From NCBI RefSeq assembly GCF_003019035.1, contig NZ_CP027447.1: a stretch of 64,000 nucleotides of DNA. One strand, 5' to 3'. Positions within the stretch are counted from its first letter, which is position 1. Each line of letters begins with the position of its first letter. This document shows, one piece after another, positions 1 to 64,000 of the stretch. A program made the position numbers and the translations under genes. Source of the DNA: Escherichia coli. GTDB taxonomy: Bacteria > Pseudomonadota > Gammaproteobacteria > Enterobacterales > Enterobacteriaceae. The notes under the pieces were generated by a model. It did not search any database. It worked only from the letters and a program-made list of their open reading frames with translations, and had not been told where the DNA came from.

Positions 1-1530
<1,530 letters not shown>

Positions 1531-1540
1531 TCAATGCTAA

Positions 1541-1562
1541 AAACCCCCGACAAGCGGGGGTT
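1541..1562 (-). terminator. Putative intrinsic terminator downstream of zipA
   Basis: Perfect 6-bp inverted repeat cccccg/cggggg with 5-nt loop (1546-1562), followed on the minus strand by a run of 5 U (plus-strand aaaaa 1541-1545). Confidence 0.5.
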
Positions 1563-1591
1563 CGAAGAGGAGTTAATTTGCCTTAAGTGTA

Positions 1592-2590
1592 TCAGGCGTT
1601 GGCGTCTTTGACTTCGCGGATGATGTCCTGGTACTCGCGCAATTTCTGCGGAGTCATCATACGGCGCTGATCGTCAAGCACTACACCGCCCACTTCATCG
1701 GCAATATGCTGCGCAGATTGCAGCATCAGCTTGAAGTTCTGCAGCTCGTCACCGTAAGACGGTACCTGCATAAAGATAGTGACACCCGGAGTAGTGAAAT
1801 CCTTCATTTCAGGATCAAAGGTTCCCGGTTTCACCATATTCGCCAGGCTAAATAACGCCGGGCCGCTGCCATCCGGGCTAAGATGACGATGGTAAATATT
1901 CATATCGCCAAAAATGAAGCCCGCTTGTTGAATGCTGTTAAGAAGCAGTTCACCGTTTAGCTCGCTACCGTGATGCGCCGCGACGTTCATGATAATCACC
2001 GCTTCTTTGCGCTTCGGTTTATCCATAACTGGAGCCGGTTCCGCTACAGGCTCAGGCTGTGGTGCCGCTACAGGCTCTGCAGGCTGGAAAGCCTGTTGTG
2101 CCGGTTGCGGTGCTGAATGCACTGGCTGCGGCGCTGATGCGACCTGTGGCGAAACTGGCTGCTGCAACGGCTGTTCAGGCTGCGGCTGATAGGCAGGCTG
2201 CTGCACGGGTTGCTGCACCGGCTGCGCTGGACGCGGAGCATGTTGCGGCGGTACCTGAGCTTCAGGCGGCTGCTGGACCGGTTGACGCGGCTGCGCAGAC
2301 GCATAAGGCGGTTGGTACTGGTGTTGCGGCGACGGACGAGCAGCCTCATGCTCCTGGGCGTTAGCCGGGGCATGATTCACGCGGTGAACTCGAACCTCAC
2401 CAACGCCCTCATCATCTTCGACATCCTCGTCATAAGAATCGTCGTCACGTTTTGACTTCATTCGTTTTAATGGCCGATCGCGGAACATAGAAGATCGTTC
2501 TTTACGGCTGGTCCAGAAACCATGTACCAGTAAAGCGATTATGGCGATCGCGCCAACAATGATTAATATCAGACGCAAATCCTGCATCAT
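1592..2590 (-). CDS. zipA: Cell division protein ZipA
   Basis: ORF track 1592..2641(-) trimmed to the [26 protein letters not shown] start; N-terminal TM helix, P/Q-rich linker, C-terminal ...[10 protein letters not shown]. Confidence 0.9.
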
Positions 2591-2819
2591 TATATTCTCT
2601 GTTGTTCTAACACCTTGCCACCACGGCAAACATTTACTCACTAAGAGTATTTGCCGATTACCTCAAGTGCAAGTGCACTATTAACTTTCACAGCACAAAG
2701 ATAGATGAAATCGTGCTTTTTGCTGTTTTTTCGAACATATCCTAACTGTCCATTGCGCAATTACCCGGTAAAATACGCAGAATTTTCCTGGGATTGGTCA
2801 AAAGGAGCTCATCCTGATT

Positions 2820-3581
2820 ATGGTTTCATCATTCACATCTGCCCCACGCAGCGGTTTTTACTATTTTGCGCAAGGCTGGAAGCTCGTCTCGCAACCTGGG
2901 ATTCGGCGTTTCGTTATTTTACCGCTGCTGGTCAATATTTTGTTGATGGGGGGCGCATTCTGGTGGCTATTTACGCAGCTCGATGTCTGGATCCCGACGC
3001 TCATGAGTTATGTTCCGGACTGGTTACAATGGCTGAGCTATCTGTTGTGGCCTCTGGCTGTCATCTCTGTGCTGTTAGTGTTTGGCTATTTCTTCTCAAC
3101 GATTGCTAACTGGATTGCCGCTCCGTTCAATGGTTTATTGGCTGAACAACTGGAAGCACGATTGACTGGCGCTACACCGCCAGATACCGGGATTTTCGGT
3201 ATCATGAAAGATGTGCCGCGAATCATGAAACGCGAATGGCAAAAATTTGCCTGGTATCTGCCGCGCGCAATTGTATTGCTAATTCTTTACTTCATCCCTG
3301 GTATTGGGCAAACCGTCGCGCCGGTACTATGGTTCCTGTTTAGCGCCTGGATGTTAGCCATCCAGTATTGCGATTACCCCTTCGATAACCACAAAGTGCC
3401 GTTTAAAGAGATGCGCACCGCCCTGCGCACACGCAAAATCACCAATATGCAGTTTGGTGCTTTAACCAGCCTGTTTACGATGATCCCGTTGCTTAATCTG
3501 TTCATCATGCCCGTTGCCGTTTGTGGTGCGACGGCGATGTGGGTCGATTGCTATCGCGATAAACACGCGATGTGGCGGTAA
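2820..3581 (+). CDS. cysZ: Sulfate transporter CysZ
   Basis: 253-aa [34 protein letters not shown]..., polytopic membrane protein, position upstream of cysK. Confidence 0.9.
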
Positions 3582-3765
3582 CAATCTACCGGTTATTTTG
3601 TAAACCGCTTGTGTGAAACAGGGGTGGCTTATGCCGCCCCTTATTCCATCTTGCATGTCATTATTTCCCTTCTGCATATAGATATGCTAAATCCTTACTT
3701 CCGCATATTCTCTGAGCGGGTATGCTACCTGTTGTATCCCAATTTCATACAGTTAAGGACAGGCC

Positions 3766-4737
3766 ATGAGTAAGATTTTTGAAGATAACTCGCTGACTAT
3801 CGGTCACACGCCGCTGGTTCGCCTGAATCGCATCGGTAACGGACGCATTCTGGCGAAGGTGGAATCTCGTAACCCCAGCTTCAGCGTTAAGTGCCGTATC
3901 GGTGCCAACATGATTTGGGATGCCGAAAAGCGCGGCGTGCTGAAACCAGGCGTTGAACTGGTTGAACCAACCAGCGGTAATACCGGGATTGCACTGGCCT
4001 ATGTCGCTGCCGCTCGCGGTTACAAACTTACCCTGACCATGCCAGAAACCATGAGTATTGAACGCCGCAAGCTGCTGAAAGCGTTAGGTGCAAACCTGGT
4101 GCTGACCGAAGGTGCTAAAGGCATGAAAGGCGCAATCCAAAAAGCAGAAGAAATTGTCGCCAGCAATCCAGAGAAATACCTGCTGCTGCAACAATTCAGC
4201 AATCCGGCAAACCCTGAAATTCACGAAAAAACCACCGGTCCGGAGATCTGGGAAGATACCGACGGTCAGGTTGATGTATTTATTGCTGGCGTTGGGACTG
4301 GCGGTACGCTGACTGGCGTCAGCCGCTACATTAAAGGCACCAAAGGCAAGACCGATCTTATCTCTGTCGCCGTTGAGCCAACCGATTCTCCAGTTATCGC
4401 CCAGGCGCTGGCAGGTGAAGAGATTAAACCTGGCCCGCATAAAATTCAGGGTATTGGCGCTGGTTTTATCCCGGCTAACCTCGATCTCAAGCTGGTCGAC
4501 AAAGTCATTGGCATCACCAATGAAGAAGCCATTTCTACCGCACGTCGTCTGATGGAAGAAGAAGGTATTCTTGCTGGTATCTCTTCTGGAGCAGCTGTTG
4601 CCGCGGCGTTGAAACTACAAGAAGATGAAAGCTTTACCAACAAGAATATTGTGGTTATTCTACCATCATCGGGTGAGCGTTATTTAAGCACCGCATTGTT
4701 TGCCGATCTCTTCACTGAGAAAGAACTGCAACAGTAA
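3766..4737 (+). CDS. cysK: Cysteine synthase A (O-acetylserine sulfhydrylase A)
   Basis: 323-aa [27 protein letters not shown]...; PLP-fold motifs SVKCRIG and GNTGIALA. Confidence 0.95.
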
Positions 4738-4750
4738 TGCCAGCTTGTTA

Positions 4751-4778
4751 AAAATGCGTAAAAAAGCACCTTTTCAGG
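4751..4778 (+). terminator. Intrinsic terminator after cysK
   Basis: aaaaagcacc-ttttca-ggtgcttttt hairpin followed by T-run, 14 bp after the cysK stop. Confidence 0.6.
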
Positions 4779-5120
4779 TGCTTTTTTGTGGCCTGCTTCA
4801 AACTTTCGCCCCTCCTGGCATTGATTCAGCCTGTCGGAACTGGTATTTAACCAGACTAATTATTTTGATGCGCGAAATTAATCGTTACAGGAAAAGCCAA
4901 AGCTGAATCGATTTTATGATTTGGTTCAATTCTTCCTTTAGCGGCATAATGTTTAATGACGTACGAAACGTCAGCGGTCAACACCCGCCAGCAATGGACT
5001 GTATTGCGCTCTTCGTGCGTCGCGTCTGTTAAAAACTGGCGCTAACAATACAGGCTAAAGTCGAACCGCCAGGCTAGACTTTAGTTCCACAACACTAAAC
5101 CTATAAGTTGGGGAAATACA

Positions 5121-5378
5121 ATGTTCCAGCAAGAAGTTACCATTACCGCTCCGAACGGTCTGCACACCCGCCCTGCTGCCCAGTTTGTAAAAGAAGCTAA
5201 GGGCTTCACTTCTGAAATTACTGTGACTTCCAACGGCAAAAGCGCCAGCGCGAAAAGCCTGTTTAAACTGCAGACTCTGGGCCTGACTCAAGGTACCGTT
5301 GTGACTATCTCCGCAGAAGGCGAAGACGAGCAGAAAGCGGTTGAACATCTGGTTAAACTGATGGCGGAACTCGAGTAA
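5121..5378 (+). CDS. ptsH: Phosphocarrier protein HPr
   Basis: 85-aa [32 protein letters not shown]... (active-site His15 context). Confidence 0.95.
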
Positions 5379-5422
5379 TTTCCCGGGTTCTTTTAAAAAT
5401 CAGTCACAAGTAAGGTAGGGTT

Positions 5423-7150
5423 ATGATTTCAGGCATTTTAGCATCCCCGGGTATCGCTTTCGGTAAAGCTCTGCTTCTGAAAGAAGACGAAATTGTCATT
5501 GACCGGAAAAAAATTTCTGCCGACCAGGTTGATCAGGAAGTTGAACGTTTTCTGAGCGGTCGTGCCAAGGCATCAGCCCAGCTGGAAACGATCAAAACGA
5601 AAGCTGGTGAAACGTTCGGTGAAGAAAAAGAAGCCATCTTTGAAGGGCATATTATGCTGCTCGAAGATGAGGAGCTGGAGCAGGAAATCATAGCCCTGAT
5701 TAAAGATAAGCACATGACAGCTGACGCAGCTGCTCATGAAGTTATCGAAGGTCAGGCTTCTGCCCTGGAAGAGCTGGATGATGAATACCTGAAAGAACGT
5801 GCGGCTGACGTACGTGATATCGGTAAGCGCCTGCTGCGCAACATCCTGGGCCTGAAGATTATCGACCTGAGCGCCATTCAGGATGAAGTCATTCTGGTTG
5901 CCGCTGACCTGACGCCGTCCGAAACCGCACAGCTGAACCTGAAGAAGGTGCTGGGTTTCATCACCGACGCGGGTGGCCGTACTTCCCACACCTCTATCAT
6001 GGCGCGTTCTCTGGAACTGCCTGCTATCGTGGGTACCGGTAGCGTCACCTCTCAGGTGAAAAATGACGACTATCTGATTCTGGATGCCGTAAATAATCAG
6101 GTTTACGTCAATCCAACCAACGAAGTTATTGATAAAATGCGCGCTGTTCAGGAGCAAGTGGCTTCTGAAAAAGCAGAGCTTGCTAAACTGAAAGATCTGC
6201 CAGCTATTACGCTGGACGGTCACCAGGTAGAAGTGTGCGCTAACATTGGTACGGTTCGTGACGTTGAAGGTGCAGAGCGTAACGGCGCTGAAGGCGTTGG
6301 TCTGTATCGTACTGAGTTCCTGTTCATGGACCGCGACGCGCTGCCCACTGAAGAAGAACAGTTTGCTGCTTACAAAGCAGTGGCTGAAGCGTGTGGCTCG
6401 CAGGCGGTTATCGTTCGTACCATGGACATCGGCGGCGACAAAGAGCTGCCATACATGAACTTCCCGAAAGAAGAGAACCCGTTCCTCGGCTGGCGCGCTA
6501 TCCGTATCGCAATGGATCGTAAAGAGATCCTGCGCGATCAGCTCCGCGCTATCCTGCGTGCCTCGGCTTTCGGTAAATTGCGCATTATGTTCCCGATGAT
6601 CATCTCTGTTGAAGAAGTGCGTGCACTGCGCAAAGAGATCGAAATCTACAAACAGGAACTGCGCGACGAAGGTAAAGCGTTTGACGAGTCAATTGAAATC
6701 GGCGTAATGGTGGAAACACCGGCTGCCGCAACAATTGCACGTCATTTAGCCAAAGAAGTTGATTTCTTTAGTATCGGCACCAATGATTTAACGCAGTACA
6801 CTCTGGCAGTTGACCGTGGTAATGATATGATTTCACACCTTTACCAGCCAATGTCACCGTCCGTGCTGAACTTGATCAAGCAAGTTATTGATGCTTCTCA
6901 TGCTGAAGGCAAATGGACTGGCATGTGTGGTGAGCTTGCTGGCGATGAACGTGCTACACTTCTGTTGCTGGGGATGGGTCTGGACGAATTCTCTATGAGC
7001 GCCATTTCTATCCCGCGCATTAAGAAGATTATCCGTAACACGAACTTCGAAGATGCGAAGGTGTTAGCAGAGCAGGCTCTTGCTCAACCGACAACGGACG
7101 AGTTAATGACGCTGGTTAACAAGTTCATTGAAGAAAAAACAATCTGCTAA
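5423..7150 (+). CDS. ptsI: PTS enzyme I (phosphoenolpyruvate-protein phosphotransferase)
   Basis: 575-aa [34 protein letters not shown]...; GGRTSHTSI phosphohistidine motif. Confidence 0.95.
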
Positions 7151-7190
7151 TCCACGAGATGCGGCCCAATTTACTGCTTAGGAGAAGATC

Positions 7191-7700
7191 ATGGGTTTGT
7201 TCGATAAACTGAAATCTCTGGTTTCCGACGACAAGAAGGATACCGGAACTATTGAGATCATTGCTCCGCTCTCTGGCGAGATCGTCAATATCGAAGACGT
7301 GCCGGATGTCGTTTTTGCGGAAAAAATCGTTGGTGATGGCATTGCTATCAAACCAACTGGAAACAAAATGGTCGCGCCTGTAGACGGCACCATTGGTAAA
7401 ATCTTTGAAACCAACCACGCGTTCTCTATCGAATCTGATAGCGGCGTTGAACTGTTCGTCCACTTCGGTATCGACACCGTTGAACTGAAAGGCGAAGGCT
7501 TCAAGCGTATTGCTGAAGAAGGTCAGCGCGTGAAAGTTGGCGATACTGTCATTGAATTTGATCTGCCGCTGCTGGAAGAGAAAGCCAAGTCTACCCTGAC
7601 TCCGGTTGTTATCTCCAACATGGACGAAATCAAAGAACTGATCAAACTGTCCGGTAGCGTAACCGTGGGTGAAACCCCGGTTATCCGCATCAAGAAGTAA
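7191..7700 (+). CDS. crr: Glucose-specific PTS enzyme IIA (EIIA-Glc)
   Basis: 169-aa [42 protein letters not shown]... Confidence 0.95.
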
Positions 7701-7714
7701 TTCTTGCCGCAGTG

Positions 7715-7745
7715 AAAAATGGCGCCCATCGGCGCCATTTTTTTA
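7715..7745. terminator. Bidirectional intrinsic terminator between convergent crr and pdxK
   Basis: aaaaatggcgcc-catc-ggcgccattttt perfect hairpin flanked by A-run upstream and T-run downstream; overlaps the pdxK stop. Confidence 0.65.
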
Positions 7746-8594
7746 TGCTTCCGCCAGCGGCGGCAAAATCAATTCATCGCTCTCATGCTGCTGGGTATAG
7801 CGCATCACTTCCAGTACGCGCAACCCCGCGCGGTGCACCGCATCGTTTAACGCCTTCCCTTTCAGCAAACCACTGATAAGCTGAGCACAAAACAGGTCGC
7901 CAGTCCCTTTCAGGTCGGTTTTTACCCGTGAATGGGAAATGACATTCACGCTGTCGGCACTCACCACCACCACCTGCATCTCCTGATTTTCTTCGTTACC
8001 GGAGGCGCTGGTAACCACCACCCATTTTAATGTGTCTGAAAGCAGACTTTTTGCGGCAGCAATGGCACTGTCGAGATCGCGGCAATTTTTACCGGTCAGG
8101 ATTTCCAGCTCAAAGATATTGGGGGTAATTCCCTGCGCCAGCGGCAGTAAATATTGTCGATACGCCTCGGGAAGGTCAGGTTTGACATAAATTCCGCTAT
8201 CAATATCGCCAATCACCGGATCGACCATGATCAATAGGTCAGGATGGTCTTTGCGTAGCGCAGTCAGCCACTCGGCAAGGATTTTGATTTGCGATGCCGT
8301 TCCCATATAGCCCGTGGTTACAGCTCGAAGTTGGCGCAGCGCATCACGCTCCTGAAGCGCACGCAAATAACCGCTAAACCATTCATCCGGAATCGCACCA
8401 CCGTAGAAAGTGTCATAATGCGGCGTATTGCTCAGCAATACCGTCGGCACGGCAAAGACATTCAGGCCGTTCTGTTTGATAGCAGGCACCGCAATGCTGT
8501 TGCCTACGCTGCCGTACACTACCTGCGACTGCACGGCAACGATATCCGCCTGCAGTGCCCTGCTCTTATCGTTAAACAACAACAAACTACTCAT
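7743..8594 (-). CDS. pdxK: Pyridoxal/pyridoxine/pyridoxamine kinase
   Basis: 283-aa [35 protein letters not shown]... Confidence 0.9.
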
Positions 8595-8607
8595 TTAATT
8601 TTTTCTC

Positions 8608-9067
<460 letters not shown>

Positions 9068-9069
9068 TC

Positions 9070-9981
9070 TTAAATCCCCGCCCCCTGGCTAAAATGCTCT
9101 TCCCCAAACACCCCGGTAGAAAGGTAGCGATCGCCACGATCGCAGATGATCGCCACCACCACCGCGCCAGGGTTAGCTTTTGCCACTCGCAGTGCACCAG
9201 CAACCGCGCCGCCGGAGCTAACGCCACAGAAAATCCCTTCCCGCGCCGCCAGTTCGCGCATAGTGTTTTCCGCATCGCGCTGATGAATATCCAGCACCTC
9301 ATCCACCAGAGAAGCGTTGAAAATTCCCGGCAGATATTCCGCAGGCCAGCGGCGAATGCCTGGAATACTGCTGCCTTCTTCCGGCTGCAGGCCAACAATC
9401 GTCACCGGTTTGGATTGTTCGCGCATAAAGCGTGACACGCCGGTGATAGTGCCGGTTGTTCCCATGCTGGAGACAAAATGGGTAATGCGCCCGCCAGTCT
9501 GCTGCCAGATTTCCGGCCCGGTGGTGGTGTAATGGGCGAAGGGATTATCAGGATTATTGAACTGATCGAGCAGCTTTCCTTCACCACGATTGGCCATCTC
9601 CAGCGCCAGATCGCGCGCACCTTCCATGCCCTGCTCTTTGGTGACCAGAATCAGTTCCGCACCGTAGGCACGCATTGCCGCACGGCGTTCCTGGCTCATG
9701 TTGTCGGGCATCAGCAATTTCATGCGATAGCCTTTAAGCGCGGCAATCATTGCCAGCGCAATGCCGGTGTTACCACTGGTGGCTTCGATCAACACATCAC
9801 CCGGTTTAATCTCGCCGCGCTTTTCCGCCTCGACAATCATCGAAAGCGCTGCACGGTCTTTTACCGATCCCGCCGGGTTATTGCCTTCCAGTTTTAACCA
9901 CACTTCACTGCCGTTATCCGGCCCCATTCGCTGCAACTTCACCAGAGGCGTATTGCCAATTGTTTGTTCTAATGTACTCAC
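9070..9981 (-). CDS. cysM: Cysteine synthase B (O-acetylserine sulfhydrylase B)
   Basis: ORF track 9070..10059(-) trimmed to GTG start (V)STLEQTIGNTPLVKLQRMGPDNGSEVWLKLEGNNPAGSVKDR; 303 aa. Confidence 0.9.
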   Translation of the reverse strand: MSTLEQTIGNTPLVKLQRMGPDNGSEVWLKLEGNNPAGSVKDRAALSMIVEAEKRGEIKPGDVLIEATSGNTGIALAMIAALKGYRMKLLMPDNMSQERRAAMRAYGAELILVTKEQGMEGARDLALEMANRGEGKLLDQFNNPDNPFAHYTTTGPEIWQQTGGRITHFVSSMGTTGTITGVSRFMREQSKPVTIVGLQPEEGSSIPGIRRWPAEYLPGIFNASLVDEVLDIHQRDAENTMRELAAREGIFCGVSSGGAVAGALRVAKANPGAVVVAIICDRGDRYLSTGVFGEEHFSQGAGI

Positions 9982-10004
9982 GATCTCTGTCCATACGTGG
10001 TGTT

Positions 10005-10040
10005 GCCTGATGCGACGCTTGCGCGTCTTATCAGGCCTAC
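10005..10040. repeat. REP (repetitive extragenic palindromic) element in cysA-cysM spacer
   Basis: gcctgatgcgacgcttgcgcgtcttatcaggcctac, classical REP palindrome. Confidence 0.7.
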
Positions 10041-10114
10041 AGGTTACAAACCTTGCCATTAAAAAGCCCGGATCGCGGGAAGCGCCTCCGGGCGTTTAAC
10101 ATTCACTCAACCTA

Positions 10115-11212
10115 TCAGGCGCTTTGTGCGAGAGCAAGTTCCTCATCGCGGGTTTCAATACGCTCGTCGCCGTTATACAGCCGCGCATGTTGCAGACCAA
10201 CGAATAAACGCTCGCCACGTTGCGGGGCGTCGTCGCCGTGCATCACGACCGTCAGCGCTTCGTTGTACCACCCCAGCGGCTGCACGACTAATTGGGTGTA
10301 GTGGCCTTTCGGGCTGGCTTCCAGTACCTGTACCGGCAGCGGCGAATCGAGGCTGGTACGGCGGCTGATATCCACTTCCCACGGACGCAGGAAGAGATCC
10401 ACCGGCCCCTGATACGCAGGTGTATAGCCCAGCGGCCAGCGATGTGCGCCAACATGGAACTGCCCGCCGCGAATGGTTCCCTGCAGGCGGTTCACTTCGC
10501 CCATAAATTCGAGTACAAAACGGGTCGCTGGTTCGCGCCATACCTGGTCCGGTGCATCAGCCTGCTCGATATTGCCCTGGCTCATCACCACTACACGATC
10601 GGCTACTTCGGTCGCTTCTTCCTGGTCATGGGTCACAAACACGCTGGTGAATTTCAGCTCTTCATGTAACTGACGCAGCCAGCGACGCAACTCTTTACGC
10701 ACCTGCGCATCCAGCGCGCCAAACGGTTCATCAAGCAGCAGAATTTGCGGTTCTACGGCAAGCGCGCGCGCCAGCGCCACACGCTGTTTCTGGCCGCCGG
10801 AAAGCTGCGCAGGATAGCGGTCTGCCAGATGGGCAAGCTGCACCATCTCCAGCAATTTTGTCACTTTCGCTTTGATAGCTGCGGCATTCGGGCGCTCGCG
10901 ACGCGGCAGCACCGTCAGGCCGAAAGCGATATTGTCGAACACCGTCATATGGCGGAACAGCGCGTAATGCTGAAACACGAAACCGACTTTACGATCGCGC
11001 GCATGCAGGCGGCTGACGTCGGTGCCGTGGAAGCGAATATGCCCGCTGGTTTGATGCTCCAGCCCGGCGATAATCCGCAGCAGCGTGGTTTTCCCGGAAC
11101 CGGACGGCCCCAGCAATGCGACCATCTGACCAGAAGGAATATCCAGTGAGATATCGTTCAGCACCTGGGTGCGACCAAAAGACTTCTTAATATTGGCAAT
11201 CTCAATGCTCAT
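10115..11212 (-). CDS. cysA: Sulfate/thiosulfate ABC transporter ATP-binding protein
   Basis: 365-aa ORF; Walker [13 protein letters not shown] signature LSGGQKQR, Walker B LLLDEP. Confidence 0.95.
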
Positions 11213-12077
11213 GATGTTCCTCCTGCTGCGCGCGTTTTTCCTGATTCTCCAGACGCCACTGCAACATACTCTTTAAAAACAGGGTGATAATCGCCATCAG
11301 CGTCAACAACGCGGCAGCGGTAAAGGAGCCGACGGTGTTGTAGTCCTGCTCCAGCAATTCAATCTGTAACGGCAGCGAAAGTGTTTCGCCGCGAATCGAG
11401 CCGGAAACTACCGACACCGCACCAAACTCGCCAATCGCGCGGGCGTTGGTCAGCACCACGCCATAAAGCAGCGCCCAGCGGATGTTCGGCAGCGTGACGC
11501 GACGGAACATCTGCCAGCCAGATGCGCCCAGCAAAATCGCTGCTTCGTCTTCCTGGCTGCCCTGGCTTAACATTACCGGCACCAGCTCGCGCACCACAAA
11601 CGGACAGGTCACGAAGATGGTGACCAGCACCATTCCCGGCCAGGAGAACATAATTTGCAGGTTATGCTCATCCAGCCAGCCACCGAGCGGGCCGTTAGAG
11701 CCGTAAAACAGCAGATACACCAGACCGGCAACCACCGGCGACACGGCAAACGGAATGTCCAGCAGCGTCAGCAGCAACTGGCGTCCGGGGAAGTTAAAGC
11801 GCGTCACCAGCCAGGCCAGCAGAATGCCGAACACCAGGTTCACCGGCACGGCAATCAGCGCAATCATCACCGTCAGCCAGATGGCGTGCAGCATGTCCGG
11901 ATCGGCCAGATTCTGTAAAACCGGCATCAGCCCTTTGCTGAACGCCTGCACGAAGATGTAAATCATCGGCACCAGCAGGATGAACGCCGAAACCAGCATC
12001 CCGATGCCAATCAGAAACCATTTGCCCCAGTTAATCGGGCGCGCGTCATAACGCTTCAATTGTGTCACTTCCGCCAT
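11202..12077 (-). CDS. cysW: Sulfate/thiosulfate ABC transporter permease CysW
   Basis: 291-aa polytopic [27 protein letters not shown]...; overlaps cysA by 11 bp (translational coupling). Confidence 0.9.
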
Positions 12078-12910
12078 TAATGACCTACCACACGCCGACC
12101 AAAGCGACTTTGCAGAGTGTTAATTGAGAACAGCAGCAGCAGGGATGCCGCGAGGATCACCGAAGCAATCGCGCTCGCCGCCGGGTAATCAAACTCCTGT
12201 AAGCGAACAAAAATCATCAGCGACGTCACTTCCGTCTTCCAGGCAATGTTCCCGGCGATGAAAATCACCGCGCCAAATTCACCAAGACTACGGGTAAACG
12301 ACAGCGCCACGCCCGCCACCAGCGCCGGAGAAAGTTCCGGCAGCACCACTTTGCAGAAACTCTGCCAGCGCGTTGCACCAAGCGTTTCCGCCGCTTCTTC
12401 ATATTCCGGGCCTAACTCTTCCAGCACCGGCTGCACGGTACGCACCACAAACGGAATGCTGGTAAAGGCCATCGCCACCGCGATCCCCAGCCAGGTATAG
12501 GTGACTTTGATATCAAACTTCGCCAGCCATTCACCGTAAAAACCGTTCACGGAAAAGAGCGAAGCCAGCGTTAAACCGGCGACTGCCGTTGGCAGCGCAA
12601 AGGGTAAATCCATCAGCGCATCAAGCAGCGTGCGGCCCGGAAAGCGATAGCGGGTTAAGATCCACGCCATCAGCAGACCGAAAACGCCGTTAAAAATCGA
12701 CGCGACAAACGCCGACAGCAGCGTCACTTTATAGGCTGCGACCACCTGCGGGTTGGTGATCACCTCCCAGTACTGCGCCCAGCTCATCTCAGAGAGCTGC
12801 ATCACCAGCGCGGAGAGCGGCAGCAGCAAAATCAGGCACACAAACAGCAGACTGGTGCCGAGGCTTAAGGTAAAGCCCGGCAGCACGCGTCTTGATGAAA
12901 CTGCAAACAT
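12077..12910 (-). CDS. cysU: Sulfate/thiosulfate ABC transporter permease CysU (CysT)
   Basis: 277-aa polytopic [27 protein letters not shown]...; 1-bp overlaps with cysP and cysW. Confidence 0.9.
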   Translation of the reverse strand: MFAVSSRRVLPGFTLSLGTSLLFVCLILLLPLSALVMQLSEMSWAQYWEVITNPQVVAAYKVTLLSAFVASIFNGVFGLLMAWILTRYRFPGRTLLDALMDLPFALPTAVAGLTLASLFSVNGFYGEWLAKFDIKVTYTWLGIAVAMAFTSIPFVVRTVQPVLEELGPEYEEAAETLGATRWQSFCKVVLPELSPALVAGVALSFTRSLGEFGAVIFIAGNIAWKTEVTSLMIFVRLQEFDYPAASAIASVILAASLLLLFSINTLQSRFGRRVVGH

Positions 12911-13926
12911 CAGTTACGCCCCGCCGCTAACAGCTTGTCTAACTCGCCGCCGCTGGTGAAGTGGGTTTTCATCACTTCCGGCCAGGAGCCAAATTTGTCT
13001 TCCACGCGGAACAGTTCGGTCTGCGGGAATTTGTCTTTCAGTTTGTCCATCACCTCCGGGTTATTTACGCGGTAGTAATAGTCGGTGATGATGGTTTGCG
13101 CCTGCGGGCTGTAGAGCCAGTTCAGGTAAGCTTTTGCTGCTTTTTCCGTACCGTTGGCCTGCACGTTTTTATCGACCCACGCCACCGGGAATTCCGCCAG
13201 AATATTGGTTTTCGGAATCACCACTTCAAAGCCCTGCGCTTCATACTGTTTGCGGATGTTGTTCACTTCCGACTCGAAGCTGATCAGCACATCGCCCAGG
13301 CCGCGCTCGGCAAAAGTGGTGGTCGCGCCACGACCGCCAGTATCGAACACTTCAACGTTTTTCAGGAACTGGGTCATAAACTGTTCGGTTTTGGCTTTGT
13401 CGCCACCGTCAGCTTTATCCGCTGCGCCCCATGCCGCCAGATAGGTATAACGCGCGTTACCGGAGGTTTTTGGGTTCGGGAAAATCAGCTTCACGTCGGA
13501 GCGCACCAGATCGTTCCAGTCATGGATATTCTTCGGGTTGCCCTTACGCACCAGGAAGCCCATGGTGGAGTAAAACGGCGAGCTGTTATTCGGCAGGCGC
13601 GACTGCCAGTCAGCCGGGATCAGCTTGCCTTTATCATGCAGGATCTGCACATCGGTCACCTGGTTATAAGTGACAACGTCCGCTTTTAAGCCCTGTAAAA
13701 TCGCCAGCGCCTGTTTTGATGACCCGGCATGAGATTGTTTAATCGTCAGTTTGTCGCCGCCGTTATCTTTGGCCCATTGCTGTTCAAACGGCGGGTTCAG
13801 GGCGGCAAACAGCTCGCGGGAGACGTCATAAGAACTGTTCAGCAGTTCCGTTGCCTGTACATGGCCCGCCAGCAGCAGAGAAGCGACCAGCGCGAGTGAG
13901 TTCTTTTTCAGTAAGTTAACGGCCAT
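12910..13926 (-). CDS. cysP: Thiosulfate-binding periplasmic protein CysP
   Basis: 338-aa ORF with signal peptide [25 protein letters not shown]. Confidence 0.9.
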
Positions 13927-14083
13927 TGCGCACCCTTATAAATTTAACGACTTTCTAATAGCCATCATATTTATAACGGACGTGAAAGGAGTAACGGTTT
14001 TATATACCGTTTGGTGATTTGGAAGTTGAAAAGGGAATAAGACGAAATCCTCCCCACAAATGCAGGGAGGAAACAGAGGTGAA

Positions 14084-14875
14084 TCAGATGCCGACGCTAA
14101 CCGTCTCCGGTAGTGTGCTGCCGCCATCAATCACATTCTGTGTACCGGTTAAATAGCTGGATTCATCCGATGCGAGGAAGGCCGCCAGTTCGCCGACTTC
14201 CAGCGGATCGGCGAGGCGACGCATCGGGATTGCTTTCGCCATTTCAGTCAGCACCGATTCTGGATCTTCCGGGTTCGACTGGCGGGCAATGCTTTCCGCC
14301 ATTGGCGTGCGAACGTATCCAGGGCAGATGGCGTTAACGCGAATACCAGACTGCGCGTACTCCACCGCCAGCGATTTAGTCAGGCCAACAATCGCCGCTT
14401 TCGTTAAGGCATACGCCGTTTCACCCGGATCGGCCACCATATCGCCAGTGACTGAAGACATCATCACAATGCGACCATCTTTGCGGGCAATCATCTCCGG
14501 CAACACCGCCTTCGTGACGTTCCATACGCCTTTAATATTGATATCAATATGGAAATCGCGATCTTCATCGCTCATATCGAGGAAACTGCCCAGACGACAA
14601 ACGCCTGCGTTATTCACCAGGATATCAATGCGCCCTTCTTTTTCCTTCGCGCGCTTGATAGCTGCGGCTACCGACGCCGGGTCACGCACATCGGCGACAA
14701 CCGCCGTACAGCGATGACCACGACCACACAGTTCGTCCGCCAGCTTTTCGATCTCAGGGGAGATATCCAGCAAGATTAGGTTTGCGCCATGACGCGCAAA
14801 AGTTCTGGCAATTCCTTCGCCAATTCCCTGCAATGCGCCCGTAATCAGTGCTGTCTTGCCCGTGAGTTTACCCAT
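14084..14875 (-). CDS. ucpA: Short-chain dehydrogenase/reductase UcpA
   Basis: ORF track 14084..14941(-) trimmed to MGKLTGKTALITGALQGIGEG (Rossmann TGxxxGIG motif); 263 aa. Confidence 0.85.
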   Translation of the reverse strand: MGKLTGKTALITGALQGIGEGIARTFARHGANLILLDISPEIEKLADELCGRGHRCTAVVADVRDPASVAAAIKRAKEKEGRIDILVNNAGVCRLGSFLDMSDEDRDFHIDINIKGVWNVTKAVLPEMIARKDGRIVMMSSVTGDMVADPGETAYALTKAAIVGLTKSLAVEYAQSGIRVNAICPGYVRTPMAESIARQSNPEDPESVLTEMAKAIPMRRLADPLEVGELAAFLASDESSYLTGTQNVIDGGSTLPETVSVGI

Positions 14876-15003
14876 TTTAATGCTCTCCTTGTTAATACAG
14901 AGCGTTACACTCCATTCCCTCTGAAAATACAGGATAAACAAAATATTGCTGCGGATCAGCTCACTAATTCAGGAAAATCTCAATCCAGTCGCTGCTTTAT
15001 GCA

Positions 15004-15861
15004 TCATTTCAGGCGTTGCGTTAGCTCACTGCTGCGCTCAATCATTTTCAATGACTCCACATCATTGAGTTGCACAAGGCCAACAAACAGTAAATCGGTA
15101 ACAGAATTTTGCGCCGTGCGGGTGGACATCGACGAGCTGCGCCATTCGGTTTCGCCAGAAACGGTATCGAGGGTGTAATGCGCCAGCCGCCGCAGCGGGG
15201 AATCGGTTAATGAGGTAATGGCAATCACCGTTGCCCCCTGCTTTCGCGCTGCCTCGGCGCACAAGACAATCTCTTTTTTACTGCCGCTGTAAGAGATAGC
15301 GATTTGTACATCACCTTTTTTCAGCGCCTGGGAAACGGTGGCTTGTACATGCGTGTCAGCTTCACAGGTCACACGATAACCAATTTTCATCAGTTTGAAT
15401 GAAAGATCGCGCCCCACCAGCGCCGACCCACCCAGGCCCGTTATCTGGATAAACGGTGCTTTACTGATGACCTCAATAATTTTTTGCAGCCGCGCGTAGT
15501 CGAACAACGCGCAGGTTTGCTCCAGCGCCAACTCTTTTTCGCGATTCAGTTTGCGGGCTATAACTTCCAGCGAATCATCACTGGTAATCGAACTGTGCAG
15601 GTGCAGCGCCGTGGCATTCGTTTTCTCCCGGCTGGCACTGTATTCGCCAATTAACGCCATACGCAATTCAGTAAATCCTTGCGCGCCGAGCTTCTGGGCA
15701 AACTTCACAATACTCGACTGGCTGATGCCGAGCTGTTTCGCCATCTTGCGCGAAGAGACGGATTTCAGCTCACTCACGTTGGCCCGCAGAAAGTCAGCAA
15801 TTTTTTGCTCGTTCCCGGTAAATTCACTTTCCGCATTGCGTATTTTCGTCAGGTACAACAT
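15004..15861 (-). CDS. murR: MurNAc-6-P-responsive RpiR-family transcriptional regulator MurR
   Basis: ORF track 15004..16116(-) trimmed to [25 protein letters not shown]; HTH plus SIS domain; 285 aa; divergent from murQ. Confidence 0.85.
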
Positions 15862-16024
15862 CTTCCACTCTCCTGGGCTGGCAGCAAAAATTCCGCTTAA
15901 GTTCTTATGACGCTCTTCACACTCTGCGAGTGTAGACTCAATGATTCCTTTAAGTCTGTCAATTCGGGATATATGATTCCATACATCTGCAATTATTTGA
16001 TCGTAAATAGTAAGGTCACCACCG
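15862..16024. promoter_or_regulatory. Divergent murR / murQP promoter-operator region
   Basis: 163-bp spacer between the divergently oriented murR and murQ starts; the regulatory role follows from this arrangement, no site was mapped. Confidence 0.5.
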
Positions 16025-16921
16025 ATGCAACTTGAAAAGATGATTACCGAAGGCTCGAACGCCGCTTCGGCTGAAATTGACCGCGTATCAACGCTGGAAA
16101 TGTGCCGGATTATCAACGATGAAGATAAAACCGTACCACTCGCCGTTGAGCGCGTACTGCCGGATATCGCCGCAGCGATCGATGTTATCCACGCCCAGGT
16201 AAGCGGCGGCGGGCGTCTGATTTATCTCGGTGCGGGAACATCAGGTCGTCTGGGGATTCTGGATGCCAGCGAATGTCCGCCGACCTACGGCGTGAAGCCA
16301 GGTCTGGTAGTTGGATTAATTGCTGGCGGCGAATATGCCATTCAGCACGCGGTGGAAGGCGCAGAAGATAGCCGGGAAGGCGGTGTGAATGATCTGAAAA
16401 ACATCGGATTATCCGCGCAGGATGTGGTGGTTGGTATTGCCGCCAGTGGTCGCACGCCGTATGTGATTGCCGGACTGGAATACGCGCGCCAGCTCGGCTG
16501 CCGCACAGTGGGAATTTCCTGTAATCCAGGGAGCGCGGTTTCCACCACCGCTGAGTTTGCCATTACACCGATTGTAGGTGCCGAAGTGGTTACCGGTTCT
16601 TCACGAATGAAAGCAGGCACAGCGCAGAAACTGGTGCTCAATATGCTCTCCACCGGGCTGATGATTAAATCCGGCAAAGTGTTCGGCAACCTGATGGTCG
16701 ATGTGGTCGCCACCAACGAAAAACTGCATGTGCGCCAGGTCAATATCGTCAAAAACGCTACCGGATGTAATGCCGAACAAGCGGAAGCGGCGTTAATTGC
16801 TTGCGAGCGCAACTGTAAAACGGCCATTGTGATGGTACTGAAAAATCTCGATGCCGATGAAGCTAAAAAATGCCTGGATCAACACGGCGGTTTTATTCGC
16901 AAGGCTCTGGAAAAGGAATAA
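16025..16921 (+). CDS. murQ: N-acetylmuramic acid 6-phosphate etherase
   Basis: 298-aa [37 protein letters not shown]...; SIS domain. Confidence 0.9.
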
Positions 16922-16924
16922 CCC

Positions 16925-18349
<1,425 letters not shown>

Positions 18350-18353
18350 TAAT

Positions 18354-19655
18354 ATGAAACGGACAATGCTCTATCTTTCTCTGCTGGCTGTCAGCTGTAG
18401 CGTCAGCGCCGCAAAATACCCTGTTCTGACAGAAAGTTCGCCAGAGAAAGCAGGGTTTAACGTCGAACGGCTTAATCAGATGGATCGCTGGATAAGCCAG
18501 CAAGTTGATGCCGGTTATCCCGGCGTAAACCTGCTGATTATAAAAGATAATCAGATTGTTTATCGCAAAGCCTGGGGCGCGGCGAAAAAGTACGATGGCA
18601 ACGCGTTAATGGCGCAGCCTGTAAAAGCCACCACCGGGACGCTGTATGATCTGGCCTCAAACACCAAGATGTACGCCACTAACTTCGCGCTGCAAAAGCT
18701 GATGAGCGAAGGCAAACTGCATCCTGACGATCGGATTGCGAAATATATTCCGGGATTTGCCGATAACCCAAATGACACCATTAAAGGCAAAAACACGTTG
18801 CGGATTTCTGATCTGCTGCATCACAGCGGCGGTTTCCCGGCGGACCCACAATATCCGAATAAAGCGGTCGCGGGCGCGTTATATTCCCAGGATAAAGGCC
18901 AGACGCTGGAGATGATCAAGCGCACGCCGCTGGAGTATCAGCCCGGCAGCAAGCATATCTACAGCGATGTCGATTATATGCTGCTTGGATTTATCGTCGA
19001 GTCGGTTACCGGTCAGCCACTTGACCGCTATGTTGAAGAGTCGATTTATCGCCCGCTCGGCCTGACGCATACGGTGTTTAATCCGCTGCTGAAAGGCTTT
19101 AAACCACAGCAAATTGCCGCCACGGAACTGAACGGCAATACCCGCGATGGCGTGATTCACTTCCCGAATATCCGCACCTCCACTCTCTGGGGTCAGGTGC
19201 ACGATGAAAAAGCCTTTTATTCGATGGGCGGTGTTTCCGGGCACGCAGGTTTGTTTTCCAATACCGGCGATATTGCGGTGTTAATGCAAACGATGCTGAA
19301 CGGCGGTGGCTATGGTGATGTGCAGCTGTTCAGTGCGGAAACGGTGAAGATGTTCACCACCAGCTCTAAGGAAGATGCCACTTTTGGCCTTGGCTGGCGC
19401 GTGAATGGTAATGCCACCATGACGCCGACGTTTGGCACGCTGGCAAGCCCGCAAACCTACGGTCACACTGGCTGGACCGGGACGGTGACCGTTATCGATC
19501 CGGTGAATCATATGGCGATTGTGATGTTAAGCAACAAGCCACATTCGCCAGTTGCCGATCCACACAAAAATCCCAATATGTTCGAAAGCGGTCAGTTGCC
19601 GATTGCAACTTATGGTTGGGTAGTTGATCAAGTGTATGCGGCGTTAAAGCAGTAA
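18354..19655 (+). CDS. yfeW: Penicillin-binding protein 4B-like (beta-lactamase fold)
   Basis: ORF track 18267..19655 trimmed to MKRTMLYLSLLAVSCSVSA signal peptide; SxxK-type motif ASNTK. Confidence 0.85.
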   Translation: MKRTMLYLSLLAVSCSVSAAKYPVLTESSPEKAGFNVERLNQMDRWISQQVDAGYPGVNLLIIKDNQIVYRKAWGAAKKYDGNALMAQPVKATTGTLYDLASNTKMYATNFALQKLMSEGKLHPDDRIAKYIPGFADNPNDTIKGKNTLRISDLLHHSGGFPADPQYPNKAVAGALYSQDKGQTLEMIKRTPLEYQPGSKHIYSDVDYMLLGFIVESVTGQPLDRYVEESIYRPLGLTHTVFNPLLKGFKPQQIAATELNGNTRDGVIHFPNIRTSTLWGQVHDEKAFYSMGGVSGHAGLFSNTGDIAVLMQTMLNGGGYGDVQLFSAETVKMFTTSSKEDATFGLGWRVNGNATMTPTFGTLASPQTYGHTGWTGTVTVIDPVNHMAIVMLSNKPHSPVADPHKNPNMFESGQLPIATYGWVVDQVYAALKQ

Positions 19656-19656
19656 T

Positions 19657-19693
19657 AAAAAGGCCAGTCAGTTGTGTTACTGGCTGGCCTTTA
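19657..19693. terminator. Bidirectional terminator between convergent yfeW and yfeX
   Basis: aggccagtcag-ttgtgtt-actggctggcct hairpin flanked by aaaaa (left) and ttt (right); stronger U-run on the minus strand. Confidence 0.55.
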
Positions 19694-19712
19694 ATCAATG
19701 AATCAGAAACGC

Positions 19713-20696
<984 letters not shown>

Positions 20697-20707
20697 TCAG
20701 ACGCAAA

Positions 20708-21283
20708 TTAACGCCGCCAGATAATTTTACTGACTTTCCAGTTTTTCAGGGTATCGTCCGAAGGCATTAACCCTTCAGGGCCACTCCATTCCCCGCTGAA
20801 CTGGTAGCTAATATGTTGACTGCCTTCGGCTTTACATTCGACGGCACGATTATCATCACTGTCGGCCTTTTGGCAATTGCCAAATGCTTTGCTGTAAAGG
20901 TCACTAAACGGTGTACCGATTTTAACACCGGTGTCAGCAGGAATATCGCTATCCAGCACATCAATGCGGCTGATCGTGCCTTGATCACCGTTAATCACCA
21001 TCGCCACGTTGTCGCCTTTCATCACTTCAAAAAAGCGCACCACGTTGCCGTTCGCGGTTTTCATTCCGCTGCGCAGGCGATAATCGCCATCAAGCGCATC
21101 AGCAATGGCTTGTTCTTGCAGTGGTGTGGACGCCGTTAATTCACCCACGCCCTGCTCGCTCACTTTGGTGGATGATCCAAACCAGTTCCACGGGTTAGCG
21201 GCCGACCAGTTAACTGACGACATCGTGGAACAGCCGGTCAGCATCAACGGCATAGCGCATAACATTAAACGCAGCGATTTCAT
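20708..21283 (-). CDS. yfeY: Lipoprotein YfeY
   Basis: 191-aa ORF with lipoprotein signal MKSLRLMLCAMPLMLTGCS (lipobox LTGC). Confidence 0.8.
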   Translation of the reverse strand: MKSLRLMLCAMPLMLTGCSTMSSVNWSAANPWNWFGSSTKVSEQGVGELTASTPLQEQAIADALDGDYRLRSGMKTANGNVVRFFEVMKGDNVAMVINGDQGTISRIDVLDSDIPADTGVKIGTPFSDLYSKAFGNCQKADSDDNRAVECKAEGSQHISYQFSGEWSGPEGLMPSDDTLKNWKVSKIIWRR

Positions 21284-21343
21284 GTCACTTCCTTTGGTTA
21301 TTCAATAACGTTGCTTGGAGTGCAAATTCACCAAAAAGTGCCG

Positions 21344-21793
21344 TTATTCTTTTTCTTCATTAAAACAAGCGCGTAAACGTCGATTGGTCAGCAGCCAGAT
21401 TAACGCCACGATATCCGCCACTACCAGCGCCAGACCGATACCGCTAACGGATTCACCGTTCAGCCACAGCCACGGTTGCCAACAAAGTAAAACCACTTGC
21501 GCCAACAGCAACAGAAAATAGAGCACATGCCAGATACGGGGAAATGAAGCCCGCCGACCACTCAGCAAAAATGCCAGCACCGCCGGAATGCCGGGAATCA
21601 ACCCCAGCCAGAAATTATCGTGATCGGGATAAAACAGATTTAGCAGCGCAGTACCCTGCTCGCGCGACGCTCCGGCAATGACAAACAGCACCCAGGTTCG
21701 CGCCTGAAGCAATAGCACAAGCCAGAAGAGCAAGGGTAAACGCAGGCGACCGTGCGCATCATAATGGACAGGATGAAACTCAGTACTCTTCAT
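21344..21793 (-). CDS. yfeZ: Inner membrane protein YfeZ
   Basis: ORF track 21344..21799(-); hydrophobic protein [29 protein letters not shown]; start taken at second Met. Confidence 0.75.
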
Positions 21794-22205
21794 CTTCAAT
21801 CAAACGCTTACCCAGACTCAGCACGTCGGCGTGTTCATATCCCAGGCGTTCATACATTCCGAGCACCATGTCGTTATCTTCCGGCACGTTGATCTGAATT
21901 TTCGGACAGCCGCGAGCAATCAGCTTTTTCTCCAACCGATTAAGCAACGCATTAGCAATCCCACGCCCACGAAACTCTGGATGCACGCCAAGATAATAAG
22001 CAGACCCGCGATGCCCGTCATAACCGCCCATCACCGTTCCGACCACTTCACCGTTTACCTCAGCGACCAGAAACAAACTGACGTCATGGTTCATCTTACG
22101 CTCGATGTCCATTTCCGGATCGTTCCACGGACGCAGCAAGTCGCAACGCTCCCAAAGGGTGATGACCTCTTCGAAATCTTCCTGGCGAAATACGCGTATC
22201 TCCAT
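21780..22205 (-). CDS. ypeA: GNAT-family N-acetyltransferase YpeA
   Basis: ORF track 21780..22316(-) trimmed to [37 protein letters not shown]; 141 aa; GNAT motif [10 protein letters not shown]. Confidence 0.8.
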
Positions 22206-22418
22206 GGTATTCGTTACCTTTTTGCGGGTTAAAAGGCTGATTATGGCGTGAACGGTCGAATTAGCCAATATCTGACGAAAATCGGTTGAAAAAGTGGCAT
22301 AATGGGGAGTTGTCAACTATTGAAATGAAAAGTAAAACAATTCTCAACAGCAAACGGTCGTAACGGATTACGCGATACGATATAACATCTGGAACTTTAT
22401 TATTACAACTCAGGCCGT

Positions 22419-23288
22419 ATGAGCACTTTTAAACCACTAAAAACACTCACTTCGCGCCGCCAGGTGCTGAAAGCCGGTTTGGCTGCCCTGACGTTGTCAG
22501 GAATGTCGCAAGCCATCGCCAAAGACGAACCTTTAAAAACCAGCAACGGACACAGCAAGCCGAAAGCCAAAAAATCTGGCGGCAAACGTGTCGTTGTTCT
22601 CGATCCAGGCCACGGCGGGATTGATACCGGAGCGATCGGACGCAACGGTTCGAAAGAAAAACATGTGGTGCTGGCGATTGCTAAAAACGTCCGTTCCATT
22701 TTGCGTAATCATGGCATTGATGCGCGTTTAACGCGTTCTGGCGATACGTTTATCCCACTATACGATCGCGTTGAAATCGCCCATAAACATGGCGCAGATC
22801 TGTTTATGTCAATTCATGCCGATGGCTTTACCAACCCGAAAGCTGCCGGTGCTTCGGTATTTGCCCTCTCTAACCGTGGGGCAAGTAGCGCAATGGCGAA
22901 ATACCTGTCTGAACGCGAAAACCGCGCCGATGAAGTTGCCGGTAAAAAGGCGACTGACAAGGATCACCTATTGCAGCAAGTGCTGTTTGATCTGGTGCAA
23001 ACCGATACTATTAAAAACAGCCTGACGCTCGGCTCGCATATTCTGAAAAAGATTAAGCCGGTGCATAAACTGCACAGCCGCAACACCGAACAAGCCGCGT
23101 TTGTGGTGTTGAAATCGCCGTCGGTTCCGTCGGTGCTGGTGGAAACCTCGTTTATCACCAACCCGGAAGAAGAGCGGCTGTTAGGCACTGCAGCGTTTCG
23201 CCAGAAAATCGCCACAGCGATTGCCGAAGGCGTGATCAGTTATTTCCACTGGTTTGACAACCAGAAAGCACACTCGAGAAAGCGGTAA
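22419..23288 (+). CDS. amiA: N-acetylmuramoyl-L-alanine amidase AmiA
   Basis: 289-aa ORF with Tat signal (SRRQVLKAGLAAL); amidase_3 motifs VVVLDPGHGG. Confidence 0.9.
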   Translation: MSTFKPLKTLTSRRQVLKAGLAALTLSGMSQAIAKDEPLKTSNGHSKPKAKKSGGKRVVVLDPGHGGIDTGAIGRNGSKEKHVVLAIAKNVRSILRNHGIDARLTRSGDTFIPLYDRVEIAHKHGADLFMSIHADGFTNPKAAGASVFALSNRGASSAMAKYLSERENRADEVAGKKATDKDHLLQQVLFDLVQTDTIKNSLTLGSHILKKIKPVHKLHSRNTEQAAFVVLKSPSVPSVLVETSFITNPEEERLLGTAAFRQKIATAIAEGVISYFHWFDNQKAHSRKR

Positions 23289-24191
<903 letters not shown>

Positions 24192-24196
24192 CTCCC

Positions 24197-25249
24197 TCAC
24201 CCCCATTCCCGCATCCGCTGATGCAGCGTCAGTGACGGCTTCTCGGCAAACAGTTGCTGATAATCCGTGGCGAATTGCCCCAGATGCCAGAATCCCCACT
24301 GCATGGCGGCGTCTTTTACCGTCATACTTTGCGACCACGGGCTTATCAGTTCGCGGCGCACGGCGTTCAGGCGAATGCGTTTCAGCCACGCGTTTGGGCC
24401 AATGCCTAAAATAGCGTGAAAAGCGTTTTGTAGCGTGCGGCGGCTGACATGTAGTTGATTACACAAGTCCAGCACCGTCACCGGTTCGGACATGTTTTCC
24501 AGCACATATTCACGGGCGCGGGAAAGCAATCGACGGTAACTCTGATGACTGATGCTTTCCGCCGTCACCATTGGCTGCGCTTCTTCCAGCATCGCCCCCA
24601 TCGCCATTAGCAAGTTATCCCCCAGCACTTTTCGCACTGCAGGCTGATGGAGATTTTCCGGGTTCTCGCAAAACGTCGCCAGCGCCTGTTGGACAAAGCC
24701 CCACAGAGCGGCTTTATGCTGCTCTTTCACTTCCAGCGCCGACTGGCTACGCAGCATATGTAATACCCGATCCGGATTATGCAAAAAGTTAGCCTGACGA
24801 GTGATGACATCTTCAGAAAGCACTACGCCCAGGATCGTGTAATCGTCCGGCGTACTTAATTCAAACTCGGTTCCACCCGGGCGCGTCGCAATTTCTGCGC
24901 TTCCCAGACATTGCGAACCGATAAATCCCTGCTCACCGCGCGTCGCCGGAATGCCAAACCAGAACGAGTTCGGCCAGACCAGGCACGACTGACGCAGCGC
25001 CAGACCAGTGTATTCACGAAAAACCTGAATATCATCGAGTAGAATTTCCGTAAATTCACCATGAAACTTGCCCGGATGCAGCTGATCGTAAATCTGCTGC
25101 CAGGCGGTAATTGTCAAAGCATGTTCATAGACATCCGTTGTCTGTCGTTGATGAACATTATCCACTTCGACCTTCGGCGTGAGCTTCAGGTTTTCGGGTA
25201 AGGGTTCATGATAAAGATGGTGCAAATTGGCTGTACGGGTCTTTTTCAT
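24197..25249 (-). CDS. eutR: AraC-family ethanolamine operon regulator EutR
   Basis: 350-aa [26 protein letters not shown]...; C-terminal AraC HTH; last gene of the eut cluster. Confidence 0.9.
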
Positions 25250-25294
25250 GATGTTAATGCCGGGTGTTGTAGGACACCCGGCACCTCCGACAGG

Positions 25295-25795
25295 TTAATG
25301 GGGCTTGAGACGATAACGACTACTGCGTTTACGTAACGTCCCGGCAGAAAAGAGCTGTTCGAGCGCATTTCTGGCTTTTTCCAGCGGCCAGCCAAAGTGG
25401 GCTGCCACTTCTCCTGCCGTCATTCCCTGACGTACTGATGTTAACAGCGCCAACAACTCGTCAGCAGATTCCGCGACGATAACTGGCGCGTCGGGTTCCT
25501 TTACGGGTTGCTTCGGCTGGCGGTTAAAGCCAGTAACCAGCCACTGGGTGTCATCGTCTGGCCGACCGATCTCCTTACGGCTGATGACACGCCCGGTACG
25601 CATCGCGGCAGCACAACCTGCGTCCAGCGCCGCACGACACGCCGCCAGATCGCCTTCCACCACCAGCGTTAGGCGACCAGGGTCAAGCACTTCATGGCTG
25701 AGCAGACGAACGTTAGCTGCTTTGAGCATGGCATCCGCTGCATCTATCGCGGCGACCATGCCGTCAACTTCCAGCAATCCCAGTGCATTGATCAT
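25295..25795 (-). CDS. eutK: BMC shell protein EutK
   Basis: ORF track 25295..25801(-) trimmed to MINALGLLEVDGMVAAIDAADAMLKAANV (BMC domain) plus C-terminal extension; 166 aa. Confidence 0.85.
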   Translation of the reverse strand: MINALGLLEVDGMVAAIDAADAMLKAANVRLLSHEVLDPGRLTLVVEGDLAACRAALDAGCAAAMRTGRVISRKEIGRPDDDTQWLVTGFNRQPKQPVKEPDAPVIVAESADELLALLTSVRQGMTAGEVAAHFGWPLEKARNALEQLFSAGTLRKRSSRYRLKPH

Positions 25796-25807
25796 CGGCA
25801 ACCTCCG

Positions 25808-26467
25808 TTACGCACGCTGGATTGGATTACGCGCGATTTCCAGCACTGCATCGGTAAAGGCGTTACAGGCTGCTTTACACGCGGCCTGGCTACCGGTTAA
25901 AAATGCTGCCGAGTAGTTGGTTTCAGACGGTGGCGGGACATAGGTCACCAGCTGCACGTCGGCAGATTTCAACGCTGCATCAATGCCGTAGGTCGCTTCC
26001 AGCGGCGGTGCCACCAGATACGCCATCGGATCGCCAGGCGTGATCCCGGCGGTTGATGAGAGATAAGAACCGGTACGCGAAACGACATGTGCCAGGAAGG
26101 CTGTATTTTCTGCGTCATTAGCCCACTGGAAAGCAGCGCCATTTTCAATATGCGCAACCATCGCATCCAGACCAGCACGCACTTCCGCCGGGTTTGGCCC
26201 ACCCAGCATAATCAGCACTTCACCGGCAGTCGGTGACGGGCCGTGTGCGGCTCCCGCATACAGCGAGCGGCCATACACCACTTCCACCATCGCCTGCTTG
26301 GTCGCTTCGTCAGCCGCAATGTAGGTGACGTCATCTGAATCAGCAGAAATCAGCCCGAGGCTACGAATATGCGGCGGCAATTTCAGTTCACGTGCAAATT
26401 CGGCGTTAACGGAGGCAATCACCCGCATGGCGGTTACCGACGGTCGAATCAAATCTAAAGCTGGCAT
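25808..26467 (-). CDS. eutL: BMC shell protein EutL (tandem BMC domain)
   Basis: 219-aa [44 protein letters not shown]... Confidence 0.9.
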
Positions 26468-26476
26468 GATGCCTCC

Positions 26477-27364
26477 TTATCGGGTCATGTTGATGCCGGA
26501 TGCTTTCTGCTCCAGCATACGTTTCGCCAAATCCACAATGACGGCTGCGGCTTCAACCGGCGGCGTGCCGCCCTGGTGAATGTTAGAGATACAGGTGCGA
26601 TCGGCCTCAACGGTGGTTGCCATACGCGGCGAGTAAACGGCGTAGCAGGAGAGGCTTTCTGACTGCCCCAACCCCGGACGTTCGCCCACCAGCAGGATCA
26701 CCACTTTCGCGCCGAGGATCTCACCGATCTGATCTTCAATCTTCACGCGACCATAACGAACAAAGAATGGCGTGCCGACTTTCAGCCCGGCCTGTTTCAG
26801 GCCCGCCATCAGCGGCGGCAGGATCTCTTCGTAGTTCACGGTGATCGCATCAGTTGACAGGCCATCAGAAATAACGACCTGTACGTCCGGATTAGCAACA
26901 CACTGTGCTTTCAGCGCTTCAACAGCTTCAGCACACAGGCGGCGGCCCATATCCGGACGAGTCAGGTAGAGATTTTTGTCGCTGATTTCGGAGCGGACTT
27001 CCAGCAAGCCCTGCGCTTTCACCCACTCTTCCGGTACTTCTTTCAGAACGGTATCTTTCGAACGAGAGTGATCGGCCAGGAAACGCAGCAACGCCTGGGT
27101 GCGCGGACGCGGACCGGCACGACCGGTACAAACGCGGGCCACGGTGCTGCGACGCAGTTCTGTTAACACATCCGCACGATGTGGGTTTTCAACACCAATC
27201 CACGCTTTTGCTTCCGCAGAACCTAAATCCAGCGCGCAGCTTTCCGAGGTCACCGGTGCCGCACAGGTGGTGGTGGCGCACTTTGCTTCTGACGGCGCGG
27301 GGGCCGCTTGTCCCATTGACGCCATCACGCTGCGTACAATTTCTTCAATCTGTTTTTGATCCAT
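26477..27364 (-). CDS. eutC: Ethanolamine ammonia-lyase small subunit
   Basis: 295-aa [22 protein letters not shown]... Confidence 0.9.
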
Positions 27365-27384
27365 GATGTGTTATCTCCGCGTCA

Positions 27385-28746
27385 TCAGAAGAACAGTGAC
27401 GGATCGCCCGCCCGTTTGGTCAGGCGACCGTTTGCCATAATGCCCATGCTTTCCAGCCAGCGTTCAAACTCCGGTGACGGGCGCAGATTCAGTAACTGAC
27501 GCACAGTGGCAGTGTCGTGGAATGCGGTGGTCTGATAGTTGAGCATGATGTCATCGCCCAGCGGCATCCCCATGATGTAGTTGCAGCCTGCGGTGGCGAG
27601 CAGGATCATCAGGTTTTCGTTGAGGTTCTGGTCAGCGTCAGCGTGGTTGGTGTAGCAGCAGTCACAGCCCATAGAGATGCCACTCAGCTTGCCCATAAAG
27701 TGATCTTCTAAGCCCGCACGGATAATCTGGCGGTCGTTGTAGAGATACTCCGGCCCAATAAAGCCGACCACGGTGTTGACGATAAACGGATCGTAATGAC
27801 GCGCCAGCCCGTAGTTACGCGCTTCCATCGTCACCTGGTCTGCGCCGAAGTTAGCGCCAGCAGACAGCGCCGAACCTTGTCCGGTTTCGAAGTAGAGGCA
27901 GTTTTCCCCGGCGATACGGTTAAACTCTGCACCCACTGCGCGCGCTTCGTCGAGCATCGCCAGCTCCACGCCAAACTCTTTCAGCCCTTTTTCGCTGCCG
28001 CAAATACTCTGGAAAATCAGCCCGCCCGGTGCGCCGCGACGAATCGCTTCGATCTGGGTGGTGACGTGCGCCAGTACGCAGCCCTGAGTTGGGATGTTGA
28101 ATTTGTCGATCACGCCATAGATGGTATCCAACACGCGGCTTAAGTTTTCCACGTCGTCAGTCACCGGGTTAACGCCGATCACCGCATCGCCCACCCCGAA
28201 GGAAAGCCCTTCGTAGATTTGCGCGGCGATACTTTGCACATCGTCACGGGTATCGTTTGGCTGCAAGCGGGCGCTAAAGGTGCCCGGAATACCGATGGTG
28301 GTATTGGCCTTTTTGATCACCGGCATTTTCTTCGCGCCGTAGATCAGGTCCGCGTTGGAGCAAATCTTCGCTACCGCCGCTACCACTTCCGAGGTCAGCC
28401 CTTTGCGGGTAAAGGCAATGTCGTCCACGCTGGTTTCATCGCTCAGCACATACTCACGCAGTTCGCTGATGCTCCAGTTTTTAATCTGGTTGTAGGCCGT
28501 TTCGTTAACGTCGTCCTGAATCAGCCGCGTCACGCAGTCATCTTCATAGGCAATCACCGGATTATTGCGGATGTCCGCTACGGTCATTTCCGACAACACC
28601 TGCTTTGCCGCCACGCGCTCCTGTGAGCTTGCCGCAGCAACGCCCGCCAGCACATCCCCCGAACGCAGTTCGTTGGCTTTAGCCAGCACCTCTTTTACAT
28701 CCTTAAACTGATATACATTGCCGAACAATGTGGTCTTTAGTTTCAT
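27385..28746 (-). CDS. eutB: Ethanolamine ammonia-lyase large subunit
   Basis: 453-aa ORF MKLKTTLFGNVYQFKDVKEVLAKANELRSGDVLAGVAAASSQERVAAKQV... Confidence 0.95.
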   Translation of the reverse strand: MKLKTTLFGNVYQFKDVKEVLAKANELRSGDVLAGVAAASSQERVAAKQVLSEMTVADIRNNPVIAYEDDCVTRLIQDDVNETAYNQIKNWSISELREYVLSDETSVDDIAFTRKGLTSEVVAAVAKICSNADLIYGAKKMPVIKKANTTIGIPGTFSARLQPNDTRDDVQSIAAQIYEGLSFGVGDAVIGVNPVTDDVENLSRVLDTIYGVIDKFNIPTQGCVLAHVTTQIEAIRRGAPGGLIFQSICGSEKGLKEFGVELAMLDEARAVGAEFNRIAGENCLYFETGQGSALSAGANFGADQVTMEARNYGLARHYDPFIVNTVVGFIGPEYLYNDRQIIRAGLEDHFMGKLSGISMGCDCCYTNHADADQNLNENLMILLATAGCNYIMGMPLGDDIMLNYQTTAFHDTATVRQLLNLRPSPEFERWLESMGIMANGRLTKRAGDPSLFF

Positions 28747-28757
28747 AAGTCGTTCCC

Positions 28758-30161
28758 TCAGGAAGGAAATGCGAGTGATTTCACCGTCACCGGCACAACC
28801 GATCCGCCAAAAAGAGGCGTACCAATGTCGATATAGTCCCCCGCGCGGACAATCACTTCGTCAATGACTGCCAACGGGAGTTGTTGTAGCTGTGGGCGCA
28901 ACAACATGCCCAGAGCTTTACCAAAGTCCTGCCCGGCCACCACCAGCAGGGGATGCGGATTCGGAAAACGCGCGACGAAATCGACCAACGCGTTGATGAC
29001 CGTCAGTACCGCGGCGTAACGCACAGGCAGCGAGGCGGGAAGCGCCAGCACGTACGCGTCAGTTTTAGGATCAAGATCCAGCTGAATCAGCGCCTGTTGC
29101 CAGGCACTCACCAGATCCTTTTCATCAATTGGGATCGCCACCGGCAAGTTGCGCAGCGGCAGTTGTACGCCCTCCAGCCAGATTGTGCTGCCAGAGAGCG
29201 AAAGGGTATGTGCACCCGCGCCAATCACCGTGGCGCGCACGGTTTGCGCCGGAAACTGCACGTTCATCTCACGCAGGCGCGGATGGTCATGCAGCGCCGT
29301 TGCCAGAAGCGGGCCAATATCGGCAAAACAGAACGGGTCGGCGGGCTGGTGGCGATAACATTCGCCCACGCCGCCAGAAAGCGTAATGATTTCGGGCGTA
29401 ACACCTGCGGGCAGCAAACCGGTTTGCATTAATGCCTGCGCGAGCGGCGAAAGCGTTCCGTCAATCACTTCGACAATCAGCTCTGCCATCCGCCGGGTAA
29501 CCTGCACCAGCTGCGCGCCGGTCAGCGAACGGGCGTCGGTGCCTGCGCCGAAGCACTCATCCACAATCATCTGCCCCGGTTTATGAGCGTAAACCACGCG
29601 CCCCTGGCTGTCGGTTTCCAGCAGGCGACCGCCGACATTGAGGCAGGCGGTGCCGCTGATTTTTCCGGCATCGAACAGGGCGTAGTTCGCGGTGCCACCG
29701 CCGATATCGATATTCAGGACCCGACACAGCCGTTGTTCAGAAAGGGTTTGCGCCCCGGCACCGTGACCGGCGATCACGGATTCGAGATGCGGTCCAGCGC
29801 TGGCGACGACAAAATCGCCCAGCGACTGGGAGAGCGTCATCACCGCCGGGCGAGCGTTGCGGGTTTTCGCGCTTTCACCGGTGATGATGATGGCACCAGA
29901 ATCAACGCTTTCCGGCGCAATGCCCGCAGCCTGATATTGCTCGAGGATTAAGGTTTTCAGTTCCGCTTCTTTTAAACCACCCTGTTTATCGACAGGGGTA
30001 AAGAACACCGGGCTTTGCCAGCTAATTTCGCGTTTGATGAATTCGTAGCGCGGCACCTGCGACACCGCCGCACGGTTAACCAGCTCCAGGTGGGAGAAAA
30101 TCACCTGGGTGGTGGTGGTGCCGATATCGATACCGACGCTCAGTAGCTGGCGAGTGTTCAC
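28758..30161 (-). CDS. eutA: Ethanolamine ammonia-lyase reactivase EutA
   Basis: 467-aa ORF MNTRQLLSVGIDIGTTTTQVIFSHL...; starts 11 bp after eutB with no intervening prophage. Confidence 0.9.
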   Translation of the reverse strand: MNTRQLLSVGIDIGTTTTQVIFSHLELVNRAAVSQVPRYEFIKREISWQSPVFFTPVDKQGGLKEAELKTLILEQYQAAGIAPESVDSGAIIITGESAKTRNARPAVMTLSQSLGDFVVASAGPHLESVIAGHGAGAQTLSEQRLCRVLNIDIGGGTANYALFDAGKISGTACLNVGGRLLETDSQGRVVYAHKPGQMIVDECFGAGTDARSLTGAQLVQVTRRMAELIVEVIDGTLSPLAQALMQTGLLPAGVTPEIITLSGGVGECYRHQPADPFCFADIGPLLATALHDHPRLREMNVQFPAQTVRATVIGAGAHTLSLSGSTIWLEGVQLPLRNLPVAIPIDEKDLVSAWQQALIQLDLDPKTDAYVLALPASLPVRYAAVLTVINALVDFVARFPNPHPLLVVAGQDFGKALGMLLRPQLQQLPLAVIDEVIVRAGDYIDIGTPLFGGSVVPVTVKSLAFPS

Positions 30162-31384
30162 GATTGCGCCTCCGCTTCGGTTTTAGCCGCGCTCGCGTCT
30201 TCTTTAGGTACCAGCATCATCGCCACGCCAATCGCCGTGACGCCGCCGATCAGCTTGCCGACAATCATCGGGAAGATCATGGCGTTCATGTTGGCAGCCG
30301 CGAAGCCTAAATGGTCGCCCAGGGCGAAAGCAGCGGAAACGGCGAAGGCACAGTTGATGACTTTGCCGCGGGTATCCATCTGCTTCATCATGCCAAACAT
30401 CGGGATGTTGTTGGCAAGCGTTGCCACCATGCCGGCTGCCGCTATATTGTTCATATTCAGCACCTTACCGACACTCATCAGCGGTTTTTCAAACCAGCGA
30501 GTCAGCAGCAGCACCATCGGATACGCCCCCAGCAGCACGCAGGAGATAGAACCGATAACTTCAATGGCGCGCATCACTTCACCGGGTTTGTCGCCTGGAG
30601 CCATGAAGATCGGATCCAGACCGGGGATCAGTTCCCAACCGAGCAGGAATTTCACTACCGCAGCGGCAAGACCGAGGGTGATCAATGCAACGAGGAATTT
30701 GGCGAAGATCTGGAAGCCGTTGATCATTTTTTCCGGGATGAATTTCAGCCCCAGCGCCACCAGCACCGCAACGATAAGTACCGGGATCATGTTCATCAGG
30801 ATCAGGGCAAAGGTGAATTCAACAGGCTGGCCGTTGATCTGCACACCGGAGTACATCGCTACCAGACCACCAGCGATACAGCCAATCGGAATGGTCACTA
30901 TGCCCGCCAGCACGCCGAGCGCCAGATAACGACGGTCAGAAGGTTCGATAATGCCGAGCGCCACCGGAATGGAAAACACAATCGTTGGCCCCATCATCGA
31001 CCCGAGAATTAACCCAGAGTATAGCCACGCTGCTACGTCACCGCCCGCCAGCTCTTTGGCGAGGAAGAAGCCGCCCATATCGCACGCCAGCAGTGTTCCA
31101 GCGAACATTGACGGGTTTGCGCCGAGCATTTCGTAAACCGGGATAATCACCGGCCCGAGTACGTGGGCCAGTACCGGTGCCAGCGCGGTCATACCGACCA
31201 TAGCCAGGCCCAGAGCGCCCATTGCCATAAAGCCTTCTTCGAACTGACCGCCGGATCCTTCGATACTTTTACCGAACTTACCGAGGAAACGAGCAGAACC
31301 GCCGAACTGCGACAGGATCCTGTCTACGGCAGCTATCAGCATAAAGAACATCATGATGTACATGATGATTTCGTTAATTCCCAT
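30158..31384 (-). CDS. eutH: Ethanolamine permease EutH
   Basis: 408-aa polytopic membrane ORF MGINEIIMYIMMFFMLIAAVDRILSQFGG... Confidence 0.9.
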   Translation of the reverse strand: MGINEIIMYIMMFFMLIAAVDRILSQFGGSARFLGKFGKSIEGSGGQFEEGFMAMGALGLAMVGMTALAPVLAHVLGPVIIPVYEMLGANPSMFAGTLLACDMGGFFLAKELAGGDVAAWLYSGLILGSMMGPTIVFSIPVALGIIEPSDRRYLALGVLAGIVTIPIGCIAGGLVAMYSGVQINGQPVEFTFALILMNMIPVLIVAVLVALGLKFIPEKMINGFQIFAKFLVALITLGLAAAVVKFLLGWELIPGLDPIFMAPGDKPGEVMRAIEVIGSISCVLLGAYPMVLLLTRWFEKPLMSVGKVLNMNNIAAAGMVATLANNIPMFGMMKQMDTRGKVINCAFAVSAAFALGDHLGFAAANMNAMIFPMIVGKLIGGVTAIGVAMMLVPKEDASAAKTEAEAQS

Positions 31385-31437
31385 CGCCTTTACTCCCTGT
31401 TAGTTGTTATTTATTGCCAATGCTGAAAGTGGGTTTT

Positions 31438-31556
31438 TCCCTCACTCTGGAAGCCGAGGGGCCGGGGTGAGGGTAATTGTTTGCACCGGCGCGACTCTGT
31501 TCCCCTCACCCTAACCCTCTCCCCAAAGGGGCGAGGGGACTGTCCGTACACTTTTA
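31438..31556. repeat. Composite GC-rich palindromic intergenic repeat (possibly Box C-type) in the eutH-eutG spacer
   Basis: Inverted repeat ccctcac...gtgaggg (31438-31472) followed by tgttcccctcaccctaaccctctccccaaaggggcgaggggactgtccgtacactttt; a second copy of the latter lies at 46998-47055. Confidence 0.7.
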
Positions 31557-32741
31557 TTGCGCCGCAGCATACAGACCAATAATCTGCTCCAGGCTGGCGG
31601 TACGCGGGTTGCTGCGCAGACAAATATCTTCCAGCGCGGCCTGCGCCCATGCGCCGTAATGTCCGGTGGTTGCGCCCACGTCTGCCAGCCGCTTGTTGAT
31701 CCCGACCTCCGCAATCAACTCACTTACCGCGTTAATAGCGTCACGATCGTCGGATTTTTTAGTTCGCAGTGCCCGGCCAATCTGACTAAACCGATCACGA
31801 CAAACCATCCGGTTAAATTCCATCACCGTTGGCAGCAACATAGCGTTCGCCAGACCGTGCGGAATATGCAGCGCCGCCCCTGGCTGATGCGCCATCGCGT
31901 GGCACAACCCAAGCCCCGCACTGGAAAACGCCATTCCCGCCATACATGAAGCCAGCAACATGCTCTCGCGGGCGGCAAGGTCGTGACCGTAGCCCACCGC
32001 TTTCGGCAGCGATTTGCCAATCATCGCAATGGCACCAATCGCCAGACTGTCGGTAAACGGTGTGGCGTTCAGCGCGCTGTACGCTTCAATGGCATGGGTT
32101 AACGCATCAATGCCAGTCATCGCCGTGACATGCGACGGCACACCTTCGGTCAATGCGGCGTCGAGAATCGCCACATCCGGCATCAGCGAGGCATGGGCTA
32201 ACACCTGCTTACGCCCGCTCACCGCATCGATAATCACCGTTACGTTGGTGGTTTCAGAGCCGGTTCCGGCGGTAGTCGGAATGGCAATCAACGGCAGGCG
32301 CGATTGCAGAACGCTGGTTTCTGACATCTCTGCCAGCGTGCTATCCGGGTTCGTCACCAGCAACGCCACGGCTTTTGCTGCATCCAGCACCGAGCCGCCG
32401 CCAAACGCAATCACCCCGTCACAGCCTGATTCACGCAACTGCGCCACGGCTGCACACACGTCGGTGATGCATGGTTCGCCCACCGGACATGGCCAGAGCG
32501 TCATGGCGATACCTTTAACGGCCAGGCTACGTGTCAGCCCGGCGGTCATCCCTGCCTGATGCAAAAAGCTGTCTGCCATCACGAACAGATGTTTCAGCCC
32601 ACGCGTTTGCGCTTGCTGCCCACAACTGCTCACCGCGCCCGGACCGCAAAGCGTCACCGGTGGAACGCTAAATGTTTTTACCCGTTGCAGATTCAGGGTA
32701 TCGAACGCCTGAAAGAGCGCGGTCTGCAATTCATTTTGCAT
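31554..32741 (-). CDS. eutG: Iron-containing alcohol dehydrogenase EutG
   Basis: 395-aa ORF MQNELQTALFQAFDTLNLQRVKTF...; Fe-ADH motifs GGGSVLDAAKAVA. Confidence 0.9.
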   Translation of the reverse strand: MQNELQTALFQAFDTLNLQRVKTFSVPPVTLCGPGAVSSCGQQAQTRGLKHLFVMADSFLHQAGMTAGLTRSLAVKGIAMTLWPCPVGEPCITDVCAAVAQLRESGCDGVIAFGGGSVLDAAKAVALLVTNPDSTLAEMSETSVLQSRLPLIAIPTTAGTGSETTNVTVIIDAVSGRKQVLAHASLMPDVAILDAALTEGVPSHVTAMTGIDALTHAIEAYSALNATPFTDSLAIGAIAMIGKSLPKAVGYGHDLAARESMLLASCMAGMAFSSAGLGLCHAMAHQPGAALHIPHGLANAMLLPTVMEFNRMVCRDRFSQIGRALRTKKSDDRDAINAVSELIAEVGINKRLADVGATTGHYGAWAQAALEDICLRSNPRTASLEQIIGLYAAAQ

Positions 32742-33567
32742 ATAGCCCCTCCGCTTTCTCTCGCCCGCTACTGGCGATCGCCAGCGGGGTCATAAACAAA
32801 CTGTGCTGCGGTAAATGCACCTGTAACGCCGGAAATTGTTTGCGAAACAGTTCCGCCACGCCCGGTTGCATACAAGAGCCGCCCGCCAGCCATAAATCCG
32901 TAATGCCCTGCCCTTCAATATGCCGGGCGACAATGTCCGCCATTTTTTCGTACACCGGTTTCACCGCGGGCCAAATCTCTTCACCGTGACCGCGCTTGTA
33001 CTGCTCTGCCTCTTCCAGCGAAATACGACGATTTCCGGCGAGAGTCAGAGAGATGTGATGTCCGCCGGTCGCTTCATCCGCCGAGTACGTCACCTTGCCC
33101 TTTTTCACGATGGCAATACCAGTAGTGCCACCGCCGATATCCACTACACCGGCGTTGTCCAGTTGCAGCAGATCCGCGACTGCGGTTGGCTCATCCAGTA
33201 CATGGCTCACTTCCAGTCCGGCAGATTCCAGCACGTTGATGGAAATACGCGGGTCCGTACCTGGAGGAAAAGAGGTCGCCGCATGGCTAAAACGGCGACC
33301 GAATTGCTGCTCGAGGGTGTCGAGATGGCGACGAACAATGGTGACCGCACCGAAGAAATCCCAGACGATGCCGTCGCGGACCACATCAGCCCAGTCGAGG
33401 CATACCGCCACCGGCTGACCGTCGCGGTCGACAACCATCGACACCACATCGCAGGTGCCCAGATCCACCCCCAGCCACAGCGGAGATTCCGTCGCGGCGG
33501 GCGTCTGGTTACACAGCGTTGCCGCCGTTTGCAGACGTGGGGTGAGCCATTGTTCGTCGTGCGCCAT
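32731..33567 (-). CDS. eutJ: Hsp70/actin-fold chaperone-like protein EutJ
   Basis: 278-aa ORF MAHDEQWLTPRLQTAATLCNQ...; ATPase motifs LGVDLGTCD and VVDIGGGTTGIAI. Confidence 0.9.
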   Translation of the reverse strand: MAHDEQWLTPRLQTAATLCNQTPAATESPLWLGVDLGTCDVVSMVVDRDGQPVAVCLDWADVVRDGIVWDFFGAVTIVRRHLDTLEQQFGRRFSHAATSFPPGTDPRISINVLESAGLEVSHVLDEPTAVADLLQLDNAGVVDIGGGTTGIAIVKKGKVTYSADEATGGHHISLTLAGNRRISLEEAEQYKRGHGEEIWPAVKPVYEKMADIVARHIEGQGITDLWLAGGSCMQPGVAELFRKQFPALQVHLPQHSLFMTPLAIASSGREKAEGLYAK

Positions 33568-33577
33568 CGGTTACTCC

Positions 33578-34981
33578 TTAAACAATGCGAAACGCATCGA
33601 CTAATACACAGCGACGCAGACGGACAAACGTCCGCGCGCTGGTTACCCCTTCACCGGTTGGCGTGGTGATGGTCATCGTGGTCCAGCCTTCCCCGCCCAG
33701 CCCCAGCCCGGCAATGCACGGTCCGTTCTTAACGAAAATGCTGGTATCAATGGCGTTCGCCATCTGGTTCATGTTTTCGATGTTGCGCGAGTGCATTGCC
33801 GCCGTGTGGTGGCAACCGCCTTCCAGTTTCACCGCCAGCGCAATGGCATCCGCCACGTTGGCGACGCGCACGACGGGCAGCACCGGCATCATCAGTTCAG
33901 TCACAGCAAACGGATGTTCTGCGGTGGTTTCTACAAACAGCAGTCGCGTTTGTTCCGGAACTTTAAGGCCGATTGCCGCCGCGATTTTCGCCGCATCGCG
34001 ACCAACCCAGTCACGGCTGACGGTGCCTTTTCCGCACTCGTCGATATTTTTCAGCAACACCGATTGCAGTTGCTGCGCCTGCTCTGCGGTCAGTTTCACC
34101 GCATGCTGGCCTTCCATCAGACGCATCAGTTCATCGGCTACGCTATCAACAACAATCAGTACCTTTTCGTCGGCACAAATGATGTTGTTATCGAAAGACG
34201 CGCCTTTGACGATGGACTGAGCAGCACGGGCGAGGTCGGCGGTTTCATCCACCACTACCGGCGGGTTGCCAGCGCCTGCGGCAATCAGACGTTTATTGGT
34301 GTGTTTACGCGCCGCTTCCACTACCGCTTCGCCGCCGGTCACCACCAGCAGGCCGATACCCGGGAACTTGAACAAACGTTGCGCGGTTTCGATATCCGGA
34401 TTGGCCACAGTAACCAGTAAGTTTTCCGGCCCGCCTGCGGCAACAATCGCCTGGTTGAGCAGCGTAATCGCCCGCTGGGAGACTTTTTTCGCCGCCGGAT
34501 GCGGGGCAAAAATGACGCTGTTGCCCGCGGCAATCAGGCTGATGGCGTTGTTAATTACGGTTGCCGCCGGGTTAGTGGAAGGCGTCACCGAAGCCACCAC
34601 GCCCCAGGGCGCGTTTTCAATCAGGGTCAGGCCGTTGTCACCGGTCAGCACCTGTGGTGAGAGGCACTCAACGCCTGGTGTGCCGCGCGCCTGAGCGACG
34701 TTTTTGGCAAATTTATCTTCAACGCGCCCCATGCCGGTTTCACTGACGGCAAGTTCCGCTAAATCTCTGGCGTGTTTTTCGCCTGCCTCACGAATGGCAG
34801 CAATGGCTAACTGGCGCATTGCCACGCTTTTTAACCCTTGCTGGGCGACTTTGGCTGCCGCAACGGCGTCATCCAGGGACGCGAAAACGCCCATCTCATG
34901 AACGGCGGCGGGCGGCGTGTCACTGCTTTGCATTTTCAGCAGTACCGCTTTCACCACCTGTTCAATATCCTGTTGATTCAT
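33578..34981 (-). CDS. eutE: Acetaldehyde dehydrogenase (CoA-acylating) EutE
   Basis: 467-aa ORF MNQQDIEQVVKAVLLKMQSS... (N-terminal encapsulation-like helix) plus ALDH fold. Confidence 0.9.
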   Translation of the reverse strand: MNQQDIEQVVKAVLLKMQSSDTPPAAVHEMGVFASLDDAVAAAKVAQQGLKSVAMRQLAIAAIREAGEKHARDLAELAVSETGMGRVEDKFAKNVAQARGTPGVECLSPQVLTGDNGLTLIENAPWGVVASVTPSTNPAATVINNAISLIAAGNSVIFAPHPAAKKVSQRAITLLNQAIVAAGGPENLLVTVANPDIETAQRLFKFPGIGLLVVTGGEAVVEAARKHTNKRLIAAGAGNPPVVVDETADLARAAQSIVKGASFDNNIICADEKVLIVVDSVADELMRLMEGQHAVKLTAEQAQQLQSVLLKNIDECGKGTVSRDWVGRDAAKIAAAIGLKVPEQTRLLFVETTAEHPFAVTELMMPVLPVVRVANVADAIALAVKLEGGCHHTAAMHSRNIENMNQMANAIDTSIFVKNGPCIAGLGLGGEGWTTMTITTPTGEGVTSARTFVRLRRCVLVDAFRIV

Positions 34982-34992
34982 GATGTTCTGCC

Positions 34993-35280
34993 TTATTTGT
35001 GGAAAATGACCTGACCGCCAGACACCACCTCATCGACGATGCCAATCACGCACAGATCGACCGGTGACGTTTCGCTTTTATGCGCCTGGCGGGCGGAACT
35101 GCCACTCACCAGCAACACCCACTCCCCGGTTCCCGCGCCAATATTGTCGATGGCGACGGCGCATTGCCCGTCAGGATTACCTTGTGGATCAATCATTTCC
35201 ACCATCAGCAATTTGTCATGCGCCAGTCCGTGATGGCGTACGGTACAAACAATTTGTCCAGTGACGACTGCCAGTTTCAT
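34993..35280 (-). CDS. eutN: BMC vertex (pentamer) protein EutN
   Basis: 95-aa ORF MKLAVVTGQIVCTVRHHGLAHDKLLMVEMIDPQG... Confidence 0.9.
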   Translation of the reverse strand: MKLAVVTGQIVCTVRHHGLAHDKLLMVEMIDPQGNPDGQCAVAIDNIGAGTGEWVLLVSGSSARQAHKSETSPVDLCVIGIVDEVVSGGQVIFHK

Positions 35281-35386
35281 ACCCGCCTCCGTGGCGTATT
35301 TCAGGTAAAAGCTCCCCCTACCCTCCGCAGAAGGTAAAATGAAAAAGGAGAGAGCGTGACGCCCGAATCGACGTCACACAGGGTGA

Positions 35387-35680
35387 TTACAGGTTGCTGC
35401 TATCGCCTTTCAGGCCGATCGGGAAGACTTCTTCCAGGTCGCCGTGCGGACGCGGGATAACGTGTACAGATACCAGCTCGCCGATACGCTGTGCCGCTGC
35501 GGCACCTGCATCGGTCGCGGCTTTACAGGCTGCAACATCACCACGAACCATGGCAGTACACAGGCCGCCGCCAATCTGCTTAACACCAACCAGCTTGACG
35601 CGCGCAGCTTTAACCATCGCGTCAGAAGCCTCAATCAGTGCAACCAGGCCCCGGGTTTCGATCATTCCTAATGCTTCCAT
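35387..35680 (-). CDS. eutM: BMC hexamer shell protein EutM
   Basis: ORF track 35387..35722(-) trimmed to [40 protein letters not shown]; 97 aa. Confidence 0.85.
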
Positions 35681-35718
35681 TGTGCTTTCCTCTTTATCAG
35701 GGTCCAGAACGGGACCGT

Positions 35719-36735
35719 TCATTCAACCAGTGTTTGTAAACTGCTTTCGCGGTTCACTTCTGTCTGACGCGGCACAGCTGCCACCAGCGCCAGTTCGATA
35801 ATTTCCTGCACGCTACAACCACGAGAGAGATCGTGCATCGGCGCGGCAAGTCCTTGTATCAATGGCCCGACGGCACGATATCCGCCAAGTCGTTGTGCGA
35901 TTTTGTAGCCAATATTTCCGGCTTCCAGCGACGGAAAAACCATCACATTGGCCTTGCCTTGTAGCGGGCTGGCAGGCGCTTTTTGCGCCGCCACTTCCGG
36001 CACGAAGGCGGCGTCAAACTGCAACTCGCCATCGACAACCAGCTTTGGTGCGCGCTCACGGACGATTTCTGTCGCCTGCTGCACGTTGGCAACGCAGGGG
36101 TGACGGGCACTACCGTTGCTGGAAAACGACAGCATCGCCACGCGCGGTTCTTCTCCGGTGATGGCGCGCCAGGTTTCGGCGCTGGCAAGCGCGATATCCG
36201 CCAACTGCGCCGCCGTCGGCTGTGGCACCACGCTGCAATCGGCAAAACCCAACGCCGGACCGCTGTACTGTGGCAGCATCAGGAAAATGGATGAGAGCGT
36301 TTTACAGCCTGGCTGCAAGCCAATAATGCGTAATCCGGCACGCAGCACATTCGCCGTGGAAGAGAGGTTGCCCGCGATACAGACATCCGCTTTACCGGCG
36401 CTGACCATTGCTGCGGCGAACATCAGCGGGTCGGTAAGTTTTTCCAGCGCATCCGGCGGCGTTTTTTCGCCCGCGCGGGCCAGCCAGCGATGAGCAAATT
36501 CTTCCCGCATTGCGAGGTTGCCATGCGGATCAATCACCTGTAGCCCGTCCATCGCCACGCCATGACTGAGCGCAAACTGACGAAGTTCAAACGGATTGGC
36601 GACCAGAATGGGCGTTGCCAGACCTTGTTGATGTAAATATTGCGCAGCTTTCAGCACACGTTGATCTAACGCATCCGGAAAAACTACTCTGGCGGGCGCT
36701 CGCAACGCCAGTTCACGACAACGTTTAATAATCAT
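35719..36735 (-). CDS. eutD: Phosphotransacetylase EutD
   Basis: 338-aa [41 protein letters not shown]... Confidence 0.9.
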
Positions 36736-37535
36736 TGCGTTTCCCCCAGTCGTTGTTGGATCTGCTTCACCGTTAGCGGTTGTTTCGCTACGCTCAGGAT
36801 CATCATCACGTAAACCGTGCTCGAAAGGCGGTTCAGCGCCTGCAAAATGTCCGGGCGTAATACTTCAAAGCTGCGGGTGATAAAGACCTGCGCCGCTACG
36901 GTTTCGGTTTCCCGCACTTTGGTGCGTAGCAGATTTAGCAACGCCGCATCGCGCCCGTGGCTGGCTTCCGGCACCAGATGATCGTGGTCGAGATAACGCA
37001 GCGGCTGGTGAGAAAGCCGATGCAGATCTTCGTCAGAAAGCCCGACAATCGCTTGGCAGGCCAGCGGTTCCCCCAGCGCATCGGCACGCATAATGTTGCC
37101 AAGACGCGAACGGATATCCGCCAGCCACGGCTGCCACGGTTCCGCCAGTTCAATTTGCAGCCACACTGCCAGCGCAATGGTGCTGTCGAGAACCGCGCGA
37201 AAAGCCAGGCGCGGATCGCTTTTGGCAACCATTTTTTCCGCCGACAGGTGAGTCAGCGTATCCGGCTTTTTTGCCACCGGCTGGCGGCACAGTTCGCAGC
37301 ACGCCTGCGGATGTTCATCGCTACTGGTAAGCCCGTGAACGGGCTGCGGCTGCTGCTGTTCATCGTCAACAAACAGGCGGCCCTGCTCGTCAATAAACTT
37401 GATGCGCAGATGGCGGCTTTCCAGTAACTCCCGGGCAGAGGGCGTCAGGCGACTGTCCGCAGGGAGATGGATCTCTGCGCCTTCGCTGAGCGTATGGTTC
37501 GCTCTTAGCCATGCTTCGGTGATGAAATCTTTCAT
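36732..37535 (-). CDS. eutT: Cobalamin adenosyltransferase EutT
   Basis: 267-aa [41 protein letters not shown]... Confidence 0.9.
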
Positions 37536-38233
37536 AGGGATTGCCAGTTAGCCGGCCAGGCGACATACAGGAATTTCACGCTGGATGTCGTACCAAATTC
37601 GATACTGGAGCCTTTCGGGATAAACATCACATCGCCCGCTTTGGCGATCATAGTTTCGCCTTCGTGGCGAACATGCAGCTCCCCTTCCAGCACCATGTCG
37701 ATTTCGTCGTAGTTCAGGGTCCACGGAAAGAAGGCGTTCTCCCACTGCATGAAACCAGCGGCCATACTGCTGCCGTCGTCTCCGGTCACGAGATCAGTCA
37801 AGCCTACGCAGTGCGGTTCCGCGCCATCGAAACGACCAAACTTGACGCTGCTGCCATCAATCACTTTGATGCCGCCTTTGCCGGTCACCGATTTGAAGCT
37901 CGGCTGCATTGCACCCTGCTCCAGTGACTGTTTTTCCTTCATCACTTTTTCCATCAGCTGCGCGACCAGGCTTTCGGTAAACTGGCCTTCCGGTAGCTGG
38001 GCGATGATGGTTTCGCGGATGCGCTGGCTTTCGGTTTTATCGGCTGGCACGCTGGCGGGAACGGACGTCGTTACCGCAGTCGATTCATCACATTCGGTGA
38101 TGGTAAAACCCAACAGATCCGCCACTTCACGGGCTTCCGGGGTAATAATGCTGGCGCGCAGAACCACGGACATTGCCTGTTCGCCGCGCGCGTGTGCTTC
38201 ACGAATATCATTCGCTGTGATGAGTTTTTTCAC
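37532..38233 (-). CDS. eutQ: Cupin-fold acetate kinase EutQ
   Basis: 233-aa ORF MKKLITANDIREAHARGEQAMSVVLRASIITPEAREV... Confidence 0.9.
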   Translation of the reverse strand: MKKLITANDIREAHARGEQAMSVVLRASIITPEAREVADLLGFTITECDESTAVTTSVPASVPADKTESQRIRETIIAQLPEGQFTESLVAQLMEKVMKEKQSLEQGAMQPSFKSVTGKGGIKVIDGSSVKFGRFDGAEPHCVGLTDLVTGDDGSSMAAGFMQWENAFFPWTLNYDEIDMVLEGELHVRHEGETMIAKAGDVMFIPKGSSIEFGTTSSVKFLYVAWPANWQSL

Positions 38234-38687
38234 CTGCTTCCTCCTGTTTGGTGAGAGATGCCAGATAATCCACCAGTTGCTGCACGCTTTGCGGGTCGTG
38301 GCTGTTTAGCTCGAAAATCGGCTCTTCGAAGCCCGTCTCAAGCAATAACTTTCGCGTTGCGGCGACGTCAGCATCCGGCATGTCCGTTTTACTGATGACG
38401 GCGATTTGCCGTTTGCTGACGCCAATATCCAGCAACCCGGCAGGCAACCGACTTTCCGGGTCATTCGCGCCGTGGACATAGATCAGCATGTCCACATCCT
38501 GTAGCGTGGTAATTAAGGCGTGATACCAGCGGGGATGGCTGAAATATTCACCCGGCGTATCAATATCGCCCTTATCATTAAATTCCACGGCCTGTGTTTT
38601 TCTGGCGAGGGTATAATTCCCCTGCAACGCATTAAATAACGTTGTTTTTCCTGCCCCGACGGTACCCACAAACGCAATTCGTTTCAT
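38208..38687 (-). CDS. eutP: P-loop NTPase / acetate kinase EutP
   Basis: 159-aa ORF MKRIAFVGTVGAGKTTLFNALQG (Walker A). Confidence 0.85.
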   Translation of the reverse strand: MKRIAFVGTVGAGKTTLFNALQGNYTLARKTQAVEFNDKGDIDTPGEYFSHPRWYHALITTLQDVDMLIYVHGANDPESRLPAGLLDIGVSKRQIAVISKTDMPDADVAATRKLLLETGFEEPIFELNSHDPQSVQQLVDYLASLTKQEEAGEKTHHSE

Positions 38688-38699
38688 GAATGCCTCGTA

Positions 38700-39035
38700 T
38701 TAACTTTTGGTCATTTCACAAAGCGTATAATTTAATAAGCGTCCTAAACCACTGACGGTTTGTGATAACGCTTCTTCTACTGCGCCCACCGAGCCATAAA
38801 TCACCAGCGCGCCGCTAAAACGGTCGAGAAAACCGATATGCACATCGGCGGCTTTCAACGCTAAATCACCGGCGATCATCGCCGTTTCTCCGGGAGTTAG
38901 CGTCATAATGCCGATTGCGCCCGCATCCGGAACGCCGATTTTCTTCGCCAGTTCCTCGCCGGGATGCGCGATGAGATGCGCCAGTGTGACCTGTTTACCG
39001 GGCACAAATTCCTGAATGATGCGTTCTTTATCCAT
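38700..39035 (-). CDS. eutS: BMC shell protein EutS
   Basis: ORF track 38700..39107(-) trimmed to [32 protein letters not shown]; 111 aa; first gene of the eut operon. Confidence 0.85.
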
Positions 39036-39400
39036 GAGTCGCCGCCTGTGAAAAACTTTCGTGTATCGTGACAATTTTTCGTCAGAGTAAATAACAAAAT
39101 TCGGCAAGCGCGTTTAAAAGGTGAGGTAGATCACTAAGAATGGAGAGATATTTTATGTTAAGAAAAAAAACATACATTGTATGAATATAAACGGGAACCA
39201 ATAAGTTTTGTTTATCATATGTACTACAACATCTTTTAATAATCCCTCGAATCACCCGACGTTGTATTTTTAATAATTAGCAGAATACATATTTAATGTA
39301 CTGTTGTATTCTGAAAAATATTATTATCTTCACCCCATTTAAAATACATCTTACGCGATGATTTTATTCAGGAAATAAATAAAATGGATGGATCCCTGGA
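39036..39400. promoter_or_regulatory. AT-rich divergent promoter region (eut operon promoter upstream of eutS; promoter of the plus-strand glycosyltransferase cassette)
   Basis: 365-bp strongly AT-rich spacer between the divergent eutS and glycosyltransferase starts; the regulatory role is inferred, no site was mapped. Confidence 0.5.
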
Positions 39401-40471
39401 ATGAAAATTCACTACCTTGTCACCACCCTCGAAGCGGGAGGCGCTGAATTTGCGATTCCTGATATTGTGACTACTCTGCAAGACCTTGGTCATGAGGTGA
39501 AAATTTATGTCTGTGAACCCCGCGATATGGGAGCAGCGCCTCGTCTGGAAGCCGCTGGATTATCCTGGTGTTTATTATCAAATCGGCGGCGTTCTGAACC
39601 CATGCTTGTAGCTGCTTATCTGGCAAAAATCATTCACGACAAACCCGATCTCATCTGGACTTCGTTAAGTTGGGGGACTCGTATTGGGCAATGGGTCGGC
39701 CGGCTTATGGGCATTCCTGTTATCAGTTTTAAACATAGCGCCAGCGTAAAACCAGCGACCTGGCGTATGCGCAACATGTCTCGTTTATGGATAGGAGATT
39801 CTGAAACCGTAGCTCAATACCTGCATGAAACCATGTTGATCCCGAAGCAACAAGTGCTGTGCTGGCCCTTTTTTCAGGCGAATCCGCAAGCTGCCCAAGC
39901 GCAAAACTGGGACGGGAAATCAGTTTTACAATTAGGCTCTGTTGGACGCCTGCATGAAGTTAAAAATTACGCTGGATTAATTACAGCACTCGCTTCGTTT
40001 GTAGATAAAAACCCGCAATTGCGCTCGCGAATCCGATTAACCATTCTCGGTGAAGGGCCTGAACAGGAAGCATTGCAAAAAACCATAACGCAACACGCGT
40101 TGGAGGATGTGGTTTGTTTAGCGGGTTTTTCTGCGGATGTCGAAAATTTTCTTGCCGGATTACATGTCTACATCCAGACCTCCCGCTACGAAGGGATGTG
40201 CCTCGCTGCACACGAAGCCATGAATGCAGGGCTTGCAATCATCACGACTCCTGTAGGCGAACTTAAAGAATCGGTAATAGATGGTCATACTGGATATACG
40301 CTTAATGGCGAGCTAACGCCAGCGCTGGAGGGTGTGCTTAACCGTATTTTAAGTGAACCCGAAGAATTAGAACGCTATGGGCAAAATGTGCGGCAGTATG
40401 TATTAGCGAAGTTCAGCCATGAAAATTTTGTCCAGTCTGCAATCAACATCGTCAATAGACTTATTCACTGA
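39401..40471 (+). CDS. Glycosyltransferase family 1 (GT-B fold, GT4-like) protein; accessory gene
   Basis: 356-aa ORF; C-terminal region RYEGMCLAAHEAMNAGLAIITTPVGELKESVIDGHTGY resembles the retaining GT1/GT4 sugar-donor binding motif; to my recollection K-12 has no gene between eutS and maeB. Confidence 0.7.
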   Translation: MKIHYLVTTLEAGGAEFAIPDIVTTLQDLGHEVKIYVCEPRDMGAAPRLEAAGLSWCLLSNRRRSEPMLVAAYLAKIIHDKPDLIWTSLSWGTRIGQWVGRLMGIPVISFKHSASVKPATWRMRNMSRLWIGDSETVAQYLHETMLIPKQQVLCWPFFQANPQAAQAQNWDGKSVLQLGSVGRLHEVKNYAGLITALASFVDKNPQLRSRIRLTILGEGPEQEALQKTITQHALEDVVCLAGFSADVENFLAGLHVYIQTSRYEGMCLAAHEAMNAGLAIITTPVGELKESVIDGHTGYTLNGELTPALEGVLNRILSEPEELERYGQNVRQYVLAKFSHENFVQSAINIVNRLIH

Positions 40472-40484
40472 ACAAGGCAGAAAA

Positions 40485-41387
40485 ATGAATTGCTATACCA
40501 CCGATCTTTGGCAGATAGGCATTGTTCAGGCCCCCATACAGCACATTGTTGCTTCTGGCAGTTTGGATGGCTTCAGGATTAAATGGATTACCCCGGATAA
40601 ATCACTCACTTTTCTTGCCGATCCTTTCGGTCTGTGGAAAAAAGGGGTTCTCTATCTTTTCGCGGAATCCTACGATTATCGGACTCGTCGTGGCGATATT
40701 ATCGCTTATAAGCTCAATGCTGACCTGGACGTCATTGAGCAACGAACTGTGCTACAAGAACCCTGGCATCTTTCTTATCCTTTTGTGTTTGAAGCCGATA
40801 ACGAAATCTGGATGTTACCTGAAGGATATAAATCAGGTACGCTAACGTTGTACCGCGCTATAGAGTTTCCCTGGCGATGGGAAAAGGTGCCAGATTTTTC
40901 ATTCCCTTGCGCTGCCATTGATGCCACCCCCTTTTACGCACAAGGAAAATGGTGGATGTTTTATACTCCCCCACTACCAAAGGCAGCCAGGACGGATACG
41001 TTAATGCTCGCTCATGCCCCCCATTTTATGGGGCCATGGGAAAACGTCCTGCAAACTGCCGCGCACAGGAATAAAAGCGGCGCGCGTATGGGCGGAACAC
41101 CATTTGATCATGATGGGCAAATTTTCTTACCAACACAAGATTGCAGCCGAACCTACGGTGGCGCATTGCAGATGCTGACACTAGACCCACAACGTTTATT
41201 AACTCCAGAATTTGCTGCCTCTGTGCGCCTGGAAGTGCCTGCAAGTGCCGCGCCTTTTATTGCTGGCATGCATACGCTTTCTGGCGTTGGCGACGTAACA
41301 TTCATTGATGCCAAGCGACACCTTAAAGGTTCGCCTCAGCGATTATGGGTGGATTTGCAGCGGCGGATACAGAAGTGGATCAGCTAA
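40485..41387 (+). CDS. Hypothetical protein, possibly beta-propeller glycoside-hydrolase-like; co-transcribed with the upstream glycosyltransferase
   Basis: ORF track 40419..41387 trimmed to ATG 40485 (MNCYTTDLWQIGIV...), 13 bp after the GT stop with aagg RBS; DPFG..W and aromatic-rich repeats (WHLSYPFVFEADNEIWMLPEGY, KWWMFYTPP); family assignment unverified. Confidence 0.55.
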   Translation: MNCYTTDLWQIGIVQAPIQHIVASGSLDGFRIKWITPDKSLTFLADPFGLWKKGVLYLFAESYDYRTRRGDIIAYKLNADLDVIEQRTVLQEPWHLSYPFVFEADNEIWMLPEGYKSGTLTLYRAIEFPWRWEKVPDFSFPCAAIDATPFYAQGKWWMFYTPPLPKAARTDTLMLAHAPHFMGPWENVLQTAAHRNKSGARMGGTPFDHDGQIFLPTQDCSRTYGGALQMLTLDPQRLLTPEFAASVRLEVPASAAPFIAGMHTLSGVGDVTFIDAKRHLKGSPQRLWVDLQRRIQKWIS

Positions 41388-41389
41388 AC

Positions 41390-41417
41390 CGCTTACCCTG
41401 AATATTCAGGGTAAGCG
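41390..41417. terminator. Perfect 28-bp palindrome between the accessory cassette and maeB (bidirectional terminator candidate)
   Basis: cgcttaccctgaata/tattcagggtaagcg: 13-bp arms with a 2-nt loop, between convergent ORF 40485..41387(+) and maeB(-). Confidence 0.55.
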
Positions 41418-41434
41418 TGAGAGTTAAGAATGAA

Positions 41435-43714
41435 TTACAGCGGTTGGGTTTGCGCTTCAACCACAGCCAGCGCCACCATGTTGACGATACGACGTACCGA
41501 TGCGATCGGCGTTAACACGTGAACCGGTTTCGCCACGCCCATCAGCACCGGACCGACAGTCACACCTTCCGAGCTGGAAACGCGCAGTAAGTTGTAACTA
41601 ATGCGGGCAGCTTCCATGTTCGGCATCACCAGAATATTAGCGGAACCTTTCAAAGGGCTGTCCGGCATACGGTCGTTGCGAATCGCTTCCACCAGCGCTG
41701 CATCGCCGTGCATTTCACCATCAATCATCAGTTCTGGCGCACGTTCCCTGACCAGTTCCAGCGCCTGACGCATTTTGCTCGACGACGGGCAGTCAGAAGA
41801 ACCAAAGTTGGAGTGCGACAACAGAGCCACACGCGGTTCAATACCAAAACGACGAACAGTTTCTGCCGCCATCAAGGTGATCTCCGCCAGCTCTTCTGCA
41901 TCAGGCTCATCATTGACGTAGGTATCGGCAATAAAGGTGTTACCACTCGGCAACAGCAGCGCGTTCATTGCACCTGCGGTGTGAACGCCATCGCGATAAC
42001 CAAAGACATTTTTCACCACGCTAAAGTGTTCATGATAATCGCCCACCGTACCGCAAATCATTGCATCGGCTTCGCCACGCTGAACCATGATCGCGCCGAT
42101 CACTGTCGGGTTACTGATCAGCGCACGCTGCGCCTGCTCCTGAGTGACACCGCGACGCTTCATGATCTGGAAGTATTCGGTCCAGTACTCTTTAAAGCGC
42201 GGATCGGATTCGTTATTGACGATCTCAAAATCAACACCCGCTTTGATCTGCAAGCCCAGTTTCTGAATGCGCATTTCGATCACGTTCGGACGACCAATAA
42301 GAATCGGTTTCGCCAGTCCCAGCGTTACCAGTTCCTGAGTGGCATGCAGAACGCGCGCCTCTTCCCCTTCCGGCAGAACGACGCGCTTCGGCGCTTTGCG
42401 AGCCTGGGAGAAAATCGGCTTCATAAACAGGTTGGTTTTGTAAACGAACTCCGTCAGCTTGTCGATGTAGACGTCGAAATCAGCAATCGGACGCGTCGCC
42501 ACGCCAGACTCCATCGCCGCTTTCGCCACCGCTGGAGCGATCTTAACGATCAAGCGCGGATCAAACGGTTTTGGAATGATGTATTCCGGACCAAAGCTCA
42601 GATCCTGATCGCCATACGCTGAAGCCACCACTTCACTCTGTTCCGCATGGGCCAGTTCTGCAATCGCGCGTACTGCCGCCAGTTTCATCTCTTCGTTGAT
42701 GGCGGTTGCGCCAACGTCCAGCGCGCCACGGAAGATAAACGGGAAGCAAAGGACGTTGTTCACCTGGTTCGGGTAGTCGGAACGGCCGGTACAGATGATG
42801 GCATCCGGACGCACTTCTTTCGCCAGCGGCGGCAGAATTTCCGGTTCCGGATTCGCCAGCGCCAGGATCATTGGTGCCCGAGCCATTTTCTTCACCATTT
42901 CCTGGGTCAGCACTTTCGGGCCGGAACAACCCAGGAAAATATCCGCGCCTTCAATCACATCATCGAGGGTACGTTTGCCGTCATCCACCACCGCATATGC
43001 GGCTTTGGTTTCCGCCATATTTGGCTCACGGCCCTGATAGATAACGCCTTTTGAATCACAAACCACGATGTTATGTTTTTGCAGCCCCAGCGCCACCAGC
43101 AGGTTCATACAGGCGATTGCTGCTGCACCCGCGCCGGAAACCACCATCCGCACGTCGGAGATGTTTTTCTCCACCACGCGCAATCCGTTGAGGATGGCGG
43201 CAGTGCTGATAATTGCCGTGCCGTGCTGATCGTCGTGGAATACTGGAATATTCATCCGCTCGCGCAGTTTCTGTTCAATATAGAAACATTCTGGCGCTTT
43301 AATGTCTTCGAGGTTGATGCCGCCGAAGGTCGGTTCAAGCGCGGCGACGACTTCAATAAATTTGTCCGGGTCGAGTTCATCAACTTCAATGTCAAATACA
43401 TCAATCCCGGCGAATTTCTTAAACAGAACGCCCTTGCCTTCCATCACCGGTTTGCCTGCCAGCGCGCCAATGTTGCCTAACCCCAGCACCGCCGTACCGT
43501 TAGAGATCACCGCCACCAGGTTACCACGCGCGGTATATTTGTAGGCTTTTAACGGGTCTTTTTCGATTTCAAGACAAGGTGCGGCAACGCCTGGTGAGTA
43601 GGCCAGCGCCAGATCGCGCTGCGTTGCCAGAGGCTTGGTTGGAGAAACCTGGATTTTCCCTGGAACTGGAAATTCATGGAAATCAAGTGCACTTTGTTTT
43701 AACTGGTCATCCAT
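41435..43714 (-). CDS. maeB: NADP-dependent malic enzyme (with C-terminal PTA-like domain)
   Basis: 759-aa [47 protein letters not shown]... Confidence 0.95.
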
Positions 43715-44002
43715 TTGGTTGTTCCTTTCACGTAACGTTCACAAATAAAGTGTGTGGGCAACAGCCCCTGCCCACAACGTGGCGCACATTATTACCCTGC
43801 CGGAGTCTACAGACTTTGAGCAAGTCCAAACTCTCACCATTAATATAATGTTTTGGTAATAATCCTATAACACTGATGTTACCTGCTTAATCCAGCAATA
43901 CCATGCCTGTCTGCTATGCTTTTTTGATGCGTTTAGCGAAATTTCTCAGAAGTGTGAATTAACGCACTCATCTAACACTTTACTTTTCAAGGAGTATTTC
44001 CT

Positions 44003-44953
44003 ATGAACGAGTTAGACGGCATCAAACAGTTCACCACTGTCGTGGCAGACAGCGGCGATATTGAGTCCATTCGCCATTATCATCCCCAGGATGCCACCAC
44101 CAATCCTTCGCTGTTACTCAAGGCTGCCGGATTATCACAATATGAGCATTTAATAGACGATGCTATCGCCTGGGGTAAAAAAAATGGCAAGACCCAGGAA
44201 CAACAGGTGGTCGCTGCATGTGACAAACTGGCGGTCAATTTCGGTACTGAAATTCTCAAAATCGTACCCGGTCGCGTGTCAACAGAAGTTGATGCACGCC
44301 TCTCTTTTGATAAAGAAAAGAGTATTGAGAAGGCGCGCCATCTGGTGGACTTGTATCAGCAACAAGGCGTTGAGAAATCACGCATTTTGATCAAGCTGGC
44401 TTCAACCTGGGAAGGAATTCGCGCGGCAGAAGAGCTGGAAAAAGAAGGTATTAACTGCAACCTGACGCTGCTGTTTTCTTTTGCTCAGGCGCGGGCCTGT
44501 GCAGAAGCAGGCGTTTTTCTGATTTCGCCGTTTGTCGGGCGTATTTATGACTGGTATCAGGCGCGTAAGCCGATGGACCCGTATGTGGTGGAAGAAGATC
44601 CGGGCGTTAAGTCAGTGCGCAATATCTACGACTACTATAAGCAACACCACTACGAAACCATTGTAATGGGCGCGAGCTTCCGTCGCACCGAACAAATCCT
44701 CGCCTTAACCGGCTGCGACCGACTGACTATCGCACCGAATTTGCTGAAGGAGCTACAGGAAAAAGTTTCGCCAGTGGTACGTAAATTAATCCCATCTTCT
44801 CAGACGTTCCCACGCCCAGCTCCCATGAGCGAAGCGGAGTTCCGTTGGGAGCACAATCAGGATGCGATGGCGGTAGAAAAACTGTCTGAAGGCATTCGTC
44901 TATTCGCCGTTGATCAACGCAAACTGGAAGATCTTCTTGCCGCCAAACTATAA
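44003..44953 (+). CDS. talA: Transaldolase A
   Basis: 316-aa [46 protein letters not shown]... Confidence 0.95.
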
Positions 44954-44972
44954 ACCAGCCACGGAGTGTTAT

Positions 44973-46976
44973 ATGTCCCGAAAAGACCTTGCCAATGCGA
45001 TTCGCGCACTCAGTATGGATGCGGTGCAAAAAGCCAATTCTGGTCATCCCGGCGCGCCGATGGGCATGGCCGATATTGCCGAAGTGCTGTGGAACGATTT
45101 TCTTAAACATAACCCTACCGACCCAACCTGGTATGATCGCGACCGCTTTATTCTTTCCAACGGTCACGCGTCGATGCTGCTCTACAGTTTGCTGCATCTG
45201 ACCGGTTACGACCTGCCGCTGGAAGAACTGAAGAACTTCCGTCAGTTGCATTCGAAAACCCCAGGCCACCCGGAAATCGGCTATACGCCTGGTGTTGAAA
45301 CCACCACCGGTCCACTTGGACAAGGTTTGGCGAACGCCGTCGGGCTGGCGATAGCAGAGCGTACGCTGGCGGCGCAGTTTAACCAGCCAGATCATGAAAT
45401 TGTCGATCACTTCACCTATGTGTTTATGGGCGACGGCTGCCTGATGGAAGGTATTTCCCACGAAGTCTGTTCGCTGGCGGGCACGCTGGGACTGGGCAAG
45501 CTGATTGGTTTTTACGATCACAACGGTATTTCCATCGACGGTGAAACCGAAGGCTGGTTTACCGACGATACAGCAAAACGTTTTGAAGCCTATCACTGGC
45601 ATGTGATCCACGAGATCGACGGTCACGATCCGCAGGCGGTGAAGGAAGCGATCCTTGAAGCGCAAAGCGTGAAAGATAAGCCGTCGCTGATTATCTGCCG
45701 TACGGTGATTGGCTTTGGTTCGCCGAATAAAGCAGGTAAGGAAGAGGCGCACGGCGCACCACTGGGGGAAGAAGAAGTGGCGCTGGCACGGCAAAAACTG
45801 GGCTGGCACCATCCGCCATTTGAGATCCCTAAAGAGATTTATCACGCCTGGGATGCCCGCGAAAAAGGCGAAAAAGCGCAGCAGAGCTGGAATGAGAAGT
45901 TTGCCGCCTATAAAAAGGCTCATCCGCAACTGGCAGAAGAGTTTACCCGTCGGATGAGCGGTGGTTTACCGAAGGACTGGGAGAAAACGACTCAGAAATA
46001 TATCAATGAGTTGCAGGCGAATCCGGCGAAAATCGCTACCCGTAAGGCTTCGCAAAATACGCTTAACGCTTACGGGCCTATGCTGCCTGAGTTGCTCGGC
46101 GGTTCGGCGGATCTGGCTCCCAGCAACCTGACCATCTGGAAAGGTTCTGTTTCGCTGAAGGAAGATCCGGCGGGCAACTACATTCACTACGGGGTGCGTG
46201 AATTTGGCATGACCGCTATCGCCAACGGCATTGCGCACCACGGCGGCTTTGTGCCGTATACCGCGACGTTCCTGATGTTTGTTGAATACGCCCGTAACGC
46301 CGCGCGGATGGCGGCACTGATGAAAGCGCGGCAGATTATGGTTTATACCCACGACTCAATTGGCCTGGGCGAAGATGGTCCTACGCACCAGGCTGTTGAG
46401 CAACTGGCCAGTCTGCGCTTAACGCCAAATTTCAGCACCTGGCGACCGTGCGATCAGGTGGAAGCAGCGGTGGGCTGGAAGCTGGCGGTTGAGCGCCACA
46501 ACGGACCGACGGCACTGATCCTCTCCAGGCAGAATCTGGCCCAGGTGGAACGTACGCCGGATCAGGTTAAAGAGATTGCTCGTGGCGGTTATGTACTGAA
46601 AGACAGCGGCGGTAAGCCAGATATTATTTTGATTGCCACCGGTTCAGAGATGGAAATCACCCTGCAAGCGGCAGAGAAATTAGCGGGAGAAGGTCGCAAT
46701 GTACGCGTAGTTTCCCTGCCCTCGACCGATATTTTCGACGCCCAGGATGAGGAATATCGGGAGTCGGTGTTGCCTTCAAATGTTTCTGCCCGCGTGGCAG
46801 TAGAAGCGGGTATTGCCGATTACTGGTACAAATATGTTGGTCTGAAAGGGGCAATTGTCGGGATGACAGGTTATGGGGAATCTGCTCCGGCGGATAAGCT
46901 GTTCCCGTTCTTTGGCTTTACCGCCGAGAATATTGTGGCAAAAGCGCATAAGGTACTGGGAGTGAAAGGTGCCTGA
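44973..46976 (+). CDS. tktB: Transketolase 2
   Basis: ORF track 44910..46976 trimmed to [40 protein letters not shown]; 667 aa. Confidence 0.95.
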
Positions 46977-46997
46977 TGGTGATCGCCGGATGCTGTA

Positions 46998-47057
46998 TGT
47001 TCCCCTCACCCTAACCCTCTCCCCAGAGGGGCGAGGGGACGGTCCGTGCGCTTTTTA
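46998..47057. repeat. GC-rich palindromic intergenic repeat (second copy) downstream of tktB
   Basis: tgttcccctcaccctaaccctctccccagaggggcgaggggacggtccgtgcgcttttt; 54/58 identical to 31498-31555, same orientation. Confidence 0.7.
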
Positions 47058-47078
47058 GGGGCGCATCTGGGATTTTGT

Positions 47079-48122
47079 TTAACGGGTGATCCACAACGTG
47101 GGCCAGGCGTCTGGCCCATGCCAGTTATCGCAGGTGGGTTCTGCGGCGTAACGCACCAGGCGAAAACGCTGACCGTCAAAGCGCCAACGCGCCTGAATGC
47201 CACAATCGCTTAATCCGCGCCCTTTCGCTAAGGTCACCAGTTCACGCGATTTCTCATCAAATGTTGCGTTCATCAGTTCCAGTTCATTCGTCTCCTGACC
47301 GTTGTTGAACGGCAAACGCAACCGAACCGGGCGCGAGGCTAGCGGCTTTTTACGCGACACAATCCATGCCAAATCAATGGTGTTATAGGCCCCTGCCTCA
47401 CAGCTAATCATCATCAGTGCTTTATCATCGGTCAGCGCAGTGACATTCACCTCACGACGTAACGGATCAAGCGAGCAGCGCAGACCATTCATCCGCCAGT
47501 TTCCATAATCCAGCAAATCGTTGCGTTCTTCGAGTGAGAGTGGCGTCGGCGTTGGGTTAACCACCGCGACCTCTTTCAGCGCAGGCGCAGGCGGTACGCT
47601 GAGCGGCGGTTCGTCCCCTTTCTTTATCCACGCGGTTTCACTGCCAACGCGCTTTTGCTGAGCATCAATAAACAACAACGCCGCTTTTAAGCCATTCAGA
47701 GAAATGGTCTGATTGCCATCGCGTAAGGTGATTGCCTTCCCTTCCTGAATCAGCTGCAAAAACGCGGTGATGGTTGCCGTATCATCGGTTACTAGTAACC
47801 ATGGTGAAATCCGCCACTTGTCACCACTTAACGCCAACGGCTCACCATCTAACAGCAGCCGTGGCGCTATCTCCCCTTCAGACGCATCCGGCGACTTCAA
47901 CCCGCCGCGCTCAATACGTAAAACGGCATCGGTATGCGCCCCGGCGCTGCGGCTCAGGGTCATCACCAGTCCATTATGATCGCCCGTATTGCGCGCTACA
48001 CAGAAATTTTGGTTATTACAGGTAACCTGCCAGTCGGAAAACGCCCGTTGCGCTGGTGCCGCCCACACCAAAGACGTCGGCAACAAAGCGAAAAAAAAGA
48101 GAAGGAAAATGCGATAGCGCAT
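47079..48122 (-). CDS. ypfG: DUF1176-family periplasmic protein YpfG
   Basis: 347-aa ORF with signal peptide MRYRIFLLFFFALLPTSLVWAAPAQ. Confidence 0.8.
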   Translation of the reverse strand: MRYRIFLLFFFALLPTSLVWAAPAQRAFSDWQVTCNNQNFCVARNTGDHNGLVMTLSRSAGAHTDAVLRIERGGLKSPDASEGEIAPRLLLDGEPLALSGDKWRISPWLLVTDDTATITAFLQLIQEGKAITLRDGNQTISLNGLKAALLFIDAQQKRVGSETAWIKKGDEPPLSVPPAPALKEVAVVNPTPTPLSLEERNDLLDYGNWRMNGLRCSLDPLRREVNVTALTDDKALMMISCEAGAYNTIDLAWIVSRKKPLASRPVRLRLPFNNGQETNELELMNATFDEKSRELVTLAKGRGLSDCGIQARWRFDGQRFRLVRYAAEPTCDNWHGPDAWPTLWITR

Positions 48123-48247
48123 GGACGGTACGACCCCAGAAGTTCAAACAAACAGCACAAGTCGTATCTTCGTTGCGCAGGTAGCGCGGCTCAATCGGAT
48201 TTGTCGGATTGAGCCAATAATAAACAACGAAATATTATTGTTATTTT

Positions 48248-48823
48248 TCAGTCCATTAAATGTGACGTTTGCAAATAGTTAAGCAATAACACCGTCTTAC
48301 CGTCACGTATCTCGCCGGTTTTAATCATCTCCAGCGCCTGGCTGAACGGCAGCTCAAGCACTTCAATATCTTCATCTTCGACACCACCACCGGCGTTAGC
48401 GCGCTGGCTGTCACTGTATTCGGCGATAAAAAAGTGGATTAGCTCAGTCACACCGCCAGGCGACATATACAGTTCAAATAATTTGCGCACTTCGCCAACT
48501 TCATAGCCCGTCTCTTCAATCGCTTCTTTGCGAATGCACACTTCCGGTTCGTCGTTATCCAGCAGCCCGGCGCAGGTTTCAATCAGTTGCCCGCTTTCAT
48601 TGCCATTAACCCAGGTAGCGACGCGGAACTGACGAATCAGAACCACGGTCTTTTTCTTCGCGTTGTACAGGAGGATCGTCGCACCATTACCGCGATCGTA
48701 AACTTCACGTTTATGGCGGATAACTTCGCCATCTTTGCGCGTGAGATCGTAAGTAATGTTGTGCAGGGTGAAATAGTTATCGGAGAGAATTTTGTCTTTA
48801 ATGAGGGTGATTTGTTGCGTCAT
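48248..48823 (-). CDS. nudK: GDP-mannose pyrophosphatase (Nudix hydrolase) NudK
   Basis: ORF track 48248..48850(-) trimmed to [27 protein letters not shown]; Nudix box [21 protein letters not shown]; 191 aa. Confidence 0.85.
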
Positions 48824-48890
48824 ACCGACTCCACAGCGCGAAATGAACAATTATCTTACGCTGTGAAGTCGGGTTTGTCTGCGCAGGCTA

Positions 48891-50870
48891 TCAGTGAGAT
48901 TTGACTGATTTTACCCCCAGCCAGTCAATAATCCCCTGTGCCGCATGACGTCCTTCTGCCATTGCGGTAACCACCAGATCCGCACCACGCACGGCGTCAC
49001 CACCGGCGAAGATTTTCGGATTCGTGGTCTGATAACGGTACTGGCTTTCCACATCCGCGATGATGCGGCCCCATTTGTCTACCGTTACACCGTGCGACTC
49101 CAGCCACGGCATCCCGTGCGGATTGAAGCCAAACGCCATAATCACCGCGTCGGCTGGCATGACAAATTCACTGCCTTCCACCGGCACTGGACGCCGACGC
49201 CCCTGGGCATCCGGCTCGCCAAGACGCGTACGCAGGAAACGAATTCCGCAAACGTGACCTTGCTCATTCAGCTCAAGCGCCACCGGCTGGACGTTAAATT
49301 CGAAGTTGGCCCCCTCTTCGCGGGCGTTCTTCACCTCTTTCTTCGAGCCTGGCATGTTAGCTTCATCACGACGATAAGCGCAAGTGACGTTACTCGCGCC
49401 GTGGCGAAGCGCGGTACGCACACAGTCCATCGCGGTGTCGCCGCCGCCCAGTACCACGACGTTGAGTCCGGCGGTATTGATAAACGGCTCTTCCGGTAGC
49501 TCTTCGAGTCCCATCACCTGTTTAGTGTTGGCGATGAGGAACGGCAGGGCGTCATAAACGCCCGGCGCATCTTCATTGGGTAAACCCGCTTTCATGGAAC
49601 GGTAAGTGCCTACGCCAACGAAGACCGCGTCGTATTGTTCCAAAAGCGAATCCAAAGAGACATCTTTACCCACTTCACAATTGAGTTCGAAGTGAATCCC
49701 CATCGCGCTGAAGATTTCCCGACGGCGTGCCAGCAGGGATTTATCCAGTTTGAAAGAAGGAATGCCGAAAGTGAGCAAGCCACCGATTTCTGGATGGCGA
49801 TCGTACACCGTCACCGCCACGCCATTGCGGGTCAGAACATCCGCACAGGCCAGCCCTGCCGGACCCGCACCGATAATCGCCACTCGCTTGTCCACTTTGG
49901 TGACATGGCTTAAGTCAGGACGCCAACCTTTCGCCAACGCCTGATCTGAAATGTAGCGTTCAATGTTGCCGATAGTTACTGCGCCGTGCTCATCGCGAAT
50001 AGTACAGGCACCTTCACACAAACGGTCTTGCGGGCAAACGCGTCCGGTAATTTCCGGCAGGGTGTTGGTCTGGTGAGAAAGCTCGACGGCGGCGTCGATG
50101 TTTCCGGCTTTCACCAGTTCAATCCACTGCGGAATATGGTTATGCAGCGGGCAGGTCCATTCACAAACGCTGTGCTCGCCACACTTAAGGCAACGCGAGG
50201 CTTCCCGTTGTGCCTGATCGGCACGGAATGGCAGATAAATTTCATCAAAACCGGTTTTGCGCGCTTCAATCGCCAGTTTGTCCGGCTCGCCACGCGCGGG
50301 CGTTGCCTGCATTTGCTCGACTTTACTCATTACCGGCATTTCTTGTGCCGCGGTACTGGCATGCCACGGTTGATGTTCCTGACGTGCGGTGCGTAAGCGG
50401 CGGGATTTCGCCATGCCGGAGAGTGCGGCGTCAGTGACCAGTTGCAGCGCGTCCGCCGGGCAATTTTCGACACAGGCAGGACCGTTTTCGCGCCCTGCAC
50501 AAAGGTCGCATTTATGCGCCGTGGCTTTAACTTTGCCAGCCGCAACGGGTGTCAGGACGATTTGCATCGTACCAAATGGACAGGCCACCACGCAGGATTT
50601 ACAGCCAATACACTTTTGCTGATTGACCTGAATGCTGTCATCAACGTGGCTGATTGCGCCATTAGGGCAGCTACGGGCGCAGGGCGCATCTTCACAATGG
50701 TGACAGGTCACTGCACTACGTTGCTGCTGATGTTTGATAACCGTAATTCGGGGATGAAAATGGTGTTGGCTCAGGACATGTTGCTCATCATTGTGAGCCA
50801 TGACACAGGCGATTTCACAAGCATGACAACCCAGACATTGCTGACTGTTGGCCATAATAAAACGATTCAT
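48891..50870 (-). CDS. aegA: Fe-S cluster oxidoreductase AegA (ferredoxin domains plus GltD-like NAD(P)H-binding domain)
   Basis: 659-aa ORF MNRFIMANSQQCLGCHACEIACVMAH...; multiple CxxCxxCxxxCP motifs and GAGPAG dinucleotide motif. Confidence 0.9.
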   Translation of the reverse strand: MNRFIMANSQQCLGCHACEIACVMAHNDEQHVLSQHHFHPRITVIKHQQQRSAVTCHHCEDAPCARSCPNGAISHVDDSIQVNQQKCIGCKSCVVACPFGTMQIVLTPVAAGKVKATAHKCDLCAGRENGPACVENCPADALQLVTDAALSGMAKSRRLRTARQEHQPWHASTAAQEMPVMSKVEQMQATPARGEPDKLAIEARKTGFDEIYLPFRADQAQREASRCLKCGEHSVCEWTCPLHNHIPQWIELVKAGNIDAAVELSHQTNTLPEITGRVCPQDRLCEGACTIRDEHGAVTIGNIERYISDQALAKGWRPDLSHVTKVDKRVAIIGAGPAGLACADVLTRNGVAVTVYDRHPEIGGLLTFGIPSFKLDKSLLARRREIFSAMGIHFELNCEVGKDVSLDSLLEQYDAVFVGVGTYRSMKAGLPNEDAPGVYDALPFLIANTKQVMGLEELPEEPFINTAGLNVVVLGGGDTAMDCVRTALRHGASNVTCAYRRDEANMPGSKKEVKNAREEGANFEFNVQPVALELNEQGHVCGIRFLRTRLGEPDAQGRRRPVPVEGSEFVMPADAVIMAFGFNPHGMPWLESHGVTVDKWGRIIADVESQYRYQTTNPKIFAGGDAVRGADLVVTAMAEGRHAAQGIIDWLGVKSVKSH

Positions 50871-51075
50871 AACGACCTTCTTTTTTGGTTGTAAAAACCT
50901 TATTCTTTATATGAGTGTTGTTATTACCCGACTTACAGGGGAATCGGCAATGTTCATGTGCCCAGAATAAGTCACTATTTCGCTATAAACTGTGGCAGAT
51001 CAAATAATCCCATCACTGACTAAATTGCGTTTCAGCGAACTGGAACATTAATGATTTTTTGTGGAGAAGACGCGT

Positions 51076-52776
51076 GTGATTGTTAAACGACCCGTCTCGG
51101 CCAGTCTGGCCCGGGCCTTTTTTTACATTGTGCTGCTGTCGATTCTTTCCACGGGTATCGCTCTGCTAACGCTGGCGAGCAGTTTACGCGACGCTGAGGC
51201 TATCAATATTGCCGGATCGCTGCGTATGCAGAGTTACCGCCTGGGCTACGATTTGCAAAGTGGCAGTCCACAACTCAATGCACATCGCCAGTTATTTCAG
51301 CAGGCACTGCATTCACCGGTATTAACCAATCTCAACGTCTGGTATGTGCCAGAGGCAGTAAAAACCCGCTATGCGCATCTGAATGCCAACTGGCTGGAGA
51401 TGAATAATCGGCTCAGCAAGGGCGACTTGCCGTGGTATCAGGCCAATATTAATAATTATGTTAATCAGATAGACCTGTTCGTGCTGGCTTTACAGCACTA
51501 CGCTGAACGCAAAATGCTGCTGGTGGTGGCGATTTCCCTGGCTGGCGGCATCGGTATTTTCACGCTGGTCTTTTTTACTTTGCGCCGCATACGCCATCAG
51601 GTGGTTGCCCCGCTGAATCAGCTGGTTACCGCCAGTCAGCGTATTGAACACGGACAGTTCGACTCGCCGCCGCTGGATACCAGCCTGCCGAATGAGCTTG
51701 GCCTGCTTGCAAAAACCTTTAACCAGATGTCGAGCGAGCTGCATAAATTGTACCGTTCGCTGGAGGCGTCAGTAGAAGAAAAGACCCGCGACCTCCACGA
51801 GGCCAAGCGTCGTCTGGAGGTGTTGTATCAGTGTTCGCAGGCGCTAAACACCAGCCAGATTGATGTGCATTGTTTCCGCCATATTTTGCAGATTGTTCGC
51901 GACAATGAAGCGGCTGAATATCTGGAGTTAAATGTCGGTGACAACTGGCGGATTAGCGAAGGGAAACCAAACCCGGAATTGCCGATGCAGATTTTACCGG
52001 TGACAATGCAAGAGACGGTTTACGGCGAACTGCACTGGCAAAATAGTCACGTTTCATCATCAGAACCGCTGCTTAACAGTGTTTCGTCGATGCTGGGACG
52101 CGGTTTGTACTTTAATCAGGCGCAGAAGCATTTTCAGCAGTTATTGTTGATGGAAGAACGTGCGACCATCGCCCGCGAATTGCACGACTCGCTGGCTCAG
52201 GTACTTTCTTACTTACGTATCCAGTTGACGTTACTGAAGCGTTCGATACCGGAAGATAACGCCACCGCACAAAGTATCATGGCCGATTTCTCCCAGGCGC
52301 TGAATGATGCTTATCGGCAGTTACGCGAGCTGTTAACTACTTTCCGCCTGACGCTGCAGCAGGCGGATCTCCCCTCCGCGTTGAGGGAAATGCTGGATAC
52401 GTTACAAAATCAAACCAGCGCCAAACTGACCCTCGACTGCCGTCTGCCAACCCTGGCGCTGGATGCGCAAATGCAGGTGCATTTGTTGCAAATTATTCGC
52501 GAAGCGGTGCTGAATGCGATGAAGCACGCCAACGCCAGCGAAATCGCCGTTAGCTGCGTCACCGCGCCGGATGGCAATCACACAGTCTATATTCGCGACA
52601 ACGGGATTGGCATCGGTGAACCGAAAGAACCCGAAGGCCATTATGGTCTGAATATCATGCGCGAACGCGCGGAAAGATTGGGTGGGACGCTGACTTTTTC
52701 ACAACCTTCCGGCGGCGGCACGTTAGTGAGTATTAGCTTTCGCTCCGCGGAGGGTGAGGAAAGTCAGCTGATGTAA
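51076..52776 (+). CDS. narQ: Nitrate/nitrite sensor histidine kinase NarQ
   Basis: ORF track 51061..52776 trimmed to GTG start (M)IVKRPVSASLARAFFYIVLLSIL; 566 aa; HAMP and His-kinase motifs. Confidence 0.9.
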   Translation: MIVKRPVSASLARAFFYIVLLSILSTGIALLTLASSLRDAEAINIAGSLRMQSYRLGYDLQSGSPQLNAHRQLFQQALHSPVLTNLNVWYVPEAVKTRYAHLNANWLEMNNRLSKGDLPWYQANINNYVNQIDLFVLALQHYAERKMLLVVAISLAGGIGIFTLVFFTLRRIRHQVVAPLNQLVTASQRIEHGQFDSPPLDTSLPNELGLLAKTFNQMSSELHKLYRSLEASVEEKTRDLHEAKRRLEVLYQCSQALNTSQIDVHCFRHILQIVRDNEAAEYLELNVGDNWRISEGKPNPELPMQILPVTMQETVYGELHWQNSHVSSSEPLLNSVSSMLGRGLYFNQAQKHFQQLLLMEERATIARELHDSLAQVLSYLRIQLTLLKRSIPEDNATAQSIMADFSQALNDAYRQLRELLTTFRLTLQQADLPSALREMLDTLQNQTSAKLTLDCRLPTLALDAQMQVHLLQIIREAVLNAMKHANASEIAVSCVTAPDGNHTVYIRDNGIGIGEPKEPEGHYGLNIMRERAERLGGTLTFSQPSGGGTLVSISFRSAEGEESQLM

Positions 52777-52939
52777 TGCCTCTTATTGACCAAAGAATAG
52801 TGGCACTTAAGGTTCAGTATAAAAGGGCATGATAATTTACATTAACTCCTTTTTTTCTCCACGATTGGCTCGTACCTTGCCGCTACAGTGAAGCAAGTCA
52901 TGCCTACAACGATACGCAGAAACACGAGGTCCTCTTTTA

Positions 52940-55900
52940 ATGGCGAATTTCTTTATTGATCGCCCCATTTTTGCCTGGGTGCTGGCAATCCTGTTGTGTC
53001 TGACAGGTACCCTGGCGATTTTTTCATTGCCCGTTGAACAATACCCCGATCTCGCGCCACCGAATGTGCGAGTGACCGCTAACTATCCCGGCGCATCGGC
53101 CCAGACGCTGGAAAACACCGTGACCCAGGTTATCGAGCAAAATATGACCGGCCTCGATAATCTGATGTATATGTCATCTCAGAGCAGCGGCACCGGTCAG
53201 GCATCTGTCACGTTAAGTTTTAAAGCAGGCACCGATCCGGACGAAGCCGTGCAGCAAGTACAAAACCAGCTACAATCAGCCATGCGAAAGTTACCGCAGG
53301 CGGTGCAAAATCAGGGCGTGACGGTGCGTAAAACCGGCGATACCAACATTCTGACCATTGCCTTCGTCTCTACCGATGGTTCGATGGATAAACAGGATAT
53401 TGCCGATTATGTTGCCAGTAATATTCAGGACCCGTTAAGCCGCGTGAATGGCGTCGGGGATATCGATGCCTATGGTTCGCAATATTCCATGCGTATCTGG
53501 CTGGACCCGGCGAAACTCAACAGTTTCCAGTTGACGGCTAAAGATGTCACCGATGCCATTGAATCACAGAACGCGCAGATTGCGGTTGGGCAACTTGGTG
53601 GTACGCCTTCCGTCGATAAGCAGGCGCTCAACGCCACCATTAACGCCCAGTCACTGCTGCAAACACCAGAACAGTTCCGCGATATCACCTTGCGGGTGAA
53701 TCAGGACGGCTCAGAGGTAAGGCTGGGCGATGTCGCCACCGTCGAAATGGGGGCGGAAAAATACGATTATCTTAGCCGCTTCAATGGTAAGCCAGCCTCC
53801 GGGCTGGGGGTAAAACTGGCCTCCGGCGCGAACGAAATGGCGACAGCGGAGCTGGTGCTCAATCGTCTCGACGAGCTGGCGCAGTATTTCCCGCACGGAC
53901 TGGAATACAAGGTGGCGTATGAAACCACCTCGTTTGTTAAAGCCTCCATTGAAGACGTGGTGAAAACGCTGCTGGAAGCTATCGCTCTGGTTTTCCTCGT
54001 TATGTATCTGTTCCTGCAAAACTTCCGCGCCACGCTGATACCCACTATCGCCGTGCCGGTGGTGTTGATGGGAACCTTCTCCGTACTTTATGCCTTCGGT
54101 TACAGCGTCAACACCTTAACCATGTTCGCGATGGTGCTGGCGATCGGTCTGCTGGTGGATGATGCCATCGTGGTGGTGGAAAACGTCGAACGTATTATGA
54201 GTGAGGAAGGACTCACTCCTCGCGAAGCCACACGTAAATCGATGGGGCAGATCCAGGGGGCACTGGTCGGGATTGCGATGGTGCTTTCGGCGGTATTTGT
54301 ACCAATGGCCTTCTTCGGCGGCACCACCGGTGCCATCTATCGCCAGTTCTCTATTACCATTGTTGCAGCGATGGTGCTGTCAGTACTGGTAGCGATGATC
54401 CTCACTCCGGCTCTGTGTGCCACGCTACTTAAGCCACTGAAAAAAGGTGAGCATCACGGGCAAAAAGGCTTTTTTGCCTGGTTTAACCAGATGTTTAACC
54501 GCAACGCCGAACGCTACGAAAAAGGGGTGGCGAAAATTCTCCACCGTAGCCTGCGCTGGATTGTGATTTATGTCCTGCTGCTTGGCGGCATGGTGTTCCT
54601 GTTCCTGCGTTTGCCGACGTCGTTCTTGCCACTTGAAGACCGTGGCATGTTTACTACCTCGGTACAGTTGCCCAGCGGTTCAACCCAACAACAGACCCTG
54701 AAAGTCGTTGAGCAAATCGAGAAATACTACTTCACCCATGAAAAAGACAACATCATGTCGGTGTTTGCCACTGTTGGTTCTGGCCCTGGGGGTAACGGGC
54801 AAAACGTGGCGAGAATGTTTATCCGCCTGAAAGACTGGAGCGAACGCGACAGTAAGACCGGCACCTCGTTTGCCATTATCGAGCGTGCAACGAAGGCGTT
54901 TAACAAGATTAAAGAAGCTCGCGTTATCGCCAGCAGCCCGCCAGCAATTAGCGGTCTTGGTAGTTCTGCAGGTTTTGATATGGAGTTGCAGGACCACGCT
55001 GGAGCGGGTCACGATGCGCTGATGGCAGCACGTAACCAGTTGCTGGCGCTGGCGGCGGAAAACCCGGAGCTAACCCGTGTGCGCCATAACGGCCTCGACG
55101 ACAGTCCGCAGTTGCAGATTGATATCGACCAGCGTAAAGCTCAGGCGCTGGGCGTTGCTATCGACGATATTAACGACACACTGCAAACCGCCTGGGGTTC
55201 GAGCTATGTGAATGACTTTATGGATCGCGGTCGCGTGAAGAAAGTCTATGTGCAGGCAGCTGCGCCGTATCGCATGCTGCCAGATGACATCAATCTCTGG
55301 TATGTCCGAAATAAAGATGGCGGCATGGTGCCCTTCTCTGCTTTCGCGACCTCACGCTGGGAGACAGGCTCGCCGCGTCTGGAACGCTATAACGGATATT
55401 CTGCGGTTGAGATTGTTGGGGAAGCCGCACCAGGAGTCAGTACCGGTACGGCGATGGATATTATGGAATCGTTAGTGAAGCAGTTGCCAAACGGCTTTGG
55501 TCTGGAGTGGACGGCGATGTCGTATCAGGAGCGGCTTTCCGGCGCGCAGGCTCCGGCGCTGTACGCCATTTCCTTGCTGGTGGTATTCCTGTGTCTTGCG
55601 GCGTTGTATGAAAGCTGGTCGGTGCCGTTCTCGGTAATGCTGGTCGTGCCGCTGGGGGTTATCGGCGCGCTGCTGGCAACCTGGATGCGCGGGCTGGAAA
55701 ACGACGTTTACTTCCAGGTGGGCCTGTTAACGGTCATTGGTTTATCGGCGAAAAACGCCATCCTGATCGTCGAGTTTGCTAACGAGATGAACCAAAAAGG
55801 CCACGACCTGTTTGAAGCGACGCTCCACGCCTGCCGTCAGCGTTTACGCCCGATTCTGATGACTTCGCTGGCATTTATCTTCGGCGTATTGCCAATGGCA

Positions 55901-56053
55901 ACCAGCACGGGTGCCGGTTCCGGTGGTCAGCATGCGGTGGGTACTGGCGTAATGGGCGGGATGATTTCGGCCACTATTCTGGCTATTTACTTCGTGCCGC
56001 TGTTCTTTGTGCTGGTGCGCCGCCGCTTCCCGCTGAAGCCGCGCCCGGAATAA
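52940..56053 (+). CDS. acrD: RND-family aminoglycoside efflux pump AcrD
   Basis: 1037-aa [58 protein letters not shown]... Confidence 0.95.
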
Positions 56054-56064
56054 GCAATAAAAAA

Positions 56065-56092
56065 GGCGACATGCTAATGTGTCGCCTTTTTC
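56065..56092 (+). terminator. Intrinsic terminator after acrD
   Basis: ggcgaca-tgctaatg-tgtcgcc hairpin followed by ttttt, 12 bp after the acrD stop. Confidence 0.65.
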
Positions 56093-56151
56093 AATTTTCC
56101 GATTAAGAACCTGCTCAGCGGGTTCTTGCTGTTTGTACTTTGTCTCAGGAA

Positions 56152-56211
56152 TTACTTACGAAGCATAACTTCGATAAAGTCTTTCCAGTTCCCCAGTTCA
56201 CGTTCAATCAT
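56152..56211 (-). CDS. ypfM: Small protein YpfM (19 aa)
   Basis: Reverse-strand ATG at 56209-56211 translates to MIERELGNWKDFIEVMLRK-stop, matching the YpfM sequence as I recall it; below the ORF-track length cut-off. Confidence 0.6.
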   Translation of the reverse strand: MIERELGNWKDFIEVMLRK

Positions 56212-56573
56212 AACAACCTCTCTTATAATTATGGGTATTCTACGGAAACAATATACCGTGGTGAAGCTAATTTACTCGATTGCTGCGATGACTACCTCCG
56301 GGGGACAAACCTTATGTAAATACTATGGTCCTGCGGTGATAATTTGTATGTGATACACAGCAACATTTCGAGATATTCATACGGCATCTAATACTGATTT
56401 AATTCTGGTTAAAATACAGACAGATAACAAGATGAATATTCTTAATGTTTACGTTAAAAATGTTTAATGTTATTTAATAGTTGTTAATTTGAATACTTCG
56501 ATAATGTTATATTTCCTGATAATCATTTGCAGGCAAAATGTTTTCACCCTTAAATGAGTATTTATTCTCATAA

Positions 56574-56948
<375 letters not shown>

Positions 56949-56951
56949 TCT

Positions 56952-58079
56952 ATGTCGTGCCCGGTTATTGAGCTGACACAACAGCTTATTCGCCGCCCTT
57001 CCCTGAGTCCTGATGACGCAGGATGCCAGGCTTTGTTGATTGAACGTTTGCAGGCGATCGGTTTTACCGTTGAACGCATGGACTTTGCCGATACGCAGAA
57101 TTTTTGGGCATGGCGTGGGCAGGGTGAAACGTTAGCCTTTGCCGGGCATACCGACGTGGTGCCGCCTGGCGACGCCGACCGTTGGATCAATCCGCCGTTT
57201 GAACCCACCATTCGTGACGGCATGTTATTCGGGCGCGGTGCGGCAGATATGAAAGGCTCGCTGGCGGCGATGGTGGTAGCGGCAGAACGTTTTGTCGCAC
57301 AACATCCCAACCATACGGGGCGACTGGCATTTCTGATCACCTCTGATGAAGAAGCCAGTGCCCACAACGGTACGGTAAAAGTCGTCGAGGCGTTAATGGC
57401 ACGTAATGAGCGTCTCGATTACTGCCTGGTCGGCGAACCGTCGAGTATCGAAGTGGTAGGTGATGTGGTGAAAAATGGTCGTCGCGGATCATTAACCTGC
57501 AACCTTACCATTCATGGCGTTCAGGGGCATGTTGCCTACCCGCATCTGGCTGACAATCCGGTACATCGCGCAGCACCTTTCCTTAATGAATTAGTGGCTA
57601 TTGAGTGGGATCAGGGCAATGAATTTTTCCCGGCGACCAGTATGCAGATTGCCAATATTCAGGCGGGAACGGGCAGTAACAACGTTATTCCGGGTGAACT
57701 GTTTGTGCAGTTTAACTTCCGCTTCAGCACCGAACTGACTGATGAGATGATCAAAGCGCAGGTACTTGCCCTGCTTGAAAAACATCAACTGCGCTATACG
57801 GTGGATTGGTGGCTTTCCGGGCAGCCATTTTTGACCGCACGCGGTAAACTGGTGGATGCGGTCGTTAACGCGGTTGAGCACTATAATGAAATTAAACCGC
57901 AGCTACTGACCACAGGCGGAACGTCCGACGGGCGCTTTATTGCCCGCATGGGGGCGCAGGTGGTGGAACTCGGGCCGGTCAATGCCACTATTCATAAAAT
58001 TAATGAATGTGTGAACGCTGCCGACCTGCAGCTACTTGCCCGTATGTATCAACGTATCATGGAACAGCTCGTCGCGTGA
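56952..58079 (+). CDS. dapE: Succinyl-diaminopimelate desuccinylase
   Basis: 375-aa [41 protein letters not shown]...; M20 peptidase motifs. Confidence 0.95.
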
Positions 58080-58106
58080 TGAGTGGTTCCGCAAGAGGAA
58101 ATAAGC

Positions 58107-58307
58107 ATGGACTGGCTGGCTAAATATTGGTGGATTCTGGTGATTGTCTTTTTGGTAGGCGTCCTGCTGAACGTGATTAAAGATCTCAAGCGCGTCGACC
58201 ATAAGAAATTTCTCGCCAACAAGCCGGAGCTTCCCCCGCATCGTGATTTCAACGATAAGTGGGACGATGACGACGACTGGCCGAAAAAGGATCAACCGAA
58301 GAAGTAA
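58107..58307 (+). CDS. ypfN: Small membrane protein YpfN
   Basis: ORF track 58083..58307 trimmed to [27 protein letters not shown] (single TM helix) with acidic tail; 66 aa. Confidence 0.75.
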
Positions 58308-58314
58308 GCTAAGT

Positions 58315-58377
58315 GGCCGGATAAGGCGTTAACGCCGCATCCGGCCATGATGCCTGATACAGTCTTATCAGACCTAC
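58315..58377. repeat. REP element cluster (BIME-like) between ypfN and ypfH
   Basis: ggccggataaggcgttaacgccgcatccggcc followed by tgcctgatacagtcttatcagacctac. Confidence 0.65.
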
Positions 58378-58387
58378 CCGGCTATTA

Positions 58388-59086
58388 TTACATCATTTCA
58401 ATCACATCATCATCGCCAGGCTTACCGCCGCTTAGCGCTTCGTCGAAATAATGTTTCGGAATGGTATAACGCAAGTGATCCAGAGCAAATTGCATACTGC
58501 GATTGTCGATCGCATGGCCTAAATCCTCCACGATATCCAGCGTCACGTCACCACCGGCACTGATTAACGCTTCCTGCGCCGCAACCGCATGCGCCAGATC
58601 GATAACCGGATCTTCACCGCCATGAATCAGGTGAATTGTCGTGGCTGTAGACGCAGTTTCCGGCAGGCTCGCATACCGTCCGTTAAAGGCAATGACGCGT
58701 GAGGCAAGGCCCGGTTCGGCTTTAATGCTCTCCAGCGCCATAATCGCGCCTTGAGAGAAACCGATTAGCGCCGTGGCGTTAGCCCCTACTCCGCTCTGTT
58801 TCTGCCAGTAGCGCACCGTTTCAATAAACGTCGGCATGATGGCATCCACACGCGCCTGGCGATTATCTTCCGTAATACCCTGCACCGAAAACCACTGACG
58901 CCCCGCCGGATTACCGCTCGGCTCCGCGCCTCCGACACTCACCACCAGCGCATCAGGAAATAGCGGCGCAAACCAGCTGCCTATTTCCCCCATTGCCACC
59001 GGGTTATCCCCGACACCGTGGAAAAGCAGTAACAACTGTTGCGCAGGTTTATCCGGGCTTTGAACAACAAAATGGTCATGTTTCAT
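58388..59086 (-). CDS. ypfH: Alpha/beta-hydrolase fold esterase YpfH
   Basis: ORF track 58388..59110(-) trimmed to MKHDHFVVQSPDKPAQQLLLLFHGVGDNP; GFSQG nucleophile elbow; 232 aa. Confidence 0.85.
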   Translation of the reverse strand: MKHDHFVVQSPDKPAQQLLLLFHGVGDNPVAMGEIGSWFAPLFPDALVVSVGGAEPSGNPAGRQWFSVQGITEDNRQARVDAIMPTFIETVRYWQKQSGVGANATALIGFSQGAIMALESIKAEPGLASRVIAFNGRYASLPETASTATTIHLIHGGEDPVIDLAHAVAAQEALISAGGDVTLDIVEDLGHAIDNRSMQFALDHLRYTIPKHYFDEALSGGKPGDDDVIEMM

Positions 59087-59159
59087 GGCGAACTCCTTAA
59101 CTGATGTCATTAATTTTACGCCGCTGACTCACAATGACCATGGGAGAAAATTGAAGGAG

Positions 59160-61175
59160 TCAGTGAAAAAATTGCCATTGCGTTATGCGATCGCGCAAAC
59201 GCTCAGTGCGAACATCATCAAGTGCGTATAGCGCCTGCGCGGCCTCTTCCCGCTGACGGACCAGTAACAGCTTACGGCCTGAAAGTTTAAGTGTGGTACA
59301 TAACTGCGCGTCACTGGCGTTTTTCTGTAAACGCCCACGCAGCGCCGGTAATGCCATTTCGCTGGTTTGTAACAGACGCATTAAGCAACCTAACGACGTT
59401 AATAGCGGACGATGAGCGAAAGCAAAACCGGCCAGTTCAAGCCAGTCGTCGTCAGAAAGGACGGCATCATTTAGTGGATCAACAGGGAGCGTTTCGCCAT
59501 TCCACTTTGCGAGAGCTTGCGCATCGCGACGTAAACGGTAATGCTCACGTTCAGCCAGCTGTTTACCCGCATCACTCATCGGTAACAGCGCCATCGCCGT
59601 ATAGCAACCGCTGCTGGCTTCACGATGATTACCCATTCGCACCAGCACAAAACCGCAGCGTTGCCAGAAACGCCATAATTCCCCGGTGTAACCAAAACTC
59701 ACCGAAAGATAGTCGAGGTCATGCGTATATTGCAAAGCACCAGCAATCAGTTGCTGACCTGTGCCTTCCCGCTGACGAGCCGGATGAACTGCTATCCGGC
59801 TAACCCGCCGTCCACGCAATGTCGCCGCCAGTGGATTGCTGCCGTGCGCCGCCAGCGACTGGGCCACCAGATTACCCCGCGGGCGACGAAAACCTGCCCA
59901 TACCGCCTGACTGAGTTCTTGAGATAATCCGCCCTCATCCACCAGCCACAGCGCCCCGGCAATCGCGTTTTCGCCAGCCGCCTGTAAAAAATGTTGCCCT
60001 GGTGCATCCATCATGCGGCGTAAATCCAGCGGCGAAGTCCGGTAGTGCGCACCAGACAATAATTGATAAACCTTTAACGGCGTTTGTGGCTCGCTTCGCC
60101 ATAACGTCTGTTCAAATGCGGAAATGACGATATTGCCTTGTGGTGTGTGGGTGAAGTTTTCATCGTCAAAAACCAGTGCCTCACTAACCATTTTTTCCAG
60201 CGGGCATCCCTGTGCCCAGCGGATCGGCTGTTGCAGTTCAAAACGGTGTAAATGCGGAAAGCGAGCGCAAAATTTCAGCAAAAAACCACGTCCCGTGCCT
60301 TCGTAGCCCTGCACCGTAGTGGTTAACAACGTTCGAGGAAAACGCGATACCAGTTGATGCAACAACGGCGCAGGTATGGCTGCGGCTTCATCGACCACCA
60401 GCCAGTCGGCTTGCTCATCGCTGGCTAACAAGGCATCCGGCGCAATAAAGCGAAACTTCTCGCCCGCAAATTGTGCCAGTACATACGTTGCCGCTTTTGC
60501 GGGCGCGGTGACAATCGTACTACCCGCAATACGAGAAATGAGTTGCCCTGCCAGCGCCGATTTACCGCGCCCACGCGCAGCCGTTACCACCGCCACGCCC
60601 AATGGCATGGTCAGTAGCTGCTGTAAGAGTTGCTGTTGTTCTGGCTGTGGTGCGCCGGTCGCGGGGTGCCAGTCAGTACGGGGAGTAAAATGCGCCAACG
60701 TGAACGGCTGGTTCTGCCGCCAGAGGATAGCGTCGTTATTCGCCGTAAGTACGCGTTTGAGATGCTGGACAAAATGCGGCGTCGCAATAGGGTCAGGGCA
60801 ATCACTCCAGCGCAGCGAGTCGGCATCAGGTTGGTTTTCCCACTCTTCCCATACAGGGAGTAACAACACCAGCCAGCTTCCCGCTTTCAACGTTCCGCTA
60901 AGTGCCGCAAAGGCAGCGGCATCAAAGCCGTGGCGGGCGTCGAATACCGCATGCCGGAACTCGCGCCCAAGTAAAGTTTGTAGCGCCGAGGGAGAACAGT
61001 GGTTTTCAGCATCTGGCTGCGGCGAAATCCACAGCCAGTCGCCAGGTAAGGCATCACGCAACTTAAGCGCATGATCAAAACACCAACCCTCTTCCCCGCT
61101 CAACACCAGCAAGCGGCGGATCCCTTCACGTTTCATTTGCGCTGTTAATGTGTGAAGCGCAGTCAGTTCAGCCAT
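59160..61175 (-). CDS. tmcA: tRNA(Met) cytidine acetyltransferase TmcA
   Basis: 671-aa ORF MAELTALHTLTAQMKREGIRRLLVLSGEEGWCFDH...; Walker A GRGKSA and C-terminal GNAT domain. Confidence 0.9.
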   Translation of the reverse strand: MAELTALHTLTAQMKREGIRRLLVLSGEEGWCFDHALKLRDALPGDWLWISPQPDAENHCSPSALQTLLGREFRHAVFDARHGFDAAAFAALSGTLKAGSWLVLLLPVWEEWENQPDADSLRWSDCPDPIATPHFVQHLKRVLTANNDAILWRQNQPFTLAHFTPRTDWHPATGAPQPEQQQLLQQLLTMPLGVAVVTAARGRGKSALAGQLISRIAGSTIVTAPAKAATYVLAQFAGEKFRFIAPDALLASDEQADWLVVDEAAAIPAPLLHQLVSRFPRTLLTTTVQGYEGTGRGFLLKFCARFPHLHRFELQQPIRWAQGCPLEKMVSEALVFDDENFTHTPQGNIVISAFEQTLWRSEPQTPLKVYQLLSGAHYRTSPLDLRRMMDAPGQHFLQAAGENAIAGALWLVDEGGLSQELSQAVWAGFRRPRGNLVAQSLAAHGSNPLAATLRGRRVSRIAVHPARQREGTGQQLIAGALQYTHDLDYLSVSFGYTGELWRFWQRCGFVLVRMGNHREASSGCYTAMALLPMSDAGKQLAEREHYRLRRDAQALAKWNGETLPVDPLNDAVLSDDDWLELAGFAFAHRPLLTSLGCLMRLLQTSEMALPALRGRLQKNASDAQLCTTLKLSGRKLLLVRQREEAAQALYALDDVRTERLRDRITQWQFFH

Positions 61176-61189
61176 CCCTGCCCCGGAAG

Positions 61190-62053
61190 TTAAATGCTTT
61201 TACCAAAAGTATTGCATTGTGCCGGATCGCCGCTGTCGAAACCACGTTTAAACCAGCTGTAGCGTTGCTGAGAAGTGCCATGAGTGAAACTGTCTGGTAC
61301 TACTCGCCCCTGACTTTGCTGTTGTAAACGGTCATCGCCGATGGCCTGCGCCGCGTTCAGCGCCTCTTCCAGATCGCCGGTTTCCAGAACACCTTGCTGC
61401 TGCATACTATGCCCCCAGACACCGGCAAAACAGTCGGCCTGGAGTTCCATACGCACAGATAAGCGGTTCACTTCCGCCTGCGTCGCGTTTTCTTGCAGTT
61501 GACGAACTTTCGGCTCGATGCCTAACAGTTTCTGCACATGATGACCGACTTCATGGGCGATAACGTACCCCTGGGCAAAATCGCCATCCGCGCCAAGTTT
61601 GTCTTTCATGTCATCATAGAAGGAGAGATCGATATAAACCGTGCCATCCGCCGGGCAATAGAACGGTCCCATAATGGATTGGCCCGCCCCGCAGCCGGTG
61701 CGCGTCATTCCACGGTACATGACCAGCTTCGGTTGCTGATAGGTTTTACCCATCTTCTCGAATTGCTGTCCCCAGGTGTCTTCCGTGGTTGCCAGAATCA
61801 CCGAAGTGAATTTTGCGGCTTCGTCTTCATTAGGACTAATTGACCGTGTTGATTGCTGTTGGGAAACCGGCTGTCCGGTCATCAACCCGGTTAAATCAAC
61901 GCCATAGTAGCCTGCAACCAGCACGACTATCAGTAAAATCAGCCCGCCTTTACCGCTTGGCAGGCGAAAACCTGGACCGCCCATTGACGGACCACCAGAG
62001 CTGTTGCGCCTGTCTTCAACATTGTCACTTTCACGTCGCCCTTGCCAACGCAT
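61190..62053 (-). CDS. ypfJ: Putative zinc metalloprotease-like protein YpfJ
   Basis: 287-aa [24 protein letters not shown]...; HEVGHH zinc-binding motif. Confidence 0.85.
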
Positions 62054-62220
62054 AGATACCTCAACAATATATTCATTATAGAAATGATCGTAGGTGGTTC
62101 AGAGGAAGATTACCACAGGAAAGCGGGATGAAATGGCGGAGGAATGAGCGTTCAATGCACATCTTCCGAGAGCGGTTGTCTTGCCGTGCCAGCTGCACGG
62201 CAAGATGATGAACAGAAAAA

Positions 62221-62934
62221 TCAGTCCAGCTGTACACCCAGGCGGCGGGCGACGGCTTCATAGGCCTCGATCAGGCCACCGAGGCTCTGGCGGAAACGGT
62301 CTTTGTCCATTTTCTCCAGCGTTTCTTTGTCCCACAAGCGGCTGCCGTCCGGGGAGAACTCATCGCCCAGTACCACTTCACCTTTGTACAGACCAAACTC
62401 CAGCTTGAAGTCGACCAGAATGAGACCAGCATCATCGAACAGTTTTTTCAGCACGTCGTTCGCTTTGTAGGTCAGCTCTTTCATGCGTGCCAGGTTCTCT
62501 TTGCTTACCCAGCCAAAGGTTTCGCAGTAAGATTCGTTGACCATCGGATCGTGCATGGCGTCGTTTTTCAGGAACAGATCGAACAGCGGCGGGTTCAGCT
62601 CAATACCTTCTTCGATTCCAAGACGTTTCACCAGAGAGCCAGCAGCACGGTTACGCACGACACACTCAACCGGCACCATATCCAGCTTTTTCACCAGACA
62701 TTCGGTATCGGAGAGCAGACGCTCCATTTGAGTCGGGATACCCGCTTCAGCCAGTTTGCTCATAATGAAGTAGTTGAACTTGTTGTTCACCATACCTTTG
62801 CGATCAAACTGCTCAATGCGCGCGCCATCCCCTGCTGACGTATCATTGCGGAATTCGAGCACCAACAGGTCCGGGTTTTCCGTGCTGTATACGGTTTTCG
62901 CTTTACCACGATACAACTCAGCTTGCTTTTGCAT
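62221..62934 (-). CDS. purC: SAICAR synthetase
   Basis: ORF track 62221..62943(-) trimmed to [37 protein letters not shown]; 237 aa. Confidence 0.95.
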
Positions 62935-63000
62935 CTTTATCACTCCTGGGTGTGAATTAACGTTTTAAAATCTATTGCTGTCTGGTGTGCCGGATGTTTT

Positions 63001-63034
63001 GTCGGATGCGGCAAGAACGCCTTATCCGACCTAC
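63001..63034. repeat. REP-like palindromic element upstream of purC
   Basis: gtcggatgcggcaagaacgccttatccgacctac (REP-type). Confidence 0.55.
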
Positions 63035-63087
63035 GTCCGACAAACAAATTTCGTGCGAATTACCGCTAAAATCGCATTTTTCTGCCG

Positions 63088-63103
63088 ACGCACACGTTTG
63101 CGT
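63088..63103. promoter_or_regulatory. Candidate PurR operator (PUR box) in the purC upstream region
   Basis: acgcacacgtttgcgt: 16-bp near-palindrome matching the PUR-box consensus (ACGCAAACGTTTTCGT), 154 bp upstream of the purC start. Confidence 0.5.
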
Positions 63104-63112
63104 ATCATATCA

Positions 63113-63140
63113 GAAAAAAGGGCCGGATGACTCCAGCCCT
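63113..63140 (-). terminator. Intrinsic terminator after bamC
   Basis: On the minus strand: gggcugg-agucau-ccggccc hairpin (one G-U pair) followed by uuuuuu, 7 bp after the bamC stop. Confidence 0.55.
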
Positions 63141-63146
63141 GTATTT

Positions 63147-64000
63147 TTACTTGCTAAACGCAGCCTGGAAGACAGCTACCAGCGCGTCATTCTGACTCTG
63201 AGTCAGAGTATGACCTTTCGGATCGATGAACTGTAGGCTGCTGCGGTTATCTAAATCGCCAACCTGCAGTTTATAGTCACCGGATGCCAGGCCTGGATCG
63301 CTCGCGCCCAGTTCCTGCCAGTCGCTGTCAGACAGCGGCTTGTAAGTTACGGCCATGTTACCCTGCGAACGGGTGCTGTCGGTCACTTTCATGCCCACTT
63401 TTTCCAGCGCCGCTGGCAGACGTTGCCAAACCACATTGAACGGCCCGCGTACGACCAGCATCGGTAAACCGGTGTCATCAGCTGCACTTTGTACGTCCAT
63501 AGTGGTGGAGGCACGATTTTGCGCAGCGTTCGCGGCGTCAGTGGCAGATTTATCCAGACCGGCGGAAATAACGTTCATCATCTCCGTGCTGTAACGCTGC
63601 ATGGAAGCCGCGTCTGCAACCGGTTTGCCCGCCTGTTCCAGGTTCAGCAGTTTAACCGTAACCGCCTGCTGATAACCCTGCGGCTTAACAGAGATTTGAT
63701 AACGACCACGATACTGCTCGTCTTCGTCCAGACGGTTCCATTGTACCCAATCGGTGGTCAGTGTCTGACCAGCATCATCACGTTGGGTGATGGTGTAGTT
63801 TTTCGCCTGCAGCACGCTAACCACCTGCGGCCACAGAGTATTGCCACGACCATTTTCCACCAGCAATGAAGCGGTATCGCCCGTGAACTGGGTACGCGCG
63901 CCAGAAACCAGTGCCAGCGGCTGGGCTGGTGGACGAATGTCCAGCGCCTTACCGACAGCACCACTACCGTTGGTCACCGGGATTGCATAATCACCGGAGG
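63147..64000 (-). CDS. bamC: Outer membrane protein assembly lipoprotein BamC (NlpB), partial (5' end beyond window end)
   Basis: Reverse frame open to the window edge (...[33 protein letters not shown]... to C-terminal ...VFQAAFSK); the Met shown by the ORF track at 63977 is an internal Val codon. Confidence 0.9.

Follow-up and report, generated by a model that had tools for sequence, protein, structure and literature searches.

The zipA gene lies on the minus strand of the window, that is, the whole 64,000-nt stretch of Escherichia coli DNA that was analysed (contig NZ_CP027447.1). It is flanked by ligA (minus strand, start at 1521) and cysZ (plus strand, 2820-3581), in the same order as in MG1655. 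Translation from the ATGATG at 2590 gives a product running from MMQDLRL to KDANA, 332 aa in length, followed by the stop. The sole long open reading frame of this part of the minus strand covers 1592-2641, with zipA nested inside it. An in-frame GTG located 17 codons upstream of the zipA ATG (2591-2641, minus strand) extends the mechanical reading frame to 349 aa; the annotated start is the ATG of MMQDLRL. The features of the gene that are relevant here are the following.

1592-2590, minus strand: zipA coding sequence, 332 codons plus a TGA stop at 1592-1594
2507-2572, minus strand: N-terminal transmembrane anchor, residues 7-28 (limits from PMC6904479)
2336-2506, minus strand: charged domain, residues 29-85 (limits from PMC6904479), identical to K-12 at the protein level
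2024-2335, minus strand: P/Q-rich linker, the tract flagged beforehand, residues 86-189 here and 86-185 in K-12
1595-2023, minus strand: C-terminal FtsZ-binding globular domain, residues 190-332, identical to K-12 at the protein level
2210-2221, minus strand: PVQQ unit 1, coding strand CCGGTGCAGCAA
2198-2209, minus strand: PVQQ unit 2, coding strand CCCGTGCAGCAG; 12 nt are missing here in K-12

The identity of the gene as zipA is confirmed by family models, PDB chains, synteny and identity with the type strain. The product belongs to ZipA by the TIGR02205 septum_zipA equivalog model (416.5 bits against a cutoff of 119.65, residues 4-324), and the FtsZ-binding domain is recognized by Pfam PF04354 (ZipA_C) at residues 198-321 (E = 3.2e-46). 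The ZipA chains of PDB entries 1F46, 1F47 and 1F7W align with residues 189-332; these older structures comprise the C-terminal domain, and the chain sequence of 9iue is the full-length 328-aa ZipA, present in 18 chains. At the nucleotide level the gene agrees at 100% with zipA of ATCC 11775, the E. coli type strain; the protein corresponds exactly to the UniRef entry ZIPA_ECO45 and is found on at least 1000 contigs of a 15-billion-protein collection. ZIPA_ECO45, from E. coli O45:K1 strain S88 (332 aa), shows no difference from the window ZipA at the protein level. The gene, the P/Q tether and the exact 332-aa allele were thus already known from curated databases. Judging by the identity of the C-terminal domain with that of K-12 ZipA, the protein would be expected to bind the FtsZ C-terminal peptide and to be essential.

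An Rfam scan of the whole window at gathering thresholds gave no matches, and a consensus promoter and terminator scan around zipA returned nothing relevant. A GC-rich hairpin of 9 bp (AACCCCCGC...GUCGGGGGUU) with a U run behind it lies at 1538-1563 on the minus strand, in the gap that separates zipA (stop at 1592) from ligA (start at 1521), upstream of the latter. This hairpin looks terminator-like and is present in the centroid fold; the z-score of the 71-nt stretch is unremarkable and the hairpin is absent from the output of the consensus terminator scan. Two 101-aa open reading frames run through the P/Q tract in other frames (2059-2364, plus strand, and 2068-2373, minus strand). Their low-complexity translations, rich in Ala, Leu and Arg, look like by-products of biased composition and not like genes.

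The domain organization of K-12 ZipA, as given in PMC6904479 with reference to Ohashi et al. 2002, comprises a transmembrane helix (residues 7-28), a charged domain (29-85), a P/Q domain (86-185) and a globular domain (186-328), the P/Q domain being described there as an unstructured, flexible tether. The same paper argues that this tether is more compact than a free coil, and a further paper, PMC8669495, has the globular domain, not the linker, as its subject. When these limits are transferred to the window, the P/Q domain maps to 2024-2335, in near coincidence with the region at 2020-2340 (approximately residues 84-191) that the sequence-only reading had assigned to the P/Q-rich linker of ZipA. 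This assignment was correct: P and Q make up 53% of residues 84-191 and 9% of the remaining protein. The GC-richness claimed for the tract was also found, at 64.8% over 2020-2340 (whole gene, 55%; window, 53%), and the 27-residue stretch quoted as an example of QPVQQP-type repetition is present in the translation.

A partition between constant domains and a variable linker is seen across genera. In 32 complete enterobacterial ZipA proteins, the portion up to the VHRVNHAP sequence comprises 75-77 residues and the C-terminal part 139-140 residues, while 19 different linker lengths occur, between 81 and 134 residues. Nearly all of the length variation therefore falls in the linker and the flanking domains are constant. 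The P+Q content is 49-60% in the linkers of the 30 enterobacterial homologues with full-size linkers. The ZipA linker of Intestinirhabdus alba includes a near-perfect run of about seven PQPVQQ or PQPAQQ hexapeptide units, a true repeat array, unlike that of E. coli. Disordered linkers of variable length are known in other division proteins, such as the C-terminal linker of FtsZ. The latter may be likened to the ZipA linker as a tether of low complexity that differs in length from taxon to taxon between folded domains that remain fixed, although it belongs to a different protein and has a different composition.

Alignment with the K-12 gene, which had been named as the check on a possible length variant, revealed differences in both length and sequence. 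The zipA gene of MG1655 (NC_000913, b2412) is annotated with 987 nt and 328 aa and has the same start as the window gene, so the lengths put forward earlier, 332 aa from MMQDLRL and 328 aa for K-12, are both right. A single in-frame indel of 12 nt and 12 SNPs separate the two genes. K-12 ZipA (ZIPA_ECOLI, b2412) resembles the window ZipA in its cysZ/ligA neighbours, its domain order, the whole C-terminal domain and residues 1-119, which are identical and include the membrane anchor and charged segment. It has one PVQQ unit fewer, together with R120H and S152P, the two non-synonymous changes among the 12 substitutions.

The coding strand at the indel reads CAG CCG GTG CAG CAA CCC GTG CAG CAG CCT in the window and CAG CCG GTG CAG CAG CCT in K-12. 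The two 12-nt PVQQ units of the window are identical at 10 of 12 bases, with two synonymous differences (CCG..CAA versus CCC..CAG), and share the 8-mer GTGCAGCA, which occurs at 2211-2218 and again at 2199-2206. Because of this 8-nt repeat, the indel has no unique position within 2199-2218: removal of any 12-nt frame in that interval, for instance gene nt 373-384, yields the K-12 sequence.

The distribution of both forms was estimated in 5,426 complete E. coli genomes. A whole-gene query was matched in 5,425 of them. One genome lacked any zipA match, another carried two zipA places, and two matches fell on plasmid-labelled records. Counting by BLAST identity bands rather than by extracted sequences, a 101-nt query across the indel gave 2,371 ungapped records (≥95% identity) and 3,042 with the 12-nt gap (80-90% identity), with partial coverage in 61 records and 10 unmatched genomes. 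A synthetic three-unit query gave 2,313 two-unit records, counted in the 80-90% band alone, since the 95-99% band (3,096 records) was inflated by joined one-unit pieces. The two-unit (332-aa) form thus accounts for about 43-44% of the 5,426 genomes and the one-unit K-12 form for about 56%. Carriers of two units include O157:H7 strains and JJ1887; carriers of one unit include MG1655, a BL21 derivative and an O6:H16 strain. Some 60-70 genomes lie outside the two main classes of the 101-nt query, and other alleles explain 57 of them. A three-unit allele of 336 aa was found in one of the 5,426 genomes, strain 700481 (NZ_CM129038.1, positions 271-1281 of the extracted locus). Its extra unit is a perfect copy of GTGCAGCAACCC, which indicates that the PVQQ site expands too.

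The window allele is therefore one of two major E. coli forms, and it belongs to a longer series. A protein search returned E. coli clusters whose natural ZipA lengths span 295 to 375 aa; with few exceptions, the underlying changes are in-frame deletions or duplications of linker sequence. In the following list, positions are those of the window.

309 aa: 69-nt deletion between 9-nt GCGCAGCCG repeats at 2288-2296 and 2219-2227 (span 2219-2296, minus strand)
308 aa: 60-nt deletion at a 14-nt repeat, CCGGT[C/G]CAGCAGCC; 371 contigs, 3 complete genomes
300 aa: deletion between 12-nt GCAGCCNGTGCA repeats at 2214-2225 and 2118-2129, 96 nt apart (span 2118-2225, minus strand)
295 aa: 111-nt deletion between 8-nt CAGCAGCC repeats at 2268-2275 and 2157-2164 (span 2157-2275, minus strand)
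314, 310, 305, 304, 303 and 301 aa: deletions; 1-29 contigs each among the clusters listed
349 aa: duplication of a 17-residue unit; 19 and 5 contigs
351 aa: duplication; 1 contig
354 aa: a 13-residue unit present three times; two clusters, 1 contig each
355 aa: duplication; 2 contigs
375 aa: duplication of 43 residues; 1 contig

Short alleles were counted in complete genomes with 46-52-nt junction queries (E ≤ 1e-9); a 101-nt junction query for the 300-aa allele was unusable for this purpose because BLAST joined the pieces flanking the deletion in nearly every genome. The 309-aa allele, with 23 linker residues fewer, is carried by 22 complete genomes, and its protein (P0085) is found on 827 contigs; the junction, synthesised from the window sequence, matches at 100% in those 22 genomes. 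Its carriers include NZ_CP082775.1 (O25:H4 strain CU568-3), SaT040 and ZH063, and the allele has the look of a clonal marker for a sub-lineage of O25:H4. The 300-aa allele was counted on 484 contigs and in 30 complete genomes, which come from humans, cattle and beef and measure 5.36-5.61 Mb. Removal of 84 nt from K-12 zipA reproduces it as it stands in 99_0288 (368-1270 of the extracted locus) with 3 mismatches; it is 28 residues shorter than K-12 ZipA and its backbone lies 3 SNPs from K-12. The 295-aa allele, present in 1 complete genome and 23 contigs, is obtained by deleting nt 316-426 from the window gene, with 1 mismatch to zipA of strain EM10-18-28.

The expansion alleles of 349-375 aa (P0018-P0023 and P0027) carry, at the protein level, duplications or triplications of 13-43-residue linker segments and occur on 1-19 contigs each. 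The database proteins of 349 aa were considered as products of the upstream GTG, and this was ruled out, as they begin with MMQD and contain a real 17-residue linker duplication; the two lengths agree by coincidence, so that lengths alone can mislead. Two proteins vary outside the tract. P0026 (335 aa) has a duplication of EDV in the charged domain, and P0029 (348 aa), found on one ENA contig, has gained 16 hydrophobic residues directly behind the membrane anchor, perhaps through an artefact of assembly or a frameshift.

At the DNA level five junctions were checked, and all of them coincide with direct repeats of 8-14 nt. Deleting in silico between paired repeats yields the real 295-, 300-, 308- and 309-aa alleles with 0-3 mismatches. 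The sequence-only reading had attributed the length difference to repeat-driven polymorphism, and this was supported. The variation does involve a PVQQ unit at a short direct repeat, with one, two or three units in E. coli, and 18-nt units present two or three times in other Escherichia. In its DNA, however, the tract does not qualify as a tandem-repeat array: Tandem Repeats Finder, run over 1500-2700 with a minimum score of 30, returned no rows, and head-to-tail repetition is confined to the two adjacent 12-nt units, the others being dispersed direct repeats of 8-14 nt. The tract is thus better described as cryptic low-complexity repetition. The 324-nt linker contains 25 in-frame 8-mer direct-repeat pairs versus none in the remaining gene. 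When the codons of the linker were shuffled, the mean was 12.5 pairs, and 32 of 1000 shuffles reached 25. The observed count thus exceeds the shuffled mean by a factor of only about two, and P/Q codon bias by itself accounts for the larger part of the repeats.

These observations suggest a mechanism in which the biased codon content of the tract would create many short in-frame direct repeats, and these in turn would give rise to deletions and duplications. In the case of K-12, replication slippage or microhomology-mediated deletion between the GTGCAGCA repeats may have removed 12 nt and generated the one-unit allele. The zipA gene is essential, hence frameshifts would be removed, and the tether needs no fixed sequence; the changes that persist would for these reasons be in frame and of tolerable size, behaving as near-neutral lineage markers, a neutrality that is assumed here.

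The direction of the change was approached through the relatives of E. coli. A scan of contigs from one genome per species with a degenerate pattern yielded 31 loci, E. fergusonii not among them. In E. albertii and one other Escherichia lineage, the equivalent site has two copies of an 18-nt unit (CAGCCAGTGCAGCAA-CCG / CAGCCAGTACAGCAG-CCG), and another lineage has three; E. marmotae ZipA contains two QPVQQP units at the protein level. In E. albertii and the two lineages with two or three copies, the first unit ends in CAA and the last in CAG, an order shared by the two-unit form of E. coli. A further Escherichia lineage (L027) has a single unit that ends in CAA and not in CAG, which implies a separate, independent event and hence that the site is homoplasic. 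The ZipA proteins of the relatives (331 or 321 aa in E. albertii, 330 in E. marmotae, and 320, 321 and 326 in other lineages) conserve the flanking domains as in E. coli and have a QPVQQ-type repeat at the equivalent place of the linker. They differ in that their repeat is an 18-nt unit (QPVQQP) present two or three times, with additional indels downstream, whereas the units of E. coli are 12 nt apart.

Variation within E. coli points the same way. Four long alleles separated by 7-15 SNPs all have two units. At gene nt 909, K-12 shares a derived C with the long O157:H7 allele, A being the base in the outgroups and in the remaining long alleles, so the short form is nested among the long ones. 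Most likely, a two-unit form would have lost 12 nt between its 8-nt GTGCAGCA repeats and so given rise to K-12 zipA. This polarity is read from a few outgroup sequences aligned in low-complexity DNA, where recombination could blur it, and in principle the K-12 form could derive directly from an ancestral state of two 18-nt units instead of from the 332-aa form.

The opposite direction, with the one-unit 328-aa form as ancestral and the 332-aa form produced by a slippage duplication of PVQQ in the lineage of the type strain, O157:H7 and ST131, has some points in its favour. Slippage expansion is real at this site, as illustrated by the perfect extra copy in the 336-aa allele; the one-unit form is the majority (around 56%); and lineage L027 likewise has one unit. 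Nonetheless, the units of the long form differ at two of 12 bases, so a duplication would require two more substitutions, and the outgroups with two or three units display the same CAA-then-CAG order. Furthermore, long alleles occur on four divergent backbones within which the short allele is nested, and the CAA ending of the L027 unit marks it as an independent event. An expansion from a one-unit ancestor is accordingly regarded as improbable.

It can be imagined that the 295-375-aa tether series as a whole is non-neutral, altering the spacing between Z ring and membrane, division timing or cell size and so constituting a tunable trait, although this is a long shot. Similarly improbable is the proposal of lineage-specific selection, in which the 328-, 332-, 300- and 309-aa alleles tune the distance or dynamics between Z ring and membrane. 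Shortened alleles have indeed become fixed in sizeable clones (300 aa in 30 complete genomes; 309 aa in 22, O25:H4 included), and the confinement of the linker to 81-134 residues across genera speaks against free drift. Clonal hitch-hiking accounts for such fixation equally well, however, and a range of 295-375 aa inside one species argues in favour of a loose constraint, while four residues are a small change for a tether of about 100.

Finally, the view that the length difference is an artefact, caused by the choice of start codon or by sequencing or assembly errors in a GC-rich tract of low complexity, to which the in-frame upstream GTG and the frequency of assembly errors in such tracts might have lent some weight, has practically no probability left and was already refuted, given that both proteins were compared from one and the same annotated MMQDLRL start, that the 12 nt are internal to the gene, and that the same allele is found in more than 2,300 independently finished genomes and at least 1000 contigs.

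The preferred reading is that the window carries the 332-aa, two-unit allele of ZipA, that K-12 would have arrived at 328 aa by a repeat-mediated 12-nt deletion, and that both would belong to a wider, repeat-driven and near-neutral in-frame variation of the linker. A probability of about 0.88 is assigned to it. A limited literature search found no paper on natural variation in ZipA linker length; the allele itself is already catalogued, and the finding is real but ordinary, with little weight as a discovery.

For E. coli biology, the main consequence is that 328 aa is not the universal length of ZipA in this species, since the 332-aa protein is found in approximately 43-44% of finished genomes, next to rarer alleles that cover 295-375 aa. 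As ZipA lengths differ between strains, residue numbering shifts past position ~122. The catalogue of natural tether lengths is a mildly useful by-product, and the sole one: this natural allele series represents a ready set of tether lengths tolerated by an essential division protein, usable for questions about the anchoring of the Z ring.

Follow-up and report, generated by a model that had tools for sequence, protein, structure and literature searches.

The yfeS-less yfeK–cysM junction with a 2-bp spacer is the usual allele in Escherichia coli

The convergent genes yfeK and cysM abut tail to tail in a stretch of 64,000 nucleotides of Escherichia coli contig NZ_CP027447.1, referred to here as the window, and K-12 has a further gene, yfeS, between them. 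The locus raises the question of whether the window strain lost DNA at this site or K-12 gained it, and of how two transcripts can end where their genes have almost no space between them. The junction was read directly, compared with K-12-type genomes and strain B, searched for in complete E. coli genomes, and followed into related species and genera.

The junction in the window and in K-12

In the window, yfeK (8699–9067, + strand) encodes a 122-aa DUF5329 protein with a signal-peptide-like N-terminus. RefSeq names it a YfeK family protein, and it matches Pfam PF17263 (E 4.9e-31) and, over positions 1–122 of 122, NCBIfam NF007646. The final gene of cysPUWAM, cysM (9070–9981, − strand), encodes cysteine synthase B with 303 aa, as in RefSeq, and a Pfam PALP match (E 1.2e-75). 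By direct reading, the yfeK stop is TAA at 9065–9067, the cysM stop is TTA at 9070–9072, and the whole intergenic spacer is TC at 9068–9069. The sequence across the junction runs GTG CCT GCG CAA TAA TC TTA AAT CCC. The coordinates of both genes agree between the list of open reading frames and the RefSeq annotation of SCU-301 (NZ_CP051751), whose reverse complement has 4 mismatches to the window in 64,000 nt. A first-pass annotation had placed the two stop codons 2 bp apart, and its coordinates are exact.

Eight convergent gene pairs are annotated by RefSeq in the 64-kb window, with spacers of 2, 5, 42, 47, 57, 80, 98, and 102 bp. A 2-bp convergent spacer is at the short end of this range without being unique in the window. 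The second near-abutting pair is eutR (− strand) and hemF (+ strand), with 5 bp between the open reading frames (24192–24196). The stretch 8600–10100 is a rare haplotype, to which seven records are at least 99% identical, the next 97.8%, and K-12 94.9%. The SNP pattern of cysM is a mosaic between strains.

The K-12-type genomes compared were an O16:H48 strain, DH1, JM109, and MC4100. Their order is yfeK (124 aa), 32 bp, yfeS (735 nt, 244 aa), a 188-bp REP-containing spacer, and cysM; the locus numbers of yfeK, yfeS, and cysM in K-12 are b2419–b2421. Two REP elements precede cysM, and the extra K-12 stretch also matches Rfam ES036. YfeS has an N-terminal WGR domain (Pfam PF05406, E 6e-18), and its C-terminal 173 aa match no Pfam family, even at E ≤ 1. 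The first-pass placing of a yfeS of about 244 aa between yfeK and cysM in K-12 was thus right, as was the statement that the window lacks it: searched by tblastn with K-12 YfeS over its full 64 kb, the window had no match at E ≤ 1e-5, and a pattern search was likewise empty.

The K-12 locus resembles that of the window in the order and orientation of crr, pdxK, yfeK, cysM, and cysA, and in the sigma-E-type yfeK promoter region. It differs in the loss of a hairpin at the 3′ end of yfeK and in the DNA at the junction itself. A precise indel had been proposed there; the size difference is real, but the exchange is not perfectly clean, with 8 bp of the window (CAATAATC) standing against 967 bp in K-12. 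The net difference by alignment is 959 bp for K-12 and 975 bp for strain B, which has the K-12 layout plus 16 bp. In strain B, a complete hairpin, TTTGTCGGCAG-CAACAA-CTGCCGACAAA, directly follows yfeS (1742–1945 of the strain B locus). The corresponding K-12 hairpin is truncated, with 16 bp missing, including most of its 3′ arm (2742–2929 of the K-12 locus). YfeK is 97% identical between the window and K-12, and its tails differ, as the first-pass annotation had suspected, reading …TVPAQ before the stop in the window and …TVPAEGN in K-12.

Distribution of the two alleles and outgroup states

The 2-bp junction is a feature neither of chance nor of assembly. Of 5426 complete E. coli genomes, 4038 match without a break a 101-nt query with the junction at its centre. 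yfeS was found in 1387, nearly always as a single copy (median of 1 place per genome), and the two sets together account for 5425 of the 5426. E. coli splits cleanly into two alleles at this junction, and the window has the majority allele. The yfeS-positive count is swollen by laboratory derivatives of K-12 and B, so the natural frequency of yfeS is below 26%. The junction string GCGCAATAATCTTAAAT, made up of GCGCAATAA-TC-TTAAATCC and present in the window, is identical in 11 of 11 yfeS-less E. coli sequences read with a 2-bp spacer. These are the window, SCU-301, SCPM-O-B-8794, and eight genomes sampled down the similarity ranking, among them an ST131 strain, an O157-size cattle strain, and ATCC 8739; gene coordinates in the eight are the same. 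The expectation that yfeS belongs at this junction is therefore not borne out: most genomes (74%) are without it, apparently in the ancestral state, and the extra DNA is K-12's.

The abutting stops are thus a correct but ordinary observation. They represent the usual allele of the species and are annotated alike in thousands of RefSeq genomes. K-12 is not the species reference state here, and yfeS is an accessory passenger absent from about three-quarters of finished E. coli genomes.

The sole variant read was E. coli FCI29, which has a 3-bp TCC spacer (TAA-TCC-TTA, around 100–112 of the locus), as in the right-hand repeat of the K-12 cassette. FCI55, from the same project, also has a longer span, and the difference may be either a real variant or a sequencing error. 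The 50-kb plasmid pZ0117EC0005-3 (NZ_CP098226) carries an unannotated YfeS homologue with 70% identity (5001–5702 of the extracted stretch), and its host strain also has a chromosomal yfeS. A plasmid vehicle for yfeS was considered and set aside; this homologue on one E. coli plasmid is the only close match, and it is uninformative.

Outgroups were collected by a YfeK search with one genome per species, followed by tblastn of neighbouring genes and direct reading. Pseudocitrobacter faecalis has the same 2-bp junction as the window, and the spacer is 1 bp in the Enterobacteriaceae MAG UBA5654. In Escherichia sp. E1V33, yfeK and cysM overlap tail to tail by 12 nt with both stops counted (1417–1428 of the locus), and YfeK ends in …TVPSNP. 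Citrobacter amalonaticus, Superficieibacter sp., and Entomohabitans have spacers of about 30–65 bp without yfeS. A yfeS cassette lies at the identical site and with the same boundaries on the Pseudocitrobacter MAG contig CAJYVI010000176.1 (3367–4319 of the locus).

Unrelated DNA occupies the junction in two further species. Escherichia albertii NBRC 107761 has an insert of 1819 bp with 34.5% GC (3331–5149 of the locus). It contains two minus-strand open reading frames, one of 280 aa with no family and one of 175 aa, lipoprotein-like with a weak DKNYY match. A clean hairpin directly follows yfeK in this genome, and YfeK ends in …TVELKNK. Superficieibacter electus has an insert of about 530–541 bp (3374–3896 of the locus) with a DUF4440/SnoaL-like gene on the yfeK strand, whose TAA stop shares 2 nt with the cysM stop inside TTAA. 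None of YfeS, YfeK, and the two cargo proteins of E. albertii matched a PADLOC defence-system model.

Two other places in the window also concern accessory DNA. Two overlapping glycosyltransferase-type genes (GT4, PF00534; GINT1_N, PF24793) lie between eutS and maeB at 39401–41387 on the + strand. This 2.1-kb stretch has 36–48% GC against about 55% in its flanks and is present in 83 of 5426 complete E. coli genomes, which makes it much rarer than the yfeS polymorphism. eutA and eutB are adjacent in the window (about 26110–29500); in K-12 the CPZ-55 prophage presumably lies between them.

Origin of the difference

The window very probably holds the standard empty-site allele, itself probably ancestral, and the K-12 and B lineages acquired a cassette of about 960 bp horizontally. 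That the ancestral junction was compact and that the cassette spread horizontally is read from the outgroup states, from the identity of yfeS across genera, and from its low GC content. The probable polarity rests on outgroup states and sequence comparison. YfeS of the Pseudocitrobacter MAG contig is 94% identical in protein to that of K-12. At the DNA level, yfeS is 92–100% identical between the two (mostly at least 96%), yfeK 60–90%, and cysM about 76–98%. This greater likeness of yfeS than of its flanks indicates recent transfer across genera. GC content is 39% in yfeS, 46% in yfeK, and 56% in cysM.

The boundaries of the cassette are well defined. In K-12, in strain B, and on the Pseudocitrobacter MAG contig, each end coincides exactly with one copy of an 8-bp direct repeat, ATTAATCC. 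These three share a cassette with the WGR open reading frame, bracketing repeats, and REPs before cysM, all absent from the window. The left copy includes the yfeK stop codon and the right copy abuts the cysM stop. The right copy resembles AATAATC of the window and, judged by this resemblance, looks like a relic of an old yfeK stop and spacer. A low-GC cassette made up of yfeS and its ribosome-binding site, together with a hairpin and two REPs, would have arrived by horizontal transfer and replaced the last codon of yfeK, its stop codon, and the spacer. Such a replacement of the yfeK end would account for PAEGN in K-12 where the window has PAQ. The window allele, GCGCAATAATC followed by TTA, differs from the pre-insertion sequence implied by the K-12 junctions (GCGGAAGGAAATTAATCC...ATTAATCC followed by TTA), so the original insertion probably took place in another lineage, which was not found.

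Opposite polarity, with yfeS ancestral at the site, lost in the lineage of the window strain, and the 2-bp junction left as a deletion scar, is very unlikely and already largely refuted. The direct repeat around the K-12 cassette is the type of substrate that yields deletions, and a difference of 2.7% between the K-12 and strain B alleles of yfeS implies that the cassette did not enter E. coli very recently. However, for 74% of genomes across phylogroups, and for another genus besides, to share one junction, yfeS would have to have been lost either once, very early, or many times in the same way. The window junction is also 7 nt shorter than the product of a repeat-mediated deletion and differs from it. 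That product, GCGGAAGGAAATTAATCC followed by TTAAAT, is in none of the 5426 E. coli genomes, where the best full-length match (93%) is an ordinary empty allele, and a degenerate exact pattern for it had 0 matches in a metagenome collection. The foreign base composition of yfeS and its greater similarity between genera than that of its flanks likewise speak against an ancestral position. An assembly or sequencing artefact in the window is already refuted by the same sequence in thousands of independently finished genomes and in the near-identical SCU-301.

It is also unlikely that the cassette is a non-autonomous, site-targeting mobile element with an 8-bp target-site duplication, for which the window would show the unoccupied attachment site. 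The cassette has no terminal inverted repeats, recombinase, or transposase, and yfeS is its sole open reading frame (K-12 locus). An exact 8-bp repeat with the same boundaries in two genera is what a target-site duplication would leave, but chance alone accounts for seven further exact 8-mer repeats in this 1.1 kb. The unrelated cargo at this junction in E. albertii (1.8 kb) and S. electus (0.5 kb) would suit a targeted site, but neither insert has flanking repeats, and yfeS is essentially single-copy in E. coli. The variable DNA is bounded by conserved coding sequences, as expected for homologous recombination via core genes.

The favoured reading is that the cassette first inserted in that other lineage and was later imported by homologous recombination via the core genes on either side, because the cassette has neither terminal inverted repeats nor a recombinase and other 8-mer repeats arise by chance; a site-specific mobile element is less likely. 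In its yfeK flank, K-12 is 99.4% identical to a yfeS-less strain. Import of foreign flanks together with the cassette into K-12 was considered, and the flanking SNPs, which are mosaic but of typical E. coli type, gave no donor signal.

Transcript ends and comparison with known systems

Upstream of yfeK, a sigma-E-type promoter-like site, GAAACTT-N16-TCAAA, was matched by a regular expression at 8638–8665 (+ strand), and its promoter function is predicted from this match. The sigma-E consensus is GGAACTT-N16-TCAAA. The cassette has its own ribosome-binding site and no obvious promoter. Its position behind the sigma-E yfeK promoter would make yfeS a sigma-E regulon gene by position. In K-12, yfeK and yfeS form one operon under a sigma-24 promoter (PMC11502571), and both genes are counted in the K-12 sigma-E regulon (PMC2685091). 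Strains without yfeS, such as that of the window, have a sigma-E regulon without this member.

The 2 bp between the genes leave no intergenic space, so both transcripts must terminate within the gene that faces them. Scanning for consensus promoters and terminators gave no site at the junction, in line with the first-pass annotation, which had seen no terminator structure between the genes. An inverted repeat, ATTGCGCAG-N16-CTGCGCAAT, occupies the last 34 nt of yfeK (9032–9065) and forms a hairpin with a 9-bp stem in both transcripts. Folding of this 39-nt segment gives −14.0 kcal/mol (z = −3.04), none of 200 shuffles is as stable, and the − strand RNA also folds. The G+C-rich hairpin of an intrinsic terminator is thus present at the yfeK 3′ end, and a U tract is absent on either side of it, the + strand running on into AAUCUUAAAUCCCC and the − strand into UAACGCAUGUAAAAAAGG. 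In the K-12 allele, the 3′ arm is altered and the hairpin is lost on folding. The divergent E. coli strain SCPM-O-B-8794 has one mismatch in the hairpin without a compensatory change, giving no covariation support. The hairpin may be incidental to the coding sequence.

Past the yfeK stop, the + strand RNA antisense to the cysM 3′ end (9068–9270) is C-rich and G-poor, a candidate Rho loading region by composition. Its first 100 nt after yfeK have 40% C versus 19% G, and 78-nt windows starting at 9068–9268 have 31–42% C versus 19–26% G. The − strand downstream of cysM is balanced, with 26% C and 22% G. The most likely routes by which these transcripts would end are Rho-dependent termination once the ribosome has been released, collision of polymerases at a point set by the hairpin, or both.

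A broader functional reading would make the abutting junction a bidirectional stop, acting by collision or by a hairpin, that couples the sigma-E-driven transcript of yfeK to the CysB-controlled transcript of cysPUWAM. Arrival of the K-12 cassette would have abolished this hairpin and put a hairpin and REP insulators of its own in its place, and the site would be a recurrent landing place for small unrelated cargo (yfeS in E. coli and Pseudocitrobacter, the two-gene 1.8-kb insert of E. albertii, and the DUF4440 gene of Superficieibacter). Taken whole, this reading is unlikely. If it were true, envelope stress would lead to RNA antisense to the 3′ end of cysM, and vice versa. The points of mild interest at this locus are only the spread of the yfeS cassette across genera to the same site and the contrast between alleles in transcript-end architecture. 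The two alleles form a natural pair for the study of convergent transcript ends, one with no intergenic DNA and the other with a hairpin and a REP-containing spacer.

The nearest REP-like palindrome in the window lies in the cysM–cysA spacer (10002–10037). It is a sub-threshold Rfam naRNA4 match on both strands and the sole Rfam match, with no known RNA family at the junction itself. REPs are reported to differ in location from strain to strain and, where they separate convergent genes, to go with higher expression of both neighbours (Harris et al., bioRxiv 10.64898/2026.03.23.713779). Compared with that arrangement, the K-12 allele has REPs between yfeS and cysM, and the window has none at the junction. 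Wang, Watters, Ju, and Liu report bidirectional terminators in which the place where polymerases collide head-on between gene boundaries is set by a stem-loop (Wang et al., bioRxiv 10.1101/2022.10.23.513370). The window resembles these in that its two genes converge on a stem-loop lying exactly at their boundary and predicted for both nascent RNAs. It differs in that its hairpin lacks flanking U/A tracts, lies inside a coding sequence, and was not detected by the consensus terminator scan. The closest general parallel to the polymorphism itself is with the small strain-specific islets found between core genes in the E. coli pan-genome. Like these, yfeS is a lone low-GC accessory gene, carried by a minority of strains at a fixed site and shared across genera; its site is unusual only in its extreme compactness when empty.

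Follow-up and report, generated by a model that had tools for sequence, protein, structure and literature searches.

Within the window, by which we mean the entire 64,000-nucleotide stretch of Escherichia coli DNA analysed, positions 24197–39035 are filled by 17 minus-strand genes in the canonical order eutS-P-Q-T-D-M-N-E-J-G-H-A-B-C-L-K-R, with no other gene in between according to the ORF map and the gaps (Table 1). The ORF scan returned 17 consecutive minus-strand reading frames between 24197 and 39107; for eutS, eutM and eutK, protein lengths were counted from the annotated starts at 39035, 35680 and 25795, respectively. The longer 111-aa frame that the scan reports for eutM is an in-frame extension upstream. 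All 17 protein lengths equal those of K-12, and neither an internal stop nor a frameshift was found in any of the 17 genes. The widest intergenic gaps measure 169 nt (eutG–eutH) and 106 nt (eutM–eutN). On both sides the operon is flanked as in K-12, by hemF/amiA and by maeB/talA/tktB; eutR and hemF are convergent, their stop codons lying 5 nt apart (hemF ends at 24191). We are therefore almost certain that these genes make up the eut operon of the E. coli chromosome, at its usual site between hemF and maeB and in the uninterrupted form carried by most E. coli.

Table 1. Features of the eut locus, listed in the direction of transcription (coordinates are those of the window)
Feature	Coordinates	Strand	Evidence
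eutS-proximal promoter region, expected P1 and EutR site	39036..39152	-	117 bp 100% identical to K-12
eutS, BMC shell protein, 111 aa	38700..39035	-	NF012012 EutS 247 bits, full length; Pfam BMC; 0 aa changes vs K-12
eutP, EutP/PduV-family GTPase-like acetate kinase, 159 aa	38208..38687	-	NF012011 352 bits, 1-159/159; 3 aa changes vs K-12
eutQ, cupin-fold acetate kinase, 233 aa, GTG start	37532..38233	-	NF012001 500 bits; Pfam EutQ; 26-nt eutP overlap as in K-12
eutT, cob(I)alamin adenosyltransferase, 267 aa	36732..37535	-	NF011595 570 bits, 1-267/267; Pfam Cob_adeno_trans
eutD, phosphotransacetylase, 338 aa	35719..36735	-	NF007233 410 bits; TIGR00651 pta; 1 aa change vs K-12 (E4K)
eutM, major hexameric shell protein, 97 aa	35387..35680	-	NF012018 213 bits, 1-97/97; Pfam BMC; protein identical to K-12
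eutN, pentameric vertex protein, 95 aa	34993..35280	-	NF011992 210 bits; Pfam EutN_CcmL; protein identical to K-12
eutE, CoA-acylating acetaldehyde dehydrogenase, 467 aa	33578..34981	-	NF011927 739 bits, full length; 6 aa changes vs K-12
eutJ, DnaK-like chaperone-type protein, 278 aa	32731..33567	-	NF011660 402 bits; protein identical to K-12
eutG, iron-type alcohol dehydrogenase, 395 aa	31554..32741	-	NF011998 884 bits, 1-395/395; 94.9% nt identity and 10 aa changes vs K-12
eutG-eutH spacer, 169 nt, dispersed GC-rich palindromic repeat	31385..31553	-	alignment to K-12
eutH, ethanolamine permease, 408 aa	30158..31384	-	NF011665 873 bits, 1-408/408
eutA, ethanolamine ammonia-lyase reactivase, 467 aa, GTG start	28758..30161	-	NF007991 1072 bits, 1-467/467; Pfam EutA
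CPZ-55 attachment core TCAGGAAG, unoccupied, single copy (eutA stop codon + 5 nt)	28758..28765		K-12 flanks overlap by exactly 8 bp
eutB, ethanolamine ammonia-lyase large subunit, 453 aa	27385..28746	-	NF011649 665 bits; Pfam EutB (PF06751) 686 bits; protein identical to K-12
eutC, ethanolamine ammonia-lyase small subunit, N-terminal extension, 295 aa	26477..27364	-	NF003971 340 bits, residues 52-294; Pfam EutC (PF05985) 276 bits; 1 aa change vs K-12
eutL, tandem-BMC trimeric shell protein, 219 aa	25808..26467	-	NF011934 401 bits; two Pfam BMC stretches; 6 aa changes vs K-12
eutK, BMC shell protein, C-terminal helix-turn-helix-like domain, 166 aa	25295..25795	-	NF012010 362 bits, 1-166/166; Pfam BMC + EutK_C
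eutR, AraC-family activator, 350 aa, last gene	24197..25249	-	NF007522 790 bits, 1-350/350; 2 aa changes vs K-12

For each of the 17 proteins the corresponding NCBIfam model gives a match that exceeds the curated cut-off and covers nearly the full length; for EutD, EutE and EutB the models concerned are generic ones, for phosphotransacetylase, aldehyde dehydrogenase and the EutB subfamily. A Pfam scan of 10 of the proteins returned the expected domains (BMC, EutN_CcmL, EutB, EutC, EutA, EutQ and Cob_adeno_trans). The locus has the composition of an enterobacterial long (EUT1-type) ethanolamine-utilisation microcompartment operon. The signature enzyme, adenosylcobalamin-dependent ethanolamine ammonia-lyase, is encoded by eutB and eutC; the N-terminal extension of EutC is presumably an encapsulation peptide. 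All three shell classes are represented, namely hexamers (EutM, EutK and EutS), a tandem-domain trimer (EutL) and a pentamer (EutN), with PF00936 found in each hexameric protein and twice in EutL, and PF03319 in EutN. The genes for reactivation and cofactor supply (eutA and eutT), the aldehyde-processing core (eutE, eutD and eutG) and, at the 3′ end, the regulator gene eutR are likewise present. A search of the whole window with Rfam at gathering thresholds returned no RNA family, and hence no riboswitch or small RNA in or near eut. The original prediction of 17 eut genes in canonical order and with matching lengths is thus borne out by the ORF map, the family models and the K-12 lengths, as is its expectation of unbroken reading frames.

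All three query segments, which between them span the 64 kb, match the chromosome of E. coli SCU-301 (NZ_CP051751.1) at 100% identity, with no difference detected; the RefSeq entry for this chromosome lists the same 17 eut genes, none of them as a pseudogene. SCU-301 is a phylogroup F, ST967 commensal (PMC11251922). K-12 MG1655 (b2437–b2462) has the same genes, order, strand, protein lengths, overlaps, spacers and chromosomal neighbours, but differs in the CPZ-55 prophage between eutA and eutB, in a eutG–eutH spacer of 216 nt with REP-type repeats where another repeat occurs here, and in 122 bp that upstream of the eut promoter take the place of a 2.2-kb island. Nucleotide identity to K-12 ranges from 94.9 to 99.7% per gene, eutG being the most diverged. 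The identity of only ~97% to most genomes raised the possibility of an unusual recombinant eut allele; this was rejected, since divergence from K-12 is just as high in the flanking housekeeping genes, which fits a phylogroup F background.

Alternatively, lineage-specific substitutions may have inactivated a Eut protein, leaving a cryptic loss-of-function allele behind open reading frames. The Eut proteins differ from those of K-12 at 48 amino-acid positions, including the gain of a proline in EutL (L144P) and of a cysteine in EutE (R316C), and the recent RefSeq accession of the EutD allele (WP_169057781.1) suggests that this allele is rare. However, all Eut proteins score far above their family cut-offs and are nearly full length, and EutS, EutM, EutN, EutJ and EutB are identical to their K-12 counterparts. 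Since eut and the housekeeping genes on either side are diverged to the same degree (~97% identity), the substitutions are typical polymorphism between phylogroups, and we consider inactivation extremely unlikely.

The eutA stop codon (TGA, 28758–28760) and the eutB start codon (28744–28746) are separated by 11 nt (28747–28757). The original prediction, in which eutA begins 11 bp after eutB, gave the right distance and holds in plus-strand coordinates; read as transcribed, the order is the other way round, with eutB starting 11 nt after the end of eutA. As had also been predicted, the ~6.8-kb CPZ-55 prophage is absent: in the alignment to MG1655 a segment of 6,790 bp is simply missing, and the junction, an 11-nt spacer, contains no integrase or other phage gene. 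Occupancy of the CPZ-55 type, with intZ and yffL-S between eutA and eutB and a duplicated 8-bp core, is not seen here; the core, TCAGGAAG, occurs once, whereas K-12 has two copies, one at each end of CPZ-55.

CPZ-55 between eutA and eutB is characteristic of the K-12 lineage, and the site has been described as a prophage hot spot (PMC6652756). This raises the question of whether the junction was once occupied and later restored by precise excision. Precise loss does occur, as in the K-12 derivative JM83 (NZ_CP077969.2), which retains K-12 sequence on both sides of the site and has lost CPZ-55. Moreover, ~459 out of 5,426 complete E. coli genomes have an occupied site: just 213 contain full-length CPZ-55, most of these being laboratory derivatives of K-12, and ~200 others contain intZ-like integrases at 80–90% identity. 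Because excision is scarless and would leave an identical sequence, the junction itself would look the same under either history. Parsimony nevertheless argues against excision, which appears very unlikely: the junction is uninterrupted in 4,964 of the 5,426 genomes (91.5%), and 5,052 records match its 400-mer at 99% identity or more. With the majority state and a single, intact attachment core, the uninterrupted junction is plausibly ancestral.

The same frequencies bear on the use of the empty site as a strain marker. Being common to 91.5% of complete genomes, it discriminates poorly and is a weak marker; the value originally attached to it was overstated, even if it pointed correctly away from K-12. 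Nor does it strictly follow from an uninterrupted operon that a strain is not K-12, as had been proposed, since JM83 also lacks CPZ-55. The conclusion itself stands on other grounds, for the ~3% nucleotide divergence from K-12 and the 100% identity to SCU-301 mark the strain, by its sequence, as one other than K-12.

A working scheme for the operon can be proposed by analogy with the systems characterised in Salmonella and E. coli. EutR, made at low level from an internal promoter, would together with ethanolamine and adenosylcobalamin activate the promoter P1 upstream of eutS, so that the 17 genes would be transcribed as one message. EutS, M, N, L and K would form the shell and EutH would admit ethanolamine, which EutBC would convert inside the shell to ammonia and acetaldehyde, with EutA reactivating the enzyme and EutT supplying adenosylcobalamin. 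Acetaldehyde would be converted by EutE to acetyl-CoA and then by EutD to acetyl-phosphate, or by EutG to ethanol with recycling of NAD; EutP and EutQ would act as acetate kinases. This P1/P2/EutR logic has been described (PMC7617246; PMC5821096). According to the cited papers and the family models, the operon resembles the 17-gene system worked out genetically in Salmonella enterica Typhimurium LT2 and those of E. coli Nissle 1917 and UPEC in its uninterrupted eutS…eutR arrangement, P1/P2 promoters and EutR. This arrangement has been called "the same operon" (PMC6652756; also PMC7617246, Fig. 1C), and the 17 genes belong to the E. coli core genome (PMC6652756). Induction by ethanolamine and adenosylcobalamin, compartment formation and growth on ethanolamine have been demonstrated for other uninterrupted E. 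coli (PMC7617246); in particular, Nissle forms compartments and grows on ethanolamine, whereas K-12 BW25113 does not (PMC7617246; PMC5821096). By analogy, the present operon would be expected to be expressed, to assemble a shell and to support growth on ethanolamine. The original description of this as well-known biology was apt: the operon is textbook material, and the literature covers it as well as CPZ-55 and its site (PMC6652756). The finding matters little. It confirms the non-K-12 origin of the window, and the eut locus appears, on sequence grounds, fully competent, which is the normal condition of E. coli and is relevant to fitness in the gut and urinary tract.

The 117 bp nearest eutS are fully conserved relative to K-12, while coding DNA is ~3% diverged, and homology to nearly all of the ~5,400 genomes ends at 39152–39168. 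This shared end point suggests that the functional promoter lies inside the 117 bp. EutR binds just upstream of the P1 −35 element (PMC5821096), and P1 itself would probably fall within this segment. A simple consensus scan for sigma-70 promoters and terminators upstream of eutS gave no match, as expected of an activator-dependent promoter, for which such a scan is uninformative.

Immediately beyond, from the boundary 39152/39153 to 41380, lies a low-GC island of 2.2 kb (GC 0.42), which replaces 122 bp found in K-12 and most strains. Its two genes encode a GT4 glycosyltransferase and a GINT1_N/GH43-like protein, and its transcription is divergent from eut P1. It is the only non-textbook element, and it adjoins the operon rather than lying inside it. 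No direct or inverted repeats or IS remnants were found flanking the island, the only such structure being the maeB terminator hairpin at 41390–41417; comparison of its proteins with PDB sequences and PADLOC defence models gave nothing significant, and a literature search found no paper describing a eutS–maeB glycosyltransferase island.

Since the island replaces everything beyond −117 of eutS and places the glycosyltransferase gene, in divergent orientation, beside P1, the operon may be intact and yet mis-regulated or silent; AT-rich DNA of this kind could attract H-NS. The conserved 117 bp, together with the end of alignability of most genomes at the same point, speak against such an effect, as does the fixation of the island at ~100% identity in 83 genomes that all keep eut, and we regard mis-regulation as very unlikely. 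It may also be speculated that, in the mainly phylogroup-F set of strains carrying it, the island shares or perturbs EutR/P1 control, thereby coupling surface-glycan modification to ethanolamine sensing, a suggestion that we hold to be highly unlikely.

The repeat-bearing eutG–eutH spacer variant is present in 304 of the 5,426 genomes, and the median number of places per genome at which its repeat occurs is 7. The spacer is predicted to form two strong hairpins, but with a z-score of only −1.26. As lineage markers, this variant (5.6% of genomes) and the nearby glycosyltransferase island (~1.6%) are much better than the empty prophage site.

Every component of the eut operon is present, intact and in order. 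An ORF scan of the window found 17 consecutive ORFs on the minus strand, none of them containing an internal stop, and a gene-by-gene comparison showed that the lengths of all 17 products are exactly those of their counterparts in E. coli K-12 MG1655 (see the table; the starts of eutS, eutM and eutK were taken from the annotation of an identical RefSeq record). All 17 products also match their own NCBIfam models above the curated cut-off and over nearly their full length (for example, EutA with 1072 bits, EutG with 884, EutH with 873 and EutR with 790), EutD, EutE and EutB doing so through the phosphotransacetylase, aldehyde dehydrogenase and EutB subfamily models, respectively. The original prediction of 17 genes in canonical order and of the expected lengths is thereby borne out. 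Pfam searches detected one BMC domain each in EutS, EutM and EutK and two in EutL, EutN_CcmL in EutN and EutK_C in EutK, as well as the EutB, EutC, EutA, EutQ and Cob_adeno_trans domains.

The fine structure of the operon is likewise that of K-12. This applies to the GTG starts of eutQ and eutA, to the overlaps between genes (26 nt for eutP/eutQ, 4 nt each for eutQ/eutT, eutT/eutD and eutH/eutA, and 11 nt for eutJ/eutG), to most of the intergenic spacers and to the neighbouring genes, amiA–hemF on one side and maeB–talA–tktB on the other. As in K-12, the stop codons of the convergent genes hemF and eutR are only 5 nt apart, which leaves no space for a separate terminator between them. Nucleotide identity to K-12 ranges from 94.9% for eutG to 99.7% for eutM; the 17 proteins show 48 amino acid differences in total, and five of them (EutS, EutM, EutN, EutJ and EutB) are identical. 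The sole difference in EutD is E4K; the accession of this allele, WP_169057781.1, is recent in RefSeq, which suggests a rare or strain-specific N-terminal variant.

Positions of the features discussed, in window coordinates
Feature	Position	Strand	Length	Remarks
eut operon	24197-39035	-		17 genes
eutS	start 39035	-	111 aa
eutP		-	159 aa
eutQ		-	233 aa
eutT		-	267 aa
eutD	35719-36735	-	338 aa
eutM	start 35680	-	97 aa
eutN		-	95 aa
eutE		-	467 aa
eutJ		-	278 aa
eutG		-	395 aa
eutH		-	408 aa
eutA	stop codon 28758-28760	-	467 aa
eutB	start codon 28744-28746	-	453 aa
eutC		-	295 aa
eutL		-	219 aa
eutK	start 25795	-	166 aa
eutR		-	350 aa
hemF and eutR stop codons	24191-24197
eutA-eutB spacer	28747-28757		11 nt
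K-12 flank overlap	28758-28765		8 bp	TCAGGAAG
Junction probe	28552-28951		400 bp	centred on eutA/eutB
eutG-eutH spacer	31385-31553		169 nt
Region directly upstream of eutS	39036-39152		117 bp	100% identical to K-12
Island	39153-41380		2,228 bp	42% GC
GT4 glycosyltransferase	39401-40471	+		Pfam PF00534/PF13439
Predicted protein	40419-41387	+	322 aa	GINT1_N domain (PF24793), weak GH43 match

The window was compared in three spanning segments (1-24000, 24000-39500 and 41400-64000), each of which matches the chromosome of E. coli SCU-301 with 100% identity (NZ_CP051751.1, positions 1476726-1540725, reverse complement); the record of this strain gives a healthy student's rectal swab as the isolation source. 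The strain, a commensal, is listed under phylogroup F, ST967 (PMC11251922). Identities of at least 99% are rare elsewhere, being found in 13 records over 1-24000 and in four over the eut stretch. Apart from the regions discussed here, the window consists of core genome (ptsI, ligA and cysA through acrD, tmcA and aegA). Identity to K-12 is about 97% both in the eut region and in the housekeeping genes that flank it; accordingly, the divergence of about 3% belongs to the lineage and is not specific to eut. There is no indication that a missense change has inactivated any of the Eut proteins, since all of them score far above their family cut-offs and eut has diverged only to this background level.

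In MG1655, eutA and eutB are separated by CPZ-55, an annotated cryptic prophage of 6,790 bp with intZ and yffL to yffS on the strand opposite to eut. A three-way alignment showed that the window at this junction corresponds to the K-12 eutB flank fused to the K-12 eutA flank. When the window was compared by BLAST with the K-12 locus, the two flanks were found to overlap by the octamer TCAGGAAG, which consists of the eutA stop codon and five further nucleotides. In K-12 the octamer flanks CPZ-55 on either side, and in the window it has a single copy; it is therefore the unoccupied attachment core. Alignments to K-12 revealed no integrase, phage gene or scar at the site, and no frameshift was found in any eut gene. 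The original prediction that eutA and eutB lie 11 bp apart and that the roughly 6.8-kb prophage is absent thus agrees both with the length of the spacer and with the joined flanks.

The empty site is nevertheless the common state of the species. Of 5,426 complete E. coli genomes, 4,964 (91.5%) matched the junction probe without a break, and about 459 showed a split match. Full-length CPZ-55 occurs in 213 of the 5,426, nearly all of them laboratory derivatives of K-12, with at least 99% identity, and about 200 more carry only an intZ-like integrase of 80-90% identity, suggesting that different elements with related integrases may share the site. Such varied occupancy is consistent with its description as a prophage hot spot in a study that assigns the 17-gene eut operon to the core genome of E. 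coli and gives CPZ-55 between eutA and eutB as typical of the K-12 lineage (PMC6652756). Alternatively, the empty site might be the product of a secondary excision. Although the sequence alone is compatible with either history, this would be less parsimonious than an ancestral uninterrupted arrangement, given the prevalence of empty sites. A case of excision may be seen in the K-12-derived laboratory strain JM83 (NZ_CP077969.2, locus 1-16200), whose two eut flanks match MG1655 with 100% and 99.9% identity and in which CPZ-55 is missing, apparently through precise excision. JM83 is therefore K-12 sequence devoid of the prophage, and the argument that an uninterrupted operon cannot be K-12 is not strict. 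That the window is not K-12 still holds, because of the divergence of about 3% and the identity to SCU-301. Similarly, the uninterrupted state was called correctly, but as a strain marker it has little value, being shared by 91.5% of genomes. The operon is in fact already known: it is well described, already annotated and in its commonest configuration.

The gene content suggests that the operon would be expressed and functional. By analogy with the Salmonella and E. coli systems, the internal promoter P2 would provide a low level of EutR, which, in response to ethanolamine and adenosylcobalamin, would activate promoter P1 upstream of eutS, leading to co-transcription of the 17 genes. In those systems, the EutR site is located immediately upstream of the -35 element of P1 (PMC5821096). 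The shell would be built of EutS, EutM, EutN, EutL and EutK, and ethanolamine would enter via EutH to be converted by EutBC into acetaldehyde and ammonia, with EutA reactivating EutBC and EutT supplying the cofactor. The trapped aldehyde would be processed by EutE, EutD and EutG with recycling of CoA and NAD, while EutP and EutQ would serve as acetate kinases; EutJ is chaperone-like. Owing to the CPZ-55 insertion, strain BW25113 neither induces eutB nor forms compartments nor grows on ethanolamine, whereas the uninterrupted E. coli Nissle 1917 is capable of all three (PMC7617246).

Between the eut promoter and maeB lies a low-GC island of two genes, both divergent from eut, which stands in place of 122 bp of the eutS–maeB spacer found in K-12 and most strains. 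A disturbance of P1 by the island, whose edge lies 117 bp upstream of the start codon of eutS, is unlikely: the conserved stretch in between stops exactly where the alignment to almost all genomes stops, and the island and eut occur together in 83 genomes with about 100% identity. In all, only 83-89 of the 5,426 genomes carry the island, with about 100% identity; an 88%-identical variant of its first gene was detected in six genomes. No flanking repeats were found around it; its proteins had no relatives among PDB sequences and no matches to PADLOC defence-system models, and a literature search found no published description of a glycosyltransferase island between eutS and maeB.

The operon also departs from K-12 in the eutG–eutH spacer, which in K-12 is 216 nt long with REP-type repeats, whereas the shorter spacer of the window harbours a different, dispersed GC-rich palindromic repeat (CCCCTCGCCCCTTTGGGGAGAGGGTTAGGGTGAGGGG...). 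No Rfam family was detected anywhere in the 64-kb window. The predicted RNA fold of the spacer comprises two strong hairpins, yet is unexceptional when compared with shuffled sequences. Of the 5,426 genomes, 304 have this spacer variant. The repeat resembles the 'Box C' class and occurs at a median of seven places per genome.

Follow-up and report, generated by a model that had tools for sequence, protein, structure and literature searches.

A conserved mRNA hairpin between the Shine-Dalgarno sequence and the start codon of eutR as a candidate split ribosome-binding site

The division of a ribosome-binding site by an RNA hairpin is a known but rarely documented arrangement, described mainly in phage T4, rather than a new principle. 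At the junction between T4 genes 26 and 25, a hairpin shortens the distance between the Shine-Dalgarno (SD) sequence and the AUG from 27 to 11 nt, and a hairpin in gene 38 shortens it from 22 to 5 nt; mutations that destabilise these split sites lower translation (PMC3014915). Non-contiguous translation initiation regions have also been described for thrS and rpmE of E. coli (PMC7297116). The junction between eutK and eutR shares with T4 genes 25 and 38 a remote SD, a stable hairpin between the SD and the AUG, and a spacing that folding restores; with gene 25 it further shares a position between two cistrons and a distribution in which the element is found in a group of close relatives and is absent from more distant ones (PMC3014915). 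The eutR element departs from its T4 counterparts in that it lies on the chromosome, within a metabolic operon, and is known here from sequence comparison. Its hairpin is also larger (24-28 nt, and up to ~86 nt) and more stable, predates the loss of the proximal SD, and is paired with a second helix predicted to bury the AUG. The thrS and rpmE regions resemble eutR in being chromosomal and in holding, inside the ribosome-binding region, a stable hairpin that is tolerated or required by the 30S subunit (PMC7297116). In those genes, however, the hairpin serves as an operator to which the encoded protein binds and the SD stays near the AUG, whereas no ligand is indicated for the hairpin of eutR, unlike these feedback operators.

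Within the window, as we term the whole 64-kb stretch of E. coli DNA analysed, eutK (25295-25801, minus strand) lies upstream and eutR (24197-25249, minus strand) downstream of a 45-nt spacer (25250-25294, minus strand). A sequence-only reading had placed a perfect 9-bp stem-loop in this spacer, at 25259-25282, and we find it exactly there, slightly longer than had been described. On the plus strand of the window, these positions read GCCGGGTGT-TGTAGG-ACACCCGGC; in mRNA sense, the spacer and its borders read UAA-CCUGUC-GGAGG-U-(GCCGGGUGU-CCUACA-ACACCCGGC)-AUUAACAUC-AUG, with the hairpin in parentheses. All features of the junction are on the minus strand. Downstream of the eutK stop codon (UAA, 25295-25297), from which the stem is 12 nt distant, come a CCUGUC block (25289-25294), with conservation of at least 90% across the core enteric group, and then the sequence GGAGG (25284-25288), the sole SD-like element in the spacer. 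The hairpin itself (25258-25283) comprises ten Watson-Crick pairs around the loop CCUACA (25268-25273), and is followed by an A/U-rich 3' linker of 9 nt, AUUAACAUC (25250-25258), which runs from the 9-bp core to the AUG and is without an SD. Full-length alignment of EutR homologues begins at this AUG (25247-25249). The hairpin thus stands between the only SD of eutR and its start codon, which is the key point that the sequence-only reading had missed.

The core stem is GC-rich, with G-C in seven of its nine pairs. The tenth Watson-Crick pair, beyond this core, joins 25283 to 25258, the first A of the 3' linker, and two weak G.U pairs on the mRNA strand can lengthen the hairpin to 25256-25285. 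Folding of the 24-mer yields -17.0 kcal/mol (z = -5.15), a value that none of 200 shuffled sequences equalled, and the base-pair probability of the stem in the predicted fold is ~1.0. Perfect hairpins of at least 9 bp occur at seven places in the 64-kb window, accounting for 15 overlapping rows as compared to 1.9 expected from shuffles; perfect hairpins are hence enriched here, and the one between eutK and eutR is among the real ones. The remaining six are found at 4761-4786, 7716-7741, 20632-20654, 41391-41416, 56063-56088 and 62180-62204, of which those at 4761 and 7716 have A/T runs on their flanks and look like bidirectional terminators. The arms of the eutK-eutR hairpin occur once in the window, and across 5,389 E. 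coli genomes the hairpin is unannotated and single-copy (a median of one place per genome). This copy number, together with the lack of any further copy or covariance-model match in the window, rules out a REP element or other dispersed palindromic repeat. A search of Rfam 15 assigned the hairpin to no family, the best scores being 12-16 bits against gathering thresholds of 37-50 (E at least 1.4).

Two features of the surrounding genes were noted in passing. The mechanically assigned start of the eutK ORF is a TTG at 25801, and an ATG two codons downstream (25795) is better placed with respect to an upstream GGAGG and is probably the true start. The eutB and eutA genes adjoin (27385-30161) with no CPZ-55 prophage between them, indicating that the eut operon is intact and that the strain is not K-12-like.

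The 251-nt region around the hairpin is at least 99% identical in 5,388 of 5,426 complete E. coli genomes, and because variation within the species is this limited we gathered eutR loci from other species: 80 loci, drawn from about 400 with one genome per species, and 10 more from metagenomic or NCBI contigs. With the exception of Buttiauxella, every sequence in which eutR directly follows eutK folds individually into a hairpin at this position. Almost no variation is seen at the stem base, (G)CCGG/CCGG(C), while the inner stem and loop vary between genera. The inner stem is GUGU/ACAC in E. coli, GCGUCC/GGGCGU in Salmonella, GGGCUUC/GAAGCUU in Citrobacter, GAACGC/GCGCUC in the Klebsiella oxytoca group and AAGUGC/GCGCUU in Pseudocitrobacter; in a base-justified analysis, some 14 differing stem sequences are all paired. 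Predicted stabilities across the taxa range from -17 to -27 kcal/mol, and reach about -50 kcal/mol in the Intestinirhabdus locus L028. The hairpin is therefore strongly conserved in the eut loci of Salmonella and E. coli, where the sequence-only reading had proposed to look, and the poor conservation that it had named as an argument against the element is clearly not what the relatives display.

Covariation in the stem was assessed at two levels. In an ungapped MAFFT subset of 13 junctions that share the same geometry, 97.2% of stem cells pair, compared to 28-43% when the partners are slid out of register; double changes are found at four pairs, and none of 500 shuffles attained the covariation score. 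This alignment then served to build a covariance model, with which we aligned 30 distinct eutK-eutR junctions spanning Escherichia, Salmonella, Citrobacter, Klebsiella and relatives. Here too 97.2% of stem cells pair, against 30-51% with slid partners; double compensatory changes are present in 7 of 11 pairs (46 cells), and the covariation score of 0.438, as compared to 0.208 in shuffles, was reached by none of 500 shuffles. The 30-junction figures are generous, given that this alignment was fitted to the structure and that the sequences are related, such that the shuffle statistics overstate independence; neither the ungapped subset nor the per-sequence folds depend on this fitting. Alignment with MAFFT followed by RNAalifold recovered only the outer seven pairs, because the length of the stem interior differs between genera. 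The model has a single match in the 64-kb window, at 25247-25297 on the minus strand (46.7 bits, E = 3e-7). All of its strong matches (E at or below 4e-5) are eutK-eutR junctions on the eut strand, and the remainder are five weak matches (E 0.09-0.8) that echo these palindromes on the antisense strand. The stems contain 36 G.U pairs and seven A.C mismatches, so that pairing stands at 97% when read on the sense strand and at 88% on the antisense strand; this excess of G.U over A.C indicates selection on the sense RNA. Taken together, the comparisons identify the hairpin as a selected structure of the sense eut mRNA, as opposed to a DNA palindrome or a product of chance.

We next consider where the SD lies relative to this structure, with SD strength taken as the energy of the duplex formed with the 3' end of 16S rRNA. 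In E. coli, the GGAGG scores -10.8 kcal/mol, and the strongest site within the 20 nt preceding the AUG scores -1.7 kcal/mol. The same pattern extends throughout a core group of 16 scored junctions, from Escherichia, Salmonella, Citrobacter, Klebsiella, Pseudocitrobacter, Phytobacter, Intestinirhabdus and close relatives: none of the 16 has an SD in the last 20 nt before the AUG (best values, -0.9 to -3.4 kcal/mol), and the site directly 5' of the stem scores -9.5 to -10.8 kcal/mol, or -6.6 kcal/mol for two GGAGA variants. A proximal SD of -5.9 to -11.3 kcal/mol is present at 12 of the 15 other eut gene starts in the window. When 1,235 candidate ORF starts in the window were screened for a strong SD, a tight hairpin and a start codon in this order, eutR proved to be the only genuine gene start with the arrangement; a second match, at 12727, was rejected as an internal GTG within a 277-aa transporter ORF.

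The geometry on either side of the hairpin is held nearly constant across taxa. Of 32 distinct junctions, 31 place a GGAG(G/A) 0-1 nt away from the outermost pair of the stem (the other, L085, has it directly at the stem), and 8-10 nt separate the 3' side of the stem from the AUG. Linear SD-AUG distances are 34-38 nt in most relatives and ~90 nt in L028; with the hairpin excised, the spacing is 8-11 nt across the taxa, and mostly 10. The flanking geometry is thus kept as the hairpin changes in content and in size, from 24 nt up to ~86 nt. The largest form belongs to Intestinirhabdus alba (L028:2401-2503), in which an insertion within the stem has enlarged the hairpin to ~86 nt (-50 kcal/mol); this expansion has altered neither the GGAGG nor the stem base nor the 10-nt 3' linker. 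The CCUGUC block upstream of the SD is likewise fixed, and we found no pairing partner or motif that accounts for its conservation across genera. A helix between CUGUCGG, in the 5' flank and overlapping the SD, and eutR codons 4-7 was predicted by RNAfold in E. coli and Salmonella, and was dropped as not conserved, since Klebsiella and several Citrobacter alter the coding partner without compensation as CCUGUC stays fixed.

A distant SD, the lack of a proximal one, a stable hairpin that would restore the spacing, and conservation are all found at eutR, which on sequence grounds thus has every computable property of a T4-type split ribosome-binding site. We consider it an even prospect that the hairpin makes the eutR initiation region such a non-contiguous site, in the manner of T4 gene 25. 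Folding of the stem would bring its single-stranded flanks together and reduce the distance between GGAGG and AUG in E. coli from 34 nt to 10 nt, a spacing usable by a 30S subunit; the GGAGG would then be the SD for eutR, and folding would be needed for its use. Since 10 nt plus the width of the helix end falls at the long end of workable spacing, the site would be weak. Folding predictions for E. coli also place the last two G residues of GGAGG mostly in G.U pairs with the 3' linker. The 12 nt between stop codon and stem imply that a ribosome terminating on eutK should reach the hairpin without melting it; such a ribosome would sit on the SD, which would favour re-initiation. The hairpin may, in addition, shield the upstream mRNA from 3' exonucleases. 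Other observations also weigh against the split site. Initiation in the absence of an SD is common among E. coli genes and could be supported here by the A/U-rich linker; moreover, the hairpin is also present in lineages where the proximal SD is normal (L088, L085, L089, Yokenella and Entomohabitans).

Prediction with the coding sequence included reveals a second, weaker helix in which the AUG is probably held. Its 5' arm, UCAUGA.AAAGA (25240-25251, minus strand), includes the AUG and codons 2-3, and its 3' arm, UCUUU.UCAUGA (25206-25217, minus strand), corresponds to eutR codons 11-15; the predicted probability that the AUG is unpaired is ~0 in most taxa of the core group. The helix is absent from the Klebsiella pneumoniae-like locus L084, from L085 and from Yokenella. 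Both arms are otherwise invariant and so show no covariation. Inspection of codon usage offers a different line of evidence: across genera, codons 11-15 have a mean codon entropy of 0.07 bits, compared to 0.84 bits for codons 16-70. None of the 60 five-codon windows within the first 70 codons is more conserved, and 36 of 37 sequences encode Leu12 as CTT. These frozen synonymous sites lend indirect support to selection on the RNA of the second helix, which we infer to form in vivo. A Dam methylation site (GATC) directly overlaps the eutR start, as GATCATG, in most loci outside Escherichia, with Salmonella, Citrobacter and Klebsiella among them (for example L081:1497-1503); the corresponding sequence in E. 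coli is CATCATG, from which GATC is absent.

Ribosome standby sites, such as that of tisB, provide an accessible upstream landing site beside a stable structure when the start itself is sequestered. The eutR junction is similar in having an upstream landing site next to a stable structure and a start codon predicted to be sequestered, so that the exposed distal SD, given a buried AUG, may double as a landing or standby site. It differs from tisB in that the upstream site is a true SD match and not an unstructured stretch bound by S1.

The net effect of this arrangement would be to hold EutR translation at a low and fixed level, relative to the shell and enzyme genes, per operon transcript. EutR is the master activator of ethanolamine utilisation and is encoded last in the operon that it activates, such that its rate of synthesis sets the gain of the positive feedback; in EHEC, Salmonella and Citrobacter, virulence genes are under its control as well (PMC8565329). 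If true, a split site with a buried AUG would be a built-in governor of EutR output per operon transcript, and eutR would add a chromosomal and evolutionarily traceable example to the split sites described. As a small and mutable element, the junction also offers a practical handle for tuning expression of the eut microcompartment in engineered strains. In the literature that we searched, we found no probing, toeprint, reporter, end-mapping, transcription start site (TSS) or promoter data specific to eutK-eutR, and no description of the hairpin, including in the paper on post-transcriptional control of eutR by MavR, an sRNA that acts on the 3' part of the eutR coding sequence (PMC8565329).

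Relatives of differing EutR divergence show how a split site can arise. Junctions that lack the hairpin (Buttiauxella, Hafnia, L086, Brenneria, Dickeya, Pectobacterium and Lonsdalea) have proximal SDs of -5.4 to -11.9 kcal/mol, and Morganella-type loci, also without a hairpin, have weaker ones, down to -3.9 kcal/mol. In lineages of intermediate divergence, the hairpin is accompanied by a proximal SD only (L088 and Entomohabitans) or by an SD on both sides (Yokenella, L085 and L089); in L090, L083, L087 and the core group, it is accompanied by a distal SD only. No hairpin-bearing junction is without an SD beside the hairpin. The series from proximal SD, to both sides, to distal SD only points to a hairpin that is older than the split arrangement. 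Because the hairpin is present alongside a normal proximal SD, bridging is not the original or the only reason for its retention.

The main rival to the split site is a role in mRNA decay, in which the stem would block 3'-to-5' exonucleases such as PNPase and RNase II and the displaced SD would be secondary. We regard this explanation as possible, though rather doubtful, when taken as the primary function. Attack would come from an unprotected operon 3' end or from RNase E cuts within eutR, and the 16 structural-gene cistrons would outlive the eutR cistron, so that far less of the regulator would be produced. The hairpin occurs irrespective of how the SD is arranged, including in lineages with a normal proximal SD, and its stems are very stable, far beyond what bridging would need. 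It also sits exactly at the boundary between the structural genes and the regulator, downstream of the cistrons to be stabilised. The convergent stop codons of eutR and hemF are 5 nt apart (24189-24199), and on the eut strand there is no terminator-like site for 1.4 kb past eutR, which makes it probable that the 3' end of the operon is unprotected. The eutR mRNA is reported to be an RNase E substrate and very short-lived, with a half-life of ~0.25-1 min measured from plasmid constructs (PMC8565329).

Precedent for a decay barrier differs from eutR in several respects. Intercistronic hairpins without U-tracts are established as decay barriers in the malE-malF REP and in the puf operon, and these, like the eutR hairpin, are GC-rich and separate cistrons of very different expression. 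Unlike REP sequences, the eutR hairpin is single-copy in each genome and has no other covariance-model match in the window. Stabiliser hairpins, furthermore, have no reason to carry an SD at a fixed distance in their flank. A decay barrier also leaves unexplained why GGAG always abuts the stem on its 5' side, how the core group could lose its proximal SD and why 8-10 nt are kept between stem and AUG, and Buttiauxella manages without the hairpin altogether. Such a barrier is compatible with, and not exclusive of, a split ribosome-binding site. In an E. coli dataset of RNA 3' ends from conditions without eut induction, the only entry for this region is a site antisense to eutR, at MG1655 coordinate 2554640 on the plus strand; we take the file that lists it to be a Rho-inhibitor comparison.

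An unlikely alternative is that the hairpin is a tolerated relic, a palindrome that inserted into the ancestral eutR ribosome-binding site and was kept because it is harmless. The A/U-rich linker would then support SD-free initiation of eutR, or ribosomes that have completed eutK would re-initiate, leaving the GGAGG unused. The composition of the linker agrees with this account, as do the SD-like repeats on both flanks of the hairpin in the dual-SD loci: in L085:1453-1503 the arrangement is AGGAG-hairpin-AGGAG, and Yokenella and L089 are similar (L089:1150-1203 and L030:2454-2503). Such repeats look like the target-site duplication that a palindrome would leave on inserting into the ancestral eutR SD. 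The hairpin-less Buttiauxella, whose spacer is 18-22 nt, has a single AAGGAG 7 nt from the AUG. The stems of L083 and L087 (GCCGGATG...CATCCGGC) have what we take to be a resemblance to the base of REP elements. A neutral palindrome, however, would neither hold 97% pairing through ~14 stem sequences with double changes nor keep G.U pairs on one strand only. It would also not be expected to retain GGAG(G/A) beside the stem in 31 of 32 junctions as loops and stem interiors turn over. The element is, in addition, no dispersed repeat, given its single copy in 5,389 genomes.

Action during transcription is still less probable. The sequence-only reading had held that the stem-loop is not a canonical intrinsic terminator, and this judgement stands: there is no U-run on either strand, and a scan for terminator-like sites returned none here. 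Rho-independent terminators share with the eutR hairpin a GC-rich perfect stem and a short loop, and we rejected this class on account of the sequence that follows the stem, AUUAACAUC, which has no U-tract. The hairpin could instead restrict the passage of RNA polymerase from eutK into eutR, as a pause site or as a weak terminator or attenuator that depends on a factor. Its GC-rich stem and its position between two genes would suit this role, which we nonetheless consider quite improbable: the 3' flank, AUUAACAUC / UUAAAAGAUC, lacks a U-tract, the adjacent SD is left unexplained, and eutR is reported to be expressed by read-through from promoter P1, with autoinduction needed for full induction (PMC5821096). 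The earlier suggestion that the element bears on eutR expression from operon transcripts is probably correct; of the two mechanisms offered for it, modulation of read-through is disfavoured by these same observations, and a eutR-proximal promoter fares no better, as discussed below.

There is a slim chance that the hairpin is the target of the orphan C-terminal helix-turn-helix domain of the shell protein EutK, a domain whose function has been described as unknown (PMC5821096). EutK made from the same mRNA would bind the hairpin through its GCCGG/CCGGC base together with the adjacent SD, and would thereby tune EutR translation to the amount of shell protein, or tether the eut mRNA to the nascent microcompartment. 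Recognition of a specific sequence would be in keeping with the four invariant pairs at the stem base and with the CCUGUC block; set against this, Buttiauxella has a full-length EutK beside eutR and no hairpin.

Least probable of all is a DNA-level element, either part of a eutR-proximal promoter P2 or an operator for a dimeric DNA-binding protein, for although the palindrome is perfect, with conserved outer half-sites (G)CCGG...CCGG(C), and a weak constitutive P2 has been reported before eutR (PMC5821096), the spacer has no -35/-10 matches, the distance between half-sites varies from 16 to ~78 bp, the interior covaries so as to preserve pairing, including G.U pairs whose counterparts on the opposite strand would be C.A mismatches, and the candidate constitutive TSS in S. 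Typhimurium lies inside eutL with none listed in eutK or the spacer.

The promoter question was pursued beyond the spacer itself. We took a sigma-70 promoter to require -35 and -10 hexamers spaced by 16-18 bp and a TSS just downstream, and rejected P2 in the spacer as having neither the hexamers nor a mapped start. No sigma-70-like site of at least 9/12 matches occurs in or around the spacer, and none of at least 8/12 is conserved in the last 400 nt of eutK across 23 species; together with G.U pairs that occur on the sense strand only and so point to RNA, these results speak against the eutR-proximal promoter proposed in the sequence-only reading. We also discarded a 5'-terminal stabilising hairpin on a P2 transcript that starts in the spacer, with TAACCT as its -10 element, as there is no conserved -35/-10 pair and the Salmonella TSS table counters a start at this point. 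That table, for S. Typhimurium 4/74, lists a single TSS between eutR and eutH; it falls within eutL, at coordinate 2563886 on the minus strand, and has similar usage in broth (40.6) and in macrophages (43.3). By estimate from the geometry of L081, it lies ~1 kb upstream of the eutR AUG, roughly at 26240-26310 in the window, and is a good candidate for the weak constitutive P2; no consensus promoter is seen at this TSS in the Salmonella locus or in the window. If P2 does start there, transcripts from both P1 and P2 would carry the same eutK-eutR junction.

Follow-up and report, generated by a model that had tools for sequence, protein, structure and literature searches.

The element that occupies the eutG-eutH spacer of the Escherichia coli DNA analyzed here is of an already known kind, its family having been described since 1992 in a literature that includes Bergler 1992, Bachellier 1999, and Hoyne and Maher 2000/2002. 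Holder et al. (2015; PMC4666352) unite BoxC, PIT elements, and the TMECO motif in one family and give it the consensus CCCTCNCCC-N3-6-GGGNGAGGG-N3-GGGNGAGGG. The elements are always intergenic and show no link to gene function or class, and in the earlier experiments summarized in the same paper, they acted neither as promoters nor as terminators and left RNA polymerase unaffected (PMC4666352). K-12 has five inverted pairs of a type A and a type B arm (PMC4666352), with a B-to-A spacing of 26 to 27 nt in pairs 7+8, 10+11, and 12+13 (PMC4666352, Table 1). The eut element shares with this family its sequence, its intergenic and multicopy nature, the inverted A+B pair, a linker of ∼27 nt, and a strain-variable locus. 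Nothing essential sets it apart, and its type B arm is degenerate, as the describers of the family report at other loci.

REP (PU) and BIME-2 elements resemble the eut element in their use of the exact same eut site, in their GC-rich inverted palindromes with a linker, and in the mRNA stem-loops expected just after the stop codon. Unlike them, the BoxC spacer has neither the REP consensus nor the tandem 100-bp amplification, and BoxC stems are mirror repeats of the triplex type, in contrast to REP stems. Unlike REP/BIME, BoxC is also not known to be linked to the RAYT transposase, to gyrase, or to IHF. The MITE-like repeats of enterobacteria (ERIC/IRU and RSA) are likewise small, noncoding, palindromic, dispersed intergenic elements that are sometimes transcribed within operons, but their sequences are different, terminal inverted repeats accompanied by target duplications specific to the element were not evident for BoxC, and the eut element has no match to Rfam or to another family of this sort. 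Intrinsic terminators and intercistronic stabilizer hairpins share with it a GC-rich hairpin in an untranslated operon gap, but there is no U-tract at eut and essential operon genes lie downstream.

Identity and layout of the spacer element

In the window (the whole 64,000-nucleotide stretch of E. coli DNA that was analyzed), eutG (31554-32741, minus strand, 395 amino acids) and eutH (30158-31384, minus strand, 408 amino acids) are separated by exactly 169 bp (31385-31553), as the initial annotation had it, and the gene limits in the open reading frame list agree with the RefSeq annotation of an identical locus. Neighboring eut genes overlap, by 4 nt for eutA/eutH and 11 nt for eutJ/eutG, which also bears out the earlier description. 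The order on the transcript is eutG, spacer, eutH, with eutG upstream and eutH downstream, and this corrects the order given before. Both inverted repeats that had been quoted were found, ccctcac/gtgaggg at 31439-31445 and 31467-31473 and ccctctcccc/ggggcgagggg at 31515-31524 and 31528-31538. A longer stretch of complementarity runs across the arms (31465-31476 with 31500-31511), and the composite palindromic repeat makes up ∼135 bp of the 169-bp spacer. Because its 24-nt core, CCCTCTCCCCAAAGGGGCGAGGGG, was observed twice in the window (at 31515 and 47015) against 0 expected from 100 dinucleotide shuffles of the window, the block is no chance feature. Two open reading frames, at 31411-31650 (minus strand) and 31477-31659 (plus strand), were set aside as chance products of an out-of-frame overlap with eutG or of a run through the repeat.

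The tentative assignment to Box C in the initial annotation was correct. The consensus regular expression is matched by the minus strand of 31503-31537, and the 36-mer at 31502-31537 (minus strand), CCCTCGCCCCTTTGGGGAGAGGGTTAGGGTGAGGGG, is identical to K-12 TMECO nos. 7, 11, and 15, designated “type A mm” (PMC4666352, Table 1). Copy counting showed that the spacer is repetitive rather than unique, contrary to the refuting condition named in the initial annotation, with 37,528 places in 5,424 E. coli genomes matching parts of it and a median of 7 places per genome by megablast and 15 by blastn. Over ∼56 bp, the spacer aligns with K-12 BoxC copies that include the fabI (envM) copy, fabI-ycjD (TMECO 9), where BoxC was reportedly first described. 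A 44-nt run (31498-31541) is identical in six copies apart from one loop base (A/G) and one 1-nt insertion. The Box C assignment holds because the whole ∼120-bp unit, linker included, is a dispersed repeat, as seen in an alignment of the eut copy with six loci (hrpB-mrcB among them); in the window, this unit spans about 31433-31555. The same B-linker-A unit was aligned at bacA-cca, ygfF-gcvP, fepB-entC, alx-sstT, and iscR-trmJ, and all seven BoxC loci inspected were intergenic. Based on sequence, the spacer element is an ordinary copy of the known BoxC family in its paired form. The eut locus is not named as a BoxC site in the literature examined, and eut gene names are absent from the supplements of PMC4666352.

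From the eutH side, the spacer begins with a putatively ancestral part of 33 nt (31385-31417, minus strand) that carries the eutH Shine-Dalgarno sequence GGGAG (complement of 31393-31397). Its letters do not differ between E. coli alleles with BoxC and those with a BIME, and it aligns with the entire 27-nt eutG-eutH spacer of several Citrobacter genomes. Positions 31410-31417 hold the left copy of a direct repeat that flanks the insert, TTTATTGC (GCAATAAA in mRNA sense), with the 7-nt core CAATAAA; the right copy (31553-31560) holds the eutG stop codon (31554-31556). In the seven-locus alignment, the left edge of the insert (31418-31438) is without clear family homology over 31418-31432 and continues with GGTTTT (31433-31438), a lead-in conserved among BoxC pairs. 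It is followed by a degenerate BoxC/TMECO type B arm with a CCG second loop, CCCTCACTCTGGAAGCCGAGGGGCCGGGGTGAGGG (31439-31473, plus strand), which aligns to K-12 type B arms, and by a 28-nt linker between the arms, TAATTGTTTGCACCGGCGCGACTCTGTT (31474-31501), which is conserved among BoxC pairs elsewhere. The BoxC/PIT/TMECO type A “mm” arm on the minus strand (31502-31537) comes next, and the BoxC tail GACTGTCCGTACACT (31538-31552), which is partly conserved across the six aligned copies, completes the classical ∼56-bp BoxC in the alignments. The layout is type B(+), 28-nt linker, type A(−), with the arms inverted. The type B arm (31439-31473, plus strand) fails the strict TMECO regular expression because its first and middle blocks are mutated. 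Remodeling of the eutG C terminus by the insert was ruled out: species whose spacer is empty also end EutG with the conserved LYAAAQ*, and the insert therefore left this terminus unchanged.

Alleles and history of the junction

The full 169-bp BoxC spacer is a minority allele, present in 303 of 5,426 complete E. coli genomes. A junction probe detected a BIME (REP pair) in 5,103 of the 5,426 (∼94%), amplified in 100-bp steps from one to about six units, with spacers of 116, 216 (K-12), 316, 416, and 516 bp. A decayed version of the BIME gives O157:H7 a 99-bp spacer. Over E. coli and related Escherichia, BIME spacers span 116 to 578 bp. Using REP (PU) consensus stems such as GCCGGATGCGGCG...CTTATCCGGCCTAC as the test of membership, we found no match in the BoxC-allele spacer, which has 0 REP core motifs, versus 2 to 22 in BIME alleles. 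The BoxC pair is placed as a BIME is, right after the stop codon and within the operon, with inverted arms and a linker, and this likeness is one of layout only. The same CAATAAA direct repeat bounds the BoxC and BIME alleles at the same positions; in mRNA sense, the junction reads ...GCGCAATAAA-insert-CAATAAATAAC..., with the eutG stop codon inside the first copy.

We then compared spacers across species, using an EutH scan with one genome per species from which eutG-eutH spacers were extracted. The spacer measures 27 nt in six Citrobacter genomes, 32 nt in Pluralibacter and Yokenella, and 34 to 48 nt in more distant genera, and the Citrobacter 27-mer aligns to the E. coli spacer minus the insert and one CAATAAA copy. 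Salmonella, other Citrobacter, Pseudocitrobacter, and Klebsiella have REP types of their own directly after the stop codon. BIMEs occupy the junction in E. whittamii and three other Escherichia lineages (all of those sampled), and BoxC was found at eutG-eutH in none of the sampled species representatives. Parsimony over the sampled species indicates that the short spacer is ancestral, that the BIME is old in Escherichia, and that BoxC is a later replacement within E. coli. The BoxC allele is placed as derived because the other Escherichia species sampled all have BIMEs, and it most likely replaced a BIME and not an empty site, since the CAATAAA duplication is common to both alleles. Judged from these spacers, the junction has been colonized repeatedly and independently by genus-specific stem-loop repeats and left empty in some lineages.

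We conclude that the eut element is very probably a passively carried repeat, presumably neutral or selfish, whose influence on the mRNA would at most be that of any stem-loop, and that it most likely serves no purpose of its own in eut expression. The spacer consists of two parts, a ∼33-nt ancestral eutH ribosome-binding region and a ∼135-bp BoxC insert, the latter a single BoxC copy in which an exact type A arm lies inverted to a degenerate type B arm across the 28-nt linker. In this lineage, the copy most likely replaced a REP/BIME array at exactly the same point, between the eutG stop codon and the eutH ribosome-binding site, and the site itself tolerates stem-loop repeats.

An alternative that we regard as unlikely is that the element acts at the DNA level, with a G-rich strand capable of forming a triplex (H-DNA) or G-quadruplex that would stall replication or provoke recombination and make the locus a local hotspot of variation. 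Local instability of this kind was proposed by Holder et al. 2015 (PMC4666352). In vitro, oligonucleotides with the identical type A “mm” motif formed an intrastrand triplex, and TMECO loci were more variable than control loci, but in vivo footprinting did not support a stable triplex (PMC4666352). The eutG-eutH locus is highly polymorphic, and two BoxC-allele strains show a mismatch peak of 23 per 200 bp at the 3′ end of eutG, adjoining the element. However, polymorphism at the junction is mostly a matter of BIME copy number, for which BoxC is not needed, and the association is correlative, as repeats may merely accumulate where change is tolerated.

Predicted folding and possible effects on eut mRNA

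On the polycistronic mRNA, the passively carried repeat would fold as a long imperfect hairpin. The predicted mRNA-sense fold has an energy of −57 kcal/mol for the spacer and −50 kcal/mol for the core, the latter forming one long imperfect hairpin. Compared with dinucleotide shuffles, neither is better than the shuffled sequences (z scores of −1.26 and −1.33, respectively), and folding energy cannot show selection in this case because shuffles of G runs and C runs fold almost as well. RNAalifold returned a consistent 31-pair consensus hairpin for seven copies, and compensatory changes were found at 0 of these 31 pairs. By these comparisons, the palindrome is inherited and is not visibly selected as RNA.

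Scans detected no terminator-like site (stem plus U-tract) on either strand of 31385-31553 and no promoter-like site in the spacer. Rfam searches in a permissive E-value mode gave best scores of 17 to 19 bits against thresholds of 40 to 94, with E-values of 0.9 to 8, and these subthreshold matches were rejected as microRNA and frameshift-element noise. The initial annotation had suggested that the structure could affect read-through or mRNA stability, and this part found no support, there being no terminator, promoter, Rfam match, covariation, or excess fold stability. At most, the hairpin would be a barrier to 3′-to-5′ exonucleases, like any intercistronic stem-loop. By analogy with REP hairpins (Newbury et al. 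1987), any stem-loop at this site could shield the upstream mRNA from 3′ exonucleases.

We also observed that GGGGAGAGGGTTAGGGTGAGGGG, at 31502-31524 (minus strand, mRNA sense), fits the quadruplex pattern G3+ N3 G3 N3 G3 N3 G3+. Given this four-tract pattern, an mRNA-sense quadruplex is possible; a quadruplex was excluded for the DNA oligonucleotide (Holder et al., PMC4666352).

The hairpin may partly occlude the eutH Shine-Dalgarno sequence. Taken further, this would make the BoxC allele a lineage-specific translational attenuator, in which CUUCC on the mRNA (31449-31453, minus strand), part of the C-rich complement of the degenerate type B arm, sequesters the Shine-Dalgarno sequence and EutH falls below its level in BIME strains. 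Folding predicts that GGGAG and CUUCC are partners, with an ensemble pair probability of 0.93, and that opening the stretch from the Shine-Dalgarno sequence to the AUG costs ∼10 kcal/mol in the BoxC allele; for three BIME alleles and for the empty spacer of Citrobacter, the corresponding values are 6.1 to 7.0 kcal/mol. The Shine-Dalgarno sequence is predicted to be about half open in two BIME alleles (0.49 to 0.58), O157 (0.44), and the empty spacer (0.42). Nevertheless, we consider attenuation improbable. The case is purely in silico and concerns a sequence rich in G and C runs with many competing folds, and the pairing prediction is fragile because the same CUUCC sits inside the long main hairpin when the element is folded alone. 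In addition, the degenerate O157 BIME allele already needs 8.6 kcal/mol to open the Shine-Dalgarno-to-AUG stretch, covariation across the seven copies is lacking, and published surveys give the family no role in expression (PMC4666352). Occlusion of the Shine-Dalgarno sequence, if true, would be a real allele-specific effect, and some influence of the element on eutG/eutH stoichiometry is conceivable.

Very unlikely, too, is an origin of the BoxC pair as a miniature transposable element, with an insertion of its own into an empty eutG-eutH site and duplication of a 7- to 8-bp target (CAATAAA). Such an origin would agree with the inverted-repeat architecture, with the direct repeat TTTATTGC on both sides of the insert, and with an inferred empty site that matches the 27-nt Citrobacter spacer. 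However, the same direct repeat flanks the BIME allele, which is older and common to all Escherichia species sampled, and the CAATAAA duplication therefore predates BoxC. No shared flanking duplication was evident at other BoxC loci in an unsystematic comparison by alignment only, and a mere 10 of the 37,528 matching places were plasmid borne; the motif is also reported not to be associated with transposons, phages, or plasmids (PMC4666352). It is extremely unlikely that the element divides the eut operon at the eutG-eutH gap as an internal terminator or a site of RNA processing, for although a stable GC-rich hairpin (predicted, −50 kcal/mol) lies in the 169-nt untranslated gap, no U-tract follows any stem, the scan of the spacer was negative, the downstream eutH, eutA, eutB, eutC, and further genes need read-through, and PIT/BoxC showed no terminator activity or RNA polymerase effect in earlier work (PMC4666352).

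Read as a passively carried repeat, the eut element is one more copy of a family without an experimentally assigned function and matters little in itself. The junction is a clean natural experiment: it may be empty, hold from one to about six BIME units, or hold a BoxC pair, and it is therefore convenient for measuring the effects of repeats on mRNA stability and downstream translation. The number of BIME units at eutG-eutH could also serve as a typing marker.

Alternation of BoxC and REP/BIME at other loci

A second BoxC lies in the window at 47002-47037 (minus strand), between tktB (44910-46976) and ypfG (47079-48122). It is of type A “mm,” with a motif identical to K-12 TMECO 9, 16, 19, and 22. 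This BoxC allele is also in the minority (835 of 5,426 E. coli genomes). In the common allele, one REP stands exactly there, and a partial REP on the left, GCCGGATGCTG, is kept in both. At bacA-cca, a BoxC pair is present in 1,260 genomes, and the alternative between the same flanks is one REP or three. At iscR-trmJ, a BoxC pair (1,433 genomes, O157 included) alternates with a BIME array with a 91-bp unit; the left flank is common to the alleles up to the same base, and the BIME spans are 473, 564, and 655. The alternative allele was a REP or BIME at 4 of the 4 polymorphic BoxC loci examined (eutG-eutH, tktB-ypfG, bacA-cca, and iscR-trmJ), with ygfF-gcvP left out of the comparison because its other allele is without ygfF. 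REP motifs beside BoxC were found at none of seven other loci. A 1997 abstract by Bachellier et al. (Genetics 145:551) reportedly mentions boxC insertions at BIME loci.

The repeated alternation of BoxC and BIME at shared boundaries hints at how BoxC spreads. One reading, which we consider doubtful, is that a BoxC pair specifically takes the place of a REP/BIME, or gives way to one, with nucleotide boundaries in common, so that the landing of BoxC pairs would be nonrandom. If this were true, BoxC would spread by a REP-templated or REP-targeted mechanism, for example template switching at palindromes or a REP-associated transposase, and the alternation would offer the first handle on the movement of a 30-year-old orphan repeat family.

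The eut linker (31474-31501) agrees with the local BIME inter-unit linker at 14 of 15 positions (TTGCACCGGCGCGACT versus TTGCACC-GCGCCACT), a match reached in 7 of 5,000 shuffles. Three of the four departures of the eut linker from the BoxC family consensus go toward the BIME sequence, which could be chance. The linker of the eut copy resembles a hybrid between a BoxC linker and that of the resident BIME. Homology of BoxC and BIME linkers was rejected for the family, as the consensus linker gave no significant match (481 of 5,000 shuffles), and the resemblance belongs to the eut copy only.

Divergence beside the element was uneven. Relative to strain 7/2, in which the spacer is 100% identical, the window has 23 mismatches in 31585-31784, at the 3′ end of eutG, and 0 to 14 mismatches per 200 bp elsewhere in the region. 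The last 119 residues of EutG are 94% identical to those of strain 7/2 and 98% identical to those of an ST131 strain with the BIME allele. The 3′ end of eutG beside the repeat looks like a recombination mosaic.

What the first reader, a model, noticed from the sequence alone, without database searches (positions are those of the whole stretch)
35281..35386. 106-bp structured spacer between shell genes eutN and eutM
The eutM-eutN junction has a 106-bp non-coding gap where most eut genes are tightly packed. It contains an inverted repeat (gtgacg-cccgaatcga-cgtcac) and a purine-rich run before eutN. A structured spacer after the major shell gene could set shell-protein stoichiometry through partial termination or differential mRNA stability.
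Basis: inference. Interest (0 to 1): 0.25.

Follow-up and report, generated by a model that had tools for sequence, protein, structure and literature searches.

The report
Conserved two-hairpin spacer after eutM
The 106-base gap between the E. coli microcompartment shell genes eutM and eutN is a real, conserved pair of RNA hairpins ending in a short U-run, most likely a leaky terminator and mRNA-protecting element; this is a familiar kind of device that I found no description of for this operon.

Summary
The window carries an intact E. coli eut operon on the minus strand, and eutM (35387-35680) and eutN (34993-35280) are separated by exactly 106 nt.

On the eut transcript the gap folds into:
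- hairpin 1 (10 bp, -16 kcal/mol), starting 7 nt after the eutM stop;
- a pyrimidine-rich linker;
- a composite hairpin 2 (about -17 to -19 kcal/mol) that abuts UUUUACCUGAAAU;
- the eutN Shine-Dalgarno sequence.

It has no Rfam match and is single-copy in 5407 of 5426 E. coli genomes.

Across 52 eutM-eutN junctions the gap is always 50-211 nt and always holds a strong stem-loop near its start. Twenty-nine junctions share this module, with invariant or compensated stems, freely varying loops and covariation in hairpin 2. This group includes one betaproteobacterium. Fifteen others carry REP elements instead, and the two solutions never co-occur.

The likeliest role is a leaky terminator and 3'-end protector that also breaks translational coupling. 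This function is inferred, not shown. Published proteomics (EutM 96, EutN 1, EutE 27) mean polarity alone cannot set the EutN level.

It is a new member of a known kind, of moderate interest.

The parts
35387..35680 (-). eutM CDS (97 aa BMC-H shell protein), stop TAA at 35387-35389
   Evidence: ORF list and translation. PGAP annotation of identical DNA.
35281..35386 (-). 106-nt eutM-eutN intercistronic spacer (the finding)
   Evidence: Covariance model R1 hits 35293-35380 (-) and nowhere else in the window.
35354..35379 (-). Hairpin 1: GUGUGACGUC-GAUUCG-GGCGUCACGC, 10 bp, -16.2 kcal/mol, begins 7 nt after the stop codon
   Evidence: Arms are conserved and loops of 5-22 nt vary freely. An E. 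coli SNP at 35362 turns a U.G pair into U-A.
35337..35353 (-). Pyrimidine-rich linker UCUCUCCUUUUUCAUUU. It is the tail of hairpin 1, and its 5' part forms the outer 5' arm of hairpin 2.
   Evidence: The slightly longer 27-nt stretch from hairpin 1 to the hairpin-2 apical loop has 24 pyrimidines and 1 G. A pyrimidine tract follows hairpin 1 in all genera with this module.
35311..35355 (-). Hairpin 2, composite: outer helix GCUCUCUC/GGGGGAGC (slippery register), internal loop, and inner helix
   Evidence: Folds at -16.9 to -18.7 kcal/mol. The same architecture is found in 9 lineages.
35319..35336 (-). Inner helix of hairpin 2: UACCUUC-UGCG-GAGGGUA
   Evidence: On an unfitted MAFFT alignment of 9 lineages, 94% of cells are paired and 4 of 6 pairs show double-sided changes. 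Covariation score 0.62 vs 0.345 +/- 0.06 in shuffles (0/500 reach it). Slid controls pair 37-61%.
35297..35310 (-). U-tract plus conserved box UUUUACCUGAAAUA, directly 3' of hairpin 2
   Evidence: Invariant in Escherichia, Citrobacter, K. spallanzanii, Phytobacter and P. gergoviae. Variants are UUUUUUUACCCAAAAU, CUUUAAACAAAAU and CUUUGCCCGAAAUA. TransTerm-like tail score -4.2.
35284..35296 (-). eutN ribosome-binding region: CGCC-ACGGA-GGCG mini-hairpin containing the Shine-Dalgarno GGAGG (35286-35290)
   Evidence: GGAGG is invariant in all 20 rows of alignment A1 (hairpin-1-type spacers). The REP-type spacers carry GGAGG or a one-base variant (GGGAGG, GGAGAC) at the same spot. The mini-hairpin folds at -4.9 kcal/mol. 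The predicted opening energy of the eutN RBS is 13.4 kcal/mol, among the highest in the operon.
34993..35280 (-). eutN CDS (95 aa vertex pentamer protein)

Best explanation
On the eut mRNA, the eutM-eutN gap is a conserved cis-acting RNA module. It consists of a stable hairpin 7 nt after the eutM stop, a pyrimidine-rich linker, a second composite hairpin whose 3' arm abuts UUUU-ACCUGAAAU, and then the eutN ribosome-binding site.

I propose that it works as an intercistronic attenuator and 3'-end protector.
1. A fraction of transcripts end here, either by leaky intrinsic termination at hairpin 2 plus U4, or by endonucleolytic cleavage in the AU-rich box (GC|UUUU fits the RNase E RN|WUU preference).
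2. The two hairpins then block 3'->5' exonucleases, which favours the eutSPQTDM segment over eutN...eutR.
3. The 106-nt structured gap also breaks translational coupling, so the rare vertex protein EutN depends on its own, apparently poor, initiation.

Shown here: the structure, its conservation and covariation, its unique position, and its replacement by REP elements in other lineages. Inferred: termination, cleavage, protection, and any effect on stoichiometry.
For: Structure and uniqueness:
- Fold z = -3.17. Hairpin 1 is flagged as terminator-like.
- No Rfam family matches, so it is not a known riboswitch or leader.
- It is single-copy and present in 5407/5426 E. coli genomes.

Comparative evidence:
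- All 52 eutM->eutN junctions examined have a 50-211-nt gap with a stem-loop of -14 kcal/mol or stronger starting within 30 nt of the stop.
- Hairpin 1 starts 5-9 nt after the stop in every lineage with the module.
- Hairpin-1 arms are 15-16/16 identical, loops are free, and the 3' 75 nt are 91-93% identical against 55-64% at four-fold sites (P 1e-8 to 1e-12).
- The hairpin-2 inner helix covaries.
- Model R1 finds the module only in eutM-eutN spacers, out to P. gergoviae (E 3e-4) and Silvimonas (E 0.015).
- In lineage L069 the tail is a 7-U run, and in L071 a 15-bp hairpin is followed by UUUUU.
- Fifteen junctions carry REP elements instead, never together with the module.

Literature:
- REPs act as partial terminators and upstream-mRNA stabilisers.
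- Stem-loop stability sets PNPase stops in E. coli (PMC10667835).
- The two most abundant Eut proteins, EutQ (100) and EutM (96), both lie upstream of the spacer, and the highest downstream value is 39.
Against: - No RNA 3'-end, coverage or half-life data exist for this junction. The one 3'-end map checked has only an antisense end in eutM, and eut is not induced in those conditions.
- The U-tracts are short or interrupted: hairpin 1 is followed by UCUCUCCU, and hairpin 2 by only four U. Yokenella and the C. freundii complex have poor tails after hairpin 1.
- Protein levels are not step-like. Upstream EutD, EutS and EutP are 10, 11 and 7, while downstream EutE, EutB and EutL are 27, 37 and 39. 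EutN at 1 cannot be explained by polarity.
- E. coli lineages, including O157:H7, carry SNPs that break pairs of the hairpin-2 outer helix (35347, 35314).
- The pdu operon has no such spacer after pduA.
- The conserved ACCUGAAAU downstream of the U-run is not something a plain terminator needs.
Confidence: 0.5

Rival explanations
1. Purely translational insulator. A stable hairpin 5-9 nt after the stop codon of the very heavily translated eutM, plus a long structured gap, stops terminating ribosomes from sliding on and re-initiating at eutN. EutN then stays about 100-fold below EutM, and mRNA levels are unaffected.
For: - The stop-to-hairpin distance is conserved at 5-9 nt in all lineages with the module, whatever the stem sequence.
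- Any hairpin seems to do, since REPs substitute.
- EutN is 1 while the next gene EutE is 27, so the EutN level is set translationally.
- Every other junction in the operon except eutG-eutH is 45 nt or less, or an overlap.
- The eutN RBS has a predicted opening energy of 13.4 kcal/mol against 5.5-5.8 for eutM, eutE, eutB and eutC.
Against: - It does not explain the strong conservation of hairpin 2 and the UUUUACCUGAAAU box.
- No conserved helix sequestering the Shine-Dalgarno sequence was found by RNAalifold.
- The correlation between RBS opening energy and abundance depends on the folding window (rho -0.62, p = 0.03, versus -0.41, not significant).
- From my own knowledge, not checked here: Liang, Rudd and Deutscher 2015 reported that stop-proximal REPs lower expression of the upstream gene through ribosome stalling. 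That would act on EutM, not EutN.
Confidence: 0.2
2. Rho-dependent attenuator. The untranslated, C-rich and G-poor linker after hairpin 1 serves as a Rho loading site, giving partial polarity on eutN and the genes downstream. REPs would do the same in other genera.
For: - The linker has 9 C and 1 G in 27 nt.
- A pyrimidine tract follows hairpin 1 in all lineages with the module.
- REP325 attenuation is partly Rho-dependent.
Against: - The tract is short, whereas rut sites are typically about 70-80 nt (my own knowledge).
- It is largely paired with the G-run in the predicted fold.
- Downstream proteins are abundant.
Confidence: 0.1
3. A specific regulatory RNA. Either the module is a regulated attenuator recognised by an unknown factor, or it is released as a roughly 75-nt sRNA derived from the eutM 3' end (5' hairpin, CU-rich seed, terminator hairpin with U-tail).
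For: - Primary-sequence conservation goes beyond what stems require: the outer CUCUCC/GGGGAG helix and the ACCUGAAAU box.
- The layout resembles Hfq-type sRNAs (inference only).
Against: - No Rfam match.
- The CU tract is paired in the minimum-free-energy fold.
- The box has no better complement in the eut mRNA than shuffled boxes do.
- Whole lineages, including Salmonella and Klebsiella, do without it.
- No expression data exist.
Confidence: 0.1
4. Functionless spacer. The gap is simply tolerated non-coding DNA in which palindromes and REPs accumulate.
For: - REPs of varied number and orientation occupy the site in many species.
- An IS911 sits in the spacer in one E. coli strain.
- Two E. 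coli SNPs break outer-helix pairs.
Against: - Conservation is far above the neutral rate.
- Covariation is present.
- The gap persists in all 52 junctions, although every other junction but one is compact.
Confidence: 0.05

Closest known systems
REP/BIME elements between co-transcribed genes (malE-malF; REP325 in yjdM-yjdN)
   Same: - Stable hairpins sit just 3' of the more highly expressed upstream cistron.
- They are reported to act as both partial terminators and barriers to 3' exonucleases.
- REPs occupy this very junction in Salmonella, Klebsiella, C. koseri, C. amalonaticus, C. sedlakii, Pseudocitrobacter and others.
   Different: - The E. coli element has no REP consensus.
- It is single-copy in the genome.
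- It is vertically conserved with its own sequence motifs: hairpin 2 and the ACCUGAAAU box.
Selective RNA processing and stabilisation, and internal terminators, that set subunit stoichiometry (C. cellulolyticum cip-cel operon, PMC4423207; clostridial ABC importers, PMC9045158; E. coli genome-wide, PMC10667835)
   Same: An intercistronic stem-loop follows the gene whose product is needed in excess. The stem-loop energies (-16 to -19 kcal/mol) fall between the weak (-9.3) and strong (-25.4 kcal/mol) stem-loops tested as PNPase barriers in that study.
   Different: No processing site, 3' end or half-life difference has been measured here. The protein data do not show a clean step at the junction.
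Rho-independent terminators and attenuators
   Same: GC-rich hairpins are followed by U-containing tails on the transcribed strand only. Both hairpins pass TransTerm-like candidate thresholds.
   Different: The U-runs are short or interrupted. A conserved non-U box follows. The element lies inside an operon whose downstream genes are essential for the pathway, so it can only be leaky.
ANTAR (EutV)-controlled terminators inside Firmicute eut operons
   Same: Tandem hairpins lie between eut genes, and the second is terminator-like.
   Different: The loops are not A1/G4 hexaloops and vary from 5 to 22 nt. There is no eutVW in this operon and no Rfam hit.

Membership tests
Rho-independent (intrinsic) terminator | Stable GC-rich stem-loop on the transcribed strand | tested here: met
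   Hairpin 1 folds at -16.2 kcal/mol and hairpin 2 at -16.9 to -18.7 kcal/mol.
Rho-independent (intrinsic) terminator | U-tract of about 7-9 nt immediately 3' of the stem | tested here: inconclusive
   Hairpin 1 is followed by UCUCUCCU (4 of 8 U, tail score -3.15). Hairpin 2 is followed by UUUUACCU (4 consecutive U, tail score -4.19). Tails range from -1.6 (Yokenella) to -4.5 (Buttiauxella), and L069 has 7 U.
Rho-independent (intrinsic) terminator | Generates RNA 3' ends in vivo or in vitro | not testable with these tools
   The only 3'-end map consulted lacks eut induction and shows only an antisense end.
REP/BIME | REP palindromic-unit consensus (GCCGGATAAGGCG / CTTATCCGGCCTAC type) | tested here: not met
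   The window matches to the REP motif lie elsewhere and none falls in 35281-35386. By contrast, 15 other junctions do carry the motif.
REP/BIME | Dispersed, multi-copy in the genome | tested here: not met
   One place per E. coli genome even at E <= 10 with 11-nt words. One covariance-model hit in the window.
Intercistronic stabiliser hairpin (selective RNA processing and stabilisation) | Stable stem-loop at the 3' end of the cistron needed in excess | tested here: met
   The hairpins start 7 nt after eutM. EutM is the most abundant shell protein.
Intercistronic stabiliser hairpin (selective RNA processing and stabilisation) | Endonuclease (RNase E) cleavage 3' of the hairpin | tested here: inconclusive
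   GC|UUUU and GG|UUUU fit RN|WUU by inspection only. No cleavage data exist.
Intercistronic stabiliser hairpin (selective RNA processing and stabilisation) | Upstream segment more abundant or longer-lived than the downstream segment | not testable with these tools
   Only protein iBAQ values are available, and they are ambiguous.
ANTAR-regulated terminator | Two hairpins with hexaloops (A at position 1, G at position 4), plus an ANTAR regulator in the locus | tested here: not met
   The loop is GAUUCG in E. coli and 5-22 nt elsewhere. The operon is eutSPQTDMNEJGHABCLKR with no eutVW.
Any curated RNA family (riboswitch, leader, sRNA) | Match to an Rfam 15 covariance model | tested here: not met
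   Zero matches at E <= 10 over 34500-36200 on both strands.

The most novel reading that the evidence does not exclude
The module (hairpin 1, CU-rich linker, hairpin 2, UUUUACCUGAAAU) is a discrete conserved regulatory RNA of proteobacterial eut operons. It would be either a factor- or signal-responsive attenuator that sets the ratio of shell facets to vertices and enzymes, or the source of a trans-acting sRNA derived from the eutM 3' end. It would not be just a passive hairpin barrier.
Probability: 0.12. Interest if true: 0.65.

Novelty: new member of a known kind. Interest (0 to 1): 0.38.

Why it matters
How a single 17-gene operon yields shell and enzyme components in very different amounts is an open practical question for Eut microcompartment biology and for engineering synthetic shells.

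This spacer is one of only two long non-coding junctions in the operon (the other is eutG-eutH). It sits exactly between the most abundant shell protein and the rarest one. It is under clear selection, and in other genera it has been replaced by REP elements.

That makes it a concrete, easily mutated candidate control point. It is also a natural test of whether REPs and bespoke hairpins are functionally interchangeable.

If it turns out to be only a passive barrier, it is an ordinary example of intra-operon tuning.

Tried and rejected
- Rfam scan on both strands at E <= 10: nothing. This excludes AdoCbl riboswitches, ANTAR targets and known sRNAs.
- Sigma-70 promoter in the spacer: none on either strand. 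The only promoter-like hit lies inside eutN.
- Dispersed repeat: rejected, since the spacer is single-copy by blastn and by covariance model.
- Small ORFs and stop-codon readthrough or frameshift stimulated by the stop-proximal hairpin: rejected. Loop indels are not multiples of three, the in-frame extension ends after 22 codons, and the antisense 6-codon ORF is not conserved.
- Dimeric DNA-binding site (CRP-like GTGAC...GTCAC): rejected, because arm spacing varies from 5 to 22 nt.
- Long-range pairing of the ACCUGAAAU box with the rest of the eut mRNA: the best duplex (-16.7 kcal/mol) is no better than shuffled boxes give.
- Conserved sequestration of the eutN Shine-Dalgarno sequence: RNAalifold finds none. 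The long-range ACCC/GGGU helix of the E. coli fold is only 62% paired across species.
- General rule 'hairpin after the major shell gene': pduA and pduB overlap.
- Literature: I found no description of this element. The eutM/eutN locus appears only as an annotation oddity in Salmonella (PMC3548604). Kofoid et al. 1999 is not held.
- MAFFT and covariance-model alignments misplace hairpin 2 of the distant lineages, so the outer helix could not be assessed column-wise.

Full report
**What is there.**
The window is Escherichia coli DNA. A 306-nt stretch around the finding is 100% identical to K-12 and to many other strains, and it occurs in 5407 of 5426 complete genomes. The eut operon lies on the minus strand as eutSPQTDMNEJGHABCLKR, from about 39035 down to 24197, with no prophage between eutA and eutB. 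eutM is 35387-35680 and eutN is 34993-35280. PGAP annotates nothing in it. All other junctions in the operon are overlaps or at most 45 nt, except eutG-eutH at about 169 nt.

**Anatomy on the eut transcript.**
The spacer folds at -43 kcal/mol, against -32.3 +/- 3.4 for dinucleotide shuffles (z = -3.17). The antisense strand folds less well (z = -2.14). Reading 5' to 3':
- a 7-nt leader;
- hairpin 1, GUGUGACGUC-GAUUCG-GGCGUCACGC (35354-35379, -16.2 kcal/mol);
- a pyrimidine-rich linker (9 C, 15 U, 1 G and 2 A in 27 nt);
- a composite hairpin 2 (35311-35355). Its outer helix GCUCUCUC/GGGGGAGC has a slippery register. Its inner helix is UACCUUC-UGCG-GAGGGUA. It folds at -16.9 to -18.7 kcal/mol;
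- UUUUACCUGAAAUA (35297-35310);
- a small hairpin holding the Shine-Dalgarno GGAGG (35286-35290), then the ATG.

Its purine runs are the 3' half of hairpin 2 and the eutN Shine-Dalgarno region. The hairpin-1 motif occurs once in 64 kb where 0.01 is expected. No Rfam 15 family matches on either strand at E <= 10. No promoter-like site lies in the spacer.

**Comparative evidence.**
A scan of one genome per species with EutN gave 48 loci. Nine further loci came from EutN homologues down to 58% identity. In all 52 junctions where eutM precedes eutN, the gap is 50-211 nt (median 111). Every gap holds a stem-loop of -14 kcal/mol or stronger starting within 30 nt of the stop. The junctions fall into mutually exclusive classes.

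- *The module seen here: 25 junctions with the GTGACG hairpin-1 core and the box, plus 4 with the box but a different hairpin-1 sequence.* These come from Escherichia, the C. freundii complex, other Citrobacter, K. spallanzanii, Phytobacter, Buttiauxella, Entomohabitans, Pluralibacter gergoviae, two unnamed metagenome contigs, and the betaproteobacterium Silvimonas.
- *Hairpin 1 only: 2 junctions,* from Yokenella and one metagenome contig.
- *REP elements: 15 junctions,* from Salmonella, K. pneumoniae, K. oxytoca, K. michiganensis, K. grimontii, C. koseri, C. amalonaticus, C. sedlakii, Pseudocitrobacter, and two unclassified or MAG contigs (a Pluralibacter sp. MAG and an unnamed metagenome contig).
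- *Other GC-rich hairpins: 6 junctions,* including Pseudomonas, Rhodocyclaceae and Intestinirhabdus.

**Selection.**
Four-fold-degenerate sites in eutM and eutN are 55-66% identical between E. coli and Citrobacter or K. spallanzanii. They are 39-56% identical between E. coli and Buttiauxella, Entomohabitans or Yokenella. By contrast:
- the two 8-nt arms of hairpin 1 are 15-16/16 identical in all of these genera;
- the hairpin-1 loop is unalignable, at 5-22 nt;
- the 75 nt from the linker to the ATG are 91-93% identical between E. coli and the C. freundii complex (binomial P 1e-8 to 1e-12).

Hairpin 1 always starts 5-9 nt after the stop codon. In the more distant lineages its stem sequence is entirely different but still forms 8-12 bp. 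Yokenella shows a G-C to A-U exchange.

For the hairpin-2 inner helix I used a plain MAFFT alignment of nine lineages that was not fitted to any structure. On it, 94% of cells pair, and the three failures are a one-column shift in Silvimonas. Four of six pairs show double-sided changes. The covariation score is 0.62 against 0.345 +/- 0.06 in shuffles (0/500 reach it), and slid controls pair only 37-61%. An earlier count on 20 sequences agrees.

A covariance model built from ten close sequences hits the window once, at 35293-35380 (-). Elsewhere in 234 kb it hits only eutM-eutN spacers on the sense strand, apart from weak (E >= 0.18) antisense hits to the palindromic hairpin-1 core within those same spacers. 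The more distant hits are Buttiauxella (E 5e-5), P. gergoviae (3e-4), Entomohabitans (3e-3), Silvimonas (0.015), L070 (0.08) and L069 (0.2).

Within E. coli, nine sampled variants carry five SNPs:
- one turns a U.G pair in hairpin 1 into U-A;
- one lies in the hairpin-2 apical loop;
- one lies in the internal loop;
- two break pairs of the hairpin-2 outer helix, one of them in O157:H7 and O145.

So hairpin 1 and the inner helix look tightly constrained, and the outer helix less so.

**How it probably works.**
Two stable hairpins sit directly behind the most abundant shell gene, and the second abuts a U-run. This is the architecture of leaky internal terminators and of 3'-end-protecting stem-loops.
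- Hairpin 1 was flagged as terminator-like.
- TransTerm-style tail scores are -3.15 for hairpin 1 and -4.19 for hairpin 2. These are candidate-grade but weak.
- In L069 the tail is seven U, and L071 has a textbook hairpin followed by UUUUU.
- GC|UUUU at the foot of hairpin 2 fits the RNase E RN|WUU preference, by inspection only.
- In E. coli, stem-loop stability determines where PNPase stops (PMC10667835).
- REPs, which replace the module in 15 junctions, act as both partial terminators and upstream-mRNA stabilisers in tandem gene pairs (bioRxiv 10.64898/2026.03.23.713779).

I therefore favour a combined attenuator and 3'-end-protector role that also uncouples eutN translation from eutM (confidence about 0.5). 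All the functional steps are inferred.

**Limits of the stoichiometry idea.**
Published iBAQ data for E. coli W3110 on ethanolamine give, relative to EutQ = 100 (PMC11334477):

| Position relative to spacer | Protein values |
|---|---|
| Upstream | EutM 96, EutD 10, EutS 11, EutP 7 |
| Downstream | EutN 1, EutE 27, EutB 37, EutC 24, EutL 39 |

EutE is translated from the codons immediately after eutN and is 27-fold more abundant than EutN. The low EutN level must therefore be translational. An RNA-level step at the spacer could account for only about 2-4-fold.

The eutN ribosome-binding site has a predicted opening energy of 13.4 kcal/mol, one of the highest in the operon (eutG and eutR are as high or higher), against 5.5-5.8 for eutM, eutE, eutB and eutC. 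However, the correlation with abundance depends on the folding window, and no conserved helix sequestering the Shine-Dalgarno sequence exists. The pdu operon has no equivalent spacer, since pduA and pduB overlap by 4 nt. No transcript 3'-end data exist for induced eut. The one map I checked shows only an antisense end inside eutM.

**Rivals.**
- *Pure translational insulator.* This is supported by the conserved stop-to-hairpin distance, but it does not explain hairpin 2 or the box.
- *Rho-dependent attenuation through the C-rich, G-poor linker.*
- *A specific regulatory RNA or an sRNA derived from the eutM 3' end.* The sequence conservation of CUCUCC/GGGGAG and ACCUGAAAU exceeds what stems need. 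There is no supporting evidence, though, and the box has no special complement in the eut mRNA.
- *Neutral spacer.* This is contradicted by the conservation.

**Comparison with what is known, and verdict.**
Functionally the element resembles intercistronic REPs, stem-loops of the selective RNA processing and stabilisation type, and internal terminators. It is not a REP: it lacks the consensus and is single-copy. It is not an ANTAR target and not a member of any Rfam family. I found no paper describing it. The locus appears in the literature only as an annotation problem in Salmonella, where S. Typhi has a fused 690-bp eutM-eutN ORF (PMC3548604).

I classify it as a new member of a known kind, with interest about 0.38.

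Noticed in passing
window 31385-31553 (eutG-eutH gap) and 47002-47022: This is the other long non-coding junction of the operon, at about 169 nt. It holds a GC-rich palindromic element (cccctcgcccctttggggagagggttagggtgagggg ...). Its 21-mer GGAGAGGGTTAGGGTGAGGGG recurs exactly at 47002-47022, so it is a dispersed repeat of a different family from REP.
   Followed up: partly
window 28746-28758: eutA and eutB are 11 nt apart, so this strain has an intact eut operon without the cryptic prophage that interrupts it in K-12 MG1655 and BW25113.
   Followed up: partly
L059 2597-3765 (E. coli strain 90-1); insertion point corresponds to window ~35307/35308: An IS3-family IS911 element is inserted in the spacer, right after GGGGGAGCTTT at the foot of hairpin 2. 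It separates eutM from eutN by about 1.3 kb and is a natural polar disruption.
   Followed up: partly
window ~35444, + strand (MG1655 2572217 +): A published 3'-end map lists an antisense RNA 3' end inside the 3' part of eutM. This implies a + strand transcript that crosses the spacer in non-inducing conditions (PMC7815308 supplement). Its origin is unknown.
   Followed up: no
L027, L035 (Salmonella spacers of 111-112 nt): The Salmonella REP-type spacer in L027 is 111 nt, a multiple of three. S. Typhi CT18 and Ty2 are annotated with a single 690-bp eutM-eutN ORF (291 + 111 + 288), i.e. a read-through fusion across the REP spacer (PMC3548604).
   Followed up: partly
window 35332-35339 and 35303-35310 (minus strand): The 8-mer TTTTACCT occurs twice in the spacer: once as the 5' flank and arm of the hairpin-2 inner helix, and once as the U-tract and box. 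Buttiauxella A111 also has two box-like copies (CTTTTACCTGA and CTTTATCTGAA). This may be an old duplication or chance (roughly 0.09 expected).
   Followed up: no
L019, L033, L044; P0001: Very short contigs (269-466 nt) filed under Gemelliphila, Prolixibacteraceae and Caballeronia, plus a 'Bifidobacterium dentium' protein record, encode EutN that is 87-100% identical to the E. coli protein. These are most likely enterobacterial contamination of those assemblies.
   Followed up: no
L060-L063 3282-3285: In the Salmonella-type pdu operon, pduA and pduB overlap by 4 nt. The major Pdu shell gene therefore has no structured spacer behind it.
   Followed up: partly
L015, L018 (C. amalonaticus S646, C. 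koseri), first 20 nt of the spacer: The REP-type spacers begin with a small GACG-GCUA-CGUC hairpin right after the stop codon. This may be a remnant of the hairpin-1 core.
   Followed up: no
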